64,000 bases of DNA from an uncultured Actinomycetes bacterium. Lineage in GTDB: Bacteria > Actinomycetota > Thermoleophilia > RBG-16-64-13. Below the pieces are notes generated by a model. It was not told the DNA's origin, did not search any database, and saw nothing but the letters and a program-made list of their open reading frames with translations. Location: positions 18,151 to 82,150 of the forward strand of contig CAMTXC010000010.1 in the NCBI GenBank assembly GCA_947085635.1, given 5' to 3'. A program made the position numbers and the translations under genes. This document shows positions 1 through 64,000 of this stretch, piece after piece (positions within the stretch are counted from its first letter, which is position 1; each line of letters starts with the position of its first letter).

Positions 1-936
1 GTCGCCGATCGAAAGGCCGGCCTTCTCGAGAGCCATGCGCGCCGCCGGCACCGGCGCGGCGGGCATGAAGTACTGCTTGGCCCGCGAATAACCGAAGGAG
101 AGCACCTGGATGGTCGGGCCGTCGCCGCCGAGATCGCGGGCGCGGTCTTCCGTGGTCACGACGATCGCGGAGTTCCCGTCGGCCGGGTGCGTCTGCGCGC
201 CGTAGGTGAGCACACCGCCGGTCAGAACCGGCTTCAGGCCGGCTAGGCCCTCGGCCGTGGTGGGGAAGATTCCTTCGTCGGCTTCAAGTGTGATGGTCTT
301 CTTGCGGCTCACCTGGTGCTCGATGGGGAACATGTAACGCTTCTGGAAGGCGCGGTCGTCGGCCATGCCATCCATGTACTGCTCGTACCGACGCAGAGCT
401 ACGGCGTCGCATTCCTCCCGGGTGATACCGGCCTCCTTGGCCACCATCTCCGCCGTGCCCACCATCGCCACGGGCGCCCAGGGGTGGCCCTCGAAGTTGT
501 CCATCACCCAGTTCTCCATGTCCACCTGACCGCCCGGTCCATTCGGGTTAGGCCAGACGGAGTGGGGGCCGTTGGACGTCCTGTCGGCCATCAGGTTGAA
601 GACCGTGCCCGCCGACCCGAACTCCACCGCCATGGCCGCTTGGTAGACGCAGGTGGTCGAGGTGCTGCAGGCCTGACTGATCCACACGCCGGGAACACCC
701 TCGGCCCCGATGAGTGTGGCCGCGAGCGGCCCGCCGAAGAACACGTGGGGCTGCGCGACCGTGCTGCCGAAGTTGACGTAATCGATGATGCCGGGATCCC
801 ACCCCTTGCCCGCGAGCCACCGGGCGGCCGTAGCCCCTCCGAGCGGTAGGGAGTGGACTGTCGACAAGCTCCCCTGCCAACGCGCGAACGGCGAGGCGAA
901 GTAGCCACGGTACGGAATGAACGCTTTGGTGAACAT
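1..936 (-). CDS. thiolase-like protein (acetyl-CoA acetyltransferase/SCP-x type), 5' part only; gene continues past window start
   Basis: Minus-strand frame from ATG at 936 (GGAAGGA SD upstream) reads MFTKAFIPYRGYFASPFARW...QACSTSTTCVYQAAMAVEFGSAG...ADGNSAIVVTTEDRARDLG, the thiolase-fold active-site Cys region and Gly-rich C-terminal region. No stop before position 1. Not in ORF track because truncated. Confidence 0.7.
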   Translation of the reverse strand, partial: MFTKAFIPYRGYFASPFARWQGSLSTVHSLPLGGATAARWLAGKGWDPGIIDYVNFGSTVAQPHVFFGGPLAATLIGAEGVPGVWISQACSTSTTCVYQAAMAVEFGSAGTVFNLMADRTSNGPHSVWPNPNGPGGQVDMENWVMDNFEGHPWAPVAMVGTAEMVAKEAGITREECDAVALRRYEQYMDGMADDRAFQKRYMFPIEHQVSRKKTITLEADEGIFPTTAEGLAGLKPVLTGGVLTYGAQTHPADGNSAIVVTTEDRARDLGGDGPTIQVLSFGYSRAKQYFMPAAPVPAARMALEKAGLSIGD

Positions 937-1170
937 GGACCTATCCTTCCTCTAGACGCAATCCCGGTCTGGTCGTAATCCGATCAGGGCACGCGGAGTG
1001 CGGAGCCATGACCCCGCCGCAGCTCCACCCGGTCCGGGGCCGCACGCGTGTACCAGCGATTATCTGTGTTAGTTGGCCGTTCAGTCAAGTGGCGCGCGTC
1101 CGCGACCCCTGTTCCACGTGCGGGCGGTCGTCCCTTGGAAAGAGTGCCGCTCGTCCCGTGCACGAGGTCC

Positions 1171-1245
1171 TTGACAAACTTTTCTTGGACGCGCGTTGTC
1201 AATCGCACCGATTCGGGGTACGATTAGTGTACCGCCTTACACTAA
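1171..1245 (+). promoter_or_regulatory. putative promoter plus palindromic operator upstream of RIC gene
   Basis: TTGACA at 1171-1176; TTGTCA at 1196-1201 with TACGAT at 1219-1224 (17-bp spacer); inverted repeat TTAGTGTA-N6-TACACTAA at 1224-1245, 16 bp before the ATG at 1261. Confidence 0.3.
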
Positions 1246-1260
1246 ACGGGGGTCCCAGTT

Positions 1261-1971
1261 ATGCATATCACAAGCGACACAAGGGTCGGCGACATCGCCA
1301 CTACGGTCCCGGCCTCCATCTCCGTCTTCGAACGCTACGGCGTGGACTTCTGCTGCGGCGGCGACACCCCCCTCAGCGAAGCCCTCCACGGAACCGGCCT
1401 CTCGGTGGGCGATATCCTCGCGGAGATCGAGTCCGCGGCCTCGTCCATCCAAGCCGAGGACCGGCTGCACGAGGACTGGGCCCAGAGCGACCCTGCCGCC
1501 CTGGCCGACCACGTCGAGGCGGTGCACCACAGCTACCTGCGCGAACGTCTCCCCAGCGTGGGCCGGAAGATGGCCACCGTTCTCATGGTGCACGGCGAGG
1601 CCCATCCGGAGCTCTTCGAGCTCGGACGGCTCTTGGAGCAGTTGAGGGTCGAGATCGAGCAACACCTGCGCACCGAGGAAGAGGTGGTGTTCCCCGCTGT
1701 GCGCACGCTCGTGCGGGAAGCTCCCACGGGATCCGCCGAGGCCGCGCTCAAGGATTGGCTTCGCGGACTCGAAACCGAGCACGACGGCGTGGGCAACCTG
1801 CTGAAAGGGATGCGAGGCATCACCTCCGGCTACCAGACGCCGTCCGGGGCCTGCGCCACCTACAGTGCGCTGTTCCAGGACCTGCAGGCCCTGGAGGCCG
1901 ACATCCACCGGCACGTGCATCTGGAGAACAATGTGATGTTCACGACCACTCGGCGCCTGCTCGCGGAATGA
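1261..1971 (+). CDS. ric: iron-sulfur cluster repair di-iron protein (RIC/ScdA/YtfE family)
   Basis: N-terminal ScdA_N motif DIATTVPASISVFERYGVDFCCGG followed by hemerythrin-like His/Glu-rich domain (HHSYLRERL...HLRTEEEVVFP...HRHVHLENN); 236 aa typical length. Confidence 0.8.
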   Translation: MHITSDTRVGDIATTVPASISVFERYGVDFCCGGDTPLSEALHGTGLSVGDILAEIESAASSIQAEDRLHEDWAQSDPAALADHVEAVHHSYLRERLPSVGRKMATVLMVHGEAHPELFELGRLLEQLRVEIEQHLRTEEEVVFPAVRTLVREAPTGSAEAALKDWLRGLETEHDGVGNLLKGMRGITSGYQTPSGACATYSALFQDLQALEADIHRHVHLENNVMFTTTRRLLAE

Positions 1972-2219
1972 ATCAGTACGCCGTGCGACCCTACGCCACG
2001 AGTCTCGACGCATGACATGACGGGGCCGGCGCGCTGCCGACCCCAACGCTTTGTCTCGAAGCGAACGACTCAACACAAGCCCGGCGGCGGACAAACACCA
2101 CTGATACTGCGCTACCCACAGGACTGAAGGCTTAAGGAACAAGTTCGCGGGTGCCGTCCCGACACCACAGCGGCGACTCAGTTTGATACCCTTGCCGCGC
2201 ATCGACTCGGGACGGACAA

Positions 2220-3434
2220 ATGGGACAAGAGAGCCGCAAATCCGATCTATTGAGCCTCGTGCTCATGCTGGGCTTCATGTCGGCCGCGCTGTCGCTCTCG
2301 ATGCTCGCGGTCATCGCTCCCCGCCTCGAAGACGACCTTGGGCTCACCGCCGCACAGGTGGGTCTGCTGATGTCCGGCTTCCTCTTCGCCTATGGATTAG
2401 CTCAGATCCCATCCGGCGCCGCCGCGACCCGATGGGGCGGCCTCATCTTGGCCGCAGCGTACGCATTCATGTGCGCGGGTAGCCTGCTTCTGGCGACAGC
2501 CGGCTCCTTCCCGCTCCTCATGGTCGCGAGGGTGATCCAAGGAGTGGGGGCGGGCATCGTCCTGCCCGCCTCTGGTGTGGTCATGGCCGCGCACATCCCT
2601 GGGGACCGTTTGGGGCGAGCCTGGGGCATTTTCGGGGTGGGTTGGGGCATCGGCTCCATCGTTGCACTCCTAATCCTGCCCAGTGTCGCCTCCGCGGGGG
2701 GAGTGGTTGCGGCATCGGTGACCGCTGCGGGGATTGTGACTGCGGCTGCATTGATCGCGCTCCGTCGCGGTGCCTTCACCACCAGAGGGGTCCGTGCTGC
2801 CGCGGGCACGGGCTGTGGTTTCTGGGCGGAGTTCTGGACGGTCGCGCGTAGACCGGCAGTGAACCTGTTGGGGCTCTTCAATGCTGCCGCTCTGTCGGTC
2901 GGCGTGGGAGCCCTCGCCTGGACGCCATCCTTTCTGGCCGACGAGCACGGCACGAGTACCGCGGTCGCCGCCTACCTAACGGCGGGCTTGGGGGCCGCTC
3001 AGATCGTGGCCACCCCCGCCGGAGCCGCGCTGGCAGGCCGCATCGGGCCGAAAGGCACGCTAGCCGCCGCGTTCATCGGGATGGCAGTGCTGACCGCGGT
3101 CGTGCCGTTGTTGCCCGGAGCCTTTCCCGTGTTCCTCGCCATCGTGCTGGTGGGTTTCTTCTCGATGATGTACTTTCCCCCCACCTTCGCCCAGGTGCCC
3201 CGAGTCGTTGATGCCCACCTTGTGGGCCTGGCCAACGGCTACGTGAACGCGGAGGGTTTCCTGGGCTCATTGATCGCCCCCTGGATCTTTGGGCTACTGC
3301 TCGACGCAGGACACGGCTACACGTCCGGCTACCTCTTCCTGACGGCCTGCGGAATAGCAGGCCTGATCGGCGTGCCCATCCTGTTCAACTTACTCGCACG
3401 GCAGCGAGCGACCGAACCGGGTAGCGCAGCGTAG
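2220..3434 (+). CDS. MFS transporter
   Basis: 404 aa, 12 predicted hydrophobic segments, MFS signature-like GLAQIPSGAAATRWGG loop after TM2. Confidence 0.75.
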   Translation: MGQESRKSDLLSLVLMLGFMSAALSLSMLAVIAPRLEDDLGLTAAQVGLLMSGFLFAYGLAQIPSGAAATRWGGLILAAAYAFMCAGSLLLATAGSFPLLMVARVIQGVGAGIVLPASGVVMAAHIPGDRLGRAWGIFGVGWGIGSIVALLILPSVASAGGVVAASVTAAGIVTAAALIALRRGAFTTRGVRAAAGTGCGFWAEFWTVARRPAVNLLGLFNAAALSVGVGALAWTPSFLADEHGTSTAVAAYLTAGLGAAQIVATPAGAALAGRIGPKGTLAAAFIGMAVLTAVVPLLPGAFPVFLAIVLVGFFSMMYFPPTFAQVPRVVDAHLVGLANGYVNAEGFLGSLIAPWIFGLLLDAGHGYTSGYLFLTACGIAGLIGVPILFNLLARQRATEPGSAA

Positions 3435-3494
3435 CCCTTGCCGGACGGAGCCTTCCGAACGGTTTCCGGAAGCCCCTGACCGGCGGACCAGCTT

Positions 3495-5630
3495 CTAGAA
3501 GGCCATCGCAGTCTCGGCCGCCAAGCGCAGCAGCTTCTCTACGTCGCCCACGTACTTCATCACGTACACGCCGATAGGATCGAGCACGAGTTCCCAGTCT
3601 GGGAATACCACCACAGTCGTCGTCACTTCTTCAACTACCGCGGGGCCAACCACCACCATGCCGGGCTGGAGCTTTGCTCCATCGTAGACGTTGATGTCGC
3701 GGTAGCCATGTCCGTCCTCGAAGAATCCCGGGCGCTCGCAGCGCAGCGCCACCTCGGGGTCTGCGTTCTCGACCAGTTCGAGGCGAGGAAGTTCGGGTTT
3801 CGGCACACGCCCATAGACCGTAGACTCGATGTTGATGATCTCGGCGATATTGTCCCGCTCGGCATACGTGAAGAGCGCCTCGTGTCGCTTGTGAAAAGCC
3901 TCCACGATCTCCGGGAGCTTGTCCTGGGTAATGCGGAACACGGGGATATCCACCGCACACTCGTGCACTTGGTCCACATAGCGCATGTCCACCGACCGGC
4001 TCACGTACACGTCCTCGGGAGCGAAGCCCTCGGCGATCAGATCGGTGCGGCCGGTGGTCTCCATCTCCTCGAACCGAGCGTTCAGCACGTCGGCTTCGGC
4101 CTGGTCCATGCGCACGGCGTACGAAGACAAGTGATTGTGCTTCACGTCCGAGATGATCTCTCCGAACGCACAGAAGCCGGATGCGATCCGGGGCACGATG
4201 ACCTGGGTGATACCCAACTCCTCGGCCAGCTTCGCGGCGTGCGCAGCGCCGGCGCCGCCACCCGACACGATGGCGAAGTCCCGTGGGTCGTGGCCACGCT
4301 CGATGGAAACCCGCCGAATCCCGGCCACCATGTTGCTGTTGACCACTCGGAAGATCCCCAGAGCCGCCTTCTCGGTGGAGATACCGAGGGGCTTGGCCAC
4401 CTTGTCCTCGACCGCCTTGAAGGAAGCCGCCGCATCGATCTCCAGTCGACCACCCAACAGGTGATGCTGGTTCAGGTAACCCAGCACGACCAAGGCGTCG
4501 GTGACCGTGGGGTGCACGCCGCCCCGCTTGTAGCAGGCCGGTCCGGGCTCCGCACCGGCACTCTCGGGACCCACACGCAGGAGCCCCATGGAGTCGACCG
4601 CGGCGATGGAGCCGCCGCCGGCGCCCAGGGTTTCCACCTGAAGCATCGGAATGCCGATGCGGTACCGGCTGAAGTCGAAGTCCTTCATGGTGTTGGTGCG
4701 GCCATTCGCCGCAAGGGCGATATCGAAGCTCGTGCCGCCCATATCCACCGTGATGATGTTGTTCCGCCCCAGACGCTCACCGAAGTAGAGTCCGGCGGCA
4801 GGACCGGCTGAGGGGCCGGAGTTGAGCGCGTAGACCGGCTTGTTCGACAGCACCTCCCCCGACGCCAGCCCGCCGTTGGACTGTACGTAGAGTATCTTGC
4901 GGTCGTAGCCCATCTCCTTAAAGAAGTCTTCGATCCGCTGGATATAGCGCGAGAGGATGGGCCCCAGGTACGCGTTCGTCGTGGTAGTCGAGGTGCGGGT
5001 GTATTCTCGGATCTGCGGGAAGATATCCAGCGAGGTCGAGATGAAGAGATCGGGCAGCTCCTCGCGGACGATCTCCTCCACCCTCCGCTCGTGAGCGGGA
5101 TTGAGGAACGACCAGATCAGCGAGATGGCCACCGCTTGGGCGCCGCTCTTGCGTATCTTCTCCACGGCCGTGTACACGCTGGCCTCGTCGAGGGGGATGC
5201 GCACGCTCCCATCCGACAGGACGCGTTCCTTGACGCCCAGCCGCAGATAGCGCGGCGCCAGAATCTGCGCCTGCGGGTAGTCGGCGTCGTAGCGGTGGCC
5301 GTCCTCCTTGTGGCCCAGCCGGATCTCGAGGGAGTCCTCGTGGCCCGCGGTGCACAGAAGGGCCGTCAGGGATCCTTTGTGCTCCAAGAGAGCGTTCAGG
5401 GCCACTGTGGTTCCGTGGATGATCATGTCGCACCGAGCCAGGAACTCGGCCGGCGAAAGGCCTTGGTCTTGGGCGATCTGTTCCAGCCCGTCCCGAATGG
5501 CATCAGGCGGATTGTGCGGAGTCGACGACGTCTTGTACAGCTTGATCGATCCGGTGCCATCTTCGAGGATGAAGTCGGTGAAGGTGCCCCCAGTATCGAT
5601 GCCGAGGCGAAAGCCGGTTCCTCCCGCCAT
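3495..5630 (-). CDS. hyuA: hydantoinase/oxoprolinase family subunit A (N-methylhydantoinase A / acetone carboxylase beta-like)
   Basis: 711 aa; N-terminus MAGGTGFRLGIDTGGTFTDFIL is the classic HyuA ATPase start; last gene of the 8-gene minus-strand operon, 1-nt gap from hyuB. Confidence 0.85.
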   Translation of the reverse strand: MAGGTGFRLGIDTGGTFTDFILEDGTGSIKLYKTSSTPHNPPDAIRDGLEQIAQDQGLSPAEFLARCDMIIHGTTVALNALLEHKGSLTALLCTAGHEDSLEIRLGHKEDGHRYDADYPQAQILAPRYLRLGVKERVLSDGSVRIPLDEASVYTAVEKIRKSGAQAVAISLIWSFLNPAHERRVEEIVREELPDLFISTSLDIFPQIREYTRTSTTTTNAYLGPILSRYIQRIEDFFKEMGYDRKILYVQSNGGLASGEVLSNKPVYALNSGPSAGPAAGLYFGERLGRNNIITVDMGGTSFDIALAANGRTNTMKDFDFSRYRIGIPMLQVETLGAGGGSIAAVDSMGLLRVGPESAGAEPGPACYKRGGVHPTVTDALVVLGYLNQHHLLGGRLEIDAAASFKAVEDKVAKPLGISTEKAALGIFRVVNSNMVAGIRRVSIERGHDPRDFAIVSGGGAGAAHAAKLAEELGITQVIVPRIASGFCAFGEIISDVKHNHLSSYAVRMDQAEADVLNARFEEMETTGRTDLIAEGFAPEDVYVSRSVDMRYVDQVHECAVDIPVFRITQDKLPEIVEAFHKRHEALFTYAERDNIAEIINIESTVYGRVPKPELPRLELVENADPEVALRCERPGFFEDGHGYRDINVYDGAKLQPGMVVVGPAVVEEVTTTVVVFPDWELVLDPIGVYVMKYVGDVEKLLRLAAETAMAF

Positions 5631-5631
5631 C

Positions 5632-7386
5632 TCAGACCCCTTTCCTCAACGCGCCGGTCGCGGCCATGTCGATCGCGAGGGTATCGGGATCAACAACCAC
5701 GCCGTACTCCTCACGGGCCGCCTGCGCCGAGACATAGCCGTCACGCACGTCACGCTTCACAAGATCGATATCCCGCTCGAATGGATCACCTACGCCACCC
5801 CCGCCGGGATTCAGGTTGGCCACTCGCTCGCCCGGGTTGATGACGGTAATCACGTTCTCGCGGAAGATGTCCACCGTTCCGTCGGCGTTGTAACGCACCA
5901 TCCTCCCAACCTTTGCGTCGGTGTACTTGCTGTAGGCCCCCGCGGCCGACGGAGCCGGATACCGTCGGCCTTCGCCGAAGGTGACCACGGTCATGGGATC
6001 CCAAATGGGCTCCACCTCCCAGGCCGTGCCCGAACCGCCCCGGTGCCTGCCGGCGCCTCCCGAATCCTCCAGAAGGCTGTACCTGCTGATGATGATGGGG
6101 TAGGAGTACTCCATGATCTCCACGTCGCCTGAGGTGAGCGCACCAAAGCAACACTCCGGACCGCACGCCGGCCAGCCATCGGTGATGTTGGTCGCGCCGC
6201 CACCGGAGATGATGGTAGCCAGGATCATGGACACGTACTCCTCACCGGTCCGCCTGTCCCTACCGGCGATGTTGAGGCCGTTGGAGTGGCCCCAAGAGGC
6301 CACTGCGCGGTCGGGCATGGCCTGCTCCAAAGCCAGGCGCACGGCGTCGGTGATGGTCTCGGAAGGAGTGGTTGTGCTGTTGACGCTAGGCGCGGGCTCC
6401 ATCGCGTTCGTCAGCGTACCTGGAGGGCCCACGTCGACGGTGATGGATCTGTAGAGGCCCTCGTTGTAGGGCGGCTCCACCTGAGCAAACATCATGATGC
6501 CAAGGTACACGCCCGAAAGCGAGTTGGCGGCGTAGCTGTTGATGAAGTAAGGAATCTGAGGCGGCGACTCCAGCTCCACGTGCATGGTGTCGCTCTTAAC
6601 CGTGATGGTCGCGGCGATCTCCAGATCGCCGTAGCCGTGGCCGGCGTCCTCGACCACGCCCGAGCCCTTGTACACGCCGTCAGGAATCTCGGTGATCATG
6701 CGGCGCATGCGGCGCTCAGCCATACTCATGAGCTCTGCGCAGCAGGCCTGCACTGTCTCCACTCCGTACTTGTCGAGCATGGCAATGAGGTTGCGCTCGC
6801 CGATCTTGCAGGCCCCGAGTTGTGCCCGCATGTCGCCAGCTTGGTCGCGGCGCGAGCGCACGTTCGTCAGGATGAAGTTGACGATGTCGCGACGCTCCTT
6901 GCCCTTCTCCCAGATCTTGATCGGAGGGATGCGCAGACCCTCGGCATAGCTGTCCTTGGCGTCGGGGTTGTAGCCGGCCGGCACCGGTCCCCCGATGTCG
7001 GTCACGTGGCCCTTGGAGACAGTCCAGAAGACCAACTCGTCCTTGTAGAACACAGGCTTGTACATGCAGCAGTCGACGATGTGACTGCCACTCCAGGCGG
7101 GGTCATTGTGATACATGACGTCGCCCGGGTAGATCTCGTCGCCGAAGTAGCTCGCCACAGTGCGCATGGCCGGCATCAGCGAGCCCAGGTGAATGGGGAT
7201 ATCCTGGCCCTGCAGCACCATCTCGGGCTTGCCGTCGAAAATGGTGTTGGAGTAGTCGTGAGCGATGTTGAACACGCTTGACCGGGCGGTCTTCTCGATC
7301 GTCAGCGTCATCTCACGCTGTGTCGACTCGAGCACCCCCCGGACGACCGCCAATGTGATGGGGTCGACTCTTCCTGACTGCGTCAC
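5632..7386 (-). CDS. hyuB: hydantoinase B/oxoprolinase family subunit B
   Basis: 584 aa; start MTQSGRVDPITLAVVRGVLE... typical HyuB; 4-nt overlap with upstream tautomerase gene (7383). Confidence 0.85.
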   Translation of the reverse strand: MTQSGRVDPITLAVVRGVLESTQREMTLTIEKTARSSVFNIAHDYSNTIFDGKPEMVLQGQDIPIHLGSLMPAMRTVASYFGDEIYPGDVMYHNDPAWSGSHIVDCCMYKPVFYKDELVFWTVSKGHVTDIGGPVPAGYNPDAKDSYAEGLRIPPIKIWEKGKERRDIVNFILTNVRSRRDQAGDMRAQLGACKIGERNLIAMLDKYGVETVQACCAELMSMAERRMRRMITEIPDGVYKGSGVVEDAGHGYGDLEIAATITVKSDTMHVELESPPQIPYFINSYAANSLSGVYLGIMMFAQVEPPYNEGLYRSITVDVGPPGTLTNAMEPAPSVNSTTTPSETITDAVRLALEQAMPDRAVASWGHSNGLNIAGRDRRTGEEYVSMILATIISGGGATNITDGWPACGPECCFGALTSGDVEIMEYSYPIIISRYSLLEDSGGAGRHRGGSGTAWEVEPIWDPMTVVTFGEGRRYPAPSAAGAYSKYTDAKVGRMVRYNADGTVDIFRENVITVINPGERVANLNPGGGGVGDPFERDIDLVKRDVRDGYVSAQAAREEYGVVVDPDTLAIDMAATGALRKGV

Positions 7387-7604
7387 TTGCCGCCTCCGTG
7401 AGTGGACGTGGTACGCGCTCGCCTATCGGAGAAGAATTCGCCTCCGAAAGCCCAATGGTCCGGCTCGTACTCCTCGATCAGTACGTTCACCTGATCCGCC
7501 GTCGTGTCGATGGTGCGTACGAGGGCATCGGTGATCTCGCGGACGAGCGCCCGTTTCTGTTCGGGCGTACGACCGGTCAGCATTTTGACCCCTACTATTG
7601 GCAT
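7383..7604 (-). CDS. 4-oxalocrotonate tautomerase family enzyme
   Basis: 73 aa, begins MPIVGVKMLTGRTPEQKRALVREITDAL (catalytic Pro1 after Met, beta-alpha-beta fold size); GGAGGGGG SD. Confidence 0.7.
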   Translation of the reverse strand: MPIVGVKMLTGRTPEQKRALVREITDALVRTIDTTADQVNVLIEEYEPDHWAFGGEFFSDRRARTTSTHGGGK

Positions 7605-7615
7605 GCCCCCTCCGA

Positions 7616-7825
7616 TTACTGCAAAGTCGCAACGACCTGCCCGGGCAAGAGCTCCTGGCCTTCCTCCACCTCGATGGAGGCGACCACGCCTCCCGTCTCG
7701 GCCGCGAGTTCCTGCGTCATCTTCATGACTTCTAGGGTCATGACCACTTCGCCGGCTTCGATGGACTGCCCCTTGGTCACCTTGATCTCAATGATCCGAC
7801 CGGGCAGTACTGTGACGATATCCAT
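7616..7825 (-). CDS. biotin carboxyl carrier protein-like (biotinyl/lipoyl attachment domain only)
   Basis: 69 aa; hammerhead biotinyl domain with EVMKM lysine motif (canonical E[AV]MKM); GGGAGGGAG SD. Confidence 0.75.
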   Translation of the reverse strand: MDIVTVLPGRIIEIKVTKGQSIEAGEVVMTLEVMKMTQELAAETGGVVASIEVEEGQELLPGQVVATLQ

Positions 7826-7913
7826 CCCTGCTCTCCCTCCCTTGATTGGCTGCGATCCGGGCCGCCGCGCCGCCCAGCTGCCGGCGTCTGCGACCGTGTC
7901 TTCAGGTCAACCG

Positions 7914-8693
7914 CTACCCGGCAAAGGCCTCCGCGAGGGGCGCGGACTCGATACTCACGGCCGCGAAGGCCGCGCGGATGGCCCTAGCGAACTCGATGGC
8001 GTGAGGCGTGTCCCCATGCAGGCACACAGAATCGGGCACCAGGTCCACGTCGACGCCGGTCTCGTTCGAACGAACCTTGCCCTCGAGCAAGCACCGCACC
8101 GCGCGCGCGGCCATGGCTTCGGCGCCCCCCCCGACGTTATCGATGTCGTAGGTGAAGATAATCTGGCCGTTGTCACGCATGCCGCGATCGGGATAGAACT
8201 CCACCACCACGGGCACGCCCATCTGCCTGCCGACCTCGTATGTCGCCGACTGCCGCATGCAATACACGGGCAGCTCGCGACCGATGCTTGCGACCGTCTC
8301 GAGGATGAGGCGCGACATCTGTTCGTCCTCGGCAGCCATCATGTACAAGGAACCGTGCGGTTTTACGTGCTGAAGGGTTTCCCCGGCCAGCTCCAGAAAG
8401 AGCTTCAGAGCGCCTGTCTGGTAGATCAAATAGTCCCTGATCTCCTCGGGCCTGCACTGCATGGGTCGCCGGCCGAACCCCATGAGATCGGGGAAGCCCA
8501 CGTGTGCTCCCACACGTACGCCCTTGGCCCTGCACATCCGCACGGTCTCGTACATTACCCGAGGATCACCCGCATGGAAGCCGCAACCGACGTTGGCCGA
8601 AGTGATGAAGTCGACCATCTCCTCGTCCCGGCCCATCTTCCAGAGACCGAAGCTCTCCCCCATGTCGCAGCTGATGTCGATCTTCATACCCAT
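7914..8693 (-). CDS. pxpA: LamB/YcsF family lactam utilisation protein (5-oxoprolinase subunit A-like)
   Basis: Track ORF 7914..9059 has a junk Arg-rich N-terminus overlapping pxpC. Real protein starts MGMKIDISCDMGESFGLW... (LamB/PxpA N-terminus) at ATG 8693 or 8687, directly after the pxpC stop TAA at 8696-8698. Confidence 0.8.
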   Translation of the reverse strand: MGMKIDISCDMGESFGLWKMGRDEEMVDFITSANVGCGFHAGDPRVMYETVRMCRAKGVRVGAHVGFPDLMGFGRRPMQCRPEEIRDYLIYQTGALKLFLELAGETLQHVKPHGSLYMMAAEDEQMSRLILETVASIGRELPVYCMRQSATYEVGRQMGVPVVVEFYPDRGMRDNGQIIFTYDIDNVGGGAEAMAARAVRCLLEGKVRSNETGVDVDLVPDSVCLHGDTPHAIEFARAIRAAFAAVSIESAPLAEAFAG

Positions 8694-8695
8694 GG

Positions 8696-9673
8696 TTATT
8701 TGATCACCGATTGCTCCGACACCGCGGATTTGAAAGCGCCGCGAAGGGAGCGGGCCTCTTCCTCGGTCACCACGTTGAAGCGCACGCGATCGCCGGGCTT
8801 GGCCTGACCAAGCTTCCACAGGGAGGTAGAGACCACCGTGAACGGGTTGACGAAACCGCCGAGGCTGGGACCGTCGACCATCAAGATGATGGGCGTCTGG
8901 CCGCAGAAGTTCACCGAGCCGACCGAATAGCCGTAGTCGATGATGTTCGACGGGTCCGAACCGTTCTCCGGCAGCTTGTGATGAGCCTTGTGGCCGAACT
9001 CGAAGTCGGGACCTTCGATCCGGTACCCGGTGCGATCGGAGAGCGAGGAAACCTTCCACTCATGCGAAGTGAACTGAGCGATGTCGCCCTCGGTCAGCCA
9101 GTCGTCGTGGGGGCCGAGCAGAACCTCGACCTCCCACGAAGCCGCAAGGACCGGCCTCGTCGACTCGACGATCCGGCGCCCCGTGCATTCGGCGAGCGGC
9201 CGGACCGAGGGAGCGGTCTTGAGCACGGTCCCAGCCTTGGCGGCACCGCCGTCGATGCCCCCGATGTTGGCCTTGACGAAAGTGGAGCAGCTGCCCATCA
9301 CCCTCGGGATATCAATGCCGCCGGCCAGCGCGACATACGAGCGGCAGCCCTGTGCGGCAAACCCGAAGCCGAGGAGGTCGCCCGCCGACACCGGCACGCC
9401 CTCCCACATGGGTATGGGTTGACCGTTGACCTTGGGCTTCATGTCGGCCCCACCCACGGCTATGACCGTGTCGGCTTGGAATCGGATCTCCGGCCCGATG
9501 AACTGTACTTCGAGCCCAGGCGCGCCCGGGGCGTTGCCCGCGGCCAGATTGGTCAGCTGGAACGAGAGCGCGTCCATGGGACCCGATGGCGGGATCCCCA
9601 GAGACCAGAACCCTATGCGGCCCGGGTAGTCCTGGACGCTCGTCTCGAGACCTGGTTTGATGAACTGAAGCAT
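8696..9673 (-). CDS. pxpC: KipA/allophanate hydrolase subunit 2 family (5-oxoprolinase subunit C-like; biotin-dependent carboxyltransferase domain family)
   Basis: Start moved to ATG 9673 (MLQFIKPGLETSVQDYPGR..., GGAAGGAGG SD); cyclophilin-like KipA domain; 325 aa. Confidence 0.8.
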   Translation of the reverse strand: MLQFIKPGLETSVQDYPGRIGFWSLGIPPSGPMDALSFQLTNLAAGNAPGAPGLEVQFIGPEIRFQADTVIAVGGADMKPKVNGQPIPMWEGVPVSAGDLLGFGFAAQGCRSYVALAGGIDIPRVMGSCSTFVKANIGGIDGGAAKAGTVLKTAPSVRPLAECTGRRIVESTRPVLAASWEVEVLLGPHDDWLTEGDIAQFTSHEWKVSSLSDRTGYRIEGPDFEFGHKAHHKLPENGSDPSNIIDYGYSVGSVNFCGQTPIILMVDGPSLGGFVNPFTVVSTSLWKLGQAKPGDRVRFNVVTEEEARSLRGAFKSAVSEQSVIK

Positions 9674-9689
9674 CGTGACGTCCTCCTTC

Positions 9690-10601
9690 CTACTCGACCG
9701 TGGTTGTCGACGTCTCGCCCGCGGGAGAGACCGAGTACCCAACGTCCTTCTTCGCTTGGCTGAAGAAGGCTGTGTACCGGGCCACAGCGAAGAGCTCGTA
9801 ATCCACGACGTTGTAGGTATAGGTGCCGGCCGCGACCTCTTGTTCGATCTCGATGAATTCGCGGGCGTCTATGGGCACGAACTTCACTCGGTCGCCCGGC
9901 TTCAGCAGAACAGGCGACTTGGCGAACGGCGCAAACTTCTGGGCTCCGTCCCAGATCGGCACCGGCGTGCGGCCGAAGATCTGATAGCCGCCCGGCGTAT
10001 TGACCGGGTAAATAGCCGTGCAGGAGCCGCCCATGCCCACGGTGCCCTGGGGCGTCCACGTACGCGGGGGGTTGTACTTGGGCACGGTGAGCACGTACCG
10101 GGGGTCCAGGGACATCATGAAGGGCAGGCCCGGCCAGAAGCCCACTGCGGCCACCCAGTATTGAGGCGTAGAGTGCACCTTGATGAGTTCGCGCACGTCA
10201 CGCAGACCGTTCAGGCGGGCGGTAGCCTCCGGGTTGGGCTCGATCAGCTTGATCTTCTTGCGGTAGTCGTCCACAGCTGCCTTCGTCCACGGGTCGTCGT
10301 AGCAGCAGGGCAGCTCCACGAGCCGTGACGGCAGGGTGATGTCGGCCGTCGAGCCGAGTGAGGCCACCCGCTCGGCCAGAGCCGCCTTCAGTGTGGCGAA
10401 GTCGGTCTCCTCGGGCTCGTAGTGGACCAGGAGGGTAGCGAACGACGGCACCGTCTCGACCACGCCCGGTATCGGCTCGTTGGCGACCGTCTCCGCCAGC
10501 CCGAGGGCCTTGAAGTTCAGATCGAGGTTCATCTCGTCTCCGAACTCCAGCAGCAGGTAGCGGTCGCCGGAGTAGAGATAGCGCGGCTCCTCGAAGATCA
10601 T
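9690..10601 (-). CDS. pxpB: KipI/allophanate hydrolase subunit 1 family (5-oxoprolinase subunit B-like) with roughly 60-aa C-terminal extension
   Basis: 303 aa; MIFEEPRYLYSGDRYLLLEFGDEM... KipI fold; 4-nt overlap with accC stop; longer than usual KipI (about 220-250 aa). Confidence 0.8.
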   Translation of the reverse strand: MIFEEPRYLYSGDRYLLLEFGDEMNLDLNFKALGLAETVANEPIPGVVETVPSFATLLVHYEPEETDFATLKAALAERVASLGSTADITLPSRLVELPCCYDDPWTKAAVDDYRKKIKLIEPNPEATARLNGLRDVRELIKVHSTPQYWVAAVGFWPGLPFMMSLDPRYVLTVPKYNPPRTWTPQGTVGMGGSCTAIYPVNTPGGYQIFGRTPVPIWDGAQKFAPFAKSPVLLKPGDRVKFVPIDAREFIEIEQEVAAGTYTYNVVDYELFAVARYTAFFSQAKKDVGYSVSPAGETSTTTVE

Positions 10602-11971
10602 TGGGCGCTCCTTCTTCCGGTTCCATTGGCGAACAAGCGTTGCAGATAGTAGGTGTCGGTCTCACCGTCCGCGAAGGCCGGATCGGCCATGATGCCCTTG
10701 TGCAGGCCGATGTTGGTGGCGATCCCCTCGACCACGAAGCCGTCGAGCGCGTCGCGCATGCGAGAGATAGCCTGCGTCCGATCGGCTCCCCAGGTGATGA
10801 GCTTCGCGATCATGGGATCATAGTAGTAGGAGACCTCGTAGCCTGCGCTCACCCCGGCGTCCACGCGCACGCCGTCGCCTGTGGGGAGCTCCAAGGCGGT
10901 GATCTTGCCGGGGGAGGGCAAGAAGTTCTTGTCTGGGTCTTCCGCGTAGATGCGGCACTCGATCGCGGCCCCCGTTGTCGTGACCTCGTCCTGCGCGAAA
11001 CCGAGGGGCTCGCCGGCCGCCACCTTGAGCTGCAGCTGGACCAGGTCGCGGCCGGTGACCATCTCGGTGACCGCGTGCTCTACCTGTATACGAGTGTTCA
11101 TCTCCAGGAAGTAGTACGACTCGTCGGCGTCCATGAGGAACTCGACCGTGCCCGCATTGACGTAGCACACCGACTCAGCCGCCTTGACCGCGTCGGCCCC
11201 CATCCGCGCGCGGGTCTCGGGCGACAACCGGGGAGAGGGCGACTCTTCCACCACCTTCTGATATCGGCGCTGGATGGAGCACTCCCGCTCGAAGAGATGC
11301 ACCACCTTCCCGCCCTTGTCGGCGATGACCTGGAACTCCACGTGACGCGGCTCCGGGATGAAGCGCTCGAGGTACAGCAAGGGGTCGCCGAATGCGGCTT
11401 GGGCCTCACGATGAGCCCGCTTGAGGTTCTCCTCCAGCTGTTCGGGCCCGTTGATGACGTGCATGCCGATGCCCCCGCCTCCGGCCGCGGCCTTTACGAT
11501 GACCGGGTAACCCAGCTTCGCAGCCATCTCGCCGATGCCGTCGTGCAGGTCGCGCGAGGCCTCAGAACCCGGGATCAAGGGCACACCGGCCTGCCCGACG
11601 ACCAGGCGGGCGTGGGCCTTGTCGCCCATCGTGCGGATGGACTCGTGTCCGGGGCCGACGAACACATAGCCCTCGGCCAGGCAGCGCTCGGCAAAGATGA
11701 AATTCTCGGCCAGGAAGCCGTATCCCGGATGGACGGCGTCGACCTTCGCCACCCGGGCCACCTCGAAGAGCCTGTCTTGGTTCAGATAGCTCTGCGGGGC
11801 CGGAGGCGGTCCGATATTGTGGGCCTCGGTGGCCATGGACACGTGGGGCGCGTCCTTGTCGGCATCACTGTACACCGCGACCGTTGCGATACCGAGGGCC
11901 TCGCACGCCCGGATCACGCGGCAGGCGATCTCCCCCCGATTCGCGACAAGAACCTTGTTGAACACCAGCAC
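10598..11971 (-). CDS. accC: biotin carboxylase (ATP-grasp)
   Basis: KVLVANRGEIACRVIRACEALGI..., ATP-grasp and BC C-terminal domain; GTG at 11971 or more likely GTG at 11965 (AGGAGG 8 nt upstream). Confidence 0.85.
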   Translation of the reverse strand: MLVFNKVLVANRGEIACRVIRACEALGIATVAVYSDADKDAPHVSMATEAHNIGPPPAPQSYLNQDRLFEVARVAKVDAVHPGYGFLAENFIFAERCLAEGYVFVGPGHESIRTMGDKAHARLVVGQAGVPLIPGSEASRDLHDGIGEMAAKLGYPVIVKAAAGGGGIGMHVINGPEQLEENLKRAHREAQAAFGDPLLYLERFIPEPRHVEFQVIADKGGKVVHLFERECSIQRRYQKVVEESPSPRLSPETRARMGADAVKAAESVCYVNAGTVEFLMDADESYYFLEMNTRIQVEHAVTEMVTGRDLVQLQLKVAAGEPLGFAQDEVTTTGAAIECRIYAEDPDKNFLPSPGKITALELPTGDGVRVDAGVSAGYEVSYYYDPMIAKLITWGADRTQAISRMRDALDGFVVEGIATNIGLHKGIMADPAFADGETDTYYLQRLFANGTGRRSAQ

Positions 11972-12139
11972 CCCCTCCTGGATGAGTCCGCATAGGTGGG
12001 ACCCACGCGTAGGACTCGGAAACCGAAAACACTACGGATCTAGGCACGCGCAATAGGCCCCACCCCCTCGTGGATGCCCGCAGGCGCAGATCGGTGGCCA
12101 AACGCCCGTATCGCCCCGGGCCGGTTCACCTGCGGATGT

Positions 12140-12232
12140 CCCCCGAGTGCGTGACCCGCGACCGGGCACAACGCACCGCTCGCTGAGTGTACGAGAGCGC
12201 ACTATCTCAGGGCCATAGTCGCCTAGAACAAC
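12140..12232 (-). repeat. conserved bipartite upstream element, copy A (second copy at 22651-22732)
   Basis: Top strand 12184-12232 TGAGTGTA-N16-CAGGGC-c-ATAGTCGC-ct-AGAACAA plus CCCCCGAGTGCG at 12140-12151. Identical blocks and identical spacing at 22684-22732 and 22651-22662. Confidence 0.5.
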
Positions 12233-12259
12233 AACAGCACGCCGCTTTGTGCCCCCGGA

Positions 12260-14092
12260 CTATTTCGGCCGTTCGCGCTTCTCCCGGCGCCGCGTCGCGG
12301 CCAGCTCCCCGGGGAGCACCACCGCCGGATACCCTACCAGCAGATTGCCGAGCCCGCTGCCGGGGTCGATCTCCGCCGCGACGTCCACGCCCGTGAGCGC
12401 GGACCCAGCGCCCGCAAGGGCGGCGGGGCCAAGCGAATCAAGCATCGCCTCCGCACGGAACGCGAGGTACAAGTCGGCGACGACCCGTGTGGTATCGAGC
12501 GACGACCCCAGCAACGCCTCCGCCTTCCGGAGCCGGTACCGCAGGGTGTTCGGGTGGATGAAGAGCCGGCTCGACGCCTCTCGAACGTCTCGGTCGACCT
12601 GCACATACATCCGCATTGTCCGCAGCAGGGTGTCGTTGTGCTCTTTGTCGTGGATGGCGAGCGCCGATAGGCCCGCATCGGCCAGGGCCCGCAGCCGCGA
12701 GACCTCGAGACCGAACAAGAACGAGGCCGTCGGGCCCAGGTCGAAGAACAGGCGCACGCGGTGGTCGTCGCCGTCGCGACGCGCCACCGCCAGAGCCTCC
12801 TGAGCCTCCGCATACGACCTCGGCATCGCCTCCGTGGCTCGATGTATCGCAGATGCGCCCAGTGCCAGATCCGACCCTGGAAACACACCGAGCAACCGCT
12901 CGCGCAGCTCCTCCAACACAGTGCGCAGCTCGGTCGGGGTCCTCGCACCGAGCTGGGCGGCCGCGACCACCACCCCCGAACGGACCATCGACAGTATGGG
13001 CGCCTTCCGGAGGGAGAAGAAACTCCCCACCGCGTCCTCGAGATCGTTCAGGAGATCACTCTGCTTCGGCTCCGAAGGGCGGGAGGGAGGGTCGGCGCGG
13101 CCCCGGTCACCGGGGCCACACATGAGCACCAGGTAGTCCAGGACCGGATCGAACCCGAAATGCATCGCCTGCTCCCGCAGGTCGTCTGGCCGGCCCAGGC
13201 CGAGCACCAGATCGTCGAGCAGCCCTCCCCGCATCTGCCGCCACAGCTGCTCGGCTTCCCGGCTCTTCATGGCCTCGAGCGATAGCAGCTTCTGCGCGTA
13301 CGACGCGATGACCACGGTGAACTCGGGAACGTGTTCTTTCTCTGAGTAGGCAATCGCCAAGACCCGCTCGAGGCGACCGTTGCTCCACACATCCCTGAAC
13401 AGTACCTGCATGCCGTCCACGGCGTGGACCCGCAAGATGTCGGACGCCGGGTCGTCCAGGCGCGGCTCGTAAGCCTCCCAGATGCGGGCTACCGCCTCTG
13501 GAGGCATCCGAGGGCCCTTCTCGGTCATACAAGCTACTCTGCCCACGTGATCGAACAACACCACCGTGGCCGAGAGCAACACGGCCAGGCTGGACACCAG
13601 GTAGTCGGTGCCCCGCTCCTCGAGCAACGCGCTGAGCAGGTGGGCCTGCACCGACAGCCGGCGTCGGAGAAGGTACACGTTGCGGTTCACCAACGAGTCA
13701 AGGATGAACGACGTCACTGCCTTGAACGGGGTCTCGAAAGGCACTTCGAACACCGCAAACCCGATTGCGTCGGCCTCTTCCAGGAGCGCCGCCGGAGTCT
13801 GGTGCATGTAGATGCCTACCCCGAGCCCGAGGGCGGACATGCCGCCCCCGGCCAGGACCCGGACCAGCCTGCTCTGCAGCTCCGGACTGTCCCGTATGCT
13901 CATTCCCGTCGTGAGCAGGACGTCTCCCGGATTGATCCAACGCGTAGGGTCGGGTATCTCAGAGGTGTGCACGCCCAACACCAGCCTGCCCACTCCTTGA
14001 TGCCCGGCAACCAGCCGCAGACCGAGGTCGCTTTCGGCGAAGAGATCCTCGACCGTCAGCCTGCTGGCAGCTTGCGGGTGGGTCGAACGCAC
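12260..14092 (-). CDS. PucR family transcriptional regulator
   Basis: 610 aa; PucR N-terminal LTVEDLF..LGLRLVAG motif, GGDEF-like middle, C-terminal HTH (IHPNTLRYRLRKAEALLG); GTG start. Confidence 0.75.
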   Translation of the reverse strand: MRSTHPQAASRLTVEDLFAESDLGLRLVAGHQGVGRLVLGVHTSEIPDPTRWINPGDVLLTTGMSIRDSPELQSRLVRVLAGGGMSALGLGVGIYMHQTPAALLEEADAIGFAVFEVPFETPFKAVTSFILDSLVNRNVYLLRRRLSVQAHLLSALLEERGTDYLVSSLAVLLSATVVLFDHVGRVACMTEKGPRMPPEAVARIWEAYEPRLDDPASDILRVHAVDGMQVLFRDVWSNGRLERVLAIAYSEKEHVPEFTVVIASYAQKLLSLEAMKSREAEQLWRQMRGGLLDDLVLGLGRPDDLREQAMHFGFDPVLDYLVLMCGPGDRGRADPPSRPSEPKQSDLLNDLEDAVGSFFSLRKAPILSMVRSGVVVAAAQLGARTPTELRTVLEELRERLLGVFPGSDLALGASAIHRATEAMPRSYAEAQEALAVARRDGDDHRVRLFFDLGPTASFLFGLEVSRLRALADAGLSALAIHDKEHNDTLLRTMRMYVQVDRDVREASSRLFIHPNTLRYRLRKAEALLGSSLDTTRVVADLYLAFRAEAMLDSLGPAALAGAGSALTGVDVAAEIDPGSGLGNLLVGYPAVVLPGELAATRRREKRERPK

Positions 14093-14195
14093 GTGCCGCC
14101 TCCTCTCGCAGACTACAGCCTAGCTGCGCAGTTTATCAGGCGTCAACCGGCCTTCGGGCTCCCACGCCCATTAGGCCTTTGGTAGACTGACCGGG

Positions 14196-14786
14196 ATGCA
14201 GTCCGCACCGAACCTGGGGGCTATCTTGGATCCAGATACCAACCTGCCCGAGGCTGTGCTTTTTCTCATCTCCGATCCGAAGAAGTGCACGGGCTGCCAC
14301 AGCTGCATGCTGATGTGTGCACTCGCACATGAAGGCAAAGCTCAGTTCAGTACCTCTCGCATACTGATCTCGGAAGACCGGTTCGGATCGTTCCCGGTAG
14401 ACATCACGATTGGCACCTGCCGTCAGTGTAAGGATCCGGCCTGTCTCAGTGCATGCCGCGTGGGGGCCATATACATTGATCAAGAGCACTTCGGCGCCCG
14501 TGTGATCGACCCGGAGCTGTGCACGGGGTGCAAGAGGTGTGTCAATGCCTGCCACTTCTACCCGAGTCGCGTCCGTTTTCAGGCTCAGTTAAAGAAGGCC
14601 GTGAAGTGCGACCTCTGCCGGGACACGCCTTACTGGGAGCACGAGAGAGGTCAGCTGGCCTGCGTGGAAGTGTGCCCGGTGAATGCCCTCGCCTCCACCA
14701 CTGAGACGCCGCTCGGGCTCTCGGGGTACGAGGTCAACCTCCGGCGCACGGGCGGCTGGAGCAAGCTCGACCTGCCTACCGACTAG
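14196..14786 (+). CDS. 4Fe-4S ferredoxin-type electron-transfer subunit (DmsB/AorA-like, four Cys clusters)
   Basis: Motifs CTGCHSCMLMC, CRQCKDPACLSAC, CTGCKRCVNAC, CDLC...CVEVCP. Confidence 0.75.
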   Translation: MQSAPNLGAILDPDTNLPEAVLFLISDPKKCTGCHSCMLMCALAHEGKAQFSTSRILISEDRFGSFPVDITIGTCRQCKDPACLSACRVGAIYIDQEHFGARVIDPELCTGCKRCVNACHFYPSRVRFQAQLKKAVKCDLCRDTPYWEHERGQLACVEVCPVNALASTTETPLGLSGYEVNLRRTGGWSKLDLPTD

Positions 14787-14793
14787 GAGCCCA

Positions 14794-16839
14794 ATGAACG
14801 GCTACGCGGGCAACATCCTGAGGATCGACCTCACCAACAGGACGACCGAGATCGTCCCAACCGAAACGTACAAGGACTGGGGCGGCGGCCACGGCCTCGC
14901 CGCCGCGCTCTTCTTCGATCTGGTGCCGGACAAGACCGTCGGCTGCTTCGACCCCCGCAACACACTCGTGATCGCTCCCGGGTTGTTCGCGGGCACACTC
15001 GTTCCGGGCTCGTCCCGGGCCGAACTTGTGGGCATTCAGGCCCAGTCGTATCCGCACGAGTGGTTCGGCCGCTCCAACTGCGGGGGCCGTTTTCCGGCAA
15101 TGCTCAAGTATGCGGGCTACGACGCCCTGGTGCTGGAAGGCGCCGCCGACGCGCCGACGTGGGTGCACATCTCCGATGGCGCCATCACGTTTCATGACGC
15201 TACCGGCCTGTGGGGACTCAACACCTTCGACACGCAAAAGGCGATCGTGGGCAAGATCGGCGTCACGAATGAGGGTGAACGGCCCGTTGTCCTGGCCATC
15301 GGTCCGGCCGGAGAGAACCTCAGCCGCATCGCCACCATCCAACACGACGCCGGCTGCGCGTTCGGCCAAGGTGGTTTCGGTGGCGTCTGGGGTTCCAAGA
15401 AGCTGAAGGCCATCAGCATGATCGGCACGGGGGGGGTCCCCATAGCCGACCCCGGTGGCTTGATTGACGCCCGTCTCTGGTCGGAGCGCACCTACTCCTA
15501 CGACGCCGACATGCCCCGAGTGCACCAATGGCAGGAATTCATCACCTCGCACTTCGGCGGGCACCCGAACCGCCAGTGGGTGCCCTTCGAGAAATCGACC
15601 CGGCGGACCTCGGGCTGCTGGAACTGCCATCTAAACTGTAAGCCCAAGACCGCCAGCCAACTGGGCAACTCCGCCCATTGCATCACCGCCCTTTTCTACC
15701 AGGACTGGGACCTCGAGAGGCACGGGAGGGTCACCGAGATCTCGGGCAAGGCGGCCAACCTGCTGGGCGAGCTGGGCATCAATGCCTTTGAAGCCTACGA
15801 GCTCGTCGCGTACCTGCACACCCTCCGTGAGGGGGGCGAGCTTGGCCCGGGCAAGAGGGTCCACACCACTCTGCCATTGGACGACATCGGCGAGATGCGC
15901 TTCATCGAAGATCTGCTGCATCGCATCGCCTACCGCATCGAGATCGGAGACGACCTCGCGGAGGGGCTGCCGCGGGCAGCGGAGCGCTGGGGGCGGCTCG
16001 ACCAGGACCTCGCCACCGGCGACCTAAAGGCGCCGTTCTGGGGCTATCCCATCCACTACGATCCGCGCACCGAGGTCTACTGGGGCTACGCGTCGCTCCT
16101 GACGAGCCGTGACGTCAACTGCCACGATTTCAACGTGGCGGCCTTTTGGATGCCCACCTTGGACATCATGAACGACCGGGAGCCCCTGCTCACCGCCGCA
16201 GAGGTGGCGGACGTCATCGCCGAGAAGACGGTGCCCTACTGCGACCCGTTTATGATCGACTTCTCGGACGAGAACCTGTACTCGATCCACATGGCACGGA
16301 CCACAGCCTGGCTACTGCACTACAGTCTGTTCTGGAAGCAGTCATGCGGACTTTGCGACAACGCCTATGCCGACTTCATCAACCCCTACGGGCCGAACAA
16401 CCGCGGCTTGACCCCGGAAGGCGAGGTTCGCTTCTACCGAGCGGTCACCGGACATGAACTCGACTTTGCCCAGTCCCTGGAACAAGGCCGGCGCATTCTC
16501 AATCTCGACCGAGTGATCTGGACCTTGCAGGGCCGGCACCGCGACCAAGAGGTCTTCCCTTCCTTCGTCTACGACGTCGACGCGGTGGGTACGTCGTACG
16601 TGCCGGGCAAGGCCGCCGCCTACTACTGCCCGGTATACGTCGACGGGCAGTGGTCCTATCAGAACGTGGTGCCTCGGAGACTTGATCGAGAAGGGGTGGA
16701 GCAGTTCAAGACGCTGTTCTACGAACTCGAGGGCTGGGACTCGTCGTCCGGGCGGCCCACGGTCGATGGCTTAAGGGCCATCGACTTGGAGCGGGCAGCC
16801 GATGCACTCGAAGCCGCCCAAAGCAAGTTGGTGGGCTAA
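14794..16839 (+). CDS. aldehyde:ferredoxin oxidoreductase family (tungsten/bis-pterin) enzyme
   Basis: Start moved to ATG 14794 (AGGAG SD, 5-nt spacer). N-terminus MNGYAGNILRIDLTNRTTEIVPTETYKDWGGGHGLAAALFF and ...AIGPAGENLSRIATIQHDAGCAFGQGGFGGVWGSKKLKAI match AOR N-terminal and cofactor-binding domains; 681 aa. Confidence 0.85.
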   Translation: MNGYAGNILRIDLTNRTTEIVPTETYKDWGGGHGLAAALFFDLVPDKTVGCFDPRNTLVIAPGLFAGTLVPGSSRAELVGIQAQSYPHEWFGRSNCGGRFPAMLKYAGYDALVLEGAADAPTWVHISDGAITFHDATGLWGLNTFDTQKAIVGKIGVTNEGERPVVLAIGPAGENLSRIATIQHDAGCAFGQGGFGGVWGSKKLKAISMIGTGGVPIADPGGLIDARLWSERTYSYDADMPRVHQWQEFITSHFGGHPNRQWVPFEKSTRRTSGCWNCHLNCKPKTASQLGNSAHCITALFYQDWDLERHGRVTEISGKAANLLGELGINAFEAYELVAYLHTLREGGELGPGKRVHTTLPLDDIGEMRFIEDLLHRIAYRIEIGDDLAEGLPRAAERWGRLDQDLATGDLKAPFWGYPIHYDPRTEVYWGYASLLTSRDVNCHDFNVAAFWMPTLDIMNDREPLLTAAEVADVIAEKTVPYCDPFMIDFSDENLYSIHMARTTAWLLHYSLFWKQSCGLCDNAYADFINPYGPNNRGLTPEGEVRFYRAVTGHELDFAQSLEQGRRILNLDRVIWTLQGRHRDQEVFPSFVYDVDAVGTSYVPGKAAAYYCPVYVDGQWSYQNVVPRRLDREGVEQFKTLFYELEGWDSSSGRPTVDGLRAIDLERAADALEAAQSKLVG

Positions 16840-16882
16840 CCCGGCGCCGCCCGAGCCGGTCCTGCGGTTGAGCGGCCACTTG

Positions 16883-16935
16883 TGCAAGATGGGCCGCTTG
16901 GGAGCATCCCCGGGCGGCCCGTCTTGCATCTTTCG
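16883..16935 (+). terminator. intrinsic terminator hairpin between convergent AOR and ABC permease genes
   Basis: TGCAAGATGGGCCGC (16883-97), 16-nt loop, GCGGCCCGTCTTGCA (16914-28, 1 mismatch), then ATCTTTCG. Confidence 0.5.
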
Positions 16936-16954
16936 CACGCCGGCGACGTAGACG

Positions 16955-17806
16955 CTACCGGATCTCTTCCTGGATTCCCCGTCCGCGCGCACGTCTTCTC
17001 ACGCTGATTGCAATAAGAATCGCGAACACTGCTAATAAAGCGAACGAGAACAAGGTCGACAGCACCCCGAAAGCAAACAGGTTGGGGTGAATCTCAATGC
17101 CGAACTGGCCGTAGATCGTCAATGGCAGCGTGGCTTGCGGACCGCCCGCGAACATCGTGCGCGGGAACTCATCGTAACTCAAGGTGAACGCGATGAGCAG
17201 CGAGGTCAGGATTCCCGGGAACACCAGCGGGAAGGTGATCTTCCTGAAAGTTGTGGCAGCACCCGCGCCCAAGCTGGCGGACGCCTCCTCGACCGAACGA
17301 TCGAAACGGTTGAAGATGGCCAGCATCACGAGGAACGAGAACGGGAAGGTGTAGATCACGTGCACGATGTAGCCCGTAAGCCACCAGTGCTTAGTAATCT
17401 CGAGCTGGTTGCAGACCAGCGCCACGCCGAGTCCGACCAGGACACCCGGCACGATGAAGCCCAGCATGACCAGATAGAAGAGCACGCCCAGGTGCTTGAA
17501 TCGGTGCCGGAATGCCTGCGCGGTGATCGTGCCGAGCACGGTCGCCGTCACCATGACCATGAAGGCCAGAATCAACGAACGCACCAGCCCGGGGCCAACC
17601 GGAAGAGGCGCCGCCCGAGAGGTCCCGATGAGGCCGAGAAGCTGCTGATACCAGTACACTGAGAAACCGCGCAGCGGAAACTGCGGTCCGCCATTCGAGG
17701 GCTGGAAGCTTAGGATGCCCATCACAATGAAGGGTCCGTAGAGGAAGAGAAGGAAGAGCGCGTAGTAGGCGGTCAGCACGCCCTTCAAGAAGGGGGACTT
17801 GTACAC
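16955..17806 (-). CDS. ABC transporter permease (PotC-like)
   Basis: Start moved to GTG 17806 (GGAAGGAGG SD, 7-nt spacer) giving VYKSPFLKGVLTAYYALF...; 6 TM; EAA-like loop LGAGAATTFRKITFPL. Confidence 0.75.
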   Translation of the reverse strand: MYKSPFLKGVLTAYYALFLLFLYGPFIVMGILSFQPSNGGPQFPLRGFSVYWYQQLLGLIGTSRAAPLPVGPGLVRSLILAFMVMVTATVLGTITAQAFRHRFKHLGVLFYLVMLGFIVPGVLVGLGVALVCNQLEITKHWWLTGYIVHVIYTFPFSFLVMLAIFNRFDRSVEEASASLGAGAATTFRKITFPLVFPGILTSLLIAFTLSYDEFPRTMFAGGPQATLPLTIYGQFGIEIHPNLFAFGVLSTLFSFALLAVFAILIAISVRRRARGRGIQEEIR

Positions 17807-17808
17807 TG

Positions 17809-18708
17809 CTACACCTCCTTCCTCAGGTCGGTGATGCGCAGCAGACCGACTATGACCAGGGCGATCACGACGGTGAGCACGACGCCCGCCACCGAAGCGA
17901 AGGCCCACTTCAGCGACCCGACTTGGGTGACGATGACATTGCCCAGCAGGTTCACCTTCCGTCCCGACAGAGACGCGGGTGTGGCGAATTCCCCGAGCAC
18001 CAGAACCGACACGAAAATCGCCCCCGTCACCAGGCCGGGACGGCTCAGTGGCAACAAGATGTCCTTGAAGATCCGCCCGGTGCCGGCGCCCAGATCCCGC
18101 GCTGCCTCGATCACACTTGGGTCGATGCGGCTGAGCATGAACGTGACCGGACCAACAACGAAGACCAAGTAGATCTGGATCATCCCGATGATCATCCCCA
18201 CCTCCGTATAGAGGAGGAAGGAGAGCGGCTCAGTAACAAGGTGCGCCTTCATGAGAAGGATATTCAAGGCCCCGTGCTGCCCGAGCATGGGCTTCCAGGC
18301 AACGATACGCACGAGGAACGAGGTCCAGAAGGGGATGATCGCAAGCACGAGCAGGACGGTCTGCACCGTGTTGCTGCGGACGAACAGACCGATGTAGATG
18401 GCCACCGGCACGGCAATCACAAAGGTCGCGGTCAGAACTATCAGCCACACCCGAATGGTGTTCCACAGGGCTGAGTAATAGACCGATTGCGTGAAGAACG
18501 CCTGCCAGTTGTCGAGCGTGAGGACGGGTTTGATGTCGTAGCTGGTCTGGGTCCAGAAACTCACGTAGATCATCATCAAGAGCGGGGTGATGAGGAAAAG
18601 GATCATCCACGCCGACCCTGGAACGAGCTGCCAGTAGCGGGCCATCCGGCCTATAAGGCTCGAGCGGCGCCTGCGCGCCTTCTCCGACCCCGCCCTTGTC
18701 TCGACCAT
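17809..18708 (-). CDS. ABC transporter permease (PotB-like)
   Basis: Start at ATG 18708 (MVETRAGSEKARRRRSSLIGRMARYWQLVPG...), 12 nt after ATPase stop; EAA loop EAARDLGAGTGRIFKDILLPLSRP. Confidence 0.75.
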   Translation of the reverse strand: MVETRAGSEKARRRRSSLIGRMARYWQLVPGSAWMILFLITPLLMMIYVSFWTQTSYDIKPVLTLDNWQAFFTQSVYYSALWNTIRVWLIVLTATFVIAVPVAIYIGLFVRSNTVQTVLLVLAIIPFWTSFLVRIVAWKPMLGQHGALNILLMKAHLVTEPLSFLLYTEVGMIIGMIQIYLVFVVGPVTFMLSRIDPSVIEAARDLGAGTGRIFKDILLPLSRPGLVTGAIFVSVLVLGEFATPASLSGRKVNLLGNVIVTQVGSLKWAFASVAGVVLTVVIALVIVGLLRITDLRKEV

Positions 18709-18719
18709 CCCCCGCTTGC

Positions 18720-19871
18720 TCACTCCATCACCTCCAAGTAGACGAAGGCTTTGTTGGCAGGCCACCACAAGAGATAGTCGGTGCCTCCCTCGAGCCGCTT
18801 CGCCTTACGATGGTGAAGATGGTACTGTGCCTCGAAGTGCTGGCCGTCGGGAAGATCGAACAGGTAGGTCACGGTCGCCCCCGAGTACTCGTGGCTGACA
18901 TGCTTGCAGACGATGGAACTGTAGCCCTCCGGGAGCGGGGTGCCGATCTCCTCGACGTCCACCCGGTCGTAACCCACGCAGTAGGTGGCCGGCCCTGCGG
19001 CTGCACTCTCGCCAGGCGGCATCGGGAACGAGAAACCATCGCCTACGAAGGCCCCGCCTTCCACCCGACCGCCGACTAGGTTGAACCGGCTGAGAGCGAA
19101 GGCCACGTGAGCGGTCTTCGGCCGCGCAAACACCTTCTCCGGAGCGTCGAACTGGGCGATCTGACCCCGCTCGAGCACGATAATGCGATCGGCCATCGCC
19201 AGTGCCTCTTCTTCGTTGCCGGTCACGTGCACAAAGGTAGCGCCGAGCCGTGTCTGCAGCTTACGCAGCTCGACCTTCATGGAAGCCCGGAGGTTGGCGT
19301 CGAGCGCCCCCAAAGGCTCATCGAGCAGGACGATCTGCGGATCAGTAGCCAGGGTTCGCGCCAGGGCTACCCGCTGCCTCTGCCCGCCCGAGATCTGATT
19401 CACCCGGCGATCTTTGAGACCTTCGAGGCCAACGAGTTCCAGCATCTCGTCGACCTTGCGATCAGCAGCCCCGGCGCTAAGCCGGTTGTAGGCCCGGTTG
19501 CGGAGTCCGTATGCAATATTGTCCCCCACCTTGAGGTGAGGGAACAAAGCGAAGTTCTGAAAGACCAGACCGACATTGCGCAGGTGAGCGGGCACCCCCA
19601 CCATGTTGCGCCCGCCGATGTCGATCTCGCCCTCGGTCGGGTCCTCGAAGCCCGCGATAAGGCGCAAGAGCACGCTCTTGCCGGAGCCGCTCGGGCCGAG
19701 GACCGTCACGTACTCGCCCGCGCAGACGTCGAGATCCACGTTGCGGAGCACGACCTTGTCCCCGTAGCATTGGGTGACGTTCCGTACCTGCAGCAGGGGT
19801 TGCCCAGGTGCCCCGCCGGGCTCAACCTGCGCCGCGCCGGCCGCAACAGTCGCCATTCCTTCAGCGCTCAA
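18720..19871 (-). CDS. ABC transporter ATP-binding protein (PotA-like), copy 1
   Basis: Walker A GPSGSGKS, signature ISGGQRQRVALARTL, Walker B LLDEPLGALD, C-terminal TOBE-like domain; start TTG 19871 or ATG 19856. Confidence 0.8.
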   Translation of the reverse strand: MSAEGMATVAAGAAQVEPGGAPGQPLLQVRNVTQCYGDKVVLRNVDLDVCAGEYVTVLGPSGSGKSVLLRLIAGFEDPTEGEIDIGGRNMVGVPAHLRNVGLVFQNFALFPHLKVGDNIAYGLRNRAYNRLSAGAADRKVDEMLELVGLEGLKDRRVNQISGGQRQRVALARTLATDPQIVLLDEPLGALDANLRASMKVELRKLQTRLGATFVHVTGNEEEALAMADRIIVLERGQIAQFDAPEKVFARPKTAHVAFALSRFNLVGGRVEGGAFVGDGFSFPMPPGESAAAGPATYCVGYDRVDVEEIGTPLPEGYSSIVCKHVSHEYSGATVTYLFDLPDGQHFEAQYHLHHRKAKRLEGGTDYLLWWPANKAFVYLEVME

Positions 19872-19912
19872 AGCCTCTCCCTGTCAGATGTTATCAGCAC
19901 ACTCAGTGTGTC

Positions 19913-21019
19913 CTAGGCTGAGACGACGTGCCCATCACTGGGCAGCCACGTGACACACACCGGCGTTCCGGCGGCGAACGCCCGGCCGTACTTGTCCACG
20001 TGACTCTCGAGCTCAACCGTGATCGTCTCGCAGATGTCGACTTCGTAGACCACCAAGGAACCCACCACTGTCTCCGCCCGTATCTTGCCCAGCAGGACGT
20101 TGCCCCCGTACATGTCCCGAACTGCGGGATCCTGGGCGCTCGCCTCTGGGTACAACTCCATGACCTCCGACGGGATCACGAAGTCAACGGAGCTGCCTAC
20201 GGGTAGATCCTCCTCGACCAGACGGCCGCGAAGCGGGCCGAATTCAGTGTGGAGGGTGGCAATGTCGCCGTCTCGCGCGGTGATCGTGCCAACGATGATC
20301 GAGTTCCGGCCGATGAAACGCGCCACGAAACCGGTGCGCGGCCGGGTGTAGAGTACCTCAGGCTCGGCCACCTGTTCGATGCGGCCGTTGTTCATGACCA
20401 CGATGCGGTCGGCCATGGCCAGAGCCTCGGACTGGGCGTGCGTGACGAACACGAACGTAATGCCCAGGCTCTTCTGTAGATAGCGCAGCTCGGTCTGGAT
20501 GCGTTTTCTGAGATCGGCGTCGAGGGCGCCCAACGGTTCGTCGAGGAGCAAGATGTCAGGCTCCACGACCAGGCCGCGGGCGAGCGCGACGCGCTGCCTC
20601 TGACCGCCGGAGAGGCCGTCGAAGGCGCCGTCGGCGATGCCAGTAAGGTCTAGCTTCTCCATGATGTCGTCGGCGCGTGCCCGGCGTTCCTTTTGCGGCA
20701 CCTTCTTCACCACGAGCCCGTACTCGATGTTCTGCCTCACATTCATGTGAGGGAAGAGGGCGTAACTCTGGAAGATCATAGATGTGGGCCGCCGCTCAGG
20801 GGGCAGATCGTTGACGACCCGCCCCCTGATGGCGATGGTCCCTCCGGTCGGGTCCTCGAACCCGCCGATCATCCTCAAGGTTGTGGTCTTACCACAACCG
20901 GACGGCCCGAGAAGAGCGATGAACTCACCCTTGTCTACCTGAAGGTTGAAATCGTCGACCGCGACGGTCCCGTTCTCAAAGACCTTCGCGACGTGCGATA
21001 GTTCAAGGTCGTATGCCAC
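19913..21019 (-). CDS. ABC transporter ATP-binding protein (PotA-like), copy 2
   Basis: Start moved to GTG 21019 (GAGGAGAG SD) to avoid 24-nt overlap with SBP gene; GPSGCGKTT, LSGGQRQRVALARGL, LLLDEPLGALD. Confidence 0.8.
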   Translation of the reverse strand: MAYDLELSHVAKVFENGTVAVDDFNLQVDKGEFIALLGPSGCGKTTTLRMIGGFEDPTGGTIAIRGRVVNDLPPERRPTSMIFQSYALFPHMNVRQNIEYGLVVKKVPQKERRARADDIMEKLDLTGIADGAFDGLSGGQRQRVALARGLVVEPDILLLDEPLGALDADLRKRIQTELRYLQKSLGITFVFVTHAQSEALAMADRIVVMNNGRIEQVAEPEVLYTRPRTGFVARFIGRNSIIVGTITARDGDIATLHTEFGPLRGRLVEEDLPVGSSVDFVIPSEVMELYPEASAQDPAVRDMYGGNVLLGKIRAETVVGSLVVYEVDICETITVELESHVDKYGRAFAAGTPVCVTWLPSDGHVVSA

Positions 21020-21060
21020 CAGCCGCTCTCCTCGGATCGGTGCTTCGGCTACCCAAACGT

Positions 21061-22374
21061 TTATGCGTTCAGGAACTCGTCCCACTTCTGGACGTAGTAG
21101 TCGTAGTTATCGGGGAACTGGTGCCACACACCGATGTTCGCGGTACGCTCATCGAGGGTCCCCCCGTCGCGCACGTCGCCCTCGACGATACCGTTGAAGG
21201 TCTCGCCCTTCCACGGCGCGCCGTTGTACCAGAACGCGTACGCATCGGCCTTGTCGGCGTCGGTGAAGGCCTGCTCGATGGTGGTGGTGGGCGAGTAGTA
21301 GCCCTGCTCCGACACCGTGATGGACGGAGGGCCGCTCAGCCAGTAGTCGGCGTAGGCCATGACGGCTTCCAGGTTTGGCGTGCCCGCCAGCGGGGTGATT
21401 CCGATGGCCCACGCCCGGTAGCCCTCTTTAGGCACCGCGTACTTGCACGTGGTGCCCTGAGCCTTGACGGCCATGACGGCCGGCTGCCAGGCGTCGGCCA
21501 CCACCACTTCCTTCGACGCCATGAGGTTCACGAGTTCGCCGAAGTCGCCCCACAGAGAGCGGAACTGGCCTTGCTTCTTGAGATCGATGATCCACTTGAT
21601 GGCCGCGTCGACGTTCTCATTGGACTCATTGCCGGGGTTGGTGGACTTCAAGAGACCCAAGGTATCCATGGCCATGAAGACTTCGGGCATGGCTATCAGA
21701 GGGTCGGTGTTCAGGGCCGACTTGCCTTTCCACTTGGGGTCGAAGATGGCCGTCCAGGTGTTGGCTTCTGCATCGGAAACGACATCCGGATTGTAGCCGA
21801 TGCTGTCGAAGTTGTAGACCGTGGGCACCATCCACAGCTTCGTGTGGTTGGCATCGGTCCAGATCTGGTCGGCGATGCTCTTGCTCGCGGCGAACTTGGC
21901 CGGAGTCGGATCTGTGAACACCGGGCGGATCGACTTCCAGTTGGCCATCGTCGACGGGTCGACGGCAAGCGCCTTGTTGGTCTGAATGATCGGGGGAAGG
22001 CGCTCACCGATGGTCTCCCAGCAGTCCCACTCGGGGTTGCCTTCGGGGGCGCTGATGATGCGGGTCTGCGCATCGGGGAACGTAGTCGCCGTACCGGTCG
22101 CCGCCTTCACGCCCGACTTGGCCTTGAACTCGGCCAGGATGCGGTCCTGCACCGTCACCGAAAGACCAGTGGTGCGGAGTTCTTGCTCAGCCAGCGGCTT
22201 GCCCGCTGCAGTGGTGGTGGTCTCACCGCCGCCGCCACAGCCCGCGAGGATGGCGCCGCCGCCGCCGCTAAGGATGGCCACTCCGGACACCCCGGCCGCC
22301 CGAAGGAAGGACCTGCGGCTCAGCCGCTCCTCCCACAGCTTGCGTTCAAGGCTCTTTTCGTTCTTCTCACTCAT
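21061..22374 (-). CDS. ABC transporter substrate-binding lipoprotein (PotD/PotF family 1 SBP) with Tat signal
   Basis: SRRSFLRAAGVSGVAIL twin-arginine motif, lipobox LAGCGG, Thr/Gly-rich linker, SBP_bac_1 body; AGGAGGGG SD. Confidence 0.8.
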   Translation of the reverse strand: MSEKNEKSLERKLWEERLSRRSFLRAAGVSGVAILSGGGGAILAGCGGGGETTTTAAGKPLAEQELRTTGLSVTVQDRILAEFKAKSGVKAATGTATTFPDAQTRIISAPEGNPEWDCWETIGERLPPIIQTNKALAVDPSTMANWKSIRPVFTDPTPAKFAASKSIADQIWTDANHTKLWMVPTVYNFDSIGYNPDVVSDAEANTWTAIFDPKWKGKSALNTDPLIAMPEVFMAMDTLGLLKSTNPGNESNENVDAAIKWIIDLKKQGQFRSLWGDFGELVNLMASKEVVVADAWQPAVMAVKAQGTTCKYAVPKEGYRAWAIGITPLAGTPNLEAVMAYADYWLSGPPSITVSEQGYYSPTTTIEQAFTDADKADAYAFWYNGAPWKGETFNGIVEGDVRDGGTLDERTANIGVWHQFPDNYDYYVQKWDEFLNA

Positions 22375-22650
22375 CGAATCCCCTCCTGTTCCGCTTCACT
22401 GGACGCACGTCGCAGGACTCCCTACGGAGTTCTACGCCGACCCACCCCGCCCTACTCTCTCCGCAATCTCTGCCCCCCGGTCATACGCGTTGACATGCCA
22501 GCGAGGGAGTATCCCTTCGAACGTGACTGGAGCCGCGCGGGGATTCCTTGCGAGTCGGACGACAGAAGGCAATCAAAGAACAACCCGTCGCTCACGGCTA
22601 CCCCCTCTCCCGTCCCGTAAGGCACGGCCCCCCATATCAGATCGGCGACA

Positions 22651-22732
22651 CCCCCGAGTGCGCCGGCCGCCGAAGTCTATTCGTGAGTGTAGGTTAGCGG
22701 TGTGGGGCAGGGCTATAGTCGCACAGAACAAT
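22651..22732 (-). repeat. conserved bipartite upstream element, copy B (partner of 12140-12232)
   Basis: Top strand 22684-22732 TGAGTGTA-N16-CAGGGC-t-ATAGTCGC-ac-AGAACAA and CCCCCGAGTGCG at 22651-22662; 35/49 identity with copy A. Confidence 0.5.
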
Positions 22733-22774
22733 AACCAGAAGCCAGTTTGTTCCAAGGAACCAGGTCCGATGATA

Positions 22775-24199
22775 CTACAGCCCTCTGTATGCGGCACCAT
22801 AGGGCTCCCCCTTGACCCATCGACCTTGACCGAGTGAACCAACGAACGCGCCGTCATCGACAGTGAGGGTGCCCCGCAGGAATACCTTCTGTGCCCGCCC
22901 CTTCTGCTGCATGCCTTCATACGGGGTGAAATCAACCCCTTCCAGACTGTCGGAGACGGTCACGCGGCCCCGATAGCCCGGGTCCCACACCACCATGTCG
23001 GCGTCGGCACCCACAGCGATGTGGCCCTTGCGGGGAAACAACCCGTTGAAGCGGGCGGGCGCGGTGCAGCACAGGTCGACGAACTTCTGCCGGCTGATCT
23101 TGCCCGTCTCCACTCCGTGCGTCCACAAGACGGCCATCCGGTGTTGCACGCCCGGCGCCCCATTGGGGATTCTCGTGAAATCGTCGTAGCCCATGTGCTT
23201 CTGCGAGCGCCAGTCGAAACCGCAGTGGTCGGACCCGACCACCTGCAGCCAACCCCTACCCACAGCCTGCCAGAGCGCCTCCAGGTGGTCGGCGGTGCGC
23301 AGGGCGGGCGAGCACACGTACTTTGCTCCCTCGAAATCCGGCTTGGCCAGATTGTCGACCGTGAGGGTCAGGTAGTGGGGACAGGTCTCCCCATAAGCCC
23401 GCTGCCCGGCCACGTACGCCGTCCTGATCGCCTCGGCGGCCTGCCGACAGCTCACGTGCACGACGAAGATGGGCGCCTCGGCCATGGCCGCCAAGGACAT
23501 CGCCCGGGTGGTCGCCTCAGCTTCGACGAGGGGAGGCCGAGAGACGGCATGGAACCGCGGCTCCACCTCGCCCGCGCGGACGCAGGCTTTCTGGAGCACG
23601 TCGATCACATCGCCGTTCTCGGCGTGCACCATCACGGTGATGCCGTGGGCCCGGGCATCGCGGAGATACCGGAACAACGTGCCGTCGTCGACCATGAAGG
23701 GGGTACCCTTGTAGGCCATGAACAGCTTGACAGTGGGAATCCCTTGGTCTGGCAGCCGGGGCATCTCGTCGAAGAGGCGCTCTGAAACGTCCATGACAAT
23801 GCCGTGGAAGGAGTAGTCGACCGCCGACTTGCCCTTGGCCTGCTCTTCCTCGTGCTTCAAGACCGAGTCGATGATGCCTAAGCCGGGAGTCTGAGGGGCG
23901 AAGTCCACGATGGTGGTCGTTCCGCCCACCACGGCGGCCGTGGTGGTCTCGAACCCACGTGTACGTGTGCCACCGAACGGCAAGGCGAAGTGTGTGTGCT
24001 GATCGACACCGCCGGGCAACAGATAGCGACCGCGTGCGTCAACCACCTGAGTAGCCCTACTCTCTAGATTATCGCCGATGGCGACGATCTTGCCGCCCTC
24101 GATCAGGACATCGGCACGGTACTCTTCCAGCGCCGTCACAATGGTCCCGCTCTTGATCAGCAGACTCAACTCCCACCTCCACCAGTGCAACTGAGTCAC
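22775..24199 (-). CDS. dihydropyrimidinase/D-hydantoinase (cyclic amidohydrolase)
   Basis: 474 aa; DQHTHFALPFGG metal-binding His pair, carbamylated-Lys motif TVKLFMAYKG, ...VVGSDHC...; GTG start (possible 12-aa shorter N-terminus at LSLLIKSGTIV). Confidence 0.8.
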   Translation of the reverse strand: MTQLHWWRWELSLLIKSGTIVTALEEYRADVLIEGGKIVAIGDNLESRATQVVDARGRYLLPGGVDQHTHFALPFGGTRTRGFETTTAAVVGGTTTIVDFAPQTPGLGIIDSVLKHEEEQAKGKSAVDYSFHGIVMDVSERLFDEMPRLPDQGIPTVKLFMAYKGTPFMVDDGTLFRYLRDARAHGITVMVHAENGDVIDVLQKACVRAGEVEPRFHAVSRPPLVEAEATTRAMSLAAMAEAPIFVVHVSCRQAAEAIRTAYVAGQRAYGETCPHYLTLTVDNLAKPDFEGAKYVCSPALRTADHLEALWQAVGRGWLQVVGSDHCGFDWRSQKHMGYDDFTRIPNGAPGVQHRMAVLWTHGVETGKISRQKFVDLCCTAPARFNGLFPRKGHIAVGADADMVVWDPGYRGRVTVSDSLEGVDFTPYEGMQQKGRAQKVFLRGTLTVDDGAFVGSLGQGRWVKGEPYGAAYRGL

Positions 24200-24305
24200 A
24201 TGCGCGGGACCGGGCCCATCTCCCCGAGCCCCGCGGTATCGGTCCGGACGCGCCGGGGGGCCCGCAAGGCCCCCCGGCGCTTGGACAACGCAGTGTCCGC
24301 CGGTC

Positions 24306-25742
24306 TTACGCTTTGGTGTAGTCCCGGCAGGGCACGAACTTGCCGCGCCCGGGCTTGCCGACGGTCTTGCCGTCTTCCATGAGCACGTCGCCCCGCGACA
24401 TGGTCATGACCGGCATGCCCCGGAGCTCCTTGCCCCAATAGATGGAGTATGTCTTGTTCAGACCCTTGTAGAAGCTCTCGTCGATGGTGACGCGCTTCTC
24501 CGGGTCGACGATGACGATGTCGGCGTCGGATCCTGGCTGAAGAACGCCCTTCTTCGGGTAGAGTCCAAAGATCTTGGCGTTGTTCTCGCAGCAGATCTTC
24601 ACGATCTGCTCGACACTCAGCTTGCTGCCATTGTATCCGTCGGTGAAAAGGACCGGCAGCCAGTGCTGCATCCCGCCCGAAAGGCCGGGGAGCGCCTGCC
24701 AGACATTGCCATGCTTGCCCAGTCCCGACTCCTTGTCCTCCTGGTTGTAGGCACAGTGATCGGTACCCATGGCGGTGACGACACCGGAACGCAGACCTTC
24801 CCACAACCGCTTCACGTCTTCCTTCTCGCGGAACGGAGGGTTGATCTTGCCCCACACGCCCACTTCTTCGCCCATGTGCTTGGTGTGGGTGAGGAAGCAC
24901 GGAAGCGTCTCGGCGATGACCGGGACGCCACGGTCCTGGTACTTCTTGCAGATGTCCACGCCTTCTTTCGTGCTCATGTGCACGACGTAGAGAGGCACTC
25001 CCCCTCCCTGGCCCACTTCTTCGCAGATCATCGCGCCGGCCTCGATCTTCATTGCCTCGCAGATGTTCGGGCGAGAATCAGACCATGCCTTGAGGTCCGT
25101 CCGCCCCTCGGCGATGAGCCTTCCCTCGAGCATGTGGTAGAGCGCATACTCCTCGGCGTGGATCATGACGACTGCCGGATAGCCGAATTCCTTGAACTTC
25201 TCGAAGGCCTTGTACAGCTTGCCCGCGTCGGTGTGCCGCAGGCCGATCTGATCGCCTTCCTCGGCCTGGTAGGCATCGAAGAAGCACTTCCAGGAGGGCA
25301 TACCCTTCTCAGCCATCGGGAGCAACTCGTCGATGTGCCCTTCGTTGATGACGGTCGGGTAGATGCTGAAATCGAGGTACGAGTTCGCCTCGCCCCACTC
25401 GATATACTGATCGATCACCGGCAGATAGGGGCCCTGTACCGCGAGATTGGTGCGGATGGTCGTGATGCCGCCGTGGACCGCCTCCTCACTCTCCGACTCC
25501 CACTGAGACTGCCAGCTCTCGTTGAAGACGTACTTGGCGGGGCCGAGACCGATGTGGGTATGGGGCTCAACGAAGCCCGGGATCACGAAGTTGCCCTTGG
25601 CGTCGATGACCTTCTCCGCTTCCTGGGGCAGCGAGTCATCCGGGCCGATAGCGACGATCACACCCTTGTCGACGGCGACTCCCCCTTTGAGCACACCGTT
25701 CGGCGTGACCACCGCGCCATTTCTGATTACACTGTCGATCAT
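24306..25742 (-). CDS. second cyclic amidohydrolase (hydantoinase/dihydropyrimidinase-like paralog)
   Basis: 478 aa; MIDSVIRNGAVVTP..., EPHTHIG, SWKCFFDAY Lys motif, MGTDHCAYN; GGAGGAGGAG SD. Confidence 0.75.
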   Translation of the reverse strand: MIDSVIRNGAVVTPNGVLKGGVAVDKGVIVAIGPDDSLPQEAEKVIDAKGNFVIPGFVEPHTHIGLGPAKYVFNESWQSQWESESEEAVHGGITTIRTNLAVQGPYLPVIDQYIEWGEANSYLDFSIYPTVINEGHIDELLPMAEKGMPSWKCFFDAYQAEEGDQIGLRHTDAGKLYKAFEKFKEFGYPAVVMIHAEEYALYHMLEGRLIAEGRTDLKAWSDSRPNICEAMKIEAGAMICEEVGQGGGVPLYVVHMSTKEGVDICKKYQDRGVPVIAETLPCFLTHTKHMGEEVGVWGKINPPFREKEDVKRLWEGLRSGVVTAMGTDHCAYNQEDKESGLGKHGNVWQALPGLSGGMQHWLPVLFTDGYNGSKLSVEQIVKICCENNAKIFGLYPKKGVLQPGSDADIVIVDPEKRVTIDESFYKGLNKTYSIYWGKELRGMPVMTMSRGDVLMEDGKTVGKPGRGKFVPCRDYTKA

Positions 25743-25951
25743 GTGCTACTCCTCCTCCGTATTCTGTCTGCTTCTCCGACCGCCGACACGACTCGAGGGA
25801 TAAACCCCCGAGGCTTTCGACCACCGCGCTTCCTGGGGAAGCTCTGAGTCCGTTGCGGGACGCCTGACCCCTGCACCAATAGGCACCTCCCCCTTCCGTC
25901 GATCTTTCCGCCCACGAGCATGATTAGGGCCCGCACCTATCCCGCGCCCAC

Positions 25952-26968
25952 CTACCATGCGAAGCAGGTCCGCAGCCGCTCGGCCCTCTGGTCCGAAGCC
26001 AGGCAGAGCATCAGCAAGATCCTGGCTTTGTTCGTGGTGAGCAGTCCCGCCGATCGGGCCCCGGCGGCTTTCAACGTCTGGCCGCCGCCGTCGAAGCCGT
26101 ACAGGGGAACCACCCCGCCGGCCGGCACAACCGTGCTGATGACCACCTCCACACCGCGGGCAATCAGATCCTTGATGGCCCGGAAAACCCCGTCGCTCAG
26201 GTTGCCGGCCCCGAAGGCCTGCACCACCAACCCCTCGCACCCGCGGTCGGCGCACCCCCTGACCAGGTCGGGGTCGGCACCGGGATACATGTGGAACACC
26301 TCGACGCGCGGCAGGCTGGTCTTGCCCCTCACATCGAAGCGTGGGTAGAGGCTCTCGGAGTGGCCAACGTATCGCACGCGCCCGAGGTAGACGTCTCCCA
26401 GAAGGCCGGCTTCGCCCCCGGAGAATCCGTCGACACGGGTGGTATGGCACTTGTACACCCACTCGGGAGCGAACATCTTGCCGTCGAAGACCACCATCAC
26501 CCCGAGTCCCCGCGACCGGGGGTCCGCTGCCACTTTGATCGAGTCGCCCAGATTCCGAGGACCGTCGAAATCGGGCTCAGAGATGGTGCGCTGGGCGCCC
26601 GTACATGCTACCGGCTTGTCGCTCAGAGTGGTGCGGTCAAGGAAGAAGACCGTCTCCTCAAGCGTGTCGGTGCCGTGAGTGAGCACTAGTCCGTGGATCT
26701 CGGGCCGCTCCAGCTCTCGGTTGACGAACGCGCTGAGCTCCAGCCAGATCTCCGGCGACATGTAGTCGCTCGGAACGTTGCTGAACTGCTCCGACTCGAC
26801 ACGCGCGACGGCCTCGAGGCCGGGAACAAGGGCAAGCAACTCCTCCTCCGTGACCGCCGGGACGTACCCCTCCCTCACGGGGTCATATCGCATCGCGATC
26901 GTACCGCCGACACCCACGACCTTCACCAAGGGCAGGCTCACTCTCGCCGCTCTTTCCGCCTCGGCCAT
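25952..26968 (-). CDS. L-asparaginase/glutaminase family protein
   Basis: VVGVGGTIAM (asparaginase threonine signature TGGTIA), ...LTHGTDTLEET...; 338 aa; start 1 nt after upstream stop. Confidence 0.75.
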   Translation of the reverse strand: MAEAERAARVSLPLVKVVGVGGTIAMRYDPVREGYVPAVTEEELLALVPGLEAVARVESEQFSNVPSDYMSPEIWLELSAFVNRELERPEIHGLVLTHGTDTLEETVFFLDRTTLSDKPVACTGAQRTISEPDFDGPRNLGDSIKVAADPRSRGLGVMVVFDGKMFAPEWVYKCHTTRVDGFSGGEAGLLGDVYLGRVRYVGHSESLYPRFDVRGKTSLPRVEVFHMYPGADPDLVRGCADRGCEGLVVQAFGAGNLSDGVFRAIKDLIARGVEVVISTVVPAGGVVPLYGFDGGGQTLKAAGARSAGLLTTNKARILLMLCLASDQRAERLRTCFAW

Positions 26969-26969
26969 C

Positions 26970-27623
26970 TCAGCGACCGGACCTGTTCTCCCAGAAATCG
27001 AAGAACTGGCGGCTCTCGATCACGCTGCCGAAACCGGACTCGATGATGTCGAACATCGCGGTCTCGAACTTCTCGGCGTACGAAGCCGTGCAGTCCCTGA
27101 GCAGTACGAGGCGGTATCCGCGTTGGGTGGCGTCGGTCGCCGTGGTCCCGACGCACAGGTGCGTGGCGACGCCGGCCACGATGACGCTGTCGGCCTTGTA
27201 TCCCCACAGCAGCTGCTCCAGGCTGGTGCCCAGGAACGCGTTGAACCGGTGCTTGTCGATCACCGGCTCGCTCGGAAGCGGCCTCAGTTCGTCGACCACC
27301 TCCACGCCCCACGTTCCTTCCCGGAGTCCGCCTTCCCGGTACGGAGGCCGGGTCTCGGGGAAGAGACCGGCATCGAGCAGGTCGGACCGGATGCTCATGC
27401 GCGTGAAGATGATGGGGAGGGACCGGCTACGGCCGAACTCCACCAGCTTCTTCACGTTCGGAATGATGCTGATGCCCCGGCCGACATCGATTCCGAGCCG
27501 GCTCTGAAGCCAGCCCTCCCGATGGCAGTACTCGTTCTGCATGTCGATAACCAGGATGACGGGCGAGATGTACTTCTCGGGATCGAGAGCGAGGTCGGCG
27601 GACGGCATCTTCTCAGCTTCCAT
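26970..27623 (-). CDS. isochorismatase-family cysteine hydrolase (N-carbamoylsarcosine amidase/biuret hydrolase-like)
   Basis: Start moved to ATG 27623 (or 27608): MEAEKMPSADLALDPEKYISPVILVIDMQNEY...; catalytic Cys region VIVAGVATHLCVGTTATDA. Confidence 0.7.
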   Translation of the reverse strand: MEAEKMPSADLALDPEKYISPVILVIDMQNEYCHREGWLQSRLGIDVGRGISIIPNVKKLVEFGRSRSLPIIFTRMSIRSDLLDAGLFPETRPPYREGGLREGTWGVEVVDELRPLPSEPVIDKHRFNAFLGTSLEQLLWGYKADSVIVAGVATHLCVGTTATDATQRGYRLVLLRDCTASYAEKFETAMFDIIESGFGSVIESRQFFDFWENRSGR

Positions 27624-28037
27624 GATCGTCTGGTTTACTTCGAGACAACGCCCTCTCGACAGTACGCGAGGGCGAACAGCCTGAATAACCGGAGGATGCC
27701 ACGGTGAGAACCCGCCAGAATCGCATGAATCGTCGCCCCCACCATCCCGTAGGCCGCCATTACATCCTCCCGCCATGGGGTGACGGACCGCGACAACGGG
27801 TCGGACTCGCCTTTGGCGTTGATGCCGAGGCGTCAGCGCGAACCCTGCACTTGAGCAGCGCGAATGACCACTACTCTAGCAGCGTTCCGCAAGTCGAGTC
27901 AACCCATCGCCGCAGAACGTGTCCACCGAAACTTGTCGCGGACCCCTGCGGAGTGCGACTCGAGGCGCGCCGTTGCGCTCCCCCCGACGCGCTGCTACAG
28001 TCTGCGCGAGAGACGTAGGCCCTGGGGAGGCTGAACC

Positions 28038-28412
28038 ATGTCGCGGAATCTTCCTCAAGACACCATATTGACTGTCGGATACGGGCTCCTGCCCTCCAAC
28101 ACCGCCACAGGCCAGCTGTATCGGGTGCTGACGATTGCTGCGGAGGTGGACCGAGAAACCCATCGCATCCTCGACGCCTCCATCAACCTTGTAACGGAGA
28201 CCGCCGAACGTTGGGTGACCCGCTCGATGGTGGGCAACGACCTGACATCGGAGGCGGACGCGACGGCTTTCGCCCAGCGCGTCGATACCGATTTCCTCGG
28301 GAATTCGAGGAAGGCGATCGTGCACGCGTATCGGGACATGGCCCAAAGGTACATCGAGCATTTCGAGCAAGGTCATGTGGACACCAAGGAAAGTTCCCCT
28401 TTGAACGAATGA
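28038..28412 (+). CDS. hypothetical protein (resembles DUF3870 family small proteins)
   Basis: 124 aa in a locally lower-GC pocket; pattern TVGYGLLPSN...VDRETHRILDASINLVT...GNSRKAIVHAYRDMAQRY resembles DUF3870 as I recall it; from memory, not certain. Confidence 0.4.
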   Translation: MSRNLPQDTILTVGYGLLPSNTATGQLYRVLTIAAEVDRETHRILDASINLVTETAERWVTRSMVGNDLTSEADATAFAQRVDTDFLGNSRKAIVHAYRDMAQRYIEHFEQGHVDTKESSPLNE

Positions 28413-28719
28413 CCCGGCTGTTGTACACTGGGTCGGCCTACGCCTGACGGCTCCGCGCCTCGTAGGAGTACGCGAGCTGCGGAGACACCGCCGATCCAGG
28501 CCAGGCGAGGAGTTCGGGTACCTCAGCGGGATCCGTCGACGCTATGAGCAGGCGGTTCCCTCGCGTGGAGCACATTCCGCGGCCTGCTCTCGAGGACCGC
28601 ATTCGGGGTGTGAGTCAAGTCCAGCGCAACCGTTGAACGGTTGTGGCTGGACTTTTCTGTTCTGTGGGAAGACAGACTGCCGTCGGGCGGAGCACACGCA
28701 GCACAAGGTAGGGAGGGTC

Positions 28720-29901
28720 ATGAGGCTCTACGAATTCGAAAGCAAGGAGCTCCTGAGGCGGGCCGGCATCTCGGTACCCCGGGGACGTCTCATCGCCGCC
28801 CTCGACGAGATCGGCTCGGTGGGCGACGACGAGTTCCCGATCGCCGCCAAGAGCCAGGTGCTCGCAGGCGGCCGCATGAAGGCCGGAGGCATCGCCTTCG
28901 CCCAGGATGCGACGGAGCTGGCGGCCATCTGCACAAGGCTGCTGGGGACGACGATTCGAGGCCATGTGGTGGACCGCCTGCTTCTCGAGCCGCGCGTCGA
29001 CGTCGCCCGAGAGTATTACCTCGGCGTCACCTACGATTCGGCCGCAAAGACCCCGGTCGCCATCTTCAGCCGATCGGGCGGCATCGATGTCGAGGAGGCC
29101 AGAGCGGTCTACAAAGCCGTCTTCCCCTTGCTGCCTCCCCCTTCCTCCTTCCGCTTCAAGGAGCTCCTCGCGAACGCCGGGGTGAAAGGCAGGCTGCTCT
29201 CGAAGATGACCGACACTATGACCCGGCTCGCCGAGCTCTTCCTCGAACACGACTGCACTCTGGCCGAGATCAATCCCCTGGCCGTGACCGCTTCCGGAGA
29301 CCTCCTGGCTCTCGACGCGCATATCGACCTGGACGAGGATGCTTTCTACAGACACCGGGACCTGGTTTCCGACTGGGGTCTCGACTCCCGAGATTCCAGT
29401 GAGCGGACGCAATCGGAGTTCGAGCGCAAGGCGGCGGAGATCGACACGACCGACCACCGCGGCGTCGCCGGAAGAATGGTGGCCTTCGACGGGAGCCTCG
29501 GCCTGCTCATCGGCGGTGGCGGAGCCAGCCTCACGGCGTTCGACGCCGTCCGGCGCCACGGCGGGACCCCCGCAAACTACTGCGAGATCGGCGGCAACCC
29601 CTCGGTCTGGAAGGTCAAGGAGCTCACCAAGCTCATCATGGGCAAGCCTGGTGTGGAGAAGCTCGCGGTCATCATGAACGTGGTCTCCAACACACGCGTC
29701 GACCTCGTCGCCCGGGGCGTGGTCAAGGCGATGCTCGAACTGGGGCTGGAACCGTCCGAGCGCGTCGCCATCTTCAGGATACCCGGCGCGTGGGAAGACG
29801 ACGGCTTCGCTATCCTCCGCAAGTACGGCGTGCCCTACGTCGACCGGACAGTGTCGATCGACGAGGCCGCGCGTCGAGCCGTGACCTCGGAGGGGAGCTG
29901 A
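28720..29901 (+). CDS. succinyl-CoA synthetase beta-subunit homolog (ADP-forming acyl-CoA ligase, ATP-grasp subunit; malate/citrate/itaconate thiokinase-like)
   Basis: Start at ATG 28720 (GGGAGGG SD): MRLYEFESKELLRRAGISVPRG... equals SucC N-terminus; ATP-grasp then CoA-ligase domain; stop 1 nt before alpha-subunit gene. Confidence 0.8.
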   Translation: MRLYEFESKELLRRAGISVPRGRLIAALDEIGSVGDDEFPIAAKSQVLAGGRMKAGGIAFAQDATELAAICTRLLGTTIRGHVVDRLLLEPRVDVAREYYLGVTYDSAAKTPVAIFSRSGGIDVEEARAVYKAVFPLLPPPSSFRFKELLANAGVKGRLLSKMTDTMTRLAELFLEHDCTLAEINPLAVTASGDLLALDAHIDLDEDAFYRHRDLVSDWGLDSRDSSERTQSEFERKAAEIDTTDHRGVAGRMVAFDGSLGLLIGGGGASLTAFDAVRRHGGTPANYCEIGGNPSVWKVKELTKLIMGKPGVEKLAVIMNVVSNTRVDLVARGVVKAMLELGLEPSERVAIFRIPGAWEDDGFAILRKYGVPYVDRTVSIDEAARRAVTSEGS

Positions 29902-29902
29902 G

Positions 29903-30799
29903 ATGTCTATCCTTGTTGACCGCGACACGGTCATTATCGTCCAGGGGATCACCGGGCGGGAGGCCGCCTCGTTCACCAAGGACTCGCTCGACTACGGAGC
30001 CCGCGTTGTCGGCGGGGTCACCCCGGGAAAAGGCGGTCAGGAGGTCTTCGGCCTGCCCGTCACCGACACGGTCCGCGAGCTCACGGAACGGTTCCATGTA
30101 GACGCGACGGTGATCTCCGTGCCTCCGGCCTTCGTCAAGGATGCGGCGTTCGAGGCCGTCGAGAACGGCATCAAGCTCCTACTGATCGTCACGGAACGTG
30201 TGCCGAGAAGAGACGTGGTCGAGATCGTCGACCTTTGCAGACTGCGCCAAGCCCGGCTCGTCGGGCCGAATTCCCTGGGCGTGATCAGCCCGGGCAAGAG
30301 CCGACTGGGGATGGTGGGCGGACCCGCTCAGGACGTTCGCAAGAGCTATGCCCCCGGTCCCGTAGGCATCATGAGCCGCTCGGGCGGCATGACGACCGAG
30401 ATAGCCAACCTGCTGACCGTCGCGGGTCTAGGCCAGTCGACCTGCGTCTCCATCGGGGGAGACCCGATCGTCGGCACGCAGTTCGCCGATCTGATGGCCG
30501 ACTTCGATGCGGACCCCGAGACCGAAGCCCTGGTCTTCTTCACCGAACCCGGAGGCGCCATGGAGACGGCTCTGGCCGAACGGTTGCGCGAGTGCCCGAG
30601 CCGTTTGCCGATCTTCTGCTTCATCGCGGGCAAGTTCGTGGACGAGATGCGCGGAGTGCGCTTCGGTCACGCCGCCACCCTGGTGCGATCGGAGGCGGAC
30701 ACGACGGAAGCGAAGGCGCGCACGCTCCGCGAAGCCGGCGTCTCCGTGGTCGAGGAGCTCTCGAGACTGCCCGAAGTGGTGCGGGAGGCCCTCTCGTGA
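29903..30799 (+). CDS. succinyl-CoA synthetase alpha-subunit homolog (CoA-binding, phospho-His)
   Basis: MSILVDRDTVIIVQGITGREA...; phosphohistidine loop RFGHAATLV; 298 aa. Confidence 0.8.
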   Translation: MSILVDRDTVIIVQGITGREAASFTKDSLDYGARVVGGVTPGKGGQEVFGLPVTDTVRELTERFHVDATVISVPPAFVKDAAFEAVENGIKLLLIVTERVPRRDVVEIVDLCRLRQARLVGPNSLGVISPGKSRLGMVGGPAQDVRKSYAPGPVGIMSRSGGMTTEIANLLTVAGLGQSTCVSIGGDPIVGTQFADLMADFDADPETEALVFFTEPGGAMETALAERLRECPSRLPIFCFIAGKFVDEMRGVRFGHAATLVRSEADTTEAKARTLREAGVSVVEELSRLPEVVREALS

Positions 30800-30860
30800 G
30801 AAGTGTGGATCCCAAGAACGCGGGCTGCGGCGCGGTTCACAGCGGCGACCAGGAGGAGCC

Positions 30861-31070
30861 ATGGCTGTTTTCATCAGTGTGACACTCGACGAGAGCGCCT
30901 GCGATCGCTACGACGGCTGCCGGATTCTCCTCGGCAAGTGCCCGGTCGACATCTTCCGGGAGGTGGACGGTCGAGTCGTGGTCTCGGAGGAGAACGTGGA
31001 CGAATGTACCTTGTGCGGCCTTTGCTGGGAAGCGACCCCGGGGGCCGTGGTCGTGCAGAAGCTCTACTGA
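30861..31070 (+). CDS. small ferredoxin-like protein (two Cys clusters)
   Basis: 69 aa; ACDRYDGCRILLGKCP and CTLCGLC; strong AGGAGGAG SD 4 nt upstream of ATG. Confidence 0.55.
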   Translation: MAVFISVTLDESACDRYDGCRILLGKCPVDIFREVDGRVVVSEENVDECTLCGLCWEATPGAVVVQKLY

Positions 31071-31098
31071 TCAACGCTGAATGCTGGAGGCCTTCGGA

Positions 31099-31986
31099 AT
31101 GGGCGAAGCGAACCGAAGCTGGCTGTTCGTCCCGGGCAGCAGCGAGAAGATGGTGGGCAAGATTACGGGTTTCGAGGCTGACTGCATCATCCTCGACCTG
31201 GAGGACGCGGTAGCTCCTCACCTCAAGTCCGAGGCGCGCCGGCTCTGCTCCGAAGCGATCGGAATGAGCGGCATCCGTGCCCGCGTCTTCGTGAGGATCA
31301 ACCCGCTCGAGACGAGCGGCGGCCGCGACGACCTCGCCGCGGTGGTCCGTCCTGGGCTCGCCGGCATCGTCCTGCCCAAAGCGGAGAGTCGCGCCCAGAT
31401 CGATGCCCTGGACGCGTACCTGCGGGAGAACGAGGAGCGGAACGGACTGCCCGCGGACACGGTAGTGATCGCGCCGCTGGTGGAGACGCCGCGCGGGATC
31501 CTGAACACGCTGTCTCTCGCCGAAGCTCCCCGAGTGTCGGCTCTCTGCTTGGGCGGAGAGGATCTGTCCCTGACATTGGGCGCGCGCCGTACGCCTCAAG
31601 CAAGGGAGCTGGAGTTCGCTCGGGGCATGCTGGTTACCGCAGCGGCGGCGGCAGGCCGGCAGGCGGTGGATACCGTATGGACTGATGTACGGGACTTGGA
31701 GGGCCTTGCCCGGGAGTGCCGGCAGATGCGGGACTTGGGCTACACCGGCAAGCTGGCCATTCACCCGGCCCAGATCCGCCCGATCCACGATGCCTTCTCA
31801 CCCAGCGATGAGGAACTCGCGCAGGCTCACCGCGTGGTCGAGGCCTTCGAAGCGGCCGGCTCGGGAGTCGCCTCGCTCGACGGAAAGATGCTCGACGCCC
31901 CGGTAGTCGAACGGGCGCGCAGGCTCGTTGCGCAGGCAGAACGACATGCCGGCGGCGCTGAAGGCCGCGGCTCGCTCAGGCAGTGA
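31099..31986 (+). CDS. HpcH/HpaI-CitE family acyl-CoA lyase (citryl-/malyl-/citramalyl-CoA lyase-like)
   Basis: Start at ATG 31099 (MGEANRSWLFVPGSSEKM...), CitE-type DLEDAVAP and ...HPAQIRPIHDAF motifs. Confidence 0.8.
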   Translation: MGEANRSWLFVPGSSEKMVGKITGFEADCIILDLEDAVAPHLKSEARRLCSEAIGMSGIRARVFVRINPLETSGGRDDLAAVVRPGLAGIVLPKAESRAQIDALDAYLRENEERNGLPADTVVIAPLVETPRGILNTLSLAEAPRVSALCLGGEDLSLTLGARRTPQARELEFARGMLVTAAAAAGRQAVDTVWTDVRDLEGLARECRQMRDLGYTGKLAIHPAQIRPIHDAFSPSDEELAQAHRVVEAFEAAGSGVASLDGKMLDAPVVERARRLVAQAERHAGGAEGRGSLRQ

Positions 31987-32030
31987 GCCGCGGCCCCAGG
32001 CCCTTCCGAATGCGAGAAGAAGGGGGAGAA

Positions 32031-33587
32031 ATGGAAGGACACACGGGGTCGACGCACCCCGAGCACGCTCTGGCGGCGGCTGCCGCTGGACTCACGTGGA
32101 AGGACGTGCCCGAGAGCACCCGAAGCAGTGTTCGTCGTCTGTTTCTCGATTGGCTGGGGTCCGCGCTGGCCGGTTCCCGCATGAAGCCAATCCTCATGCT
32201 TTCCCAGGTCTGCGACCATCAGGGCTGGATCGATCGCACTGCTCCCGGTAATAGCCTGTCACCCGGACCAGCGACAGTGATCCCGTCCTCAGCGACAGCG
32301 GGACCCCTGGTTGCCGCGCTCCTCAACGCCTCGGCCAGCCACGTGGTGGAGATGGACGATCTGCACAACGCCTCCATCTACCACCCCGGGACCTGCGTTT
32401 TCCCGGCGGCTCTCGCTGTCGCGGAGTCCCTCGGCGCGAGCGGGGTCGACCTCCTCACGGCCGCCGTGGCCGCATACGAAGTGTCACTCAGGATCGGAGA
32501 GGCTCTCGGGCCCGAGCACTACGCGTACTTCCACACGACCGGCACGGCCGGCACGCTGGGTGCGGCGGTGGCCGCCGGCCACCTCCTGGGTCTTGATCGG
32601 CAGTCGATGCTCTGGGCTCTAGGCAGCGCCGCAACGCAGGCTGCCGGACTCTGGCAGTTCCTGTCCGAAGGAGCGATGAGCAAGCAACTGCACACGGCCA
32701 AGGCCGCCTTCGACGGCGCCCTGTCGGCCTATTTGGCCGCCGAAGGATTCACCGGGCCCGAGAGGGGTGTCACGGGCCCCAGGGGGCTCCTGGCAGCGAC
32801 GACGGCTGCGGGGACCCCTGCCAACCTGGCAGGAGAGGATCTGCGGGCACGGCAGATGGAGAGGTTGCTCGCCGGCGTGGGGACGAGCCGCGATCCGGGC
32901 ACGTCCCAGCGCTGGCTTTTCGAGACCTTCAAGACACCGGAGGTCTCGATCAAACTGCACCCGTCGTGCCGGCATACTCACCCCTCCGTGGACGCCCTCA
33001 TCTCCATCATGCGAACCAACGGGCTTCAGGCGGGCGAGGTGGCCGAGATCCGAGCTCACGTGTACTCAGGCGCGTACGACCGGCTGAAGGACGTCGAACC
33101 GGTCGATCCCTGGTCGGCCAAGTTCAGCATGCCGTTCTGCCTGGCTCAGGCCGCCCTTCGCGGGCGCCTCGACCTAGAGGCGTTCACCGAGGAGGCCCTG
33201 GCAGACGCGCGGGTCACCGACCTCATGGCTCGGGTGAGCCTGCTGGTCGATCCGACGCTTGACTCCCAGTACCCTCGCCAATGGCCCTCGTGGGTGGAGG
33301 TCGAGACCACAAGCGGCGACCGCTTTGAACAACGGGTGGACACGCCCAAGGGCGACCCGGAGAACCCGCTCACCGACGGGGAGCTCGAGGACAAGTTCCG
33401 CCACCTCGCCGGGAGCGTGCTTCCAGCAGATGCCGTCGGGAGGCTGCTCAGAGATACGGCCGGGCTTGCCAACCTCGATGATGTGCGCTTTCTGCTCCAG
33501 CCGGTGCGGTTGACCCTCGATCCCGGGACGCCCGCCGACCAGACGACCCTAGCCGGCGACGCATCCATCGCTCAGGCAAAGCGGTGA
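32031..33587 (+). CDS. MmgE/PrpD family protein (2-methylcitrate dehydratase/cis-aconitate decarboxylase family)
   Basis: Start ATG 32031 (AAGGGGGAG SD); 518 aa; PrpD N- and C-domains (..IYHPGTCVFPAALAVAE.., ..LHPSCRHTHPSVDAL..). Confidence 0.8.
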   Translation: MEGHTGSTHPEHALAAAAAGLTWKDVPESTRSSVRRLFLDWLGSALAGSRMKPILMLSQVCDHQGWIDRTAPGNSLSPGPATVIPSSATAGPLVAALLNASASHVVEMDDLHNASIYHPGTCVFPAALAVAESLGASGVDLLTAAVAAYEVSLRIGEALGPEHYAYFHTTGTAGTLGAAVAAGHLLGLDRQSMLWALGSAATQAAGLWQFLSEGAMSKQLHTAKAAFDGALSAYLAAEGFTGPERGVTGPRGLLAATTAAGTPANLAGEDLRARQMERLLAGVGTSRDPGTSQRWLFETFKTPEVSIKLHPSCRHTHPSVDALISIMRTNGLQAGEVAEIRAHVYSGAYDRLKDVEPVDPWSAKFSMPFCLAQAALRGRLDLEAFTEEALADARVTDLMARVSLLVDPTLDSQYPRQWPSWVEVETTSGDRFEQRVDTPKGDPENPLTDGELEDKFRHLAGSVLPADAVGRLLRDTAGLANLDDVRFLLQPVRLTLDPGTPADQTTLAGDASIAQAKR

Positions 33588-35296
33588 CGATCCGTTCGCA
33601 CGCTCTCATCATCGTGGGAGGTGGGCTCGCCGGGCTCAGAGCGGCCATCGCAGCGGCCGAACGCGGTGTGGACTGCGCGGTCGTATCCCTCGTCCATCCG
33701 GTACGCTCCCACTCGGGGGCGGCGCAGGGGGGCATCAACGCCAGCCTCGCCAACCACCCGGACGCGCAGGGGGACGATCCCCAGTCGCACGCCTTCGATA
33801 CCGTCAAGGGGTCTGACTACCTGGGAGACCAGGACGCGATCCGGATACTCTGCGACGAGGCGCCGCTACGCATCTACGAGCTCGAGCATTGGGGCGTTCC
33901 TTTCAGCCGCTTCTCCAACGGCACGATCGCCCAACGTCCGCTCGGAGGGGCGAGCCATCCTCGAGCCTGCTACGCCGCGGACAAGACCGGTCACTACCTG
34001 CTCCATACGGTCTACGAGCGGGCCGTTTCTCTGGGTCTGTGCGTCTACGATGAGGTCTCGGTCCAGGAGCTCGTGGTAGACGAGGGCAGATGCATCGGCC
34101 TCGTGGCCTACGATCTCAAAAGCGGCAGGATCGAAGGCTTCGCCGCCGACGCCGTCATCCTGGCCACCGGCGGCTCGGGTCGGATCTACGGTCGCTCCAC
34201 GAGTGCGCTGATCAATATCGGAGCAGGCGTAGCCATGGCCTACCGAGTCGGCGTGTCCGTGAAAGACCCCGAGTTCGTGCAGTTCCATCCCACGACCCTT
34301 TACGGGACCAACATCCTCATGAGCGAGGGGTGCCGCGGCGAGGGCGGGTATCTGTTGAACGGGGAGAACGAACGCTTCATGGAAAGGTACGCGCCCCAGT
34401 TCATGGAGCTGGCTCCGCGTGACCTCGTGGCCCGCTCCATACAACGCGAGATCGACGAGGGCCGGGGCATCGACGGCCGGCCGTACGTCCATCTCGATCT
34501 GCGCCATCTCGGGGTGCGTGTAATCGAGGAGAGGTTGCCCGGCATCCGCGACCTCTGCATCCATTTCGCGGGCATCGACCCAGTGGAGCAGCCCATCCCG
34601 ATCCAGCCCGGGCAGCACTACTCCATGAGCGGCATCGACGTCGCCTGCGACGGGGCCACGTGCGTCGAGGGACTCTTCGCGGTTGGTGAGGCCGCCTGTC
34701 TCTCCGTGCACGGAGCGAACCGCCTGGGCGGTAACTCACTCCTCGAGACGATCGTCTTTGGAGCTCGGGTCGGGGAGTCGGCGGCCGCTCTCGCCTGTCA
34801 GGCAAAGCCCGATCGAGGCAGGTTGGAACCCCTCGTGGAGGCCGCCGTCCGCCGGTTCGAGGCGAAGCTCGAGGGCCTGATAGCCGACCCGGGGACCGAG
34901 AACCCGTACACGATGCGCTCCCAGGTGACGGAGATCATGGACAGGCACGTGCAGGTCTTCCGCACGCGGGAGGGCCTGGAGGAGGCGGTCGCCCGCTTGA
35001 CCGAGCTCAGGGATCGTTACGCTGGTGTGGGCCTCCGGAACGGTGGGAGGGTGTTCAATCTCGACATGTTGCGCGTCCTCGACCTCGACGCCATGATCGA
35101 CCTTGCCTTGGCGGCCGCCGTAGGGGCCCTGGCGCGGGAGGAATCGAGGGGGGCCCATTCGCGGGCCGATTTCCAGGTTCGAGACGATGCCAACTGGCTG
35201 AAGCACACCCTTGCGTACCGCACGGCCACCGGGCCGCGGATCGAGTACAGGCCCGTGGTCATCGAGCAGTTCGAGCCGCAAGAACGTAAGTACTGA
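33584..35296 (+). CDS. succinate dehydrogenase/fumarate reductase flavoprotein-subunit paralog (soluble context)
   Basis: 570 aa; GTG start overlapping prpD stop (GTGA); FAD motif IVGGGLAGLRAAI, covalent-FAD His in RSHSGAAQGG, ...HPTTLYGTNILMSEGCRGEGG...; close to 60% identical to canonical sdhA at 46142-47854. Confidence 0.8.
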   Translation: MTIRSHALIIVGGGLAGLRAAIAAAERGVDCAVVSLVHPVRSHSGAAQGGINASLANHPDAQGDDPQSHAFDTVKGSDYLGDQDAIRILCDEAPLRIYELEHWGVPFSRFSNGTIAQRPLGGASHPRACYAADKTGHYLLHTVYERAVSLGLCVYDEVSVQELVVDEGRCIGLVAYDLKSGRIEGFAADAVILATGGSGRIYGRSTSALINIGAGVAMAYRVGVSVKDPEFVQFHPTTLYGTNILMSEGCRGEGGYLLNGENERFMERYAPQFMELAPRDLVARSIQREIDEGRGIDGRPYVHLDLRHLGVRVIEERLPGIRDLCIHFAGIDPVEQPIPIQPGQHYSMSGIDVACDGATCVEGLFAVGEAACLSVHGANRLGGNSLLETIVFGARVGESAAALACQAKPDRGRLEPLVEAAVRRFEAKLEGLIADPGTENPYTMRSQVTEIMDRHVQVFRTREGLEEAVARLTELRDRYAGVGLRNGGRVFNLDMLRVLDLDAMIDLALAAAVGALAREESRGAHSRADFQVRDDANWLKHTLAYRTATGPRIEYRPVVIEQFEPQERKY

Positions 35297-35372
35297 GTCG
35301 TACTGAGTCGGTCCCCGACAGGCCGGGGCAGAATACCGCGGATCGGTCGGGGAGGATCTCACCGGGGGGGAG

Positions 35373-36506
35373 ATGCCGTCGTCTCTGAAGGGGGAGCGCA
35401 CAGAAGGGCGACCGGAGCTACCCGTTCTCCGGCTGCTCTCCCAGGTCGTCGGCGCCAGCCTCTGCGCCGTCTGCGGCACCTGCGTCGCCGTCTGTCCCGA
35501 GGGCTGCCTGGAGGCCGGGGACGAGTCGCCCGTCTACCTCGGAGGCTGCTCGAGCTGCATGGCCTGCGTGGAGTGCTGTTCGGGCAAGGAACTGCCAATG
35601 CCAGAGCTCGAACGACACCTCTTCGGCAGGGTGCGCGGGGATGAGGAACATCTCGGCGTCTACGACTCTGCTCATGTCGGACACGCCGTCGAGCCGCACG
35701 TGAGGCGTGCCGGCACGTCCGGCGGGGTGGTCACCGCCCTCCTCACCGCGTTGCTGCACGAGGAGCGCGTTACGGCGGCGCTCTGCACGGTCTTCGACGA
35801 AGACCTCCCGTATCGGCCCGTGGCGGCGATCCTCAGAGACCCGGACGCTATCCTGGCCGCGGCGCAGTCCAAGTACGCGCTCACCCCACAGCTCGCCGCT
35901 CTGCCAAAGGCACGACCGGGCGATCGACTTGCCGTGGTAGGACTGCCCTGCCAGATCGCCGGGCTGCGCAAGGTCTCACTGGCCGGTCGGCTGCGCGTGG
36001 AGGTCGCGGTCACGGTCGGCCTCTTCTGCCTCTCGGGCTTCCATCTCGACGCCACGAGGTTCATCGTGGAGGAGGTGATGGGCCTGTCCCTGCACGACGG
36101 CACCAGCCTCGAATACCGCCATGGCTCCTTCCCTGGGAGTCCGTCGGTGACGACGAAAACGGGGGAGCGCCGCAGCATTCCGTATTCGGAGGCCAAGCAG
36201 CACTTGCGCATGTTCCGCCCCTACCGCTGCATGGTGTGCTGCGACTGGTCCGCGGAGCTGGCGGACCTGTCGGCCGGAGATCTGTGGTCCGATCCCTCGC
36301 GGCGGGGCTACACCAGCCTCCTCGTGCGCACGCGGCCGGGCGCCGAGGCCCTACGGGTGGCAGAACGAAGCGGCGCCGTGTACATGGAGCCCGCCGATGG
36401 AGCCCTGATCGCCCAGAACCCGGGCTTCTACTACAAGAAGCACGCGAACGCCGTCTTTCTCCGCGAGGCCCGCGCGCACGGCCTGCCCTGTCCGACCTAT
36501 CCGTGA
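35373..36506 (+). CDS. FrhB/FdhB-family Fe-S flavoprotein (coenzyme F420 hydrogenase/dehydrogenase beta-subunit family) with N-terminal 2x[4Fe-4S] domain
   Basis: CAVCGTCVAVCPEGC and CSSCMACVECC clusters then FrhB_FdhB N/C domains (...GTSGGVVTALL..., ...YRCMVCCDWSAELADLSAGDLW...). Confidence 0.7.
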   Translation: MPSSLKGERTEGRPELPVLRLLSQVVGASLCAVCGTCVAVCPEGCLEAGDESPVYLGGCSSCMACVECCSGKELPMPELERHLFGRVRGDEEHLGVYDSAHVGHAVEPHVRRAGTSGGVVTALLTALLHEERVTAALCTVFDEDLPYRPVAAILRDPDAILAAAQSKYALTPQLAALPKARPGDRLAVVGLPCQIAGLRKVSLAGRLRVEVAVTVGLFCLSGFHLDATRFIVEEVMGLSLHDGTSLEYRHGSFPGSPSVTTKTGERRSIPYSEAKQHLRMFRPYRCMVCCDWSAELADLSAGDLWSDPSRRGYTSLLVRTRPGAEALRVAERSGAVYMEPADGALIAQNPGFYYKKHANAVFLREARAHGLPCPTYP

Positions 36507-36549
36507 CGCATCACGACATTAGCCTGACAGCCACACGAAGGGAGGATTC

Positions 36550-38130
36550 ATGTTCGACCTGCTCATCGTCAACGGAAGGGTGATCACCGGCCGGGGGAAT
36601 CCCTGGTTCGAAGCCGATGTGGCCGTGGTCGGAGACACGATTGCGCGAATCGGCCGCCTCGGCGACACCGAGGCCAAGACCCGCATCGACGCTGGGGGGC
36701 GGTTCGTGGCCCCCGGCTTCATCGACGCCCACAGCCACTCCGACCTCTTTCTGATCAAGGAGCCAACGGCCGAGGCCAAGGTCATGCAGGGGGTCACCAC
36801 GGAGAACGTGGGCATGGACGGCATGTCGGTCGCTCCCATCAAGGCTGAGGACGTTCGGGACTGGAGGACCCATCTCTCGGGCCTGGCGGGAGACCCTCCC
36901 ATCGAATGGACGTGGCGGAGCTTCGCCGACTACCTCGATGTACTCGACGGCCTGCCCACCTCTGACAACGTCACCTCCTACGCGGGCCTGGGGACCATCA
37001 GACTCATGGTCATGGGCACGACGTCCCGTGCAGCCTCCTCGGAGGAGATCAGGAGCATGCAGGTCCTGGCCGCTACGGCCATGGAGGAGGGCGCCCGCGG
37101 GATCTCCTCGGGCTTGATCTACCCCCCGAGCCAGTACCAAGGCGTCAACGAGGTCGCCGAGGTCGCCCGGGCCGTAACCCCCTACGACGGCATCTACAAC
37201 GTGCACATCCGCAGCGAGGGCGACGGGCTGCTTCAGTCGGTGGAGGAGGTCATCGAGATCGGACGTCGTTCGGGCATCCCGGTGGTCATCACGCACTTCA
37301 AGGCCATGGGAAAGCGCAATTGGGGGCTCTCCGAGAACGCGCTGTCTCTTGTCGACACGGCCCGGGCCGAGGGCATCGACGTGACCATCGAGCAGTACCC
37401 CTACACGGCCGCCAGCACCATGTTCCACGCGGTGATCCCACCCTGGTATCACGCCCAGGGCCCCAAGGAGCTGGTGAAGGCCCTGAAGACCGATAGAGAG
37501 CCGATCAAGAAAGACATCGCGGAGCGCATCGACTGGGAGAACTGGGCTTCGAACAACGGATGGGACAACATCGTCATCTCCTCGGTGGAGTCGGAGGCCA
37601 ACAAGGCCTTCGAAGGGAAGAGCGTGGCGGAGATCGCGCGGGCCCGCGGTCTCTCCGACCCGGCCGACGCGGCTCTCGAACTTCTGGCCGAGGAGAACCT
37701 GGCGGTGGGCATGGTCGTCTTCTGCATGGACGAGGGCGACATCCGGCGCATCATGCGACACCCCACGGTGAACTTCATCACCGACGGTCTGCTCGGCGGC
37801 AAGCCCCACCCTCGGGTCTACGGGACCTTCCCCCGGGTGCTGGGGCGATACGTGCGCGACGAGGGCGTCCTCGGGCTGGAGCAGGCCGTGCGTAAGATGA
37901 CATCACTTCCCGCCGAGAAGCTGCGTTTGCGGAAGAAGGGGGTGCTCGCCGCCGGGTACGACGCCGATATCACCGTCTTCGATGCCGGGACCGTCCGCGA
38001 CCGAGCGACCTTCGACGAACCGAGGCAGTACCCCGTGGGCGTGGACTGGGTGATCGTGAACGGTCAGGTGGTTGTGGACCAAGGGCGGCACACCGGCGCA
38101 CGGCCGGGCAAGACTATACGCACCCGATAG
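36550..38130 (+). CDS. D-aminoacylase family amidohydrolase (N-acyl-D-amino-acid deacylase-like, Amidohydro_3)
   Basis: MFDLLIVNGRVITGRG...FIDAHSHSD...; 526 aa; GGAGG SD. The 432-aa antisense ORF 36511..37809 is rejected. Confidence 0.8.
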   Translation: MFDLLIVNGRVITGRGNPWFEADVAVVGDTIARIGRLGDTEAKTRIDAGGRFVAPGFIDAHSHSDLFLIKEPTAEAKVMQGVTTENVGMDGMSVAPIKAEDVRDWRTHLSGLAGDPPIEWTWRSFADYLDVLDGLPTSDNVTSYAGLGTIRLMVMGTTSRAASSEEIRSMQVLAATAMEEGARGISSGLIYPPSQYQGVNEVAEVARAVTPYDGIYNVHIRSEGDGLLQSVEEVIEIGRRSGIPVVITHFKAMGKRNWGLSENALSLVDTARAEGIDVTIEQYPYTAASTMFHAVIPPWYHAQGPKELVKALKTDREPIKKDIAERIDWENWASNNGWDNIVISSVESEANKAFEGKSVAEIARARGLSDPADAALELLAEENLAVGMVVFCMDEGDIRRIMRHPTVNFITDGLLGGKPHPRVYGTFPRVLGRYVRDEGVLGLEQAVRKMTSLPAEKLRLRKKGVLAAGYDADITVFDAGTVRDRATFDEPRQYPVGVDWVIVNGQVVVDQGRHTGARPGKTIRTR

Positions 38131-38162
38131 ACTCGACGAGGCAGATTGAGGAGGAATTCGTC

Positions 38163-40097
38163 ATGAGTGAAGCAACGATCCTGGGCACGCCGATCAAGAT
38201 CGGGACCCGGACCGCCAAGAACCGCATCGGGCTCTCACCGATGTGCGTGAATCTGGGTGATTCCCTAGGTCATGTGACCCAGCGGACCATCGACTACTAC
38301 GAGGCCAGAGCGAGAGGCGGCGCGGGCGTGGTCATCGTGGAGAACGCCCACGTCGACGGGAAGGCGAGCCGCGGCATGTCTGCCATGCTCGCGGCCCACT
38401 CCGACGGCATGCTTCCCGGGCTCAACGGCCTGGCGGAGGCGATCACACGACACGGCGCGCTGGCCATCCTGCAGATCAACCACATGGGCCGCCAGGGCGA
38501 CCCGTCACTCATCGACGGCGCGCTGGTCGCCCCCTCCGCCGAGGCCGACCCGGTAGTTGGGTCCGTTCCGCGGGCGCTGGAGGCCGATGACCTCGAGTCG
38601 ATCAAGAAGGCCTTCTGCGACACCGCGGCCCGGGCCGTGGCCGCCGGGTTCGATGGGGTCGAGGTGCACATGGCCCATGGGTACCTGCTCTCGGAGTTCC
38701 TCTCGCCAAGCGCCAACCACCGCACCGACGAGTACGGCGGCTCCCTGGAGAACCGCATGCGCTATCCACTCGAGGTCCTGGAGGCCGTGCGGACCCGTCT
38801 TGGGACCGACGCGATCGTCGGTGTGCGACTGAACGGGGACGACTACCTGGGCGAAGCCGGTCTCACGGTCGAGCAGGCTGCCGTCGTGGCCGCGCGGGTC
38901 GAGCAGTCGGGCGCCGACTACGTGAACGTAAGCGCGGCGGTCTACGCGTCGGTACCCTGGATGGTGCCGTCCCTGTATGCCCCCCCGGCGACCAACATCC
39001 ATCTAGCCGAGCGCATCAGAGGCTCGGTGGGCGTACCGGTCCTGGCGGCCGGCTCCGTTCTCGACAAAGGTCTGGCAGAGGACATCTTGACCACCGGCAA
39101 GGCCGATGTCGTTCTCCTGGGGAGAGGATTGATCGCCGATCCCGATCTGCCCGCGAAGTGGCTCCGTGACAACACCGACCAGGTGAGACGCTGCATCCGC
39201 TGCAACGACGGCTGCATCCAGAGGCTGCTCGACAAGGTCAGGGTGACCTGCGCCATCAACCCCCTTGCCGGTCACGAGAGAGAATGGGCCCTCCGGCCGG
39301 TCGCCCAGGCAGACGCGCGTCGTCTCCTCATCGCGGGCGGCGGTCCGGCCGGCCTGGAGGCCGCCCGCGTCGCCGCCCTTCGGGGTCATAGGGTCACCCT
39401 CTGCGAGAGCGAGCCGGAGCTGGGCGGCCAGGTGAGATTCGGCTGCCTACCCTCCTTCAAGGCCGACCTGCGCGGTTTGATCCCCTACTATCGGCGGCAG
39501 CTCGCGGATCTCGACGTCGACATCCGTACGGGCACCGAGGTGACAGTCGCCCTCGTCGGGGAGCTGACACCCGACCTGGTGATCGTCGCCGTCGGAGCGG
39601 AGCCGAGCATACCCGTTGTGCCGGGGGTGGAGCGGGCGGTGCTGGGACGGGACATCCATGCCAATCCCGGCATCGCCGGGCGGTCCGTCGTCGTGGTGGG
39701 CGGAGGGTTGGTGGGCTGCGAGGTGGCCCTCGAGCTCGCCGAGACCGATCGCCGCGTAACCGTGGTGGAAGCACTGCCCGAAGTGCTCCCGGGGATGAAC
39801 CTCATCAACCGGCTCACCCTTCTCGCGCGGCTGGCCGAGCACGGTGTCCGGCTGGCAACCGGATCGACCTTGACGGCCGTGACTGATCGTTCGGTGCTCA
39901 TCTCCGGAGCCGACGCGCGCGCGGAGGAACTCGAGGCCGAGACCGTGGTCATCGCCACGGGCCTGCTGCCGCGGCGCCGACTCGCGGGCGACCTGGCCGC
40001 GCAAGGGGTGTCCTACCTGGCCATCGGCGACTGCATAACCCCTCGGAACATCATGCAGGCGATCCACGCGGGATTCCACGCTGCACGGGAACTGTAG
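38163..40097 (+). CDS. Old Yellow Enzyme-FAD/NAD(P) two-domain oxidoreductase with [4Fe-4S] (2,4-dienoyl-CoA reductase/trimethylamine dehydrogenase family)
   Basis: 644 aa; OYE TIM-barrel (..HMAHGYLLSEFLSP..), CIRCNDGC Fe-S motif, then GGGPAGLEAA and VVVVGGGLVGCEVA dinucleotide-binding motifs. Confidence 0.8.
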   Translation: MSEATILGTPIKIGTRTAKNRIGLSPMCVNLGDSLGHVTQRTIDYYEARARGGAGVVIVENAHVDGKASRGMSAMLAAHSDGMLPGLNGLAEAITRHGALAILQINHMGRQGDPSLIDGALVAPSAEADPVVGSVPRALEADDLESIKKAFCDTAARAVAAGFDGVEVHMAHGYLLSEFLSPSANHRTDEYGGSLENRMRYPLEVLEAVRTRLGTDAIVGVRLNGDDYLGEAGLTVEQAAVVAARVEQSGADYVNVSAAVYASVPWMVPSLYAPPATNIHLAERIRGSVGVPVLAAGSVLDKGLAEDILTTGKADVVLLGRGLIADPDLPAKWLRDNTDQVRRCIRCNDGCIQRLLDKVRVTCAINPLAGHEREWALRPVAQADARRLLIAGGGPAGLEAARVAALRGHRVTLCESEPELGGQVRFGCLPSFKADLRGLIPYYRRQLADLDVDIRTGTEVTVALVGELTPDLVIVAVGAEPSIPVVPGVERAVLGRDIHANPGIAGRSVVVVGGGLVGCEVALELAETDRRVTVVEALPEVLPGMNLINRLTLLARLAEHGVRLATGSTLTAVTDRSVLISGADARAEELEAETVVIATGLLPRRRLAGDLAAQGVSYLAIGDCITPRNIMQAIHAGFHAAREL

Positions 40098-40153
40098 AAC
40101 GCGGTCGCGAGGTCCGCTCCGTCCGTCACGAGAAAGCAAGGGAGGCCGAGTCG

Positions 40154-40462
40154 ATGAGCGCTGAGGATCAAATCAAGGCGTTGCCCGCCGTCCAGATCGA
40201 CAACGATCGAGTGCGGGTTACCCAATGGAGCTTCGCGCCGGACGCACATACCGGCCGGCACGTTCACGAGTTCGCCTACGTCGTCGTCCCGCTCACCGAC
40301 GGTACCCTCGAGCTCACGACCCGCGACGGGCGGTCCACCGGAGAGTTGCGGGCCGGAGGATCCTACTACCGGCCCGAGGGGGTGGAGCACGACGTCGCGA
40401 ACGCGGGGCCGGGCGGCGTAGTCTTCGTGGAGATCGAGATGAAGGCCTATCCACGGGCCTGA
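40154..40462 (+). CDS. cupin domain protein
   Basis: 102 aa; HVHEFAYVVVPLTDG...YYRPEGVEHDV cupin His/Glu motifs; GGAGG SD. Confidence 0.6.
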   Translation: MSAEDQIKALPAVQIDNDRVRVTQWSFAPDAHTGRHVHEFAYVVVPLTDGTLELTTRDGRSTGELRAGGSYYRPEGVEHDVANAGPGGVVFVEIEMKAYPRA

Positions 40463-40505
40463 GCCGCTCCCATGTGGCTCAGACCGGAGAGGCGCGGCCG
40501 GCAGC

Positions 40506-41261
40506 CTACCAGGCCGCCCAGCCTCCGTCGACGAGAAGGTTGACACCATGAACCGACCCGGCATCGTCGGAAGCGAGGAACACGGCCGCTCCGGTCATCT
40601 CCTCCGGATCGAGATGGCCGACGCCGTTGGGGGTCAACGCGGCGTTGTGCTCATCGTAACCTTCGATCGCTCTGAGCGCGGCGTTCATGTCGGTTCTCAC
40701 GTTCCCGGGCGCGAGCGCGTTCACGTTGATGCCGTACTTGGCCAGCTCCAAGCACAGAGCTTTGGTCATGGTCACCAACCCGCCTTTCGACGCGCAGTAG
40801 GCGCTCGAATCGGGAAAACCGCCCACCCCGGCGATGGAGGTCACGTTGATGACCTTGCCGCGCCCTCGCCCCTTCATGTGCGGCACGAGGGCCCGCGTCA
40901 AGAAGAAGGCTCCCTTCAGGTTCAGGTCGATCTGCGCGTCCCAGATCTCTTCAGTCGTCCGCTCCACCGACATGGGCTCGAAGACCCCCGCATTGTTGAC
41001 GAGGATGTCGACCACACCGAAAGCCTCGAGCACCTCCGCCGCCAGCCGCTCGCACTCGGCCACGCGGCGCAGGTCGGCAAGGAACACGTGCGCCGCGCCG
41101 CCGGACACCCTGATCTCAGCCGCCACCGCCTCGGCCTCGTCACTTCGGCAATGAGCGATGACAGCGACCCGCGCCCCTTCCCGAGCGAAACGTCGGGTTA
41201 TGGCGGCTCCGATGCCCCGAGATCCTCCGGTCACGATCGCGGTCTTGCCTTCGAGTCTCAC
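40506..41261 (-). CDS. SDR family oxidoreductase
   Basis: Start moved to GTG 41261 (GGAGGG SD): VRLEGKTAIVTGGSRGIGAA...; NNAG, YCASKGG catalytic motif. Confidence 0.8.
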   Translation of the reverse strand: MRLEGKTAIVTGGSRGIGAAITRRFAREGARVAVIAHCRSDEAEAVAAEIRVSGGAAHVFLADLRRVAECERLAAEVLEAFGVVDILVNNAGVFEPMSVERTTEEIWDAQIDLNLKGAFFLTRALVPHMKGRGRGKVINVTSIAGVGGFPDSSAYCASKGGLVTMTKALCLELAKYGINVNALAPGNVRTDMNAALRAIEGYDEHNAALTPNGVGHLDPEEMTGAAVFLASDDAGSVHGVNLLVDGGWAAW

Positions 41262-41320
41262 AGATTCCCTCCATTCGATCCACGAGCTTGAGAACCTACC
41301 ACACGTCACAGGGAGACACT

Positions 41321-41932
41321 ATGGACGTACGGGAGACAATCGAGAAACGGCGCAGCATCCGCAGGTATGACTCCGACAGGGCGGTGAGCGACGAGACCAT
41401 CGCGACAATACTCGAGGCCGCCCGTCTCAGCCCTTCGTGGAAGAACGGCCAGCCATGGCGATTCATCGTGGTGCGCTCCCCTGACCTTCTCGACAGTATC
41501 GCGGACAACCTCGTGGAAGGGAACTCGGCGACCCGAGCGGTGCGGACCTGCTCGGCGCTCATCGTTCTGATCGGCGTACCGTCCGAAGGAGCCGTGCACG
41601 AGGGCAAAGCTTTCTGGCTGGTTGACTGCGGCATCGCCGGAGAACACATCCATCTTCAGGCCCACGAGCTGGGGATAGGCACCGTATGGGTGTCGTGGGT
41701 CTCGGGGGCTGGAGTGCGCTCGCTCCTCGGTGTGCCCGACGACATGGACATCGTCGGGCTCTTCCCCCTGGGCTACCCCGAACGGGGACACGAACCCAAG
41801 CCCCGTGGCCGCAAACCGCTCACCGAGATCGCAAGCTACGAGCGTATGGGTGTCCCATTCGAGCCCGGCCGGGAACGAAGGCCTATCATCCATGCCGGGA
41901 CTCCCTGGCTCCGAGGGGCCGCGGGTCGATGA
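41321..41932 (+). CDS. nitroreductase family protein
   Basis: Start ATG 41321 (GGGAG SD): MDVRETIEKRRSIRRYDSDRAVSDETIATILEAARLSPSWKNGQPWRFIVV... Confidence 0.75.
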   Translation: MDVRETIEKRRSIRRYDSDRAVSDETIATILEAARLSPSWKNGQPWRFIVVRSPDLLDSIADNLVEGNSATRAVRTCSALIVLIGVPSEGAVHEGKAFWLVDCGIAGEHIHLQAHELGIGTVWVSWVSGAGVRSLLGVPDDMDIVGLFPLGYPERGHEPKPRGRKPLTEIASYERMGVPFEPGRERRPIIHAGTPWLRGAAGR

Positions 41933-42159
41933 CCGTACCGCGCGCGGTTTCTCCGACGGGCAGCCGGTTTGCCTTGGGCCCACGGTCTCCACCCATACCG
42001 GTCGTGCAAGACGCCAACATCCGCCCCTAGGGGGACTGTTGCCACACGCACAGTGCCCGGTTTCCGGGGTAGGATGGTCGGGTACAGGCGGACATCGCGA
42101 TGCACGCACTGATGTGCGGTCTGTCGCGAACAAAGCACCACAAAGTGGAAGGAGCAAGG

Positions 42160-43035
42160 ATGAGCAAGGAGATCCTGGTGTCGTATGGGATCGACGTCGA
42201 CGCTGTGGCGGGCTGGCTCGGCTCGTATGGCGGTCAAGATTCGCCCAACGACATAAGCAGAGGGGTTTTCGCCGGCAAGGTGGGCAGCCTCCGGTTGCTC
42301 GATCTCTTCAAGAAATACGATCTGAAGACCACGTGGTTCATTCCCGGTCACTCCCTCGAGACCTTCCCCAACGAGATGCAGAAGGTCATGGATGCCGGCC
42401 ACGAGATCGGCCTGCACGGCTACTCGCACGAGAACCCGATCGCTCTGAGTCGCGAGCAGGAGCATCACATCCTGCGCTACACCCTCGAGCAGACGGAGAA
42501 GATGTGGGGCAAGAGGCCCCGGGGCTACGTCGCACCGTGGTGGGAAGTTGGCCCGCAGACGGTCGAGTTGCTGCTGGAGGCGGGCATCGAGTACGACCAC
42601 TCCATGATGCACGACGACTACCACCCCTACTACTTGCCCGAGTGGGAGCGGTGGACGTCGATCGACTATGAGAAGCCGGCATCGGAGTGGATGAAGCCGC
42701 TTGAGCAGGGTCCACCCTCCAAACTCATAGAAATCCCAGCCTCCTGGTACCTTGACGACCTACCCCCAATGATGTTCATCAAGGCTTCGCCCAACAGCCA
42801 CGGCTTTGTGAACCCACGGGACATCGAGCAACTGTGGCGGGACCAGTTCGACTGGGTCTACCGCGAGTTTGACTACGCGGTGTTCCCCATGACGATCCAC
42901 CCGGACGTGAGCGGCAAGCCGCAGGTGCTCATGATGCACGAACGACTGATCGGGCACATCCTCCGCCATCCCGGGGCGCGGTTCGTGACGATGTCGGAGA
43001 TCGCGGACGACTTCAAGAAGCGCTCCGGCTCTTAG
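42160..43035 (+). CDS. polysaccharide deacetylase-family hydrolase (PuuE allantoinase-like)
   Basis: Start ATG 42160 (GGAAGGAG SD); 291 aa; NodB-type TFDD-less but [11 protein letters not shown] and DxxDxPP motifs resembling PuuE group. Confidence 0.65.
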
Positions 43036-43062
43036 GAAACCAGGCCGCTCGTCGTCTTCGTG

Positions 43063-43120
43063 GGCGGTCTGCCTTCTCAGCCAACCTTGGGTTGGCAAGG
43101 GAAGGCAGACCGCCTCTTTG
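43063..43120 (+). terminator. strong intrinsic terminator downstream of PuuE-like gene
   Basis: Perfect 14-bp stem GGCGGTCTGCCTTC / GAAGGCAGACCGCC with nested CCAACC-TTG-GGTTGG loop, followed by TCTTTG. Confidence 0.6.
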
Positions 43121-43148
43121 CCGCCGGATGGGAACGGCGGCCCACGGA

Positions 43149-43739
43149 TCAGACCTCGAACGCCAGCTCCCGCTCTATGCGTTCGAGGAAAGCGCGCATG
43201 TAGTCGATACGGGACTGCCCTATCGGCAAAACCCCCGCCGTGTGAAACGTGCTCTCGACCTTGCCGAGAAGGGCCCGAAGGTAGTCGGGGAAGGAGTCGA
43301 CGCTGCCGTCGAATGAGCCGTCGGTATTGCCGCGCACGATCGCGCGCACTATGCCGATCGCGCCGATGTACTCCAGAGCGTCGGCGTCTTGACCTACCTT
43401 GGCCTCCAGCGACTCAGGCTCCGGCCCACCATAGCGGCTGTGGGATTCGAGCACATGCACGACGGCTTCTCGTTTGGCTTCCGGAAAGCCGGCCTGCTCC
43501 ATGATCGCCCGGGCCCTCTCCCGGCCCACTAGGTAGTGAGTCTTCCGCTCGATCACAACGCCCACGTCGTGGAGCAGTGCCCCGGCAAGCAGTGTTTCCA
43601 TGTCCGCTCCGACTTGCGAACCGAGCCGACTGCACCACTCGGTCATACGGAGCACGTGGTCCGAACTGGCCACCGGCTCTCCGCGAAGGTCATCCTGTAC
43701 CTGCGCCCACACCTCTGACTGTTCCCGCGTCAATTCCAC
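43149..43739 (-). CDS. HD-domain metal-dependent phosphohydrolase
   Basis: GTG 43739 start (GGAGG 10 nt upstream) gives VELTREQSEVWAQV...LLAGALLHDVG (HD motif)...; avoids overlap with upstream SDR gene. Track ATG 43790 is possible but gives an odd MSCCRQP leader. Confidence 0.55.
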   Translation of the reverse strand: MELTREQSEVWAQVQDDLRGEPVASSDHVLRMTEWCSRLGSQVGADMETLLAGALLHDVGVVIERKTHYLVGRERARAIMEQAGFPEAKREAVVHVLESHSRYGGPEPESLEAKVGQDADALEYIGAIGIVRAIVRGNTDGSFDGSVDSFPDYLRALLGKVESTFHTAGVLPIGQSRIDYMRAFLERIERELAFEV

Positions 43740-43776
43740 GTTTCCCGTTCCTCCATAGCGGCTGTCAGCCGGTTGT

Positions 43777-44535
43777 CTACAGCATGACATCGCCGGAGTT
43801 GGGCCCCAGGGTCTGTCCCGTGAAGATGCTCCCGTCGGGGTCCGCCGCCAGCAACAGCGCCGCCGGGGCCACCTCCTCCACCCGTCCGAATCGTGGGATG
43901 GGTAGCTCCTTGCGCTTCATTTCCTTCCACGACTCGCTGATGCCCGCGACCATGTCGGTATCGATGGGGCCTGGGGCCAGGCAGTTGGCCGTGATTCCGT
44001 ACTCGCCCACCTCACGCGCCAGAGCCCGTGTGAAACCGATGACGCCTGCCTTGGCGGCGCAGTAGTGACCGAGCTCCGGCGCCCCCTTCTGGCCAAGCTG
44101 CGACGCCACGTTGATGATGCGCCCGTAACGACGCTCTATCATCGAAGGGAGCGCGAACCGCGTGCACAGGAACACGCTGCGCAGGTCGGAGGCGATCATT
44201 GCATCCCAAGTCTCCACACTCATGTCTTGCACCAGCGCCTGAGTGAGCACACCCGCGTTGTTCACGAGGATATCTATCCTCCCAAACTCGGCCAGCGCCT
44301 TGTCCACCAGATTCCTTGCCGGATCGACCTCGCTGACGTCGGCCTGCACCACCAGTGCCCGACTGCCGTAGCCCCGGCACTGCTCGGCCAGCGACTCGGC
44401 TGCGTCCCGCGACCGCAGGTAGTTCACGCACACGTCGGCCCCGTTCTCGGAAAAGAGCCGAGCTATCTCTCGGCCGATGCCCCTGCTGGCTCCCGTGATG
44501 AGCGCAACCTTGCCCTCGAGCTTCTTGCCCGCCAC
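43777..44535 (-). CDS. SDR family oxidoreductase (FabG-like)
   Basis: GTG start; KVALITGASRGIGREIA, NNAG, YCAAKAG. Confidence 0.8.
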   Translation of the reverse strand: MAGKKLEGKVALITGASRGIGREIARLFSENGADVCVNYLRSRDAAESLAEQCRGYGSRALVVQADVSEVDPARNLVDKALAEFGRIDILVNNAGVLTQALVQDMSVETWDAMIASDLRSVFLCTRFALPSMIERRYGRIINVASQLGQKGAPELGHYCAAKAGVIGFTRALAREVGEYGITANCLAPGPIDTDMVAGISESWKEMKRKELPIPRFGRVEEVAPAALLLAADPDGSIFTGQTLGPNSGDVML

Positions 44536-44565
44536 TGCTACCCCCTTGTCGCTATCATGTCCCGG

Positions 44566-45405
44566 TCAAGATCCGCCGGCACTCGCCGGCGTGGTCCACA
44601 CAGGCCCGTAGAGATCGGGCCGGCGGTCCTGGACGACATCGAACTCGTAGTCCTCGGGAATGACCACCACGTGCTTCTGGTCGGCCTCCCACGGCCAAAT
44701 ATCGGCCACCAGCAACTCCTCACCCGTTGGACCGGCCTCGGCCAGCACCGCGCCGCTCGGATCGATGATCTGGCTCCGGCCGATGAAGGTGAACCCGCGT
44801 TCGGTGCCGACGCGATTTGCGTTAACCAGGTACACCCGATTCTCGCACGCGCGCGCTCTATTGAAGAAGGTGGCGTGCGCCTCGGCGCCCCGGGGTAGGT
44901 TCGCCGGGTTCAGGATCACTCGGGCCCCCTGCAGGGCTAGGGTGCGGGCGGCCTCGGGGAAGCGCTGATCGTAGCAGATCAGCAGGCCACACGTGCCCCA
45001 CGAGGTGGGGAAGACCGGAAGCACGTCGCCTGGCGAGAGCAGCCGATCGACTCCCAGGTGGATCAGATGCGACTTCCGGTAGCGACCCACCACGCCGCCG
45101 CCGTCCATGAGCACAGCGGTGTTGTAGAAGGCGCCGCCGTCGCGCTCAAGTAACCCTACCACAGCCGTAAGGCCCAGCTCGAGACAGAGCGCGACAACTC
45201 GGGTGGTGCTCTCACCGGGCACTTCCTCCGCCAATGCCGCAACCTCAGTCTGGTCGGTAATCACGTACCCGGTGAGGGTGCACTCAGGAAACACGACCAG
45301 TTCCACGCCTTGTCCGGCCGCCTCGCGGAGCAACCTCTCGACAGTATCGAAATTCCGCTGCCTGCGGGCCACTTCGATGTCCATCTGCGCCGCCGCTACG
45401 CGCAC
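44566..45405 (-). CDS. carbon-nitrogen hydrolase (nitrilase superfamily; carbamoylase/beta-ureidopropionase-like candidate)
   Basis: Track ORF has junk N-terminus. Real start GTG 45405 sharing 1 nt with sdhB stop (TAGTG): VRVAAAQMDIEVARRQRNFD...ELVVFPECTLTGY (catalytic Glu), ...CYDQRFPE (Cys). Confidence 0.7.
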   Translation of the reverse strand: MRVAAAQMDIEVARRQRNFDTVERLLREAAGQGVELVVFPECTLTGYVITDQTEVAALAEEVPGESTTRVVALCLELGLTAVVGLLERDGGAFYNTAVLMDGGGVVGRYRKSHLIHLGVDRLLSPGDVLPVFPTSWGTCGLLICYDQRFPEAARTLALQGARVILNPANLPRGAEAHATFFNRARACENRVYLVNANRVGTERGFTFIGRSQIIDPSGAVLAEAGPTGEELLVADIWPWEADQKHVVVIPEDYEFDVVQDRRPDLYGPVWTTPASAGGS

Positions 45406-46142
45406 TACTTGAGTCGCCCCAGCAACCGCCGCCGCACGGCGGCGCCCTTCAGCCACTGGATGGCCTCGGTGGGGTTCAGTTCCTTCGGGCAGGCTTCCAC
45501 GCAGTTCGTGATGGTGTGGCATCGGTACGAGCCGCGCTCGTTGTCGAAGCGAGGCAGTCGTTCCTTGCGGGCCTCGTCGCGCGAGTCCACCTCGAAGCGG
45601 TAGGCCTTGAGCAGCGCCGCCGGGCCGAGGTAGTTGCCCTCGCCCCACACCGACGGGCACGAGCTGTAGCAGCTGCCGCAAAGGATGCAGTCGATGGGCA
45701 TGTCCAGCTTCTTGCGGTCCGCCGGCAACTGGGGGATCTCCTTCTCCGGGGTCTTCGAGTTGCGCATGAGGTACGGCTCGATGAGCTCGTACTTGGCGAA
45801 GAAGTCGGTCATGTCGCACACCAGGTCCTTCACCAACGGCATGTGGGGCATCGGTTCCACCGTGATGGGCCCGTCGTCCAGGTGGCGCACGTTGGTCTGA
45901 CAGGCGAGGCGATAGGTGCCGTTGATGTACATGGCGCACGACCCGCACACCGCCGCCCGGCAGCAGTACCGGAAGGAGAGGGAGCCCTCCAGATTCTCCT
46001 GGATGTAGAAGAGACCCTCGAGCACGGTGAGGCTCGACTCGTAGGGCACGGTGAACTCGTCGTAGCGACCGCCGCCCGCGCCGTTCTGGCCGGCGCCCAG
46101 CTCGGGGTCGTAGCGCTTGATGCGGAACTTCGCTTCAGGCAT
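45405..46142 (-). CDS. sdhB: succinate dehydrogenase/fumarate reductase iron-sulfur subunit
   Basis: ATG 46142 overlaps sdhA stop (TGATG). MPEAKFRIKRYDPE...; 2Fe-2S CRAAVCGSCAM, 4Fe-4S CILCGSCYSSCP, 3Fe-4S CHTITNCVEACP. Confidence 0.85.
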   Translation of the reverse strand: MPEAKFRIKRYDPELGAGQNGAGGGRYDEFTVPYESSLTVLEGLFYIQENLEGSLSFRYCCRAAVCGSCAMYINGTYRLACQTNVRHLDDGPITVEPMPHMPLVKDLVCDMTDFFAKYELIEPYLMRNSKTPEKEIPQLPADRKKLDMPIDCILCGSCYSSCPSVWGEGNYLGPAALLKAYRFEVDSRDEARKERLPRFDNERGSYRCHTITNCVEACPKELNPTEAIQWLKGAAVRRRLLGRLK

Positions 46143-47854
46143 CAGTACTTCCGCTCCTGTGGTTCGAACATCCCGAGGGTGACGGCCTTGTAGTCGAGAC
46201 GCGGGCCGTCCGGTGTGTGGAAGGCCAGCGTGTGCTTGAGCCACTGGGCGTCGTCGCGCTCCAGGAAGTCGGTGCGCGAGTGTGAGCCCCGCGACTCGGT
46301 ACGCTCGAGCGCCCCGGCCGCGATACCGAGGGCCACGTCCACCATGCCCTCGAGCTCCACGGTACGAATCATGTCCAAGTTGAACACACCGCCCGCGTGA
46401 CGCAACCCGATCTTCTTCACCCGCTGCTTCAGCTCCACCATCGTGTCGAGACCCACCTGCATGACGGAGGCTTCGCGGAACACGCCGAAGTGCTCCTTCA
46501 TGGTGGTGGTCATGCCCGTGCGGATGGCGTAGGGGTCTTCCGCATCGGGGGCTCCCGCCCGCGCCGCCAGCTCTTCCACCTGGGCCAGGGCCGCCTTCAC
46601 GGCCGCCTCGCCCGCCGCCGCGCCCTGCTTCTTGGCGGGGAGCGCGTTGATGTACTCGGCGGCCGCCGCACCGGCCCGCCGCCCGAACACCACGGTCTCG
46701 AGGAGCGAGTTGCCGCCGAGGCGGTTCGCGCCGTGCACCGACACGCAGGCGCACTCCCCGGCCGCGTAGAGGCCGGGCATGGTGGTGCGGCCGTCCATGT
46801 CGGTGTCGATGCCGCCCATGGAGTAGTGCTGGCTCGGAACGATCGGGATGGGCTCCTCCACCGGATCGACGCCCTCGAAGTGGATGGCAAGATCGCGAAT
46901 GCCGGGCAGATTCTCCATGATCTTCTGGGCGCCCAGGTGCCGCAGGTCGAGGTGCACGTACCCCTTCCCGCCGATACCGCGCCCCTCGTTGATCTCGGTC
47001 TGGATGGAGCGCGACGTGATGTCGCGCGGCGCAAGCTCCATGGCCTTCGGCGCATACTTCTCCATGAAGCGTTCCCCGAGGTCGTTCACCAGGTAGCCCC
47101 CCTCACCGCGGGCGCCCTCGGTCATGAGGATGTTCGTGGTGAGCAGGCCTGTGGGATGGAACTGCACGAACTCCAGGTCTTTGAGAGCAACGCCCGCGTG
47201 ATACGCCATCGCCATGCCGTACCCGGTGGAGATGATGGCGTTGGTGGAGTTGCTGTACACCCGACCGGCCCCGCCGGTGGCGATCACCACCGCCTCACTC
47301 TGGAAGAGCTCGAACCCGCCCCGGGTCATATCGTAGGCGATGACACCGCGACACACCCCCTCGTCTACCACCAAGCGGGCGACGAACCACTCCACGTACA
47401 TGGGCACGCGGGCCTCGATGGCCTGTTCGACCATGGTGTGGAGCATGTAATGACCGGTCTTGTCGGCCCCGTAGCAGGTGCGCGGGTAGCCGGCGCCGCC
47501 GAAGGGGCGCTGGGCGATACGCCCGTCGTCGAAGCGGGAGAACGGACAGCCGGCATGCTCCAGCTCGTAGATCACGGGAATCGCGTCTCTGGTCATCTGA
47601 GCGACGGCGTCCTGGTCGGCCAGGTAGTCGGAGCCCTTCACGGTGTCGAACGCGTGCTTCTCCCACGTGTCGTCGGCCGACTCCGGGTGGTTGGCGAGCG
47701 CCGCGTTCAACCCGCCTTGGGCCGCGCCCGAGTGACTCCGGCCCGGCCACACCTGCGAGATGATGGCCACGTCGATGCCCTGCTTCTTGGCTTCGATCGC
47801 CGCGCGGAGGCCGGCGAGACCTCCGCCCACGATCACAAGCTCGTGATAGATCAT
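46142..47854 (-). CDS. sdhA: succinate dehydrogenase/fumarate reductase flavoprotein subunit
   Basis: 570 aa; IVGGGLAGLRAAI, RSHSGAAQGG, HPTGLLTTNILMTEGARGEGG; part of sdhCDAB. Confidence 0.9.
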   Translation of the reverse strand: MIYHELVIVGGGLAGLRAAIEAKKQGIDVAIISQVWPGRSHSGAAQGGLNAALANHPESADDTWEKHAFDTVKGSDYLADQDAVAQMTRDAIPVIYELEHAGCPFSRFDDGRIAQRPFGGAGYPRTCYGADKTGHYMLHTMVEQAIEARVPMYVEWFVARLVVDEGVCRGVIAYDMTRGGFELFQSEAVVIATGGAGRVYSNSTNAIISTGYGMAMAYHAGVALKDLEFVQFHPTGLLTTNILMTEGARGEGGYLVNDLGERFMEKYAPKAMELAPRDITSRSIQTEINEGRGIGGKGYVHLDLRHLGAQKIMENLPGIRDLAIHFEGVDPVEEPIPIVPSQHYSMGGIDTDMDGRTTMPGLYAAGECACVSVHGANRLGGNSLLETVVFGRRAGAAAAEYINALPAKKQGAAAGEAAVKAALAQVEELAARAGAPDAEDPYAIRTGMTTTMKEHFGVFREASVMQVGLDTMVELKQRVKKIGLRHAGGVFNLDMIRTVELEGMVDVALGIAAGALERTESRGSHSRTDFLERDDAQWLKHTLAFHTPDGPRLDYKAVTLGMFEPQERKY

Positions 47855-47870
47855 CCGCTGGTCCCTTTCC

Positions 47871-48197
47871 CTACGCGGTCAGCCACGGCCAGAGTGCCCA
47901 CGTGCCGTAGCCGAAGGCGGCCACGCCGAACGCGAAGAGCCCCCAGCTGAGCATGGTCTTGCTCCGTCCCGAAAAACCGTAGTCGAGCAGCACCATCCGC
48001 AACCCGTTCAGGGCGTGGAAGATGCCCGCTCCGAGGAGGGCGAAGTCCACCACCACGAAGAACGGCATGGCAAGCCGACCGGCCACGTTCTCGTAGGAGA
48101 GTTCCCCCAAGTTCAACACGTGGGTTACCACGATGTGCACGCCGAGCCCCAAGATGAGCACCACTGCCGTCACCCGCTGCAGGAGCCACAGCCACAT
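47871..48197 (-). CDS. sdhD: succinate dehydrogenase membrane anchor subunit
   Basis: Start ATG 48197 (GGGAGG SD): MWLWLLQRVTAVVLILGLGVHIV..., 3 TM, heme-ligand His region. Confidence 0.6.
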   Translation of the reverse strand: MWLWLLQRVTAVVLILGLGVHIVVTHVLNLGELSYENVAGRLAMPFFVVVDFALLGAGIFHALNGLRMVLLDYGFSGRSKTMLSWGLFAFGVAAFGYGTWALWPWLTA

Positions 48198-48270
48198 GCC
48201 TCCCGCGCTCTCTTCGATCACTCCCTGTCTCACCGATGGACTCCTGTCACGCGCCGTCTCAGGCACCGTC

Positions 48271-48669
48271 TCACGCGCCGTGTGAGGCGATGAACGATAG
48301 CGATATGTAGGCGAACACGGCCATGATGACCACGGAGGCCGCAATGACCGCCCAGAACAACGTCTTCTGCCGCCGGATCGCCACACCCAGGTCGAACAGC
48401 AGCACTCGGATGCCGTTCAAGGCGTGGTAGACAACGGCTGCCAGAAGGAAGAGGTCGAGCACGATGAACAGCGGGCTCTCCAGGGTCTCGAACATCGTGT
48501 TGAAACCCTCGGCGCCGGTCGCCGCTCCACGGGAGATCACCCAGATGTGGGCGAACAGATAGAGAGCGAGGGCCACGCCGCTCACCCGATGGAAGAGCCA
48601 GGCCCACATGCCCGCGCCCTTCCAGAGACCGGCCCCTACGTTGGCCGTCTCCCGGTGCTTCTGACTCAA
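48271..48669 (-). CDS. sdhC: succinate dehydrogenase cytochrome b subunit
   Basis: 132 aa, 3 TM (MWAWLFHRVSGVALALYLFAHIW...), 4-nt overlap with upstream fumarase beta gene. Confidence 0.65.
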   Translation of the reverse strand: MSQKHRETANVGAGLWKGAGMWAWLFHRVSGVALALYLFAHIWVISRGAATGAEGFNTMFETLESPLFIVLDLFLLAAVVYHALNGIRVLLFDLGVAIRRQKTLFWAVIAASVVIMAVFAYISLSFIASHGA

Positions 48670-49226
48670 GACCCCACCTTCCTTTCGAACTGCAGGCGCC
48701 CTTGCTCGTAGAGGTCGCCACCATAGATGTCGTTCACCACGATGGCGGGGAACTCCACCACACGCATCTCCCTGATGGCCTCGGGGCCGAGATCTTCATA
48801 GGCGATCACCGGCGCCGCCTCGATGCGTTGCGCGATGAGCGCGGCCGCTCCCCCCACCGCGGCGAAATACACGGCCCTGTTGCGCACGATGGCGTCTTTC
48901 ACAGCCTGGTTCCGGTACCCCTTGCCTATCATGCCTTTGAGGCCCATGTCTAGCAGAACCGGAGTGTAAGCGTCCATGCGGCCCGACGTGGTGGGGCCGA
49001 CCGAGCCGATGGGCCTGCCCGGCCTCGCGGGCGTAGGACCCGCGTAGTAGATGATCTGGCCGGCCACCTCCACCGGCAGAGGCTCGCCCTTCTCGATGAG
49101 TTCCGCCAGCCTTTTGTGAGCGGCGTCACGGGCGGCAAGGATGGTGCCGGTGATGAACACGCGGTCGCCCACGCGCAGGTCGGCGATCACGTCGTCGGTG
49201 AGAGGGGTGGCGACGTTCTTGTTCAT
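48666..49226 (-). CDS. class I fumarate hydratase (Fe-S hydro-lyase, tartrate/fumarate type) beta subunit
   Basis: 186 aa; ...RVFITGTILAARDAAHKRL...GPTTSGRMD... beta-subunit family. Confidence 0.8.
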   Translation of the reverse strand: MNKNVATPLTDDVIADLRVGDRVFITGTILAARDAAHKRLAELIEKGEPLPVEVAGQIIYYAGPTPARPGRPIGSVGPTTSGRMDAYTPVLLDMGLKGMIGKGYRNQAVKDAIVRNRAVYFAAVGGAAALIAQRIEAAPVIAYEDLGPEAIREMRVVEFPAIVVNDIYGGDLYEQGRLQFERKVGS

Positions 49227-50071
49227 CAGATCACCACCTGCTTATGTCGGGCCGAGTGGCACTGGATGTTCACCGCCACCGGCAGCGACGCGATGTGGGC
49301 GGGGGCATCTTCCACGAACACGTCCATGACGGTGATGCGACCTCCCAAGCCCTGCGGCCCGATACCCAGGTCGTTGCAGCGGCGCTCGAGTTCGTCCTCG
49401 AGTTCGGCCAGGCGCGGTTCGGGGTTGCTTGAGCCCACCTCGCGCATGAGCGAGTGCTTCGCGAGCAGCGCCGCGCCCTCGAACGTGCTGCCCACGCCCA
49501 CGCCCACCACCATGGGCGGGCAGGCGTTGGGCCCGGCTCTGGCGACCGTATCGACCACGAAGTCCACCACACCCGGCCGCCCTTGCGAGGGCTTCAGCAT
49601 CGAAAGCGCGCTCATGTTCTCGGCTCCGCCGCCTTTGGGAGCCAGGGTGATCTTCACCCGGTCGCCCGGCACGATGCTCGTGTGCACCACGGCCGGAGTG
49701 TTGTCGCCGGTGTTCCTGCGCTCGCTGAAGGGGGCCTCTACCGAAGACTTGCGCAGGAAGCCGTCGCCGTACCCACGGCGCACCCCCTCGTCGATCGCGG
49801 AGCCCAGGTCGCCCCCCACGAAGTGCACGTCTTGCCCCACTTCCAGGAACACCACGGCCAGACCGGTGTCCTGGCACAGCGGCAGGTTCTCGGTGCGCGC
49901 GATGGCGGCGTTCTCCAGAAGCTGCTGGAACACGTCGCGCCCGGCCTCCGACTCCTCCTCCTCGACCGCCCGCTCGAAGAATCCCACCACATCGTCGCCG
50001 AGGTGGTAGCAGGCGTCGATCGCCAGCCGGGCGACGGCGTCACGGATCTCGCCGACGTCTATCTCTCTCAC
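49226..50071 (-). CDS. class I fumarate hydratase alpha subunit
   Basis: 281 aa; ...LPLCQDTGLAVVFLEVGQD... Fe-S ligand Cys pattern of FumA N-domain; 1-nt overlap with beta gene. Confidence 0.8.
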   Translation of the reverse strand: MREIDVGEIRDAVARLAIDACYHLGDDVVGFFERAVEEEESEAGRDVFQQLLENAAIARTENLPLCQDTGLAVVFLEVGQDVHFVGGDLGSAIDEGVRRGYGDGFLRKSSVEAPFSERRNTGDNTPAVVHTSIVPGDRVKITLAPKGGGAENMSALSMLKPSQGRPGVVDFVVDTVARAGPNACPPMVVGVGVGSTFEGAALLAKHSLMREVGSSNPEPRLAELEDELERRCNDLGIGPQGLGGRITVMDVFVEDAPAHIASLPVAVNIQCHSARHKQVVI

Positions 50072-50098
50072 TTCGCCCCTCCTTCCGCAGTGAGCACC

Positions 50099-51331
50099 CT
50101 ACTCGACACAGGAGAGGTCGAGCATCTGCTCGGTGCGCCGGCGCACCTCTTCGGGGTCCTTGGGGCTGCGGGCCTTGCCGTCCTCGATGGCCGCCCGCGC
50201 GACGGCGGCGGCCACGGCCGGCGCCACACGAAGGTCGAAGGCTTCAGGGATCACGTGGTCGGGCGAGAGGTCGTCGCCCACCAGGTCGGCGAGCGCGTGG
50301 GCGGCGGCGATCTTCATGTTCTCGGTTATGTGGGTGGCCCGCACGTCGAGGGCGCCCCGGAAGATGCCGGGGAACCCGAGCACATTGTTCACCTGGTTCG
50401 GAAAGTCGCTGCGCCCGGTGCCGACGACGGCAGCCCCGGCTTCGCGCGCCAAATGGGGCATGATCTCAGGGTCGGGGTTGGCCATGGCGAAGATGATCGC
50501 GTCCTTCTCCATGGAGCGGACCATGTCTTGGGTGACCGCGTCCTTCACCGACACGCCGATGAAGCAGTTCGAACCCTCCATGGCGTCGGTGAGCGAGCCG
50601 CAGCGGTCGTTCTTGTTCGTGCGCTCGAGCATCTCGCGCTTCACCGGGTTCAGGTCTTCGCGCTCGGAGCAGACGATGCCCTTGCTGTCGACCAGCATCA
50701 CGTCGCGCACGCCCAGGTCGAGCATGAGTTTCGCGCAGGCGATGCCGGCCGCGCCGGCGCCGTTCACCACCACGTGAAGGTCGCTCAACCCCCGTCCCGT
50801 GATGCGGCAGGCGTTGATGATGCCCGAGAGGCAGACGACCGCGGTGCCGTGCTGATCGTCGTGGAAGATGGGGATATCGGTGGACTCCTTCAGGCGCTTC
50901 TCGATGTCGAAGCAGCGCGGGGCGGAGATGTCCTCGAGGTTCACGCCGCCGAACGACGGCACGAGCAGCTGCACGGTGCGAACGATCTCGTCGGGATCCT
51001 GGGTGTCGAGGCAGATGGGGAACGCGTCCACCCCGGCGAAAGCCTTGAAGAGCACGGCTTTGCCTTCCATGACCGGCATGGCGGCTTTGGGGCCGATGTT
51101 GCCGAGCCCGAGCACCGCCGACCCGTCGGACACCACGGCCACCATGTTCCAGCGCCGGGTGTATACGTCGACCAGCTCGGGGTTCTTGTGGATCTCGCGG
51201 CACGGTTCGGCGACCCCAGGCGTGTATGCCATCGAAAGATCGTGCTTGCAGCCGGTGTGCACCCGGCTCACGACCTCGATTTTTCCGCGCCACTCGGTGT
51301 GTAGCCGTAGGGCTTCTTCCTGGATGTTCAC
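50099..51331 (-). CDS. NAD(P)-dependent malic enzyme (short form)
   Basis: 410 aa; ...LSMAYTPGVAEPC..., FHDDQHGTAVV, VVNGAGAAGIACAKLM. Confidence 0.85.
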   Translation of the reverse strand: MNIQEEALRLHTEWRGKIEVVSRVHTGCKHDLSMAYTPGVAEPCREIHKNPELVDVYTRRWNMVAVVSDGSAVLGLGNIGPKAAMPVMEGKAVLFKAFAGVDAFPICLDTQDPDEIVRTVQLLVPSFGGVNLEDISAPRCFDIEKRLKESTDIPIFHDDQHGTAVVCLSGIINACRITGRGLSDLHVVVNGAGAAGIACAKLMLDLGVRDVMLVDSKGIVCSEREDLNPVKREMLERTNKNDRCGSLTDAMEGSNCFIGVSVKDAVTQDMVRSMEKDAIIFAMANPDPEIMPHLAREAGAAVVGTGRSDFPNQVNNVLGFPGIFRGALDVRATHITENMKIAAAHALADLVGDDLSPDHVIPEAFDLRVAPAVAAAVARAAIEDGKARSPKDPEEVRRRTEQMLDLSCVE

Positions 51332-51762
51332 TCCGAGCCTCCTTGCTCCGGTCGCGGGGCCCGCGGGCCCCCGATCCGCGCCGGCCCCTGGAATGCAGAA
51401 GATCCAGCAACCGACGCCGCGATCTAAACGATCTCACTCAGCATCGACGCTGGATCACCAGAGCTCCCACCGCACCGGAGTCCCGGGAGAAACGACTCAC
51501 CGGACCGGCGACGGCCGCCGTAGCGACAGCTATGTTCGCGCACACAGGCGCTTCTAGTATTCATAACATACTGGGGGGATTCCTGCCAGGGGCGGGCGGC
51601 AGCCCGGGACCCTTACTCGGGGCAGCTCCGCTCAGCCCCCTGTCGTGTACGACTGCTTGTCCAGGCCCCACCAGGCGGGTAGACTCCGCGTACCTCGCCG
51701 GCGATGATCCCTGGGTACGCCGTGAGGGCGTGGCCACCCAGGATCGGAGGAATAGGGGGAAT

Positions 51763-52746
51763 ATGCGCGTTCTCTCGGGCATCCAGCCGTCTGGACGGCT
51801 GCACATAGGCAACTACTTCGGCGCCATCCGGCAGCATCTTCAGCTGCAGGCCGAGAACGAGGCCTTCTACTTCATGGCCAGCTACCACGCGCTCACCACG
51901 GTGCAGGACCCCAACGAGCTGCGGACCCTCACGCTGGGCGTGGCCATGGACTACCTGGCTCTGGGCCTCGACCCGGAGAAGACGGCCCTCTTCACCCAGC
52001 AGGACGTGCCCGCGGTGACCGAGCTCACCTGGATCCTCTCGTGCGTCACGCCCGTGGGACTCCTCGAGCGGGCGGTGAGCTACAAGGACAAAGTGGCCCA
52101 GGGGATTATGGCCAACCACGGCCTCTTCGCCTACCCGGTGCTGCAGGCCGCCGACATCCTGATCTACCTCTCGAACCTGGTGCCGGTGGGGCAGGATCAG
52201 AGGCAGCACATCGAGATCACCCGCGACATCGCCGCAAAGTTCAACGCTCAGTTCGGCGAGATCCTCGTGATCCCCGAACCGTACATCCTTGAAGAGACCG
52301 CCGTGGTACCGGGCATCGACGGCCGCAAGATGTCGAAGAGCTACGGCAACGAGATCGGCATGTTCGAGGAGGGTAAGAGCCTCAAGAAGAAGGTGATGAG
52401 CATCGTCACCGACTCGGCGGGCGTCGAAGACACGAAGGACCCGGCCGAGTCCACGCCCTACCTGCTCCTCAGCCTCATGGCTTCGCCCGATGAGACCCAG
52501 GCATGGGCCGAGCGCTACAAGAACGGGGGGATGGGCTACGGTGAAGTGAAGAAGCGCCTACTGGAGCTCCTCGACGAGACGTTCGGCCCCTATCGCGAGC
52601 GCCGGCGGGAGCTCGAGTCCGACCCCGCCTACGTGGCCGACGTGCTCCGCGAGGGCGGCCGGCGCGCCCGCCATGTGGCCAACAGCGTCATGGAACAGGT
52701 GCGGGAAGCGGTGGGCCTACCCATCTCCTACGAGCCCCCGCGATAG
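51763..52746 (+). CDS. trpS: tryptophan--tRNA ligase
   Basis: Start ATG 51763 (GGAGG/GGGGGA SD); GIQPSGRLHIGNY (HIGH), KMSKS present; 327 aa. Confidence 0.9.
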   Translation: MRVLSGIQPSGRLHIGNYFGAIRQHLQLQAENEAFYFMASYHALTTVQDPNELRTLTLGVAMDYLALGLDPEKTALFTQQDVPAVTELTWILSCVTPVGLLERAVSYKDKVAQGIMANHGLFAYPVLQAADILIYLSNLVPVGQDQRQHIEITRDIAAKFNAQFGEILVIPEPYILEETAVVPGIDGRKMSKSYGNEIGMFEEGKSLKKKVMSIVTDSAGVEDTKDPAESTPYLLLSLMASPDETQAWAERYKNGGMGYGEVKKRLLELLDETFGPYRERRRELESDPAYVADVLREGGRRARHVANSVMEQVREAVGLPISYEPPR

Positions 52747-52780
52747 ACAAGCCCCCGCGATAGACAAGCCCTCGCGATAG
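52734..52780 (+). repeat. 17-bp tandem direct repeat (about 2.8 copies) spanning the trpS stop codon
   Basis: GCCCCCGCGATAGACAA at 52734-52750 and 52751-52767, then GCCCTCGCGATAG. Confidence 0.6.
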
Positions 52781-52793
52781 GAGACTGCGCGAC

Positions 52794-53474
52794 GTGACCA
52801 CGGAATCCGCCGACAGCCTGGAGCGTGTCGAACTCTACGTGCAACGCCTAGAGGCGCTGCACCGGCTGATAGCGGGCGTGACTCACGAGATCAACAACCC
52901 GCTCACCTCCGTCCAGGGACTCGTGGCGCTCCTGGAGGGTGAGGTCGAAGACGAGCAGGCCAGGCAGGACCTCAAGATCGTGGGCGGAGAGGTACGCCGG
53001 GCGGTGCAGATCGTGAGAGGTCTGCGGGCGTTCGCGGGCAGGATCGGCGAGGAGCCCCAGCCGTGCTCGCTGAGCCGCATCGTGAACTTGGTGACCGATG
53101 CGCGCGGCTACGAGACGAGGGCGAAGGGCATCGACCTCCAAGTGGACACCACACCAAACCTGCCCCTCGTGGTGGCGACACCCGCCGACCTGCATCAGCT
53201 CGTGCTCATGCTCCTGCTGCGGGCTGAAGAAGCCGCGATGCGCATGCCGTACGTGGAAGGGTCGCCCCCGCAGGCGGTGCACCTGGCCGTGACCACGGCC
53301 CCGAACACCGTGCTGCTCACCGTGGACGACGGAGGGCCGCCGCCGGCCGCCGCCGTGGACCCGATCCTGCGCGCCTGCTCCCTCGCAGCCGCCGACCTCG
53401 GCGGGTCGTTGGACGTAGACGAGCGGCCGAGCGGAGGCACGCGGGTCACGGTGACCCTTCCCGCCTGTCTCTGA
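52794..53474 (+). CDS. minimal cytoplasmic histidine kinase (HisKA + HATPase_c only)
   Basis: GTG start; phospho-His box VTHEINNPLTSV; C-terminal G-box-like DLGGSLDVDERPSGGTRV; no TM or sensor domain; no response regulator nearby. Confidence 0.7.
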   Translation: MTTESADSLERVELYVQRLEALHRLIAGVTHEINNPLTSVQGLVALLEGEVEDEQARQDLKIVGGEVRRAVQIVRGLRAFAGRIGEEPQPCSLSRIVNLVTDARGYETRAKGIDLQVDTTPNLPLVVATPADLHQLVLMLLLRAEEAAMRMPYVEGSPPQAVHLAVTTAPNTVLLTVDDGGPPPAAAVDPILRACSLAAADLGGSLDVDERPSGGTRVTVTLPACL

Positions 53475-53559
53475 GCGAGCGAAACGATACAAGTTCACAC
53501 CTGCGAGGACGGCGGGCCGGGCGAGAGAAAGGGCCAGGGCGCTCCACGGTCACGTCGGT

Positions 53560-53610
53560 GCGCCGCAAGGCTACCACCCACGGCGGGGCCTTGCGGCGCG
53601 CTTCCCTTCG
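53560..53610 (+). terminator. hairpin terminator candidate after histidine kinase gene
   Basis: GCGCCGCAAGGC (53560-71), 16-nt loop, GCCTTGCGGCGC (53588-99), then GCTTCCCTTCG. Confidence 0.4.
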
Positions 53611-53644
53611 TACCACGCTCCTTCCTACCGTGCCTCGCAGGGTC

Positions 53645-54613
53645 TCAAGCCACAAGCCCCTTCACCGTCTCGACGATGCGCTCGGCGGAGGGCACGTACA
53701 TGCTCTCGGCCAGAGGGCCGGGAGGTACGGGGATGTCGGGAGCGGCCACGCGGGCCACCGGCGCCTTCAGCAAGCCGAAGACCTTCTCGGCGGCCTCGGC
53801 GGCGATCTCGGAACCAACCGAACCCCGTTTCCGGCCCTCCTCCACGGTCACCAGGCGGCCGGTGCGGGCCACCGAGCCGAAGATGGTCTCCTGGTCGAGG
53901 GGCACCAACGTGCGCGGGTCGATCACCTCGGCTGAGATGCCCTCGGCCGCCAGCGTCTCCGCGGCTTCGAGCGCCTTGCCCACCATGCTGCCGATGGCGA
54001 CGATGGTCACGTCATCGCCGGGCCGCAGGACGTTGGCCTTGCCCAGCGGCACCAGGAACTCCTCGTCGGGCACCTCCTGAGGCACGAAGTAGAGGAACTT
54101 GTGCTCGAACACCAGCACCGGGTCGTCGTCGCGGACGGCCGTCTTCAGTAAACCGTAGGCGTCGGCGGCGTTGGACGGGGCCACCACCTTCAACCCGGGT
54201 GGGCCGACGAAGGAGGCCTCGGTCACCTGCGAGTGGTTGTAGCCGATGGCGAAGCCGGCGCCGCCCGCCGTGCGGATCACCAGGGGCACGCTGGTCTGTC
54301 CCCCGGTCATGTAGGTCCAGGAGGCGATCTGGTTGGCGATCTGGTCCATGGCCAGGTACATGAAGTCGGCGAACATGATCTCGGCTATGGGCCGCAGGCC
54401 GGTGATGGCCAGGCCCAGGGCCATGCCCGCGATGCCGTTCTCCCAGATGGGCGTGTTGATGACGCGGTCCTCGCCGAAACGCTGCGCCAAGCCGGAGGTG
54501 GTGCCGAACATGCCGGCGCGTACGTCCTCGCCTAACAACACCACCCGGTCGTCATGGGCAAGTTCCTCGGCCAAGGCTCTGTTCACCGCGGCTGCGTAGG
54601 GCATCTCGGCCAT
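53645..54613 (-). CDS. 2-oxoacid dehydrogenase E1 component beta subunit (PdhB/AcoB-like, transketolase-type)
   Basis: Start ATG 54613 (GGGGGAGGGGAG SD), 1 nt after E1-alpha stop: MAEMPYAAAVNRALAEEL... Confidence 0.85.
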   Translation of the reverse strand: MAEMPYAAAVNRALAEELAHDDRVVLLGEDVRAGMFGTTSGLAQRFGEDRVINTPIWENGIAGMALGLAITGLRPIAEIMFADFMYLAMDQIANQIASWTYMTGGQTSVPLVIRTAGGAGFAIGYNHSQVTEASFVGPPGLKVVAPSNAADAYGLLKTAVRDDDPVLVFEHKFLYFVPQEVPDEEFLVPLGKANVLRPGDDVTIVAIGSMVGKALEAAETLAAEGISAEVIDPRTLVPLDQETIFGSVARTGRLVTVEEGRKRGSVGSEIAAEAAEKVFGLLKAPVARVAAPDIPVPPGPLAESMYVPSAERIVETVKGLVA

Positions 54614-54614
54614 G

Positions 54615-55640
54615 TCAGCTCCCCTCCCCCACGGCGCCCACGGGCGCGGCGGTGTAGACGCCGGCCAGCATGTCGTCGTACGTGGCATCGGGCAGGCTTC
54701 CGGCCCGAGCGATGGCGGCCGTCACCTCCGACACTACTGCCTCCCTCACGCGGGCCAGATCGTCCGCCGAAGCCACCCCCTGGTCCACCAGCTGCCGCTC
54801 GCAGAGGACGATGGGGTCGCGATCGCGCCAGGCACAGAGGTCGTCCTCGCACATGTACGAGCCGTCGTCCCCGCTCCAGTGCGGTCCCATCCGGTAGCTC
54901 ATGAACTCCAGGAAGTAGGGGCCCGCCCCCGACCGAACTCGTTCGACGACCGTCTTCGCCGCCGAGTAGACCGCGGCCACGTCGTTGCCGTCCACCACGC
55001 TCCACGGAATGCCGTAGCCGTCGGCCCGGGGGGCCACGAATGGCGTGCACACGTGCTCATCGGCGGGAGAGAGCTCGCACCACGAGTTGTTGGTCATGGC
55101 GAACACGAGGGGCAACTTCCAGAGGGCGGCCACGTTCATGGTCGACCCCAGGTCGGCCTGGCTCGACGTGCCTTCACCGAAACCGATGACCGTCACCTGC
55201 TCCGACCGCCGGAGCTTCGCGGAGAGCGCCGCGCCGGCCGAGATGGCATAGTCCGCACCCAGACTGCCCACCAGGCCCACGAGGCCCACCTCGTACTGCG
55301 ATAGATGCAGCCCACCCTTGCCCCGGGCGGGCCCGGCGGGCTTGGTGAAGTACTCGGCCCAGATGTCATCCTGCGACATACCCTTCCCCACGTACTCGGC
55401 GATGCCCCGGTGCGTGGGGAATAGGTAGTCGGTGGCTTCGAGCGCGTGCCCGAGGCCCACGCCCACCGCCTCCTGGCCCGTGCCGAAGTGTCCCATGAGG
55501 TAGAACTCGCGCTTCTCGAGCATGTCCGCCCAGATCCGCTCGGCCTCCCGGGTGGTCACCATCTTCCGGTGGAGGGCGAGGAGGGTCTGCGGTTCGATGG
55601 GTAGGATCGGCAGGGTCTCGCCCCGCCCCTCGGTACTCAT
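54615..55640 (-). CDS. 2-oxoacid dehydrogenase E1 component alpha subunit (TPP-dependent; PdhA/AcoA-like)
   Basis: Start ATG 55640 (AAGGGAGA SD): MSTEGRGETLPILP...; TPP motif GDG-like ...FGEGTSSQADLGSTMNVAALWKLPLVFAMTNN. Confidence 0.85.
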   Translation of the reverse strand: MSTEGRGETLPILPIEPQTLLALHRKMVTTREAERIWADMLEKREFYLMGHFGTGQEAVGVGLGHALEATDYLFPTHRGIAEYVGKGMSQDDIWAEYFTKPAGPARGKGGLHLSQYEVGLVGLVGSLGADYAISAGAALSAKLRRSEQVTVIGFGEGTSSQADLGSTMNVAALWKLPLVFAMTNNSWCELSPADEHVCTPFVAPRADGYGIPWSVVDGNDVAAVYSAAKTVVERVRSGAGPYFLEFMSYRMGPHWSGDDGSYMCEDDLCAWRDRDPIVLCERQLVDQGVASADDLARVREAVVSEVTAAIARAGSLPDATYDDMLAGVYTAAPVGAVGEGS

Positions 55641-56199
55641 GTCCGTCTCCCTTGATCGCGGGGAATGCGTGCTTACGAGGCCGCGGAGGGCGGCGGAGGG
55701 CGGGGGGCTCCGGGGCCGGCGGCGGGGCGACGCGGAGCCTGGCGGCAGGCCCAATCGCCCGGGCAGTGTGAACCATCGCAGAGGCGGCCGGCGCCCGAAG
55801 CGCGGGCGCCGGCGCGGAGGCTGCGGGTATCCCGGGGGCGGCCTCGACGGTCGCCTCCTCGTCCGGCTCTGACTGGATCGTCGAGCGTCATGCGGATCCC
55901 CCGTCATGCGCACGATGAATCTGTCGTCGTCCGAACCGATACGCCCGGACGATACCTTGATTCTACTCCAGCCGAGGCCGGCGGCAAGGCGAGCTTTGGT
56001 GACAGGAGGAGCTGCGAGCGACCCCGGCCCTGCTCCAAGCCTAGGAACCACCGCCAGGCGGGCACGATCCGGACCAGGCCCGACGACGATTCCCACTTCC
56101 TCATCCGTTGGCCGGTGCGAATGCCGGTCGCCTATCTCCATCCGATGTCGTATAGTGGTGCTGAGCCACGCACCGCATCATGGTTCGAAAGGACGCACC

Positions 56200-56481
56200 A
56201 TGTCCGCCGACAAGGCCAAGGCCCTGACAGTCCGTCTGCCCGCGGATCTGTACGAACGGGGGAAGAGCGTGATAGAACGACGAAACACCACTCTCAACGA
56301 ACTGGTGATCGAGGGCCTCGAACTCGTTGTCGCTGAAGAGGAGGAGGCAGCTCTCTTCGCGGCTTTCGGCGAGGTGGGAGCTGATGCAACGATGGGCGAC
56401 GTCTCGTTCTCCTGGGCTGCGCAGCAAGAGACGGTCAGCGGCCGACCGCCCGACGAACATGCGACGCCCGTCGATGGCTAG
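56200..56481 (+). CDS. ribbon-helix-helix antitoxin (CopG/MazE-like)
   Basis: 93 aa; MSADKAKALTVRLPADLYERGKSV... RHH N-terminus; stop overlaps toxin start by 8 nt. Confidence 0.6.
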   Translation: MSADKAKALTVRLPADLYERGKSVIERRNTTLNELVIEGLELVVAEEEEAALFAAFGEVGADATMGDVSFSWAAQQETVSGRPPDEHATPVDG

Positions 56482-56872
56482 GGTCCCGGAGGACGCAGCT
56501 TCGACAGGCCAGGTGATCCGTCGCGGCGAGATCTGGACCGTGGACTGGACCCCCGGCCACGGCTCAGGGCAGACGGGATCGAGGCCGGCGCTCGTCATCC
56601 AGACCGACGCCGCCTGCCGGAACCAGAAGTATCCCAACGTCATCGTGCTTGCGGTGAGCACGGCCGGCCGGAACGTCCCCTTTCACATTCCGTTGACTCC
56701 GACCCAGGAGAACGGACTGCGCGCACCATCGTTCGTCAAGTGCGAGCAGATTCTCACCATCAGCAAGGACCGGCTGCGGGAACGATGGGGGGCAGCGACT
56801 GCGGACGACATGAACGCCATCGCGGAGGCTGTCGTTCTCGTGCTCGCCCTCCACAGCGCACGGCGGGCCTGA
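56474..56872 (+). CDS. mazF: MazF/PemK family type II toxin endoribonuclease
   Basis: MARVPEDAASTGQVIRRGEIWTVDWTPGHGSGQTGSRPALVIQTDA...PNVIVLAVSTAG... Confidence 0.75.
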   Translation: MARVPEDAASTGQVIRRGEIWTVDWTPGHGSGQTGSRPALVIQTDAACRNQKYPNVIVLAVSTAGRNVPFHIPLTPTQENGLRAPSFVKCEQILTISKDRLRERWGAATADDMNAIAEAVVLVLALHSARRA

Positions 56873-57184
56873 CCGTATGTGGACGGCCTCTCCCAAGGCG
56901 GCTTCCTAGATTCTCAATTGAAAGACTCATTCCATATGACTTACCAATCGGCATCTCTGCGGTGCGCCGTGCGTTCAGCCAATAGACGAACCCGATCTCG
57001 CGTATCCCATGACCGAATGTCACCCTCCGCGATTCCCTCGAACTCCGAACGCCGAGTCGGTATGGGTCCTTCGAGCCCGAGAAATGAGGAACCGCCCCGC
57101 CTGCCGGGGGGGCGGCGGGCGGAGCGGTTGGGGGGACTCAGGTGTCGGCCCCGGGACCGGCGCGGCCCCGGGACGTCGCACAGA

Positions 57185-58534
57185 CTACCCGGTTACGCCT
57201 TCGTCGGTGATGGCGAGGGCTGCGTCGAAGATCTCGTAGGCCTCACGCATCTCCGCTTCCGTGATGCAGAGCGGCGGGTTGCTGAATAGATTGTTCCAGT
57301 TCACGAAGACGAACAGGCCGTTCTCCTTCAAGAAAGCGCCCAGCTTCGCCATCTCCGGGCTGCTGCCGTTGAAGGGGGCCATAGGCTCCTTGGTCCGGCG
57401 GTTCCGCACGAGCTCGATCACCCCGAACAGGCCGATCGAGCGCACGTCGCCCACCGACGGGTGCTTCGCCTTGAGGTCGGCCATCAGGTCGGCCATGAGG
57501 GCACCCATGCGTCGCGCGTTCCCCACCAGGTCGTCCTCGTGCATGACCTTGAGGTTGGCCACGGCGGCCGCCAGCGACATCGGGTGGGCATTGTAGGTGA
57601 GCCCACCGTAGAACTTGTGGTCGTTGAAGTACTCGCGCAGCTTCCCGTTGATGGCGACCGCACCGAGCGGCATGTAGGCCGACGTGAGCCCTTTGGCCAT
57701 GGTGATGATGTCGGGCACGACGTTCCAACGGTCGACTGCGAACCACTCGCCGCAACGGCCAAGGCCGGCCATGACCTCGTCGGCCACCAGGAGGATGCCG
57801 TACGTGTCGCAGAGCGCGCGGAGGCCCTGTAGGTAGCCGTCCGGCGGCACGATGATGCCGTTGGTGCCGGTGACCGGCTCGATGAAGACCGCCGCGATGG
57901 TCTCCGGACCCTCGTACATCATGACTTCTTCGATCTGGTCGAGGCACTTCTGCGAGAAGACCTTGTCGCTGTCACCCTCGGTGTACAGCTGGCTGCGGTA
58001 CTTGTAGGGGTCGAAGACCCTGATCACGCCGGGCATGCCGGGTTCGTTCGCCCAGCGGCGCGGGTCGCCGGTGAGCGTCATGGATCCCGCGGTCGCTCCG
58101 TGGTAGGAGCGGTAGCGCACCATGATCTTGTGGCGTCCGGTGTACGCGCGGGCCATCTTGATGGCGTTCTCGTTGGCTTCGGAGCCGCCCAGGGTGAAGA
58201 AGAACATGTCGAGGTCGCCCGGGGTGATCTCGGCCATCATGGGGCCGATCTCGGCGCGCACCCGTGTGGCCATGCCGGGACCGGCGTAGGCGAGTTCCTC
58301 GGCCTGAGCCTTGATGGCCTCGACGACCCGCTTGTCTCCGTGGCCGATGTTCACGCACATCAGCTGGGAGTTCATGTCGATGTAACGCTTCCCATCCGCA
58401 TCCCAGAAGTGCACGCCTTTGGCGCGGACCATCGGGATGGGATCGACCTGCGACTGAACCGACCAGGAGAAGAAGGTGTGCTTCTTCGTGAGTTCCACGA
58501 TCTCCTGAGCCGACATCCGCGTGTCAGTTGTCAT
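57185..58534 (-). CDS. class III (omega) aminotransferase, beta-alanine/taurine--pyruvate transaminase-like
   Basis: Start ATG 58534 (GGAGG 9 nt upstream) preferred over 58552. PLP-Lys region ...VADEVMAGLGRCGEWFAVD...DIITMAKGL... Confidence 0.8.
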   Translation of the reverse strand: MTTDTRMSAQEIVELTKKHTFFSWSVQSQVDPIPMVRAKGVHFWDADGKRYIDMNSQLMCVNIGHGDKRVVEAIKAQAEELAYAGPGMATRVRAEIGPMMAEITPGDLDMFFFTLGGSEANENAIKMARAYTGRHKIMVRYRSYHGATAGSMTLTGDPRRWANEPGMPGVIRVFDPYKYRSQLYTEGDSDKVFSQKCLDQIEEVMMYEGPETIAAVFIEPVTGTNGIIVPPDGYLQGLRALCDTYGILLVADEVMAGLGRCGEWFAVDRWNVVPDIITMAKGLTSAYMPLGAVAINGKLREYFNDHKFYGGLTYNAHPMSLAAAVANLKVMHEDDLVGNARRMGALMADLMADLKAKHPSVGDVRSIGLFGVIELVRNRRTKEPMAPFNGSSPEMAKLGAFLKENGLFVFVNWNNLFSNPPLCITEAEMREAYEIFDAALAITDEGVTG

Positions 58535-58609
58535 TCGCACCGCCTCCGTCATCCTGTGTGAACGCCCTTCGGGCCGGCCCCGCGGCCGGCCCGTCGAACG
58601 GCTTGGTTC

Positions 58610-60148
58610 CTAGCTCCACGTTCCCATGGTCTTCGAGTCCCAGATCCAACGGTTCACGACCACCTTCTTGTCCGTGAAGAAGTCGATCGCGTCGCGACCC
58701 ATGCCGTGCAGATCGCCGAAGAAGGAGTCCTTCCGGCCGGCGAAGGGGAAGTAGGCCATGGCCGCGGGCACACCGATGTTAATACCGATGTTACCGGCGT
58801 TCGCCTCGTACTTGAACTTACGGGCGGTGAAGCCGTCCTGCGTGTAGATGGAGGCGGCGTTACCGAAGGGGCTCTCGTCGATGATCTTGAGCGCCTCGTC
58901 CAGCGTGTCCACCTTCATGATGCACGCCACCGGGCCGAAGATCTCTTCCGTGGCGATCGTCATGTCGGGAGTCACGTTGTCGAAGATGGTGGGGCCGATG
59001 AAGTAGCCTTCCTCACACCCCGGGGTGACGACCTGGGGGGTGCGCCCGTCAAGCAGCAGTGTGGCGCCTTCCTCGATGCCTTTTTCTATCAGGCCGAGGA
59101 TGCGCTCTTTGCCCTTGGCGCTGATGACCGGGCCCATCCCGACCCGCTCGTCGAGACCGTAGCCGACCGTGACCTGGGCCGCCCGCTCCCTGAACGCCGC
59201 AGATGCCTGCTCGTGCACCTCGTCGCCCACACACACCAACACGGAGCCGGCGAGGCAGCGCTCGCCCGCGCACCCGAAGAAAGAGTTGATCCAGTTCTGC
59301 GACGCCTTCTCGAGCACGGCGTCGGGCATGACCACCAGGTGGTTCTTGGCGCCGGCCTGGGCCTGCACGCGCTTCTTATACTTGGCGCCTTCGTGGTAGA
59401 CGTAGTGGCCCACGTGCGTGGAGCCCACGAACGAGATGCCTTTGATCAGCGGGTGGTGCAGCAGGGCATCGACCACTTCCTTGTCGCCGTTCACCATGTT
59501 CATGACGCCGGCGGGGAGACCGATCTCATCGAGGAGCTCGAACACCATCCTCTGGCTGATCGGGGCCTGCTCGGAGGGCTTGATGATGTAGGTGTTCCCG
59601 GCGGCGATGGCGTAGGGCCAGAACCAGAACGGCACCATCATCGGGAAGTTGAAGGGGGCGATGCAGGCGAACACTCCGAGCGGCTGACGGATCATCTCCT
59701 CGTCGATGCCGACAGCCGCCCCATCCTCAAGGTTATATCCCATCATGAGGGACGGCATGCCGCAGGCGACCTCGAGGTGCTCGATGCCGCGGCTGACGTC
59801 GCCCTGGGCTTCTTCGTAGGTCTTGCCGTGCTCCTGAGTGACCACGCGCACGAGGTCCTCGAAGCGGGCCTCCATGGCTGCCTTCATCTTGTAGAGGTAC
59901 TGCACGCGGTTCTGCGGCGGGACGCGGCGCCAACTGTCGAAGGCGGCCTGGGCGGCCTGGGCGGCCTTATCGACTTCAGCCGCGGTAGACAGCGGGACGC
60001 TGCCGATCTCTTTGCCGGTCGCGGGGTTCTCGATCGGGAGTATACGCGTGCTCTCCGACTGCACGAACTCGCCGTTGATGTAGTTGGGGATGCTGCCGTA
60101 GTGCGCCTTGAACTCCGGGATGATGACGATAGGCTCGGTCGTGGCCAC
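58610..60148 (-). CDS. mmsA: CoA-acylating methylmalonate-/malonate-semialdehyde dehydrogenase
   Basis: Track ORF N-terminus is junk. Start GTG 60148 (AGGAGG, 7-nt spacer): VATTEPIVIIPEF...; ALDH catalytic ...FGCAGERCLAGS..., Glu in ...IIKPSEQAP...; typical MmsA length 512 aa. Confidence 0.85.
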   Translation of the reverse strand: MATTEPIVIIPEFKAHYGSIPNYINGEFVQSESTRILPIENPATGKEIGSVPLSTAAEVDKAAQAAQAAFDSWRRVPPQNRVQYLYKMKAAMEARFEDLVRVVTQEHGKTYEEAQGDVSRGIEHLEVACGMPSLMMGYNLEDGAAVGIDEEMIRQPLGVFACIAPFNFPMMVPFWFWPYAIAAGNTYIIKPSEQAPISQRMVFELLDEIGLPAGVMNMVNGDKEVVDALLHHPLIKGISFVGSTHVGHYVYHEGAKYKKRVQAQAGAKNHLVVMPDAVLEKASQNWINSFFGCAGERCLAGSVLVCVGDEVHEQASAAFRERAAQVTVGYGLDERVGMGPVISAKGKERILGLIEKGIEEGATLLLDGRTPQVVTPGCEEGYFIGPTIFDNVTPDMTIATEEIFGPVACIMKVDTLDEALKIIDESPFGNAASIYTQDGFTARKFKYEANAGNIGINIGVPAAMAYFPFAGRKDSFFGDLHGMGRDAIDFFTDKKVVVNRWIWDSKTMGTWS

Positions 60149-60332
60149 GTATCTACCTCCTGGCACGGTAGGGTTCTCTCGGGACAAACCGGACGCGCAC
60201 CGGCTCGCCCTCCCCCCGGGTGCGGGCCGCCACCTCCTGGCCGCCCTGGTGCCTCTCAGACTACCCTCTGTTTCGGAATACGGTCCAGTGGTAGCATGCA
60301 CACATGTCGCCACTACTCACAGCGTCGTGCAC

Positions 60333-61988
60333 ATGAGCTCCTCCCCCCTCACGGTCCGCGATCTCTTGGCGGAGCCGGAGTTCCGACTCGAAGCGCGGGC
60401 GGGTTCACGATCCTTCGGCCGCGCCGTCGATGGCATACACCTCTCTGAGCTCGACGACCCCACGCCTTGGATGGTGCCGAGCAGCATCCTCCTCACGACC
60501 GGACTCAACATCAACACCGATCACACCGCCGGCGTGAGACTCGTGGAGACGCTGAGCGTCGCGGGCATGTCGGGTCTCGGTATCGCGCTCGGCCACTACC
60601 TCACGACGCTCCCCCCTGCGATGGTGCAGCGCGCCGAGGAGATCTCCTTCCCGCTCTTCACGCTTCCCATGGACGTGCCGTTCCGACGAGTCAGCGCCTA
60701 CGTGTACGATGCTCTCGCCTCGCGCGACACGTACCGCCTCCGGCGCAGCATGGCGGTGCAGAGCCACCTCCTCGAACTCCTGATCGAGGAGCGGGGAGTC
60801 GAGGAGCTGGTGCAGCAACTCGCCCATCTGTTGGAGACCACGGTGCTACTCTACGACGGCCGCGGCTCCCTCCTCACGGTGGCGAGAGGCCAGGCGCGGT
60901 TCTCGTCGCGCGGGATGGCCACCTTGTGGGAGCGCTACCTCGAACACCGAGGGAGGAGGGAGATCCTTCCCGCTTTTCAATCGTCCGGTTTCCGCGTGTC
61001 ATACAGGGAGGTCTCGCTCCACGGAGTCGTGGAGCGCGTGCTGCTCGCCGCGTACGCCAACCGCCCCATCCCCGAATTGGCCGAAACCACTTTGTCGTTC
61101 GCCCAGAAGCTGCTCACTCTGGACGTGCTGCGCAACCGCGACGCGGCCGATCTCCAACGCCGCATGCGCACCGGACTCATGGACGATCTCGTGTCGGGCA
61201 TCGGCACCGAGACGGAGCTCTCCGCACGGATGCGCCAGTACGACCTGGCTCCTGAGAAGCCGTGGAGGATCGCCGTGCTCGACGTGGACTCCTTTACCGA
61301 GCGCTTCCCGGCCGAGGGGCATCCCGGCCATCGCGAGACGCGCATGCAGGAGTTCAAGAACACGCTCCTGGAGGCCGTGGACTCCTTCCTCCAGGGCCAA
61401 GGGCTTCCGTTCCTCACCATGCTGAAGAGCGACTCCGTCGTGTCCCTTGTGCAATTCACCGATACGAGTGTGGCCTCGGCGGAGCGCACGCTGGTGGCGC
61501 TGCGAGAGGCCGTCGAGGAGAACCTGGCCCCCGTGACATTGAGCGTGGGGGTGTCCGCCGCCGCGACCGGAGCGACCGGCGCCGCCGCGGCCTTCCGCCA
61601 GGCACGCGAGGCTCTGGGTCTCACCAAGCCCGTAGAAGGGCTGCGCACCCGCTTCTTCGACCTCGTGCACCCACAGAGCCGTCTGCTGGACTCCCAAAGC
61701 CCCGAGGGCCTCGCGGCAATCTACGAAGAGACCATCGCGCTCCTTGACGACCACGACCGCGAACGCCGCACCCAACTCCTGCGGACACTCGAAGTCTTCC
61801 TGACGCAGGAGCGCTCGCTGAACCGCACCGCCGAGACCCTGCACATGCACAGGAACACGCTGGCGAAGCGCATCGCGCGCATCGAGGAGATCCTCGGCCG
61901 CAGTCTCGCGGTCACCGACGACCTCGTGGCGATCGGCCTCGGCCTCCGGGCGCGGGAACTGCTGGCCGGAAGACGCACGTTGTCGTGA
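60333..61988 (+). CDS. PucR family transcriptional regulator (second copy)
   Basis: Start ATG 60333: MSSSPLTVRDLLAEPEFRLEA... PucR N-domain; C-terminal HTH MHRNTLAKRIARIEEILG; divergent from mmsA. Confidence 0.75.
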   Translation: MSSSPLTVRDLLAEPEFRLEARAGSRSFGRAVDGIHLSELDDPTPWMVPSSILLTTGLNINTDHTAGVRLVETLSVAGMSGLGIALGHYLTTLPPAMVQRAEEISFPLFTLPMDVPFRRVSAYVYDALASRDTYRLRRSMAVQSHLLELLIEERGVEELVQQLAHLLETTVLLYDGRGSLLTVARGQARFSSRGMATLWERYLEHRGRREILPAFQSSGFRVSYREVSLHGVVERVLLAAYANRPIPELAETTLSFAQKLLTLDVLRNRDAADLQRRMRTGLMDDLVSGIGTETELSARMRQYDLAPEKPWRIAVLDVDSFTERFPAEGHPGHRETRMQEFKNTLLEAVDSFLQGQGLPFLTMLKSDSVVSLVQFTDTSVASAERTLVALREAVEENLAPVTLSVGVSAAATGATGAAAAFRQAREALGLTKPVEGLRTRFFDLVHPQSRLLDSQSPEGLAAIYEETIALLDDHDRERRTQLLRTLEVFLTQERSLNRTAETLHMHRNTLAKRIARIEEILGRSLAVTDDLVAIGLGLRARELLAGRRTLS

Positions 61989-62043
61989 GTGACGAAACGC
62001 CGCCGGCGCAGCCGGCGCACACGCGAAGAAGGCAGGTGAGGGC

Positions 62044-62721
62044 ATGACCGATCCCCAGAAGAACGATCCCACAACCGCATCCGAGACCGGCGACCCGGGC
62101 GCTCCGGGCGACCCGGGCGCTCCGGGCGCTCCGGCCGTGAGGCCCGGCCTGGAGGAGGCGATCAAGCAGGCGTTGCGGTGCCTCGCCGAGGTGCTCGAGG
62201 TCAGGCTCCTCAGCGATGAGGAGCGCGCGCGCATCGCAAGCCTCGAGGCCGAAGGCGAAGTCGGCGGCGCGGCGGGGGGCATGTTCGAGTTCGTGAACGA
62301 GGGCATGCGCAAAGCGATGGCCTGCGAGATGGCCTTCGCCGCCCTCACCGGCCCCATGCTCGAGGATCCTCCCGAGCCCTGGACCATCATGCTAGACGAC
62401 GACGGCCAGGTGATCGGGGAGTGGCTGGCCGAGAGCCGGCGCGAAGAGGTGAAGGAGAGCGGGCGTGGCATCTTCCTCTCACCCGACTTCGTGCTCTACA
62501 AGGACCGCAAGCCGAAGGGCAAGGGGCGTTTCGTGATGCCCTTCATGTGTGTCCCGCTGCCGGGCCACGACGACGACCTGACCACCTGCGGCATGGGCAC
62601 GCCCTCCGGCCTCGCCGACGAATACATCCGCGGCCTGATGGGTAACCCGGGCAAGGAAGTAGCGACCGTGGTTATCGGGATCAACGTCGGCTCGACGTCC
62701 AAGACGCAATCGAAGATTTGA
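62044..62721 (+). CDS. hypothetical protein with N-terminal collagen-like GDPGAPG repeats
   Basis: 225 aa; AGGTGAGGG SD; coding-like composition; no family recognised; conserved-looking Cys/His patch CVPLPGHDDDLTTCGMGTP. Confidence 0.5.
   Translation: MTDPQKNDPTTASETGDPGAPGDPGAPGAPAVRPGLEEAIKQALRCLAEVLEVRLLSDEERARIASLEAEGEVGGAAGGMFEFVNEGMRKAMACEMAFAALTGPMLEDPPEPWTIMLDDDGQVIGEWLAESRREEVKESGRGIFLSPDFVLYKDRKPKGKGRFVMPFMCVPLPGHDDDLTTCGMGTPSGLADEYIRGLMGNPGKEVATVVIGINVGSTSKTQSKI
62090..62134 (+). repeat. 18-bp in-frame tandem repeat encoding (GDPGAP)n
   Basis: GGCGACCCGGGCGCTCCG x2 then GGCGCTCCG. Confidence 0.6.
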
Positions 62722-62737
62722 GAGGGAGGCCCCCACG

Positions 62738-63070
62738 ATGAGCGAAGCCCGCACCACGCCATGGGTCGGCGACCTGGGTACCGTGGCCGAGTACGCCACC
62801 GACGGCATCGTCAGTAAAACCCTGATCGACGAACCCCGCGTGAAGATCGTCCTGTTCGCCATGTCGGCCGGGCAGTCGCTCTCGGAACACACGGCGAGCA
62901 TGCCGGCTTCCATCCACATCCTGGAGGGCACGTGCTCGGTCCTGCTGGGCGAAAACCGTCACGACGCGCCTCCCGGCACCTACATCTACATGCCGGCGAA
63001 CCTCAACCACGCGGTCGATGCGATCGCGGACTCGGTGTTCCTCCTGCACCTGCACCGCGGGGAAGGTTGA
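62738..63070 (+). CDS. cupin 2 domain protein
   Basis: 110 aa; ...SLSEHTASMPASIHILEG...YIYMPANLNHAV cupin motifs; GGGAGG SD. Confidence 0.6.
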   Translation: MSEARTTPWVGDLGTVAEYATDGIVSKTLIDEPRVKIVLFAMSAGQSLSEHTASMPASIHILEGTCSVLLGENRHDAPPGTYIYMPANLNHAVDAIADSVFLLHLHRGEG

Positions 63071-63159
63071 TCGGGGAGCACGCCGCTACGCGGCGCCGCG
63101 GGGATCGGCGCCACCCGCCCGCCGACGGCAGCAGGTTCGAAGCCGTCCATCGGATACCC

Positions 63160-63290
63160 TATGGGGTATAATCGGCGCAGTGGGGAACAGCCTCCCCACC
63201 GATGCTGAGATCGGTGCGCTCACGTGCGCGAACGCAACCCCAGATGCGCGAACGCCGCCCATCGCACGGCGACGCGCGAGGAGGATCGAG
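63160..63290 (+). promoter_or_regulatory. promoter/operator-rich leader upstream of Cys-rich gene
   Basis: Consensus TATAAT at 63167-63172 preceded by TGGGG; palindromes ATACCC-TATG-GGGTAT (63154-69) and GTGGGGA-N6-TCCCCAC (63180-99); direct repeats TGCGCGAACGC at 63225-35 and 63245-55. Confidence 0.3.
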
Positions 63291-63698
63291 ATGACGAGCA
63301 GCGAGTCCCGCGAAACCGCCGTCGCGGAATCAACCGCCACCGAGAAGAAGACCCCACGCACCACGGGAGTCGCCGCAGCCACCGTCCGCGCCGACATCGA
63401 TGCCGGCATCTGCGGCTTCCACACGACGGTGCGTGCGGAAGCCGAGTCGATGCGCAAGGTGAAGCTCGACATCGAGAGCGACTGCCCGCAGATCCACAAA
63501 GCGGCCGAGCAGTTGCCCGAGATGGACATGCTCGAAGAGCTCAAGGCGGGTCTCGGTCGCGGGCACGTGTACGAGGTGCTGTCCGGTTGCGTGCGGCACG
63601 TCACCTGCCCGGTGGGCTCAGGCATCCTGAAGGCGGCCGAATCGGCGGCGGGCCTGGCCTTGCCGAAAGACGTCGGCATCAAGCTGACCAAGGAGTAA
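63291..63698 (+). CDS. hypothetical Cys-containing protein (possible metal-binding)
   Basis: 135 aa; GAGGAGG SD 7 nt upstream; Cys at ICGFH, DCPQIH, SGCVRHVTCPVG. Confidence 0.5.
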   Translation: MTSSESRETAVAESTATEKKTPRTTGVAAATVRADIDAGICGFHTTVRAEAESMRKVKLDIESDCPQIHKAAEQLPEMDMLEELKAGLGRGHVYEVLSGCVRHVTCPVGSGILKAAESAAGLALPKDVGIKLTKE

Positions 63699-63720
63699 GC
63701 CGCCGCCGGCGCCGCCGAGC

Positions 63721-64000
63721 CTATTCCACCAGCACCAGCCCCGTCCAGCGTACAGGTTCGTCCGAGGAGAGCTTGATGGGCAGGCCGGCGTTCGCGGCCG
63801 TCTTGAACACGTCGATGCCCACCGCTTCCATGGAAGGACGCGCCTCCAGCGGCCGCCGGCAGGGGTCGCCGCCCCCCACGCCCACGCAATCCGGACAGAG
63901 GATGCAGATACCTCCGGTGAACCCGGCGGCGTAGTAGTAGCCAGCCTTGAACGCTTGGGCCTCGAGCTTGGTCACCAGCGTGCCCAAAGCGCGGTTCTCA
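63721..64000 (-). CDS. hypothetical protein, C-terminal part only (gene continues past window end); CxxCPDC metal-binding-like motif
   Basis: Stop at 63721; ...GICILCPDCVGVGGGDPC...; 5' end beyond window. Confidence 0.4.
   Translation of the reverse strand, partial: ENRALGTLVTKLEAQAFKAGYYYAAGFTGGICILCPDCVGVGGGDPCRRPLEARPSMEAVGIDVFKTAANAGLPIKLSSDEPVRWTGLVLVE

Follow-up and report, generated by a model that had tools for sequence, protein, structure and literature searches.

A candidate lactam operon joining a caprolactamase-type enzyme to a split, biotin-dependent relative of urea carboxylase

The window (the whole stretch of DNA that was analysed, 64,000 nucleotides) contained an eight-gene candidate operon that consisted of two self-contained modules and a dispensable tautomerase gene and was not one fused machine. 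It appeared to join a known caprolactam-type ATP-dependent ring-opener to a widespread, biochemically undescribed, biotin-dependent relative of urea carboxylase. We considered the chances roughly balanced that this was a PucR-regulated lactam catabolic operon whose two independent ATP-driven ring-openers worked in parallel on different substrates, probably of different ring sizes. If this reading is true, the cell could open stable ring amides of several ring sizes. Lactams, already suggested as substrates by a first-pass annotation of the same DNA, were the most plausible ones.

Gene layout and neighbourhood

All eight open reading frames lay on the minus strand between positions 3495 and 11971 (Table 1). 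The first-pass annotation had described eight genes in this order and on this strand, combining a biotin carboxylase (BC) and BCCP, KipI/KipA/LamB and a HyuAB-type enzyme, and had proposed a check of their domain architecture. The ORFs and the Pfam search bore out the description, with a strong full-length match for each of the eight. The 4-nt overlaps that it gave were also real, namely ATGA between the BC (accC) and KipI genes and GTGA between the 4-OT and hyuB genes. Its gaps of 1-3 nt at the other junctions held for KipA/LamB (2 nt) and HyuB/HyuA (1 nt) but not for KipI/KipA (16 nt), LamB/BCCP (88 nt) and BCCP/4-OT (11 nt). The 88-nt spacer was unconserved among relatives. No sigma-70-like promoter was found inside the cluster, and the sole terminator-like site on the operon strand within it was a weak match in the hyuB coding sequence (5716..5702); on the opposite strand, accC and kipI each contained a weak match. 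The cluster can be considered a candidate single transcription unit, in support of the earlier reading of one tightly packed unit.

Table 1. Positions and domain assignments of the cluster genes and the adjoining upstream features
Feature	Position (strand)	Length	Assignment
BC (ATP-grasp biotin carboxylase)	11971..10598 (-)	457 aa	Pfam Biotin_carb_N / CPSase_L_D2 / Biotin_carb_C
KipI-like (CT subdomains C and D)	10601..9690 (-)	303 aa	Pfam CT_C_D, E 4e-56
KipA-like (CT subdomains A and B)	9673..8696 (-)	325 aa	Pfam CT_A_B, E 2.5e-88
LamB/PxpA-family hydrolase	8693..7914 (-)	259 aa	Pfam LamB_YcsF, E 5e-85, model positions 1-238 of 239
BCCP, stand-alone	7825..7616 (-)	69 aa	Pfam Biotin_lipoyl, motif EVMKM
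4-OT (4-oxalocrotonate-tautomerase family)	7604..7383 (-)	73 aa	Pfam Tautomerase, E 6e-19
HyuB, predicted CapB orthologue (metal-dependent hydrolysis subunit)	7386..5632 (-)	584 aa	Pfam Hydantoinase_B, E 1e-151
HyuA, predicted CapA orthologue (ATP-binding subunit)	5630..3495 (-)	711 aa	Pfam Hydantoinase_A and its N- and C-terminal domains
Intergenic leader between PucR gene and operon	11972..12259 (-)	288 nt	
PucR-family regulator	12260..14092 (-)		Pfam PucR + GGDEF_2 + HTH_30
4Fe-4S protein and aldehyde:ferredoxin oxidoreductase	14196..16839 (+), divergent		Pfam Fer4 families, AFOR_N/AFOR_C

The PucR-family regulator was likely an activator of the operon, and the leader was presumed to be the promoter/operator region. 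The leader had sequence blocks conserved with the related locus L001 and a weak terminator-like hairpin after the PucR stop codon (12253..12236); a search of it gave neither an Rfam match nor a guanidine riboswitch. In L001 and in a second related locus, L008, a PucR gene (78% and 62% identical, respectively) also stood immediately upstream, and the 4Fe-4S protein and the aldehyde:ferredoxin oxidoreductase were again beside it (89%/80% identical in L001 and 81%/71% in L008). In a Thermoleophilia MAG a PucR gene preceded capBA too. The oxidoreductase could possibly take a downstream step, the oxidation of an omega-oxo acid. The annotated genes around the operon, which lay in the first 40 kb of the window, included no recognisable aminotransferase gene. 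Further cyclic-amide hydrolases were plentiful in the window, among them a dihydropyrimidinase equivalog and another hydantoinase-like gene.

The caprolactamase-type module and the tautomerase

HyuB and HyuA were predicted to be a caprolactamase of the CapB/CapA type, because both passed the NCBIfam equivalog cut-off of 1000 (1045.8 for CapB and 1042.8 for CapA), their best solved relative was the P. jessenii caprolactamase 6yra (887 bits for HyuB against 6yra_B and 795 bits for HyuA against 6yra_A), and their ATP motifs and metal tetrad were intact. Namely, the DTGGTFTD, DMGGT and GAEPGP motifs of HyuA were aligned, and the CapB tetrad (Asp-His-Asp-His) was matched in HyuB by Asp44, His102, Asp105 and His127. 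CapB homologues at 67-78% identity were common and carried the NCBI name caprolactamase. Caprolactamase is catalytically complete alone in vitro, and neither CapAB nor OplAB needs a further partner for the full conversion of simple monocyclic lactams (PMC8453981, PMC11033972). In purified-type assays, OplAB required bicarbonate and accepted valerolactam and, to some extent, caprolactam, whereas butyrolactam was not a substrate (PMC11033972, PMC8453981). In P. putida the CapAB orthologue OplBA is needed for the use of valerolactam and caprolactam (bioRxiv 10.1101/2021.12.09.472016).

An N-methylhydantoinase type was rejected for HyuAB, with 455 and 241 bits against 795 and 887 bits for CapAB. 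The creatinine route sketched in the first-pass annotation was accordingly not supported, and the isochorismatase gene that it included lay 15 kb off in a separate gene block and reached no specific family cut-off.

The 4-OT protein had Pro directly after Met1 and scored 72.3 against TIGR00013 (cut-off 56.9). Its gene was present in L008 and in a third related locus, L105. It was an accessory and dispensable gene, since it was cleanly absent from L001 (KipA 89% identical) while the hyuB ribosome-binding site was kept there.

These observations bear on the integrated scheme that had been proposed earlier, in which HyuAB would open, activate or enolise a ketone or lactam, the tautomerase would shift it and the biotin enzyme would transfer a carboxyl group, here taken to go to carbon, which would make the system a new ketone or lactam carboxylase. 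All the parts were within one operon, acetone and acetophenone carboxylases are among the relatives of HyuAB, and CapAB requires bicarbonate. However, the acetophenone carboxylase models gave 411 bits (cut-off 1500), 251 bits (cut-off 1250) and 139 bits (cut-off 1500), while the cut-offs for CapA and CapB were passed, so that the ketone-carboxylase option failed. Moreover, CapAB is complete alone, the biotin module stands alone elsewhere, the tautomerase is missing from L001, and urea carboxylase and carboxyltransferases of its type act on nitrogen, not on carbon. We therefore regarded such a scheme as very unlikely.

The biotin-dependent module

BC, the KipI-like and KipA-like proteins and BCCP were predicted to form a biotin enzyme of the urea carboxylase type that is split into subunits and accompanied by LamB. 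This assignment relied on the scores of the KipA-like and KipI-like proteins, which were above those for PxpC and PxpB, on conserved positions, and on the presence of the module's own BC and BCCP. Against yeast urea carboxylase (3va7) the KipA-like protein scored 241 bits, compared with 119 against E. coli PxpC and 95 against MSMEG_0435. Of the 49 positions that fused urea-carboxylase-like enzymes conserve, it retained 43 (E. coli PxpC, 31). Residues 9-287 of the KipI-like protein matched positions 805-1088 of the urea carboxylase model (197 bits), and residues 7-282 aligned with residues 839-1118 of the yeast enzyme. The PxpC and PxpB equivalog cut-offs were failed (159.5 against 500 and 110 against 145.55 bits, respectively), and urea carboxylase scored much better for both proteins, which made the earlier PxpABC label loose.

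The first-pass annotation had noticed two unusual details. The KipI-like protein did have the C-terminal extension: of its 303 residues, Pfam CT_C_D reached as far as 221 and the PxpB model as far as 242, and from the alignments the extension appeared to be of the urea carboxylase type. It was not unusual, since a long KipI was the family norm (median 289 aa in 77 relatives). Likewise, the EVMKM motif of BCCP was present, with its lysine 34 residues from the C-terminus (the 35th counting back from the end), but EVMK(T/M) occurred in 49 of 50 relatives.

BC scored 624.6 against the NCBIfam accC subfamily PRK08591 (cut-off 597), and the glycine loop AAGGGGIGM, the EMNTRIQVEH motif and ECRIYAEDP were readable in its translation. 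LamB passed the NCBIfam PxpA subfamily model NF003814 (292, cut-off 226) and failed the equivalog models; DMGESFG, GFHAGDP, GAHVGFPD, KPHG and LHGD could be read in it. A BioY or beta-carbonic anhydrase gene adjoined the biotin module in other genomes.

It was highly improbable that the module was a plain split urea or guanidine carboxylase with no lactam role. The domain set is identical, and KipA shared 41-44% identity with bacterial proteins annotated as urea carboxylases. Nevertheless, the allophanate hydrolase, UAAP1/2 and urea transporter of the Azospirillum uca locus were absent and LamB was embedded instead, and the guanidine riboswitch was absent. In addition, the loop preceding the PSN motif read KLPENGSDPSNIID, with a 3-residue insertion, where urea carboxylase has GGEAGLHPSNxHD, and in a rough neighbour-joining tree the clade of the window was sister to the fused urea-carboxylase clade and outside it. 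We gave hardly any credence to KipI and KipA being regulators rather than enzymes, which would sequester BCCP biotin in the manner of MSMEG_0435-0436, which act on the mycobacterial acyl-CoA carboxylase. Such homologues bind BCCP biotin and inhibit the carboxylase (PMC13012033), but the operon had a dedicated BC, BCCP and LamB, and both the retained positions and the scores of KipA pointed to the catalytic urea carboxylase.

For the parallel reading we infer the substrates, the step of N-carboxylation and how the two modules share the work, as follows. CapA would activate a lactam with ATP and bicarbonate, and the metal site of CapB would hydrolyse it to an omega-amino acid. In the other module, BC would use ATP and bicarbonate to carboxylate the biotin on the 69-aa BCCP, the KipA/KipI-like carboxyltransferase would transfer the carboxyl group onto the nitrogen of the ring amide, in the way that urea carboxylase converts urea to allophanate, and LamB, the proposed ring-opening step, would hydrolyse the activated N-carboxy-lactam. 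The carbamate product would lose CO2 to give an omega-amino acid, so that the net reaction of the biotin module would be lactam, ATP and water to amino acid, ADP and phosphate, with bicarbonate being catalytic. Aldehyde:ferredoxin oxidoreductase may oxidise the oxo acid further along the pathway. By analogy with urea carboxylase, N-carboxylation of the lactam probably precedes hydrolysis by LamB; a demonstration of this reaction by any urea-carboxylase-family enzyme was not found in the literature.

5-Oxoproline, a gamma-lactam, was a possible substrate of the biotin module. This would fit metabolite repair, in which a biotin-dependent 5-oxoprolinase and CapAB, the latter clearing other omega-amino acids that had cyclised spontaneously, would detoxify dead-end lactams rather than let the cell feed on lactams from outside. 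LamB passed the PxpA subfamily model, and PxpABC is the known bacterial 5-oxoprolinase. Lactam hydrolases of P. putida have been argued to clear cyclised GABA and 5-aminovalerate (bioRxiv 10.1101/2021.12.09.472016). We considered repair unlikely, since the PxpB and PxpC cut-offs were failed, E. coli PxpC was only 32% identical, and the PucR-type regulator together with the conserved transporter and aldehyde:ferredoxin oxidoreductase neighbours looked catabolic.

Distribution and likeness to known systems

Synteny was conserved and the distribution was modular. The synteny search proposed in the first-pass annotation recovered the gene order in L008 (KipA 81% identical), L105 and, without 4-OT, L001, so the cluster was not a chance arrangement. 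On the other hand, the order LamB-BC-KipI-KipA-BCCP occurred without HyuAB on Rhizobium pRL12 and in about 40 metagenome loci whose flanks were long enough; among metagenome loci and Rhizobium plasmids, this five-gene module was almost never joined to HyuAB. Conversely, L098, L103 and L104 had capBA but no biotin module. Thus, the modules were separable. In a small sample of capB contexts (five independent lineages), a second, unrelated lineage (L100-L102) had capBA beside LamB-KipI-KipA of a different subfamily, so this link recurs but is not obligate. A link to omega-amino acids was suggested by a class-III aminotransferase gene, which followed the biotin module in L009, L027 and L034 and preceded capBA in L103.

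The tight co-operonic fusion and the translational coupling of 4-OT to hyuB could equally mean that the modules act in sequence on one pathway. The compound would contain two ring-amide bonds or form a second lactam (e.g., a cyclic imide, a lactam that is bicyclic or substituted, or a diamine product that has cyclised), and the tautomerase would handle an enamine/imine or enol/keto intermediate. The adjacency of capBA and LamB-KipIA, which arose at least two times, argues for a shared pathway; the RidA-family gene after capBA in L103 hints at imine/enamine intermediates, and the other cyclic-amide hydrolases of the window are in line with this. However, either module was far more often found alone, 4-OT was dispensable in L001, and CapAB and OplAB convert simple monocyclic lactams unaided, so we held sequential action to be rather unlikely.

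The preferred reading of two parallel ring-openers can be compared with several known systems. A fungal (Colletotrichum) fused urea-carboxylase-like gene divergently adjoins a LamB gene, an arrangement that corresponds to the Aspergillus lamA/lamB lactam-utilisation locus. The genetic role of LamA/LamB in fungi (Aspergillus nidulans) is the conversion of 2-pyrrolidinone to GABA. Thus, the earlier statement that the combination was not a described system was overstated, although a biochemical description of the biotin-linked KipIA/LamB part was indeed not found in the searchable literature. The fungal system shares BC, CT_A_B, CT_C_D and BCCP beside a LamB_YcsF gene, but its LamA-like enzyme is one chain of 1238-1241 aa where the window has four separate proteins. 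The closest such protein was only 37-38% identical, and the clade of the window, sister to the fused one, had its own loop signature.

Urea carboxylase and urea amidolyase (EC 6.3.4.6; 3va7, 5i8i) share the carboxyltransferase fold family, including the C-terminal part of the KipI-like protein, and the proposed logic, in which ATP/biotin-dependent N-carboxylation would activate an inert amide before hydrolysis. The window differs in its split subunits, in LamB replacing allophanate hydrolase, and in lacking the urea-carboxylase loop motif. The stand-alone LamB-BC-KipI-KipA-BCCP operons (Rhizobium johnstonii 3841 pRL12; soil and marine metagenomes) have the same five proteins at 50-60% identity, with the long KipI and the EVMK(T/M) motif. 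Unlike the window, they are usually LamB-first, lack CapAB, 4-OT and PucR, and have ABC transporters as usual neighbours.

PxpABC (E. coli YbgJKL) and the P. putida butyrolactam hydrolase PP_2920-2, which open gamma-lactams with ATP, share the LamB, KipI and KipA families; in P. putida this PxpABC paralogue is needed for butyrolactam use (bioRxiv 10.1101/2021.12.09.472016). However, the proteins of the window were only 29-35% identical to PxpABC, E. coli PxpB (218 aa) is without the extension, and E. coli pxpBCA lies between ybgI and nei with BC and BCCP genes absent from the examined 8-kb stretch. Finally, CapAB (P. jessenii; PDB 6yra) and OplBA (P. putida) share with the window two subunits in capB-capA order, the equivalog models, the ATP-binding motifs and the Asp-His-Asp-His metal site. 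They differ in that the genes of the window shared their operon with a tautomerase gene and the biotin-dependent module, whereas the P. jessenii cluster has an aminotransferase and a dehydrogenase (PMC6061476).

Layout and surroundings of the operon

The first-pass annotation had described eight open reading frames on the minus strand, and ORF coordinates and translations confirmed all of them in the claimed order. Each of the eight proteins gave a near-full-length Pfam match in a domain-architecture check (see table). The tight packing was found in part. Both 4-nt overlaps (at BC/KipI and at 4-OT/HyuB) were present, as were two gaps of 1-2 nt, but the gaps of 1-3 nt reported elsewhere failed at three junctions, namely KipI-KipA (16 nt), LamB-BCCP (88 nt) and BCCP-4-OT (11 nt). 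The KipA gene started at the ATG at 9673 with AAGGAAG just 5' of it, in agreement with the MLxxIKPG start of all homologues. A consensus scan gave no promoter-like sites within the cluster, and the sole own-strand terminator-like site inside it was a weak match within hyuB. Nothing in these data argued against a single transcript, and the cluster can be considered a candidate for one.

The leader was compared with positions 7422-7703 of L001, a related Actinomycetes MAG locus with a KipA 89% identical. Several blocks were well conserved, e.g., GGCGACTATGGCCCT, TCTCGTACACTCA and CGAGGGGGTGGGGCCTAT, which makes them candidates for promoter or PucR operator elements. The 88-nt LamB-BCCP spacer showed no conservation among relatives. 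A riboswitch, or an RNA element of another kind, was rejected for both the leader and this spacer, since neither had an Rfam match at E<=1 and the spacer was unconserved.

The PucR gene and the divergent genes for a 4Fe-4S protein and an aldehyde:ferredoxin oxidoreductase were kept beside the operon in L001 and in L008 (a relative with a KipA 81% identical). The divergent pair suggests an anaerobic oxidation, of an aldehyde or a cyclic imine, that may be tied to the operon, for example in the metabolism of lactams derived from polyamines. The PotA-like transporter of the second cyclic-amide block was also seen in L008, upstream of the aldehyde:ferredoxin oxidoreductase genes. The gene content of the plus-strand block that followed resembles that of a fermentation-type pathway for dicarboxylates or N-heterocycles. 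At the other end of the operon, the contigs of relatives stopped short of the position equivalent to the MFS transporter gene.

Features of the operon and its surroundings in the window; operon genes are listed in their 5' to 3' order
Feature	Position	Strand	Domains or remarks
ScdA/hemerythrin-type iron-sulfur repair protein	1261-1971	+	convergent with capA end
MFS transporter	2220-3434	+	convergent with capA end
Operon, eight genes	3495-11971	-	
BC		-	3-domain biotin carboxylase (Pfam)
KipI-like		-	CT_C_D (Pfam)
KipA-like		-	CT_A_B (Pfam)
LamB		-	LamB_YcsF (Pfam)
BCCP		-	Biotin_lipoyl (Pfam)
4-OT		-	Tautomerase (Pfam)
HyuB (CapB)		-	Hydantoinase_B (Pfam)
HyuA (CapA)		-	Hydantoinase_A and its N- and C-terminal domains (Pfam)
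Leader	11972-12259		288 nt, between PucR and biotin carboxylase genes
PucR-family regulator	12260-14092	-	same strand as operon, upstream
4Fe-4S protein and aldehyde:ferredoxin oxidoreductase	14196-16839	+	divergent from PucR gene
Second cyclic-amide gene block	17809-27776	-	PotA-like ABC transporter (two TOBE_2 ATPases, permease, binding protein); dihydropyrimidinase/D-hydantoinase (equivalog 525 > cut-off 393); second hydantoinase-like amidohydrolase; type II-like asparaginase; isochorismatase-family hydrolase
Isochorismatase-family gene	26970-27776	-	different block from operon
Plus-strand block, part 1	28038-40097	+	DUF3870; succinyl-CoA-synthetase/ATP-citrate-lyase-like pair; HpcH/citrate-lyase-beta-like lyase; MmgE/PrpD
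Plus-strand block, part 2	28038-40097	+	fumarate-reductase-type flavoprotein; FrhB-like; amidohydrolase; OYE/FadH-type Fe-S flavoenzyme

Family assignment of the encoded proteins

By its sequence, the HyuB/HyuA pair was assigned as a caprolactamase orthologue. CapA (1042.8) and CapB (1045.8) both exceeded the NCBIfam caprolactamase equivalog cut-off of 1000, and their best solved relatives were the two chains of the Pseudomonas jessenii caprolactamase 6yra (795 bits for HyuA and 887 bits for HyuB). Structures of N-methylhydantoinase and of acetone and acetophenone carboxylases scored much lower. The ATP-binding motifs DTGGTFTD, DMGGT and GAEPGP of CapA aligned to 6yra_A, and Asp44, His102, Asp105 and His127 of CapB corresponded to residues 41, 99, 102 and 124 of the characterised CapB, the Asp-His-Asp-His metal tetrad targeted by mutagenesis in published caprolactamase work. 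Moreover, CapB homologues of 67-78% identity were abundant and were named caprolactamase in NCBI records. An acetone/acetophenone carboxylase was rejected on the NCBIfam scores (ApcC 411 vs 1500, ApcA 251 vs 1250, ApcD 139 vs 1500); with the CapA and CapB cut-offs passed and the Apc equivalogs far under theirs, the ketone-carboxylase reading was abandoned. The creatinine route proposed for HyuAB and the isochorismatase-family gene was not supported either. N-methylhydantoinase (7hk5) scored 455 and 241 bits, much less than the 795 and 887 of the caprolactamase, and the isochorismatase-family gene lay in a separate gene block and reached no specific family cut-off.

The Pseudomonas caprolactamase uses one ATP to open caprolactam, yielding 6-aminocaproate, and has a strict bicarbonate requirement, the reason for which is not understood (PMC8453981). 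OplAB, its P. putida orthologue, prefers valerolactam, accepts some caprolactam but no butyrolactam, and also requires bicarbonate (PMC11033972). Such ATP- and bicarbonate-dependent lactam hydrolysis has been demonstrated for the Pseudomonas enzymes only (PMC8453981, PMC11033972).

The other five operon genes were predicted to encode a split urea-carboxylase-type biotin enzyme together with LamB. The biotin carboxylase contained the three BC Pfam domains, passed the accC subfamily cut-off and had the EMNTRIQVEH motif and the glycine loop intact. The lysine of the BCCP motif EVMKM was 34 residues from the C-terminus, which is the canonical distance (about 35 residues), and would be the site of biotinylation. 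Against the urea carboxylase model (TIGR02712), the KipA-like protein scored 331 bits and the KipI-like protein 197 bits. The pieces matching this model (530.6, 331.4, 197.1 and 33.4 bits) summed to less than its cut-off of 1303.85, the protein being split. Among solved structures, KipA scored 241 bits with yeast urea carboxylase, 119 with E. coli PxpC and 95 with MSMEG_0435. We also derived a set of 49 positions conserved in >=93% of 33 fused BC-CT-BCCP proteins, of which the KipA of the window kept 43 and E. coli PxpC kept 31. A regulatory role of KipI/KipA was considered the least probable of all explanations.

The PxpB and PxpC labels did not hold, with 110.4 bits for the KipI-like protein against the PxpB cut-off of 145.55 and 159.5 bits for the KipA-like protein against the PxpC cut-off of 500. 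A plain PxpABC 5-oxoprolinase was rejected on these failures and on the presence of a dedicated BC and BCCP. LamB passed the PxpA subfamily model NF003814 (292.2 vs cut-off 226) and remained under the cut-off for all PxpA equivalog models. A biotin-dependent 5-oxoprolinase serving metabolite repair seemed improbable.

Two details that the first-pass annotation had singled out were present but proved ordinary for the family. The C-terminal extension of KipI (~60 aa) aligned to urea carboxylase, and the median length of the long KipI family was 289 aa (77 relatives), compared to 218 aa for E. coli PxpB. Similarly, the valine of EVMKM, in place of the textbook EAMKM, was a family mark: the five-gene family (50 relatives, from loci L009-L091) had EVMKT in 44 cases, EVMKM in five and EVMKQ in one, and EVMKM was the motif of the lineage of the window. 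The EVMK motif may be a family signature or may be tied to biotin ligase recognition.

The tautomerase began with MPIVG (Pro1) and passed TIGR00013 (72.3 > cut-off 56.9), while it was under the cut-off for the DmpI and PRK00745 equivalogs. Arg11 was present and position 39 was Asn by hand alignment; Arg11 and Arg39 are residues of canonical 4-OT (P. putida mt-2 numbering). A homologue search with the 73-aa protein returned lineage members and two weak matches only. In L001, where hyuB directly followed BCCP, comparison of positions 12040-12080 with 7383-7615 of the window showed that the 4-OT gene was exactly absent and that its last ~17 nt (GGAGGCRGCAAGTGA), in which the ribosome-binding site and the start codon of hyuB lie, were kept. 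This implies that the gene was either cleanly deleted in L001 or gained by insertion in the sister lineages. Since the gene was missing in L001 with the hyuB ribosome-binding site retained, the tautomerase is dispensable.

Distribution of the two modules

The metagenome scan with a KipA profile produced 80 loci. Where the flanks sufficed, nearly all of them had the order LamB-BC-KipI-KipA-BCCP with a KipA 50-56% identical and without HyuAB. L086 was the only metagenome five-gene locus with HyuA and HyuB nearby, and these were distant (32% and 25% identical). Most of the synteny evidence came from metagenome contigs because the scan of the genome collection with KipA gave only four loci. The five-gene module was also found on plasmid pRL12 of Rhizobium johnstonii 3841, and a variant of the LamB/KipIA/BCCP module on the megaplasmid of Thermomicrobium roseum had the biotin transporter BioY as its neighbour. 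In T. roseum and in Ammoniphilus, the module adjoined xanthine-dehydrogenase-family or XdhC genes, and in two other loci (L010 and L011) a beta-carbonic anhydrase was near it. These neighbours fit N-heterocycle breakdown with a need for biotin and bicarbonate.

Enrichment among 150 neighbours of five-gene modules gave no decisive signal for a substrate; there was a modest excess of ABC transporter components (BPD_transp_2, 12/150). Class-III aminotransferases made up 3/150, in a scan that omitted the gene immediately downstream of BCCP in L009. Such an aminotransferase gene followed the module in three loci (L009, L027 and L034), which fits an omega-amino-acid product.

The search for the eight-gene synteny recovered the full layout in L008, in L105 and in fragments identical to the window, but L001 was without 4-OT and nearly all five-gene loci with sufficient flanks were without HyuAB. 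The eight-gene layout was limited to a small actinobacterial lineage.

The capBA genes also occurred in other contexts. A Thermoleophilia MAG (L098, CapB 84% identical) had the order PucR-unknown-capB-capA without the biotin module, and two further loci had aminotransferase-capB-capA-RidA (L103) and ABC transporter-capB-capA-AraC (L104). In a separate lineage (L100-L102, CapB 74-78% identical), capBA was convergent with LamB-KipI-KipA genes of a different subfamily (37-39% identical), and no BC or BCCP was found within 8 kb. A luciferase-like monooxygenase gene preceded LamB-KipI-KipA in this lineage. In L102, KipI and KipA were separated by a HipA_C toxin-domain gene and a small ORF, and capB and capA by two small ORFs.

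With two different capBA and LamB-KipI-KipA contexts, the pairing has arisen at least two times and was far from obligate. A recurrent pairing of this kind is expected of enzymes in the same metabolism rather than of one complex, and the distribution shows that CapAB and the biotin module were two separable modules. The integrated carboxylase suggested by the first-pass annotation, in which opening or enolisation by HyuAB and tautomerisation would precede biotin-dependent carboxyl transfer, was very unlikely. A sequential pathway, where both modules act on one compound, was judged unlikely, if less so.

Possible activities and comparison with known systems

In P. putida, genetics assigned a PxpABC paralogue to butyrolactam and the CapAB orthologue to valerolactam and caprolactam in a substrate-specific manner (bioRxiv 10.1101/2021.12.09.472016), and the in vitro data on OplAB agreed with this (PMC11033972). 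Because of this genetic and in vitro division of labour, the simplest reading of the operon would be two parallel ATP-dependent lactam openers that have complementary ring-size ranges and are under one PucR-type regulator.

The split BC/BCCP/KipI/KipA/LamB system may, as a tentative proposal from our comparisons, represent a biochemically undescribed class, a biotin-dependent "carboxylate-then-hydrolyse" lactamase. Following the logic of urea amidolyase, BC would carboxylate biotin on BCCP, the KipA/KipI transferase would N-carboxylate the lactam at the ring amide nitrogen, as urea amidolyase does with urea, LamB would hydrolyse and open the activated ring, and the resulting carbamate would lose CO2. 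We infer this N-carboxylation step, and likewise which substrates are used and how the work is divided between the two modules. Such a module would be widespread in soil and marine bacteria, and urea carboxylase would be either its descendant or its sibling. The repeated association of the module with CapAB, itself dependent on bicarbonate, might then reflect a shared carboxyl-activation chemistry for unstrained lactams, which could account for the bicarbonate requirement of caprolactamase.

Lactams with five- to seven-membered rings have very high chemical stability. They serve as nylon monomers and as solvents, and they arise as dead-end products when amino acids and polyamines are metabolised. 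To our knowledge, only two enzyme types open them, and both are mechanistically poorly understood. All the part families of the operon were already known, the five-gene module was common and CapAB was characterised. What was new was the co-operonic joining of CapAB with a widespread biotin-dependent LamB system, which brings a caprolactamase orthologue together with a dedicated biotin carboxylase system under one regulator. It also draws attention to a five-gene module that is frequent among environmental bacteria and that a cultured model rhizobium carries as well. If the module N-carboxylates lactams, urea amidolyase chemistry would also apply to lactams, there would be a mechanism behind the fungal lamA/lamB genetics of 30 years ago, and new catalysts for the mild hydrolysis of lactams and nylon monomers would become available. 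If the modules are merely parallel, the operon would be a useful but ordinary catabolic gene cluster. A full-text search of the searchable literature gave nothing relevant on a biotin-dependent LamB system and no biochemical description of the five-gene form. Split urea-carboxylase homologues had already been noted, with function unknown, in an older phylogenetic survey (PMC3199775).

In a rough neighbour-joining tree without support values, the KipA of the window belonged to a clade of 20 split proteins linked to LamB, which was sister to a large clade of fused urea carboxylases and LamA, with E. coli PxpC outside. We derived signatures for the loop preceding the invariant PSN. True urea carboxylases and urea amidolyases had GGEAGLHPSNxHD, fungal LamB-linked enzymes had GGxGGSHPSNV(L/F)D, and the clade of the window had K(L/A)PE(N/H)GS(D/E)PSNIID with a three-residue insertion. 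The loop of the window's own KipA, KLPENGSDPSNIID, contained this insertion and did not keep the urea carboxylase signature, which fits a carboxyltransferase whose substrate is not urea. Furthermore, allophanate hydrolase and UAAP1/2 were found neither in the operon nor in its relatives, which had LamB instead, whereas at a true urea carboxylase locus (Azospirillum) allophanate hydrolase was encoded together with UAAP1/2 and a urea transporter. A split urea or guanidine carboxylase, despite the matches to the urea carboxylase model, was therefore highly improbable.

A parallel came from fungi. A 1238-aa protein of Colletotrichum, with 37-38% identity between the window and this LamA-like protein, had the same domains fused and was encoded divergently beside a LamB gene, which is the layout of the Aspergillus nidulans lamA/lamB locus. 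That locus is needed for the conversion of 2-pyrrolidinone to GABA. A urea-carboxylase-like biotin enzyme and LamB were common to both systems, the enzyme being fused in Colletotrichum and split in the window.

Follow-up and report, generated by a model that had tools for sequence, protein, structure and literature searches.

What kind of control element is repeated ahead of two catabolic operons in an uncultured Thermoleophilia bacterium, and which factor would read it? We addressed this question in a stretch of 64,000 nucleotides (hereafter the window, meaning the whole stretch that was analysed), for which the original prediction had described a bipartite element, made of a 49-bp and a 12-bp block, as an operator or promoter shared by two co-regulated operons.

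The repeated element and its gene setting

Alignment within the window showed that copies A (12184-12232) and B (22684-22732) of the 49-bp block are identical at 35 of 49 bases without gaps, exactly as had been claimed. If up to 3 mismatches are tolerated, the core TTGTTCT-NN-GCGACTATRGCCCTG (minus strand) is found at two places in 64 kb, which are copies A and B only, with 0 matches in 100 dinucleotide-preserving shuffles. The 12-bp block is also where it had been placed, as an exact CGCACTCGGGGG at 12140-12151 and again at 22651-22662. Only its distances from the 49-bp block, given as 33 and 22 bp, differ from the gaps of 32 and 21 nt that we counted, being off by one or following another convention.

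Gene calls and the Pfam scan agreed with the gene context proposed for both copies. Copy A is found between a PucR-family gene (12260-14092, minus strand) and a biotin carboxylase operon on the same strand, and copy B occupies the interval from an amidohydrolase gene to an ABC-transporter operon. The genes concerned are the following:

12260-14092, minus strand: PucR-family regulator gene, encoding the candidate binding protein (PucR N-terminal domain PF07905, GGDEF-like PF17853, HTH_30 PF13556)
3495-11971, minus strand: target operon A (biotin carboxylase, CT_C_D, CT_A_B, LamB/YcsF and hydantoinase B, from Pfam)
16955-22374, minus strand: target operon B (substrate-binding protein and two ABC ATPases, plus two permeases named by synteny with the related contig L002)
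60333-61988, 48 kb away: second PucR paralog, divergent from an operon of aldehyde dehydrogenase and class-III aminotransferase genes, in a GabR-like arrangement

In operon A, the biotin carrier protein and the last gene (3495-5630, hydantoinase A) were named solely by synteny with L002. The substrate-binding protein of operon B (21061-22374, 437 aa) had no identical entry in the protein search, its best match being a protein of 454 aa with 85% identity, whereas the PucR protein did have an identical entry; the N-terminus or gene call of the substrate-binding protein may differ in the source record. Beside the second PucR paralog, the intergenic region at 60147-60332 contains repeated CATGTG/TGCATG motifs, possibly that paralog's own operator.

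The motif is contained in a catabolic island (3495-36506) with hydantoinase B, a biotin-dependent carboxylase with LamB/YcsF and two cyclic amidohydrolases. The island further holds genes for an asparaginase, an isochorismatase-family hydrolase and an aldehyde:ferredoxin oxidoreductase, together with succinyl-CoA-ligase-like, HpcH/citrate-lyase-like, MmgE/PrpD and fumarate-reductase-like flavoprotein genes. This gene set suggests that a cyclic amide or N-heterocycle is broken down to a dicarboxylate.

Anatomy, conservation and specificity of the unit

Aligning the sites with their flanks allowed us to read the full unit, which on the minus strand is T[A/G]GT-N8-ACAA-N15-TTGT-N8-ACTAT[A/G]G-N21-TA[C/G/A]ACT(CA). 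Its first four blocks make up two inverted repeats of 16 bp, each reading TnGT-N8-ACnA, which are mirror images of each other, are separated by a 15-bp gap and have their centres 31 bp apart. As this distance is about three helical turns, both repeats would lie on the same face of the DNA. Together the two repeats span 47 bp, the operator, and the whole unit measures 79 bp. The 49-bp block described before corresponds to the promoter-proximal inverted repeat plus the -10-like hexamer, but the second, mirror-image repeat, 15 bp further upstream, had been missed. Likewise, the "U-rich run" noticed ahead of each copy is a real sequence, but it represents the T-rich inner part of the operator (N15 and TTGT) and not a terminator tail. 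The parts of the two copies, with the starts that would follow from them, are:

12247-12262, minus strand: copy A, distal repeat IR1, TAGT-ccgggggc-ACAA, with blocks invariant across sites and a varying N8
12216-12231, minus strand: copy A, proximal repeat IR2, TTGT-tctaggcg-ACTA, with conservation continuing as ACTATGG to 12213
12186-12191, minus strand: copy A, -10-like hexamer TACACT, 21 nt past ACTATGG
near 12179, minus strand: copy A, predicted transcription start, with a leader of about 208 nt to the accC start at 11971
22747-22762, minus strand: copy B, distal repeat IR1, TGGT-tccttgga-ACAA
22716-22731, minus strand: copy B, proximal repeat IR2, TTGT-tctgtgcg-ACTA, with conservation continuing as ACTATAG to 22713
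22686-22691, minus strand: copy B, -10-like hexamer TACACT, at the fixed distance after IR2
near 22679, minus strand: copy B, predicted transcription start, with a leader of about 305 nt to the substrate-binding-protein ATG at 22374

The first three bases of the distal repeat of copy A are the TAG stop codon of the PucR-family gene. A weak third copy had been suggested at 28658-28666; we rejected it, as it is a 9-mer that has no ACTAT or TAnACT partner and fails the full template.

We looked for relatives of this locus in a collection of 5.8 billion proteins, where the PucR protein has one ortholog at 80% and one at 63% identity, the other matches being paralogs in different gene contexts. Gene order on the contigs that carry the orthologs (L002 and L006) is as in the window, and four further contigs were reached through homologs of the substrate-binding protein and the biotin carboxylase. 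Among the relatives are 'Thermoleophilia bacterium' GCA_054603895.1, whose biotin carboxylase is 96% identical to that of the window, and 'Actinomycetes bacterium SKS1.bin6' GCA_021802965.1, besides other assemblies. Results showed that ten sites match the unit in register, the comparative basis being a handful (about six) of closely related uncultured genomes. Five are A sites, located before accC-type operons (window, L030, L002, L006 and L031), and five are B sites, located before the transporter operon or a preceding short-chain dehydrogenase gene (window, L026, L002, L006 and L027).

All ten sites read nnGT-N8-ACAA-N15-nTGT-N8-ACTAT, with TA[C/G/A]ACT following 22-23 nt on; CTGT replaces TTGT in the two most distant ones, and the spacer after the proximal repeat is 21 nt except in one site, where it is 20 nt. 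The copies occupy orthologous positions in every relative and are always oriented toward the downstream operon. Over the 79-bp unit, 7 substitutions separate copy B of the window from L026 and 5 separate copy A from L030, and these changes between close relatives fall at non-block positions in 12 of 12 cases (P = (53/79)^12 = 0.008 by our calculation). A PucR-family gene is found directly upstream of every A site with enough flank, with orthologs at L002, L006 and L030, and in L006 the unit extends into the PucR coding sequence.

We also asked how specific the motif is. A dyad template with up to 3 mismatches matched, in the window and four other loci, these sites only, compared with about 0.05 matches in shuffles, and a relaxed template gave 0 matches in shuffles and none in the PucR paralog loci. 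Those loci (L007, L008 and L029) have other gene contexts and lack the motif, the second PucR paralog locus of the window (60333-61988) has no copy of it, and a search of the window ahead of the PucR gene for an autoregulatory site revealed no repeat. When one genome per species was scanned (185,579 genomes), the strict motif was found at the two sites of the SKS1.bin6 MAG and in twelve other matches, mostly in AT-rich unrelated genomes, about 35 chance matches being expected by calculation. The sole extra match in a high-G+C genome, an Anaerolineae MAG (L012), was taken as chance considering its unrelated context, as was the single match in the JGI metagenomes (L025), located within an AT-rich coding region of unrelated context. 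With these two matches inspected and the others likewise taken as chance, the species genomes and JGI metagenomes gave no additional lineage above chance, and these scans, with two copies per available genome, indicate that the motif is not a dispersed repeat and is confined to a small lineage. In conclusion, the repeated motif is a real, conserved and specific regulatory element.

Promoter model and candidate regulator

We propose that both copies are activator-dependent promoters under the adjacent PucR-family regulator, a reading to which we give a probability of roughly two in three. In 10/10 sites TA[C/G/A]ACT follows the proximal repeat at a fixed distance, and TANNNT is the -10 consensus of high-G+C Gram-positive bacteria. 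A consensus scan found no sigma-70-type -35/-10 pair and the sites share no conserved -35 hexamer, but a missing -35 is expected of an activator-dependent promoter in a high-G+C organism. The promoter would thus consist of the 47-bp operator and, 21 nt downstream, a putative -10 hexamer of the TANNNT type (TA[C/G/A]ACT), with no recognisable -35. Transcription starting about 7 nt past the hexamer would place the operator at about -83 to -37, the working position of PucR-type activators. Conservation is stronger in ACTAT[A/G]G than in the block that mirrors it, a difference that the dyad model alone does not explain and that we attribute to overlap with the -35 region. With predicted leaders of about 208 and 305 nt, which is long, there could be promoters nearer to the genes.

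By considering the genes around the sites, a candidate regulator can be named. Other than PucR-family genes, no regulator was found in the conserved 20-kb neighbourhoods of L002 and L006, and the only other DNA-binding regulator among the Pfam-scanned ORFs of the window is the second PucR paralog. As the adjacent PucR gene is the sole neighbouring regulator, we assign the sites to its protein with about two-thirds confidence, inferring binding from adjacency and co-conservation. Inside each repeat the block centres are 12 bp apart, which fits a MabR-like helix-turn-helix geometry. The protein, probably in the form of a dimer of dimers or some larger oligomer, would bind both repeats and would activate rather than repress: on sensing a catabolic intermediate, it would bring RNA polymerase to both promoters, jointly switching on the uptake operon and the biotin-dependent carboxylase/hydantoinase operon. 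The comparison of relatives supports the earlier reading of an operator or promoter with a PucR neighbour and co-regulated operons, although its anatomy needed three corrections, concerning the extent of the 49-bp block, the place of the 12-bp block and the third copy.

The same operator-promoter architecture could be read by a different factor encoded elsewhere, of the GntR type or the second PucR paralog (60333-61988). That paralog is present in the window, the identity of the binder is deduced from gene position, and TnGT...ACnA is a generic signature, typical also of GntR-family operators. Such a factor seems unlikely to us, considering that the scanned ORFs of the window and the 20-kb neighbourhoods of L002 and L006 hold PucR-family regulators alone, and that the second paralog has an aminotransferase/aldehyde dehydrogenase operon of its own, in GabR-like divergence, where the motif is absent. 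The original prediction had also raised the idea of an alternative sigma factor, whose promoter would use ACTAT[A/G]G as -35 and TAnACTCA as -10. This would account for two conserved blocks at a fixed distance with a variable spacer between them, and for the absence of a canonical -35. It is nonetheless quite improbable, because the 21-22 nt that separate ACTAT from TAnACT are too long compared with the 16-19 nt typical of sigma-70-family promoters and because three more invariant upstream blocks, which form a dyad with ACTA, would be left unexplained.

The long untranslated regions predicted for both operons, as well as the conserved stretches in the downstream leaders, might instead point to a cis-regulatory RNA, a riboswitch or leader transcribed by both operons. 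We regard this as very improbable. Rfam gave no relevant match with the whole window at gathering thresholds, nor with both intergenic regions at E<=10, and the two motif regions folded no better than shuffles (z -0.28 and +1.42). If the spacers paired as a hairpin, N8 would match at 3-6 of 8 and N15 at 0-5 of 7 positions including G-U, which is about chance. Moreover, the blocks lie upstream of the sole promoter-like hexamer and, in L006, inside upstream coding sequence. Considering the non-complementary spacers, the Rfam result and the lack of a fold signal, we take the element as a protein site and not an RNA, and the same evidence bears out the earlier view that a structured RNA fits less well. 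Short invariant AT-rich blocks, fixed-length spacers that are free to vary and dyad symmetry at the DNA level are, judged from the sequence, the signature of a protein-binding site. A palindrome that recurs in intergenic DNA could finally be a dispersed REP- or MITE-type repeat with no regulatory role, and the original prediction had asked whether the motif occurs at many unrelated loci. This is not the case, as the 64 kb contain just two copies and the entire SKS1.bin6 MAG just two strict matches. Moreover, the orthologous position of the copies in every relative, pointing to the downstream operon, and the free variation of the sequence between blocks leave such a repeat a negligible chance.

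Regulation by the adjacent PucR-family protein can be compared with known systems. [quoted passage not shown] The activator of gabTDP in Corynebacterium glutamicum, GabR, is an octamer with two 21-bp inverted repeats between -87 and -23 (PMC7652997), whereas PutR/PrcR, AdeR and MabR have operators made of a single inverted repeat of 17-24 bp (PMC7652997; PMC13599513; PMC11617747). MabR forms dimers and tetramers, and its helix-turn-helix pairs fit adjacent major grooves of the palindrome (PMC11617747). The Bacillus subtilis PucR box has been reported as non-palindromic (PMC7652997).

The present site resembles that of GabR, which is also a PucR-type regulator whose gene adjoins the target operon, in its layout with two repeats and, if our model is right, in activation. 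On the other hand, the sequence is different, the repeats are 16 bp here and 21 bp there, and GabR does not have the GGDEF-like domain of the present PucR protein. In addition, one regulator is proposed here for two separate operons, and its gene is co-directional and not divergent. With PutR/PrcR, AdeR and MabR the site shares dyad symmetry, read in those systems by the C-terminal HTH_30 domain of dimers or tetramers, but they use single repeats and here two are arranged as mirror images with a fixed 15-bp gap. The PucR box of B. subtilis, reportedly given the consensus WWWCNTTGGTTAA by Beier et al. in 2002, is the target of the founding family member and also serves nitrogen-compound catabolic operons, and several of the distal blocks here read TTGGTT or CTGGTT. 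This consensus has no match with up to 2 mismatches in either copy (in the window it gives 5 matches compared with 2.15 expected), and it was rejected as the identity of the motif.

Binding sites are known for few PucR-family regulators only. Our results provide a base-resolution prediction of a two-repeat operator, and of a small regulon, for an uncharacterised PucR member from uncultured Thermoleophilia. The regulon would pair an ABC uptake system with a biotin-dependent carboxylase/hydantoinase operon, and this pairing ties both operons to one pathway, probably cyclic amide or N-heterocycle breakdown. The result is useful for annotation and regulon reconstruction and is unsurprising, as it concerns an ordinary kind of control element.

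The 12-mer and other features of the leaders

The 12-bp block, which had been counted as part of a bipartite element, lies outside the operator, about 18-40 nt downstream of the predicted start, and is variable in spacing and lineage-specific. Its instances in the window are:

12140-12151, minus strand: copy A 12-mer CGCACTCGGGGG, in the predicted leader at about +29 to +40
22651-22662, minus strand: copy B 12-mer CGCACTCGGGGG, in the predicted leader at about +18 to +29
60213-60224, minus strand: possible third 12-mer with one mismatch (CGCACCCGGGGG), in the leader of the aldehyde dehydrogenase/aminotransferase operon divergent from the second PucR paralog

For the window pair, a shared 12-mer in the first 60 nt of the leader, downstream of the motif, was obtained in 0 of 2000 shuffles. 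The two sites of L002 have a different exact 12-mer in common, GCGTGCCAGGGG, in analogous places, and for this pair a 12-mer shared within the first 60 nt was seen in 0.1% of shuffles. Across genomes the A and B copies have at most 6 nt in common, and the L006 leaders gave no significant exact match, just a looser gapped resemblance. The A copy of the Thermoleophilia MAG carries the 12-mer with one substitution, as CGCACCCGGGGG. The variant at 60213-60224 is preceded by GGCGGCC, as in copy B, and lies 33 nt after a TAGTCT hexamer; alone this third instance is marginal (p about 0.03-0.08). Gene conversion of a longer tract is made less likely by the differences in flanks and spacing between the copies. 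A common RNA partner was considered and rejected, as the predicted partners differ between the leaders, and no complement of the 12-mer, G-U allowed, was found elsewhere in the window.

As the 12-mer is identical within a genome, is replaced by another shared 12-mer in a relative and is possibly present in a third operon, it might be the target of a co-evolving trans-acting factor, either a small RNA that pairs through its seed, a protein that binds RNA or a second, "global" regulator that binds DNA past the start site. We advance this tentatively, rating it at well below even odds. If true, several PucR-linked catabolic operons for nitrogen compounds would be placed by this factor under a second, shared level of control. 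A 12-mer that is shared within genomes and differs between them is the sole hint in our data of something not yet described.

Leader folding and covariation had also been proposed as a check. Folding of both parts of the transporter leader gave z-scores near zero, the motif regions being shuffle-like as described, and the consensus fold of the leader part adjoining the transporter gene, from four genomes, was weak and showed no more than possible anti-SD pairings. Small leader ORFs, inspected by eye, were found as candidates in single genomes and were rejected, since in relatives the frame is shifted or the start codon is absent.

Upstream of the substrate-binding-protein gene (22375-22545, minus strand) about 110-170 nt are conserved in four genomes (window, L026, L002 and L006), for example CGGGGGGCAGAGATTGC. 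This stretch has two C-rich anti-SD-like and two G-rich SD-like runs, so that alternative pairings are possible, and no Rfam match. A run of 122 nt in the window (22577-22698, minus strand) is perfectly identical to positions of about 9569-9690 in the Thermoleophilia MAG (L026), spanning the -10 hexamer and the first 115 nt or so of the transporter-operon leader. Around it, 3.2 kb are just 86% identical and contain no other perfect run of at least 60 nt. At its end there is a weak hairpin and then GUUGUUCUUU; the run of 122 nt is not conserved in L002, and its fold z-score is about 0. In the accC leader, about 90 nt (positions of about 11985-12075) are present in the window and in L002 and absent from a close MAG (L030, 3981-3994). 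The ribosome-binding region is repeated on either side of this segment, as CATCCACGAGGGGGTG and CATCCAGGAGGGGGTG, which looks like a gain by duplication or a loss by deletion between direct repeats.

Follow-up and report, generated by a model that had tools for sequence, protein, structure and literature searches.

Gene organisation of the locus

The window analysed here, a stretch of 64,000 nucleotides with 65% GC from an uncultured actinobacterium of the Thermoleophilia, carries ten co-oriented open reading frames on the plus strand (g1 to g10), which were confirmed at or near the coordinates of an earlier note on this DNA. Their third-position GC of 0.79 to 0.87 fits real genes. The contiguous arrangement described before was upheld: intergenic gaps range from -4 to 76 nt, the GTGA overlap of g5 and g6 at 33584 is genuine, and GGAGG-like sequences precede most of the ten starts. 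Between positions 27700 and 40700 no terminator-like site was found, with 4.4 expected from shuffled sequences. Three starts needed small corrections. That of g3 was revised to 30861, and 31099 and 32031 are the more likely starts of g4 and g5, based on Shine-Dalgarno sequences and agreement with independent gene calls.

Families were checked with Pfam and NCBIfam profiles, and every family named earlier held. The first two genes encode the SucC-like beta subunit (g1, 28720 to 29901; ATP-grasp_2) and the SucD-like alpha subunit (g2, 29903 to 30799; CoA_binding and Ligase_CoA) of an ADP-forming acyl-CoA ligase. They are followed by a ferredoxin-like protein of 69 amino acids with six Cys, recognised by its Cys motifs (g3, 30861 to 31070), a CitE/HpcH-family acyl-CoA lyase (g4, 31099 to 31986; HpcH_HpaI, 174 bits), an MmgE/PrpD-family protein (g5, 32031 to 33587; MmgE_PrpD_N and _C), an SdhA/FrdA-type flavoprotein paralog (g6, 33584 to 35296; FAD_binding_2, Succ_DH_flav_C and TIGR01812) and an FrhB-type Fe-S flavoprotein (g7, 35373 to 36506; FrhB_FdhB_N and _C). 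Downstream are a D-aminoacylase-family amidohydrolase (g8, 36550 to 38130), an OYE-type FMN plus FAD/NAD(P) reductase (g9, 38163 to 40097; Oxidored_FMN and Pyr_redox_2) and a small cupin of 102 amino acids (g10, 40154 to 40462; Cupin_2, 34.9 bits). Directly upstream of g1 lies a conserved gene for a DUF3870 protein of 124 amino acids (28038 to 28412, plus strand; Pfam PF12986), which had been overlooked. This protein has no solved relative and no NCBIfam match.

Conserved core

We compared about 90 related loci (designated by L numbers below). The conserved core consists of the DUF3870 gene, which comes first, and the SucC-like, SucD-like, 69-aa ferredoxin, CitE-like, PrpD-like and SdhA-like genes, and the FrhB-like gene is variably present. 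By synteny, the gene unit is a composite, built from modules. In L090 and L093 the DUF3870 gene likewise precedes the SucC-like gene, and in L090, a Thermoleophilia locus, the same core is joined to a TRAP dicarboxylate transporter. Two Brevibacillus loci (L056, L071) contain DctPQM, GntR, SucC, SucD, PrpD, SdhC, SdhA, SdhB, FumA, FumB and CitE; in a third (L068), the set is the same except that SucCD is replaced by a CoA transferase. The Brevibacillus clusters thus appear to encode a whole route, with a transporter, an isomerase, an SDH-like complex, a class I fumarase, a lyase and either a ligase or a CoA transferase.

CoA ligase and ferredoxin

In addition to ATP-grasp_2, g1 gave weak matches to the ATP-citrate lyase (ACL) domain Citrate_bind and to Citrate_synth_N, and no Ligase_CoA domain was detected in it with Pfam. 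Its score against citryl-CoA synthetase (6HXQ_B) was 143.7 bits. Citramalate is the methyl analogue of citrate, and the citrate-binding domain of g1 is ACL-like. With NCBIfam, g1 reached 244 bits, short of the SucC equivalog cut-off of 370, and g2 reached 283.6 bits, short of the SucD cut-off of 336, and the malate-CoA ligase cut-off was also missed (174.5 bits vs 604). Where the canonical SucC motif is NIFGGITRAD, g1 carries NVVSN-TRVD, a change common to cluster-linked SucC-like homologs in four phyla. The phosphohistidine motif of g2, FGHAA, aligns with GHAGA of PDB 2YV2. Because of the scores below the equivalog cut-offs and the altered beta-subunit motif, g1/g2 is classified as a SucCD paralog and not as a true succinyl-CoA synthetase. 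Activation to a CoA ester by such a paralog, as first suggested, is therefore supported, and we predict that g1/g2 ligates CoA to a C5-hydroxy-dicarboxylate (citramalate).

The ferredoxin-like g3 has no Pfam match. Its motif C-x5-C-x6-CP ... DECTLCxLC is kept in L003, L090, L091, L092 and L093, and in the loci with g3 orthologs the gene invariably adjoins the SucCD-like genes.

PrpD-like protein, a predicted isomerase

The g5 protein is 41-49% identical to the PrpD genes within about 50 Ich-Mcd-Msi-Ict-Ccl clusters, a cluster type for which methylsuccinate isomerase (Msi) has been proven in the members from P. aeruginosa, C. necator and Pa. xenovorans (PMC12290011). Each of the seven residues in the active site of P. 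aeruginosa Msi is kept in g5, including the epimerase-specific Tyr, and matches to other characterised family members were far weaker (IDS epimerase 123 bits, PrpD equivalog 35 bits). Two observations count against methylsuccinate as the substrate. Compared with the proven isomerases, g5 has an insertion of roughly 26-50 residues, and the nearest relatives of g5 and g6 (54-67% identical) adjoin B12 diol dehydratase, Fe-ADH and AtuA/DUF4387 genes, which hints at other substrates within the clade. The identity to Msi and the full set of active-site residues lead us to revise the earlier view of g5 as a dehydratase or decarboxylase: it is most likely a racemase-type (S)-(R)-methylsuccinate (2-alkylsuccinate) isomerase.

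SdhA paralog

Against TIGR01812 g6 scored 746.6 bits (cut-off 567.3), and it keeps the covalent-FAD His and the catalytic residues H242, E255, R286, H354 and R399. No SdhB, SdhC or SdhD gene is adjacent to it. At the position of Phe119 in E. coli SdhA, a substrate-contacting residue, g6 has Leu. The window's own canonical SdhA, 59% identical to g6 and encoded 10 kb away in a complete sdhCDAB, retains Phe. Leu was found in 16 of the 17 PrpD-linked SdhA-like genes, which belong to at least two separate clades; the sole gene with Phe, in L091, speaks against the methylsuccinate reading. Among 96 alignable representatives drawn from the 150 family members nearest to g6, this residue is Phe in 68, Tyr in 12 and Leu in 9. 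E. coli SDH weakly oxidises (S)-methylsuccinate, and F119L arose twice under selection for methylsuccinate use and improves this oxidation (bioRxiv 10.64898/2026.01.16.699985, 10.1101/2025.11.12.688011). The same alignment column holds Glu121 of L-aspartate oxidase, which suggests that position 119 reads the C2 substituent. We predict from these residues that g6 is a methylsuccinate:acceptor dehydrogenase. Dehydrogenation most likely takes place on the free acid, ahead of CoA activation, and not after ligation as had been proposed.

It is very improbable that the genes form a C4 route, from succinate through fumarate, malate and malyl-CoA to glyoxylate and acetyl-CoA, or a spare TCA set with g1/g2 as second succinyl-CoA synthetase. 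Achiral succinate would leave a racemase-type PrpD protein with the full epimerase catalytic set without a role. The SucCD-like, SdhA-like and CitE-like families do have C4-acting members, g6 lies above the SdhA/FrdA subfamily cut-off and the ligase and lyase pair resembles Mtk/Mcl; however, g1 and g2 fall under the SucC, SucD and malate-CoA ligase cut-offs with the GGI motif lost, and g6 has Leu while a canonical sdhCDAB with Phe is close by.

FrhB-like protein, a predicted electron-transfer partner

In g7 an N-terminal 2x[4Fe-4S] domain precedes the FrhB_FdhB domains. The best solved relative is 8RIU_B (147 bits), the F420-reductase add-on subunit of an archaeal CO dehydrogenase. In L003, L090 and the Pelotomaculum locus L089, a g7-type gene stands in one cluster with PrpD and SdhA-like genes; L093 lacks it. 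This clustering is consistent with a predicted role of g7 as electron-transfer partner of g6. The kinship of g7 with F420-reducing proteins counts against the methylsuccinate reading: F420, at about -340 mV, cannot take electrons from a succinate-type couple, so either another acceptor or reductive operation has to be considered.

Operating reductively, g6 and g7 would be a soluble reductase that converts mesaconate, itaconate or fumarate to (methyl)succinate with F420H2, NAD(P)H or ferredoxin, either as an electron sink or to turn an unsaturated isomer into methylsuccinate for re-oxidation by the nearby housekeeping SDH. The relationship and shared domain order of g7 with F420-reductase plug-in subunits fit this, as does IrdA, a FAD_binding_2-family enzyme that converts itaconate to methylsuccinate. 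Pelotomaculum is a strict anaerobe, for which succinate-type oxidation is hard. The SDH2 of P. thermopropionicum has the identical FrhB-SdhA-SdhB' arrangement; a role as cytoplasmic fumarate reductase was suggested for it, and the soluble fraction shows NADH:fumarate reductase activity (PMC10308238). We nevertheless consider reduction quite unlikely. A CitE-type lyase needs a hydroxylated substrate, and a purely reductive step would have no link to g1, g2 and g4. The clusters of aerobic Brevibacillus and of L083 have a membrane-anchored, quinone-type SdhCAB with the same Leu, importers and GntR regulators typical of catabolic operons occur in the clusters, and the covalent-FAD His is kept.

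CitE-like lyase

The Ccl genes of Pseudomonas itaconate clusters are 37-41% identical to g4. Among solved structures it matched human CLYBL (136 bits) and Yersinia RipC (122 bits), and it stayed below the RipC_Ccl and citE equivalog cut-offs of NCBIfam. The previously suggested cleavage of a CoA ester to acetyl-CoA and a 2-oxo acid by a CitE-type lyase is supported, and g4 is predicted to be an (S)-citramalyl-CoA lyase. CLYBL and RipC, both of which resemble g4, are citramalyl-CoA lyases.

CitE is also the citryl lyase subunit of citrate lyase, and tricarballylate dehydrogenase is a FAD_binding_2 flavoprotein. Together with the weak ACL domain matches of g1 and its score to 6HXQ, this could point to an ATP-citrate-lyase-like tricarboxylate route, in which tricarballylate or aconitate is converted to citrate, g1/g2 is a citryl-CoA synthetase and g4 a citryl-CoA lyase. 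Such a route is highly unlikely: tricarballylate is achiral, aconitate and citrate enter the TCA cycle without ATP cost, and the closest characterised relative of g5 is a C5 isomerase. In related clusters, moreover, the ligase module is swapped with an itaconate/citramalate CoA transferase, and a class I fumarase is found there, not an aconitase.

Proposed pathway

We hold with moderate confidence that the core (DUF3870, g1 to g6, and g7 in some lineages) encodes the breakdown of a succinate with a 2-alkyl substituent, most probably methylsuccinate. The protein families, the conserved residues and the synteny were seen directly; all substrates, and the direction in which the redox step runs, are inferred from them. 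First, g5 would interconvert (R)- and (S)-methylsuccinate, and the complex-II flavoprotein paralog g6 would oxidise the (S)-form to mesaconate, with electrons leaving via g7, possibly via g3, or via the housekeeping SdhB. A class I fumarase encoded elsewhere would hydrate mesaconate to (S)-citramalate, which g1/g2 would convert with ATP to (S)-citramalyl-CoA, and g4 would split this into acetyl-CoA and pyruvate. Mesaconate and citramalate may enter at later points. The branched C5-type dicarboxylate suggested in the earlier note is thus retained as the likely substrate.

No hydratase gene was found in the operon, L090 or L093, so one step relies on an enzyme encoded elsewhere, which weighs against the methylsuccinate route. 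Class I fumarase genes lie inside homologous Brevibacillus, Planococcus and Chloroflexi clusters, and class I fumarases act as mesaconases (PMC12290011). The two-subunit class I fumarase at 48666 to 50071 (minus strand; Fumerase and Fumerase_C), outside the operon, is a candidate for this step.

Local additions and flanking hydrolases

By synteny g8 to g10, earlier counted as pathway members, are local additions outside the conserved module. The g8 protein matches D-aminoacylase 1M7J (322 bits) and the N-acyl-D-Glu deacylase 3GIP (286 bits); a g8-type gene is found 3' of the module in L003 and L093 and is absent in L090, which marks it as a lineage-specific addition. The architecture of g9 is that of FadH/2-enoate reductase, with 2-naphthoyl-CoA reductase (299 bits) and 2,4-dienoyl-CoA reductase (248 bits) as best solved relatives. 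L090 and L093 lack it, and among the related loci it is specific to the cluster of this genome; in L011 and L028 distant OYE homologs (32-33% identical) lie 3' of the Msi genes. The cupin g10 was not found in the related loci and is present only here. Liberation of the dicarboxylate from an N-acyl amino acid, as first envisaged, has no comparative support beyond this lineage.

A broader form of that idea is unlikely, with some chance of being correct. In it, g8 and flanking hydrolases would free another, possibly bulkier, substituted succinate from a nitrogen-containing precursor, which could be a cyclic imide, a hydantoin, a half-amide or an N-acyl-D-amino acid. The same chemistry would then act on that compound, with methylsuccinate no more than a model substrate. 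In both the window and L093, the surroundings include a D-hydantoinase (passing the TIGR02033 cut-off), a second amidohydrolase, an asparaginase, an isochorismatase-type amidase, g8, a polysaccharide-deacetylase-like protein, a CN-hydrolase and an ABC transporter. The Msi cluster of Mesorhizobium marinum (L039) lies among homologs of several such genes, the deacetylase-like protein being 58% identical, although this makes one of about 60 Msi loci with a hydrolase association. The Msi pocket could accept larger C3-modified substrates according to the authors of the Msi study (PMC12290011), and the contexts around close g5 and g6 relatives are varied. On the other hand, the core of L090 is accompanied by a dicarboxylate TRAP transporter but by none of those hydrolases, and the data name no specific precursor.

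Comparison with known systems

The gene combination had been considered uncharacterised. We found no description in the literature of this enzyme set or route as a natural pathway, and to that extent the claim stands; the route itself is better seen as a variant of the itaconate/methylsuccinate pathway of 2025 (Gonner et al. 2025, PMC12290011). If correct, a dedicated SDH paralog, a CoA ligase that uses ATP and an unusual Fe-S flavoprotein take the place of three enzymes of that pathway. The Pseudomonas aeruginosa/Cupriavidus necator cluster (Ich, Mcd, Msi, Ict, Ccl) shares the Msi-type PrpD protein, the CitE lyase and the predicted end products acetyl-CoA and pyruvate, and TRAP dicarboxylate transporters accompany it as they do relatives of the present locus. 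Family III CoA transferase, acyl-CoA dehydrogenase and itaconyl-CoA hydratase are missing here, whereas the SucCD-like ligase, the SdhA-type flavoprotein, predicted to act on the free acid, and its FrhB-type partner are present. Msi was reported almost exclusively from Pseudomonadota and always beside Mcd (PMC12290011), whereas this locus is actinobacterial and without Mcd.

A synthetic CoA-independent module in E. coli (SDH F119L, class I fumarase and citramalate lyase) runs from methylsuccinate through mesaconate to citramalate as proposed here, with a complex-II flavoprotein that has Leu at SdhA 119 like g6 (bioRxiv 10.64898/2026.01.16.699985, 10.1101/2025.11.12.688011). It was built by engineering promiscuous enzymes of the host and described as a novel module for synthetic pathways, whereas the present locus appears to hold a dedicated natural paralog, and cleavage would proceed on the CoA ester by ligase and lyase instead of by citramalate lyase.

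The F420-reductase add-ons of CO dehydrogenase and formylmethanofuran dehydrogenase in Ca. Ethanoperedens (PDB 8RIU, 8RJA; PMC11493965) have the domain order of g7: a 2x[4Fe-4S] ferredoxin domain, which docks on the host enzyme, and then an FrhB-type [4Fe-4S]/FAD domain. Here the host would be a complex-II flavoprotein, and with a redox couple about 370 mV more positive than F420, F420 reduction would be infeasible. In 'SDH2' of Pelotomaculum thermopropionicum (PTH_1492, sdh2A, sdh2B; PMC10308238) an FrhB-type gene also stands beside an anchorless SdhA-type gene; g7 is 39% identical to the FrhB-like protein and g6 51% to the SdhA. That set adds a [2Fe-2S] SdhB-like subunit and has AtuA/DUF4387 genes where ligase and lyase stand here. 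It was read as a fumarate reductase, and that reading took neither the neighbouring PrpD gene nor the Leu signature into account (PMC10308238).

An ADP-forming SucCD-type ligase acting on a hydroxy-di- or tricarboxylate is paired with an acetyl-CoA-releasing lyase, as proposed here, in two other systems: malate thiokinase and malyl-CoA lyase of the serine cycle, and citryl-CoA synthetase and citryl-CoA lyase of the reductive TCA cycle in Aquificae. The Aquificae citryl-CoA lyase is a homolog of citrate synthase, not of CitE. Unlike in both systems, the predicted substrate here is the C5 compound citramalate.

Gene content and structure of the module

The ten plus-strand open reading frames proposed in the earlier note for 28720-40462 were borne out, with a third-position GC of 0.79-0.87 that lies in the range expected for real genes, and the families named for all ten were the same in the Pfam and NCBIfam matches. 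They encode a SucC-like (g1, 28720-29901) and a SucD-like ligase subunit (g2, 29903-30799), a 69-aa ferredoxin-like protein (g3, 30861-31070), a CitE-like lyase (g4, 31099-31986), a PrpD-like protein (g5, 32031-33587), an SdhA paralog (g6, 33584-35296), an FrhB-like protein (g7, 35373-36506), a D-aminoacylase-like protein (g8, 36550-38130), an OYE reductase (g9, 38163-40097) and a cupin (g10, 40154-40462). Three start sites were corrected, to 30861 for g3 and, probably, to 31099 for g4 and 32031 for g5. The window has a GC content of 65% and matches contigs of an uncultured Thermoleophilia bacterium (Actinomycetota). Intergenic gaps from g1 to g10 ranged from -4 to 76 nt, GGAGG-like sequences were found upstream of most starts, and the GTGA overlap at 33584 was confirmed. 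A terminator scan gave no terminator-like sites across the ten-gene region, and a promoter scan and an Rfam search of the region were uninformative.

Genome contigs were scanned with a PrpD alignment, the annotated neighbourhoods were fetched, and all window proteins were mapped onto about 90 loci by tblastn. Locus L003 retained g1-g8. In L093 the flanking hydrolases, a DUF3870 gene and g1-g6 were followed directly by g8, and g7, g9 and g10 were missing. Another Thermoleophilia MAG (L090) had the order FrhB-like gene, TRAP dicarboxylate transporter, DUF3870, g1-g4, DUF1847, g5, g6 and an Fe-S protein gene, with purine biosynthesis genes after the module and no g8-g10. The single strand, the short gaps and the lack of an internal terminator agree with the single ten-gene operon suggested earlier, but the ten genes are not kept as one unit. 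Based on the locus comparison, the core consists of DUF3870 and g1-g6, while g7 is facultative, g8 lineage-specific, and g9 and g10 unique to the genome of the window.

The DUF3870 gene (28038-28412) is an additional member of the conserved unit, and it was located 5' of the module also in L090 (5080-5421) and L093 (6146-6481), i.e. in three Thermoleophilia-type loci. Its product had no solved relative and matched no NCBIfam family. The DUF1847 gene of L090 (9222-10004, 260 aa), which separates the CitE gene from the PrpD gene there, is absent from the window. A small ferredoxin-like gene encoding 69-71 aa adjoined the SucCD-like genes in Actinomycetota, Chloroflexota and a deltaproteobacterium (window 30861-31070, L090 8155-8370, L091 11888-12103, L092 10137-10346 and L093 8885-9094); in L092 it stood beside the ligase genes despite the lack of an SdhA-like gene.

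The PrpD-like protein is a candidate methylsuccinate isomerase

The g5 protein was 41-49% identical to the PrpD proteins of about 50 clusters that combine itaconyl-CoA hydratase (Ich), acyl-CoA dehydrogenase, PrpD, CoA transferase and CitE genes. For this itaconate/methylsuccinate cluster, work published in 2025 established that the PrpD protein is an (S)-(R)-methylsuccinate isomerase, Msi (PMC12290011). All seven Msi active-site residues (H88, E91, H102, Y148, H152, K202 and K266 in P. aeruginosa numbering) are kept in g5 as H104, E107, H118, Y164, H168, K218 and K308, which align column for column with those of a Pseudomonas in-cluster ortholog. The seven residues, including the Tyr specific to epimerising members, were also kept in all cluster-linked homologs checked. 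The MmgE/PrpD family assignment made earlier stood, but g5 is most likely a racemase of the Msi type and not a dehydratase or decarboxylase; the PrpD equivalog score was 35 bits. Assignments as 2-methylcitrate dehydratase, aconitate decarboxylase or IDS epimerase (123 bits) were likewise rejected, with scores far under those for Msi-type proteins. Criteria for Msi are a gene adjoining methylsuccinyl-CoA dehydrogenase (Mcd), as used by Gonner et al. (PMC12290011), a score of at least 550 with their HMM, and measured isomerase activity. No acyl-CoA dehydrogenase gene was found in the window locus, and the neighbour of g5 is the SdhA paralog.

The SdhA paralog carries leucine at a substrate-contacting position

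The g6 protein scored above the SdhA/FrdA subfamily cut-off (TIGR01812, 746.6 bits against 567.3) and keeps the covalent-FAD histidine H45 and the catalytic residues H242, E255, R286, H354 and R399. At the substrate-contacting position of E. coli SdhA Phe119 it has Leu in place of the Phe or Tyr usual in the family. The numbering of the E. coli SdhA sequence used as reference reproduces H45 and F119. E. coli SDH is reported to oxidise (S)-methylsuccinate only weakly, and the active-site change F119L arose under methylsuccinate selection and gave an about twofold better catalytic efficiency (bioRxiv 10.64898/2026.01.16.699985; 10.1101/2025.11.12.688011). Since the (S) enantiomer is the reported substrate of SDH, pairing a racemase with g6 is mechanistically sensible.

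As a control, 96 sequences alignable at the motif were taken from the 150 family representatives nearest to g6; 68 of them had Phe, 12 Tyr and 9 Leu at position 119. Leu was present in 16 of 17 PrpD-linked SdhA-like genes, and on a rough neighbour-joining tree the Leu-bearing genes formed at least two separate clades, the g6 clade adjoining the branch of the window's housekeeping SdhA, which has Phe. The single exception, in deltaproteobacterium CP070840 (L091, 12119-13734), is an SDH-like gene with Phe at 119 that is broken by a masked N run and adjoins PrpD, SucCD-like, HD, CitE and ferredoxin genes. A change of Thr254 to Ser in g6 was considered as a second signature and discarded, as Ser is common among ordinary family members. 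In L-aspartate oxidase the position-119 column is occupied by Glu121, in keeping with a site that senses the C2 substituent. In SdhA-type flavoproteins this position may report the substituent, with Glu for amino, Phe for hydrogen and Leu for alkyl, and such a rule, if correct, could help to annotate orphan SdhA paralogs.

No SdhB, SdhC or SdhD genes were found within 28038-40462. A complete housekeeping sdhCDAB set, its SdhA with Phe119, is located on the minus strand at 45405-48669, as part of a stretch (45405-51331) about 5-10 kb downstream of the operon that also holds a two-subunit class I fumarase and malic enzyme. The hydratase that the operon lacks could be supplied from here, and perhaps an SdhB partner too. 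The SdhA paralog stands alone in L093, L004 and L084, so it may also borrow the housekeeping SdhB.

A distinct CoA ligase and a CitE-type lyase

Both ligase subunits missed the NCBIfam equivalog cut-offs for succinyl-CoA synthetase (244.2 bits against 370 for the beta subunit g1, and 283.6 against 336 for the alpha subunit g2), and both were also under the malate-CoA ligase cut-off. The g1 protein lacks the Ligase_CoA domain (PF00549) and has instead a weak match to the Citrate_bind domain of ACL. The canonical SucC loop NIFGGITRAD is changed to NVVSN-TRVD in g1 and to NITNN-TQID in Brevibacillus, whereas the phosphohistidine loop of g2 is kept (RFGHAATLV against RMGHAGAII of PDB 2YV2). The missed cut-offs and the changed GGI loop set this ligase apart from bona fide succinyl-CoA synthetase. 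A true succinyl-CoA synthetase, or a module of spare TCA genes, was rejected on the scores, the motifs, and the complete canonical sdhCDAB and fumarase nearby. The subfamily to which g1 belongs is large and uncharacterised, with members from Chloroflexota, NC10, Binatia and Deltaproteobacteria. A citrate-type binding domain in g1 would be a reasonable fit, given that citramalate is citrate's methyl analogue.

The g4 protein has a full-length HpcH/HpaI (CitE) fold (PF03328, 174 bits, profile positions 1-221 of 221). It resembles two citramalyl-CoA lyases, CLYBL (5VXC, 136 bits) and RipC (3QLL, 122 bits), to a similar degree, and scored below the NCBIfam RipC_Ccl equivalog cut-off (183.8 bits against 375).

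Proposed route and related gene clusters

Two Brevibacillus loci (L056 and L071) have, in one direction, DctPQM, GntR, SucC-like, SucD-like, PrpD, SdhC, SdhA, SdhB, fumarase alpha and beta, and CitE genes. The same set is found in Brevibacillus centrosporus (L068) with a family III CoA transferase replacing the ligase, and Planococcaceae loci bring together PrpD, fumarase, CitE and CoA transferase. A Chloroflexi locus holds fumarase, SucCD-like genes, a small ferredoxin and an acyl-CoA dehydrogenase, and a deltaproteobacterium locus holds PrpD, SucCD-like, HD protein, CitE and ferredoxin genes with an SDH-like pair. We read these arrangements as a route in which methylsuccinate would be racemised by the isomerase and oxidised to mesaconate, which would be hydrated to (S)-citramalate; this would then be activated to citramalyl-CoA and cleaved by the lyase. 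Class I fumarases are known mesaconases, as cited in PMC12290011. Our confidence in this substrate class and pathway logic is moderate. The window proteins depart from their named families on several points. A direct itaconate route was rejected, as itaconyl-CoA hydratase is lacking in the operon, L090 and L093.

A pair of AtuA (PF07287) and DUF4387 genes recurred beside PrpD and SdhA-like genes in Pelotomaculum (L089, 4709-6440) and in Actinomycetes MAGs (L083, 4048-5677; L004, L084 and L085); in L083, L004 and L084 it was joined by a B12 diol dehydratase, its reactivase and an Fe-ADH. These clusters may encode sister pathways that act on different substituted succinates. Literature searches on DUF4387 and AtuA yielded nothing usable.

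Flanking genes and a possible nitrogen-containing precursor

Upstream of the module, on the minus strand, are genes for an ABC transporter, a D-hydantoinase (above its NCBIfam equivalog cut-off), a second amidohydrolase, an asparaginase and an isochorismatase-type amidase. An SDR, a nitroreductase, a polysaccharide-deacetylase-like protein, an HD protein, a second SDR and a CN-hydrolase are encoded downstream. The module is enclosed (16955-27776 and 42100-45402) by the ABC transporter and an amide-hydrolysing set made up of the four upstream hydrolases, the deacetylase-like protein and the CN-hydrolase. This set is kept in L093, and several members also flank the Msi cluster of Mesorhizobium marinum (L039), whose deacetylase-like protein is 58% identical to that of the window. 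Based on these shared hydrolase-rich surroundings, the dicarboxylate may come from an imide, amide or hydantoin-type precursor.

Within the module, g8 is by similarity a D-aminoacylase-family protein (322 bits to 1M7J, 286 bits to 3GIP), but stayed under the PRK09061 cut-off (214 bits against 340), and g9 has the architecture of FadH/2-enoate-reductase. Both fall outside the conserved core. OYE homologs that adjoin Msi in L011 and L028 were only 32-33% identical to g9, too distant to make it a pathway member.

A separate cluster at 3495-14092 encodes ATP-dependent hydantoinase/oxoprolinase A and B, a PxpA-like protein, the carboxyltransferases CT_A_B and CT_C_D, a biotin carboxylase and a PucR-type regulator, and a second PucR regulator is located at 60108-61988. 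An aldehyde:ferredoxin oxidoreductase (AFOR family) gene is present at 14683-16839 on this actinobacterial contig, and another AFOR gene lies close to a distant FrhB-like gene in L094.

The FrhB-like protein and electron transfer

The g7 protein carries FrhB_FdhB_N (PF04422), FrhB_FdhB_C (PF04432) and an N-terminal ferredoxin domain, with CxxCxxCxxxCP motifs visible in the translation, and every NCBIfam equivalog score was under its cut-off. It aligned with 8RIU_B over residues 18-347. Its closest solved relatives, with the same domain order, are the F420-reductase add-on subunits of archaeal CO dehydrogenase and formylmethanofuran dehydrogenase. The family is small (63 homologs found), and g7-type genes co-cluster with PrpD and SdhA-like genes in three arrangements, those of the window and L003, of L090 and of Pelotomaculum (L089). 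More distant FrhB-like homologs (36% identical in L094, 57% in L087) did not adjoin SdhA-like genes, and the link between g7 and SdhA is therefore limited to the closer group.

The pairing of SdhA and FrhB proteins poses an electron-transfer question and bears on the Pelotomaculum thermopropionicum set, which corresponds to the published cytoplasmic 'SDH2' (FrhB-domain protein, SdhA and a [2Fe-2S] SdhB-like protein), a proposed fumarate reductase (PMC10308238). In this locus (6548-11602) 'SDH2' comes after a PrpD gene and contains an SdhA in which Leu takes the place of Phe119, so it may not be a plain fumarate reductase. Our confidence in any particular redox partner for g6 and g7 is low. F420 is far too reducing to serve as the electron acceptor from a succinate-type couple, so either another carrier would take the electrons or the pair would run in reverse. 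We consider it rather improbable that g6 and g7, with g3 as a possible third component, make up a soluble enzyme of a never-characterised kind, i.e. a complex-II flavoprotein retuned by the Phe-to-Leu change for 2-alkylsuccinates, which lost SdhB, SdhC and SdhD and was wired through an FrhB-type plug-in to a soluble carrier (for example F420 or ferredoxin); such an architecture would reinterpret 'SDH2', and in this genome the module would then conclude a larger island in which the dicarboxylate is set free from nitrogen compounds of the cyclic imide or hydantoin type.

Comparison with known systems

The catabolism of methylsuccinate was elucidated as recently as 2025 and had been regarded as essentially proteobacterial and CoA-ester based (PMC12290011). 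Taken with its relatives in Actinomycetota, Bacillota, Chloroflexota and Deltaproteobacteria, the window locus suggests that there is a second and widespread route, which acts on the free acid. A literature search for a natural SDH-type methylsuccinate dehydrogenase or a named citramalate-CoA ligase found no report. Synthetic CO2 fixation designs (THETA, reductive methylaspartate cycles) rely on promiscuous E. coli SDH and have no suitable CoA ligase; natural enzymes for both purposes, a methylsuccinate dehydrogenase already carrying the laboratory-evolved F119L change and a C5-dicarboxylate CoA ligase, would directly serve them. In the literature the acid-level route is known only as an engineered module. 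The window locus would work similarly to the pseudomonad methylsuccinate pathway, but differs from it in three steps.
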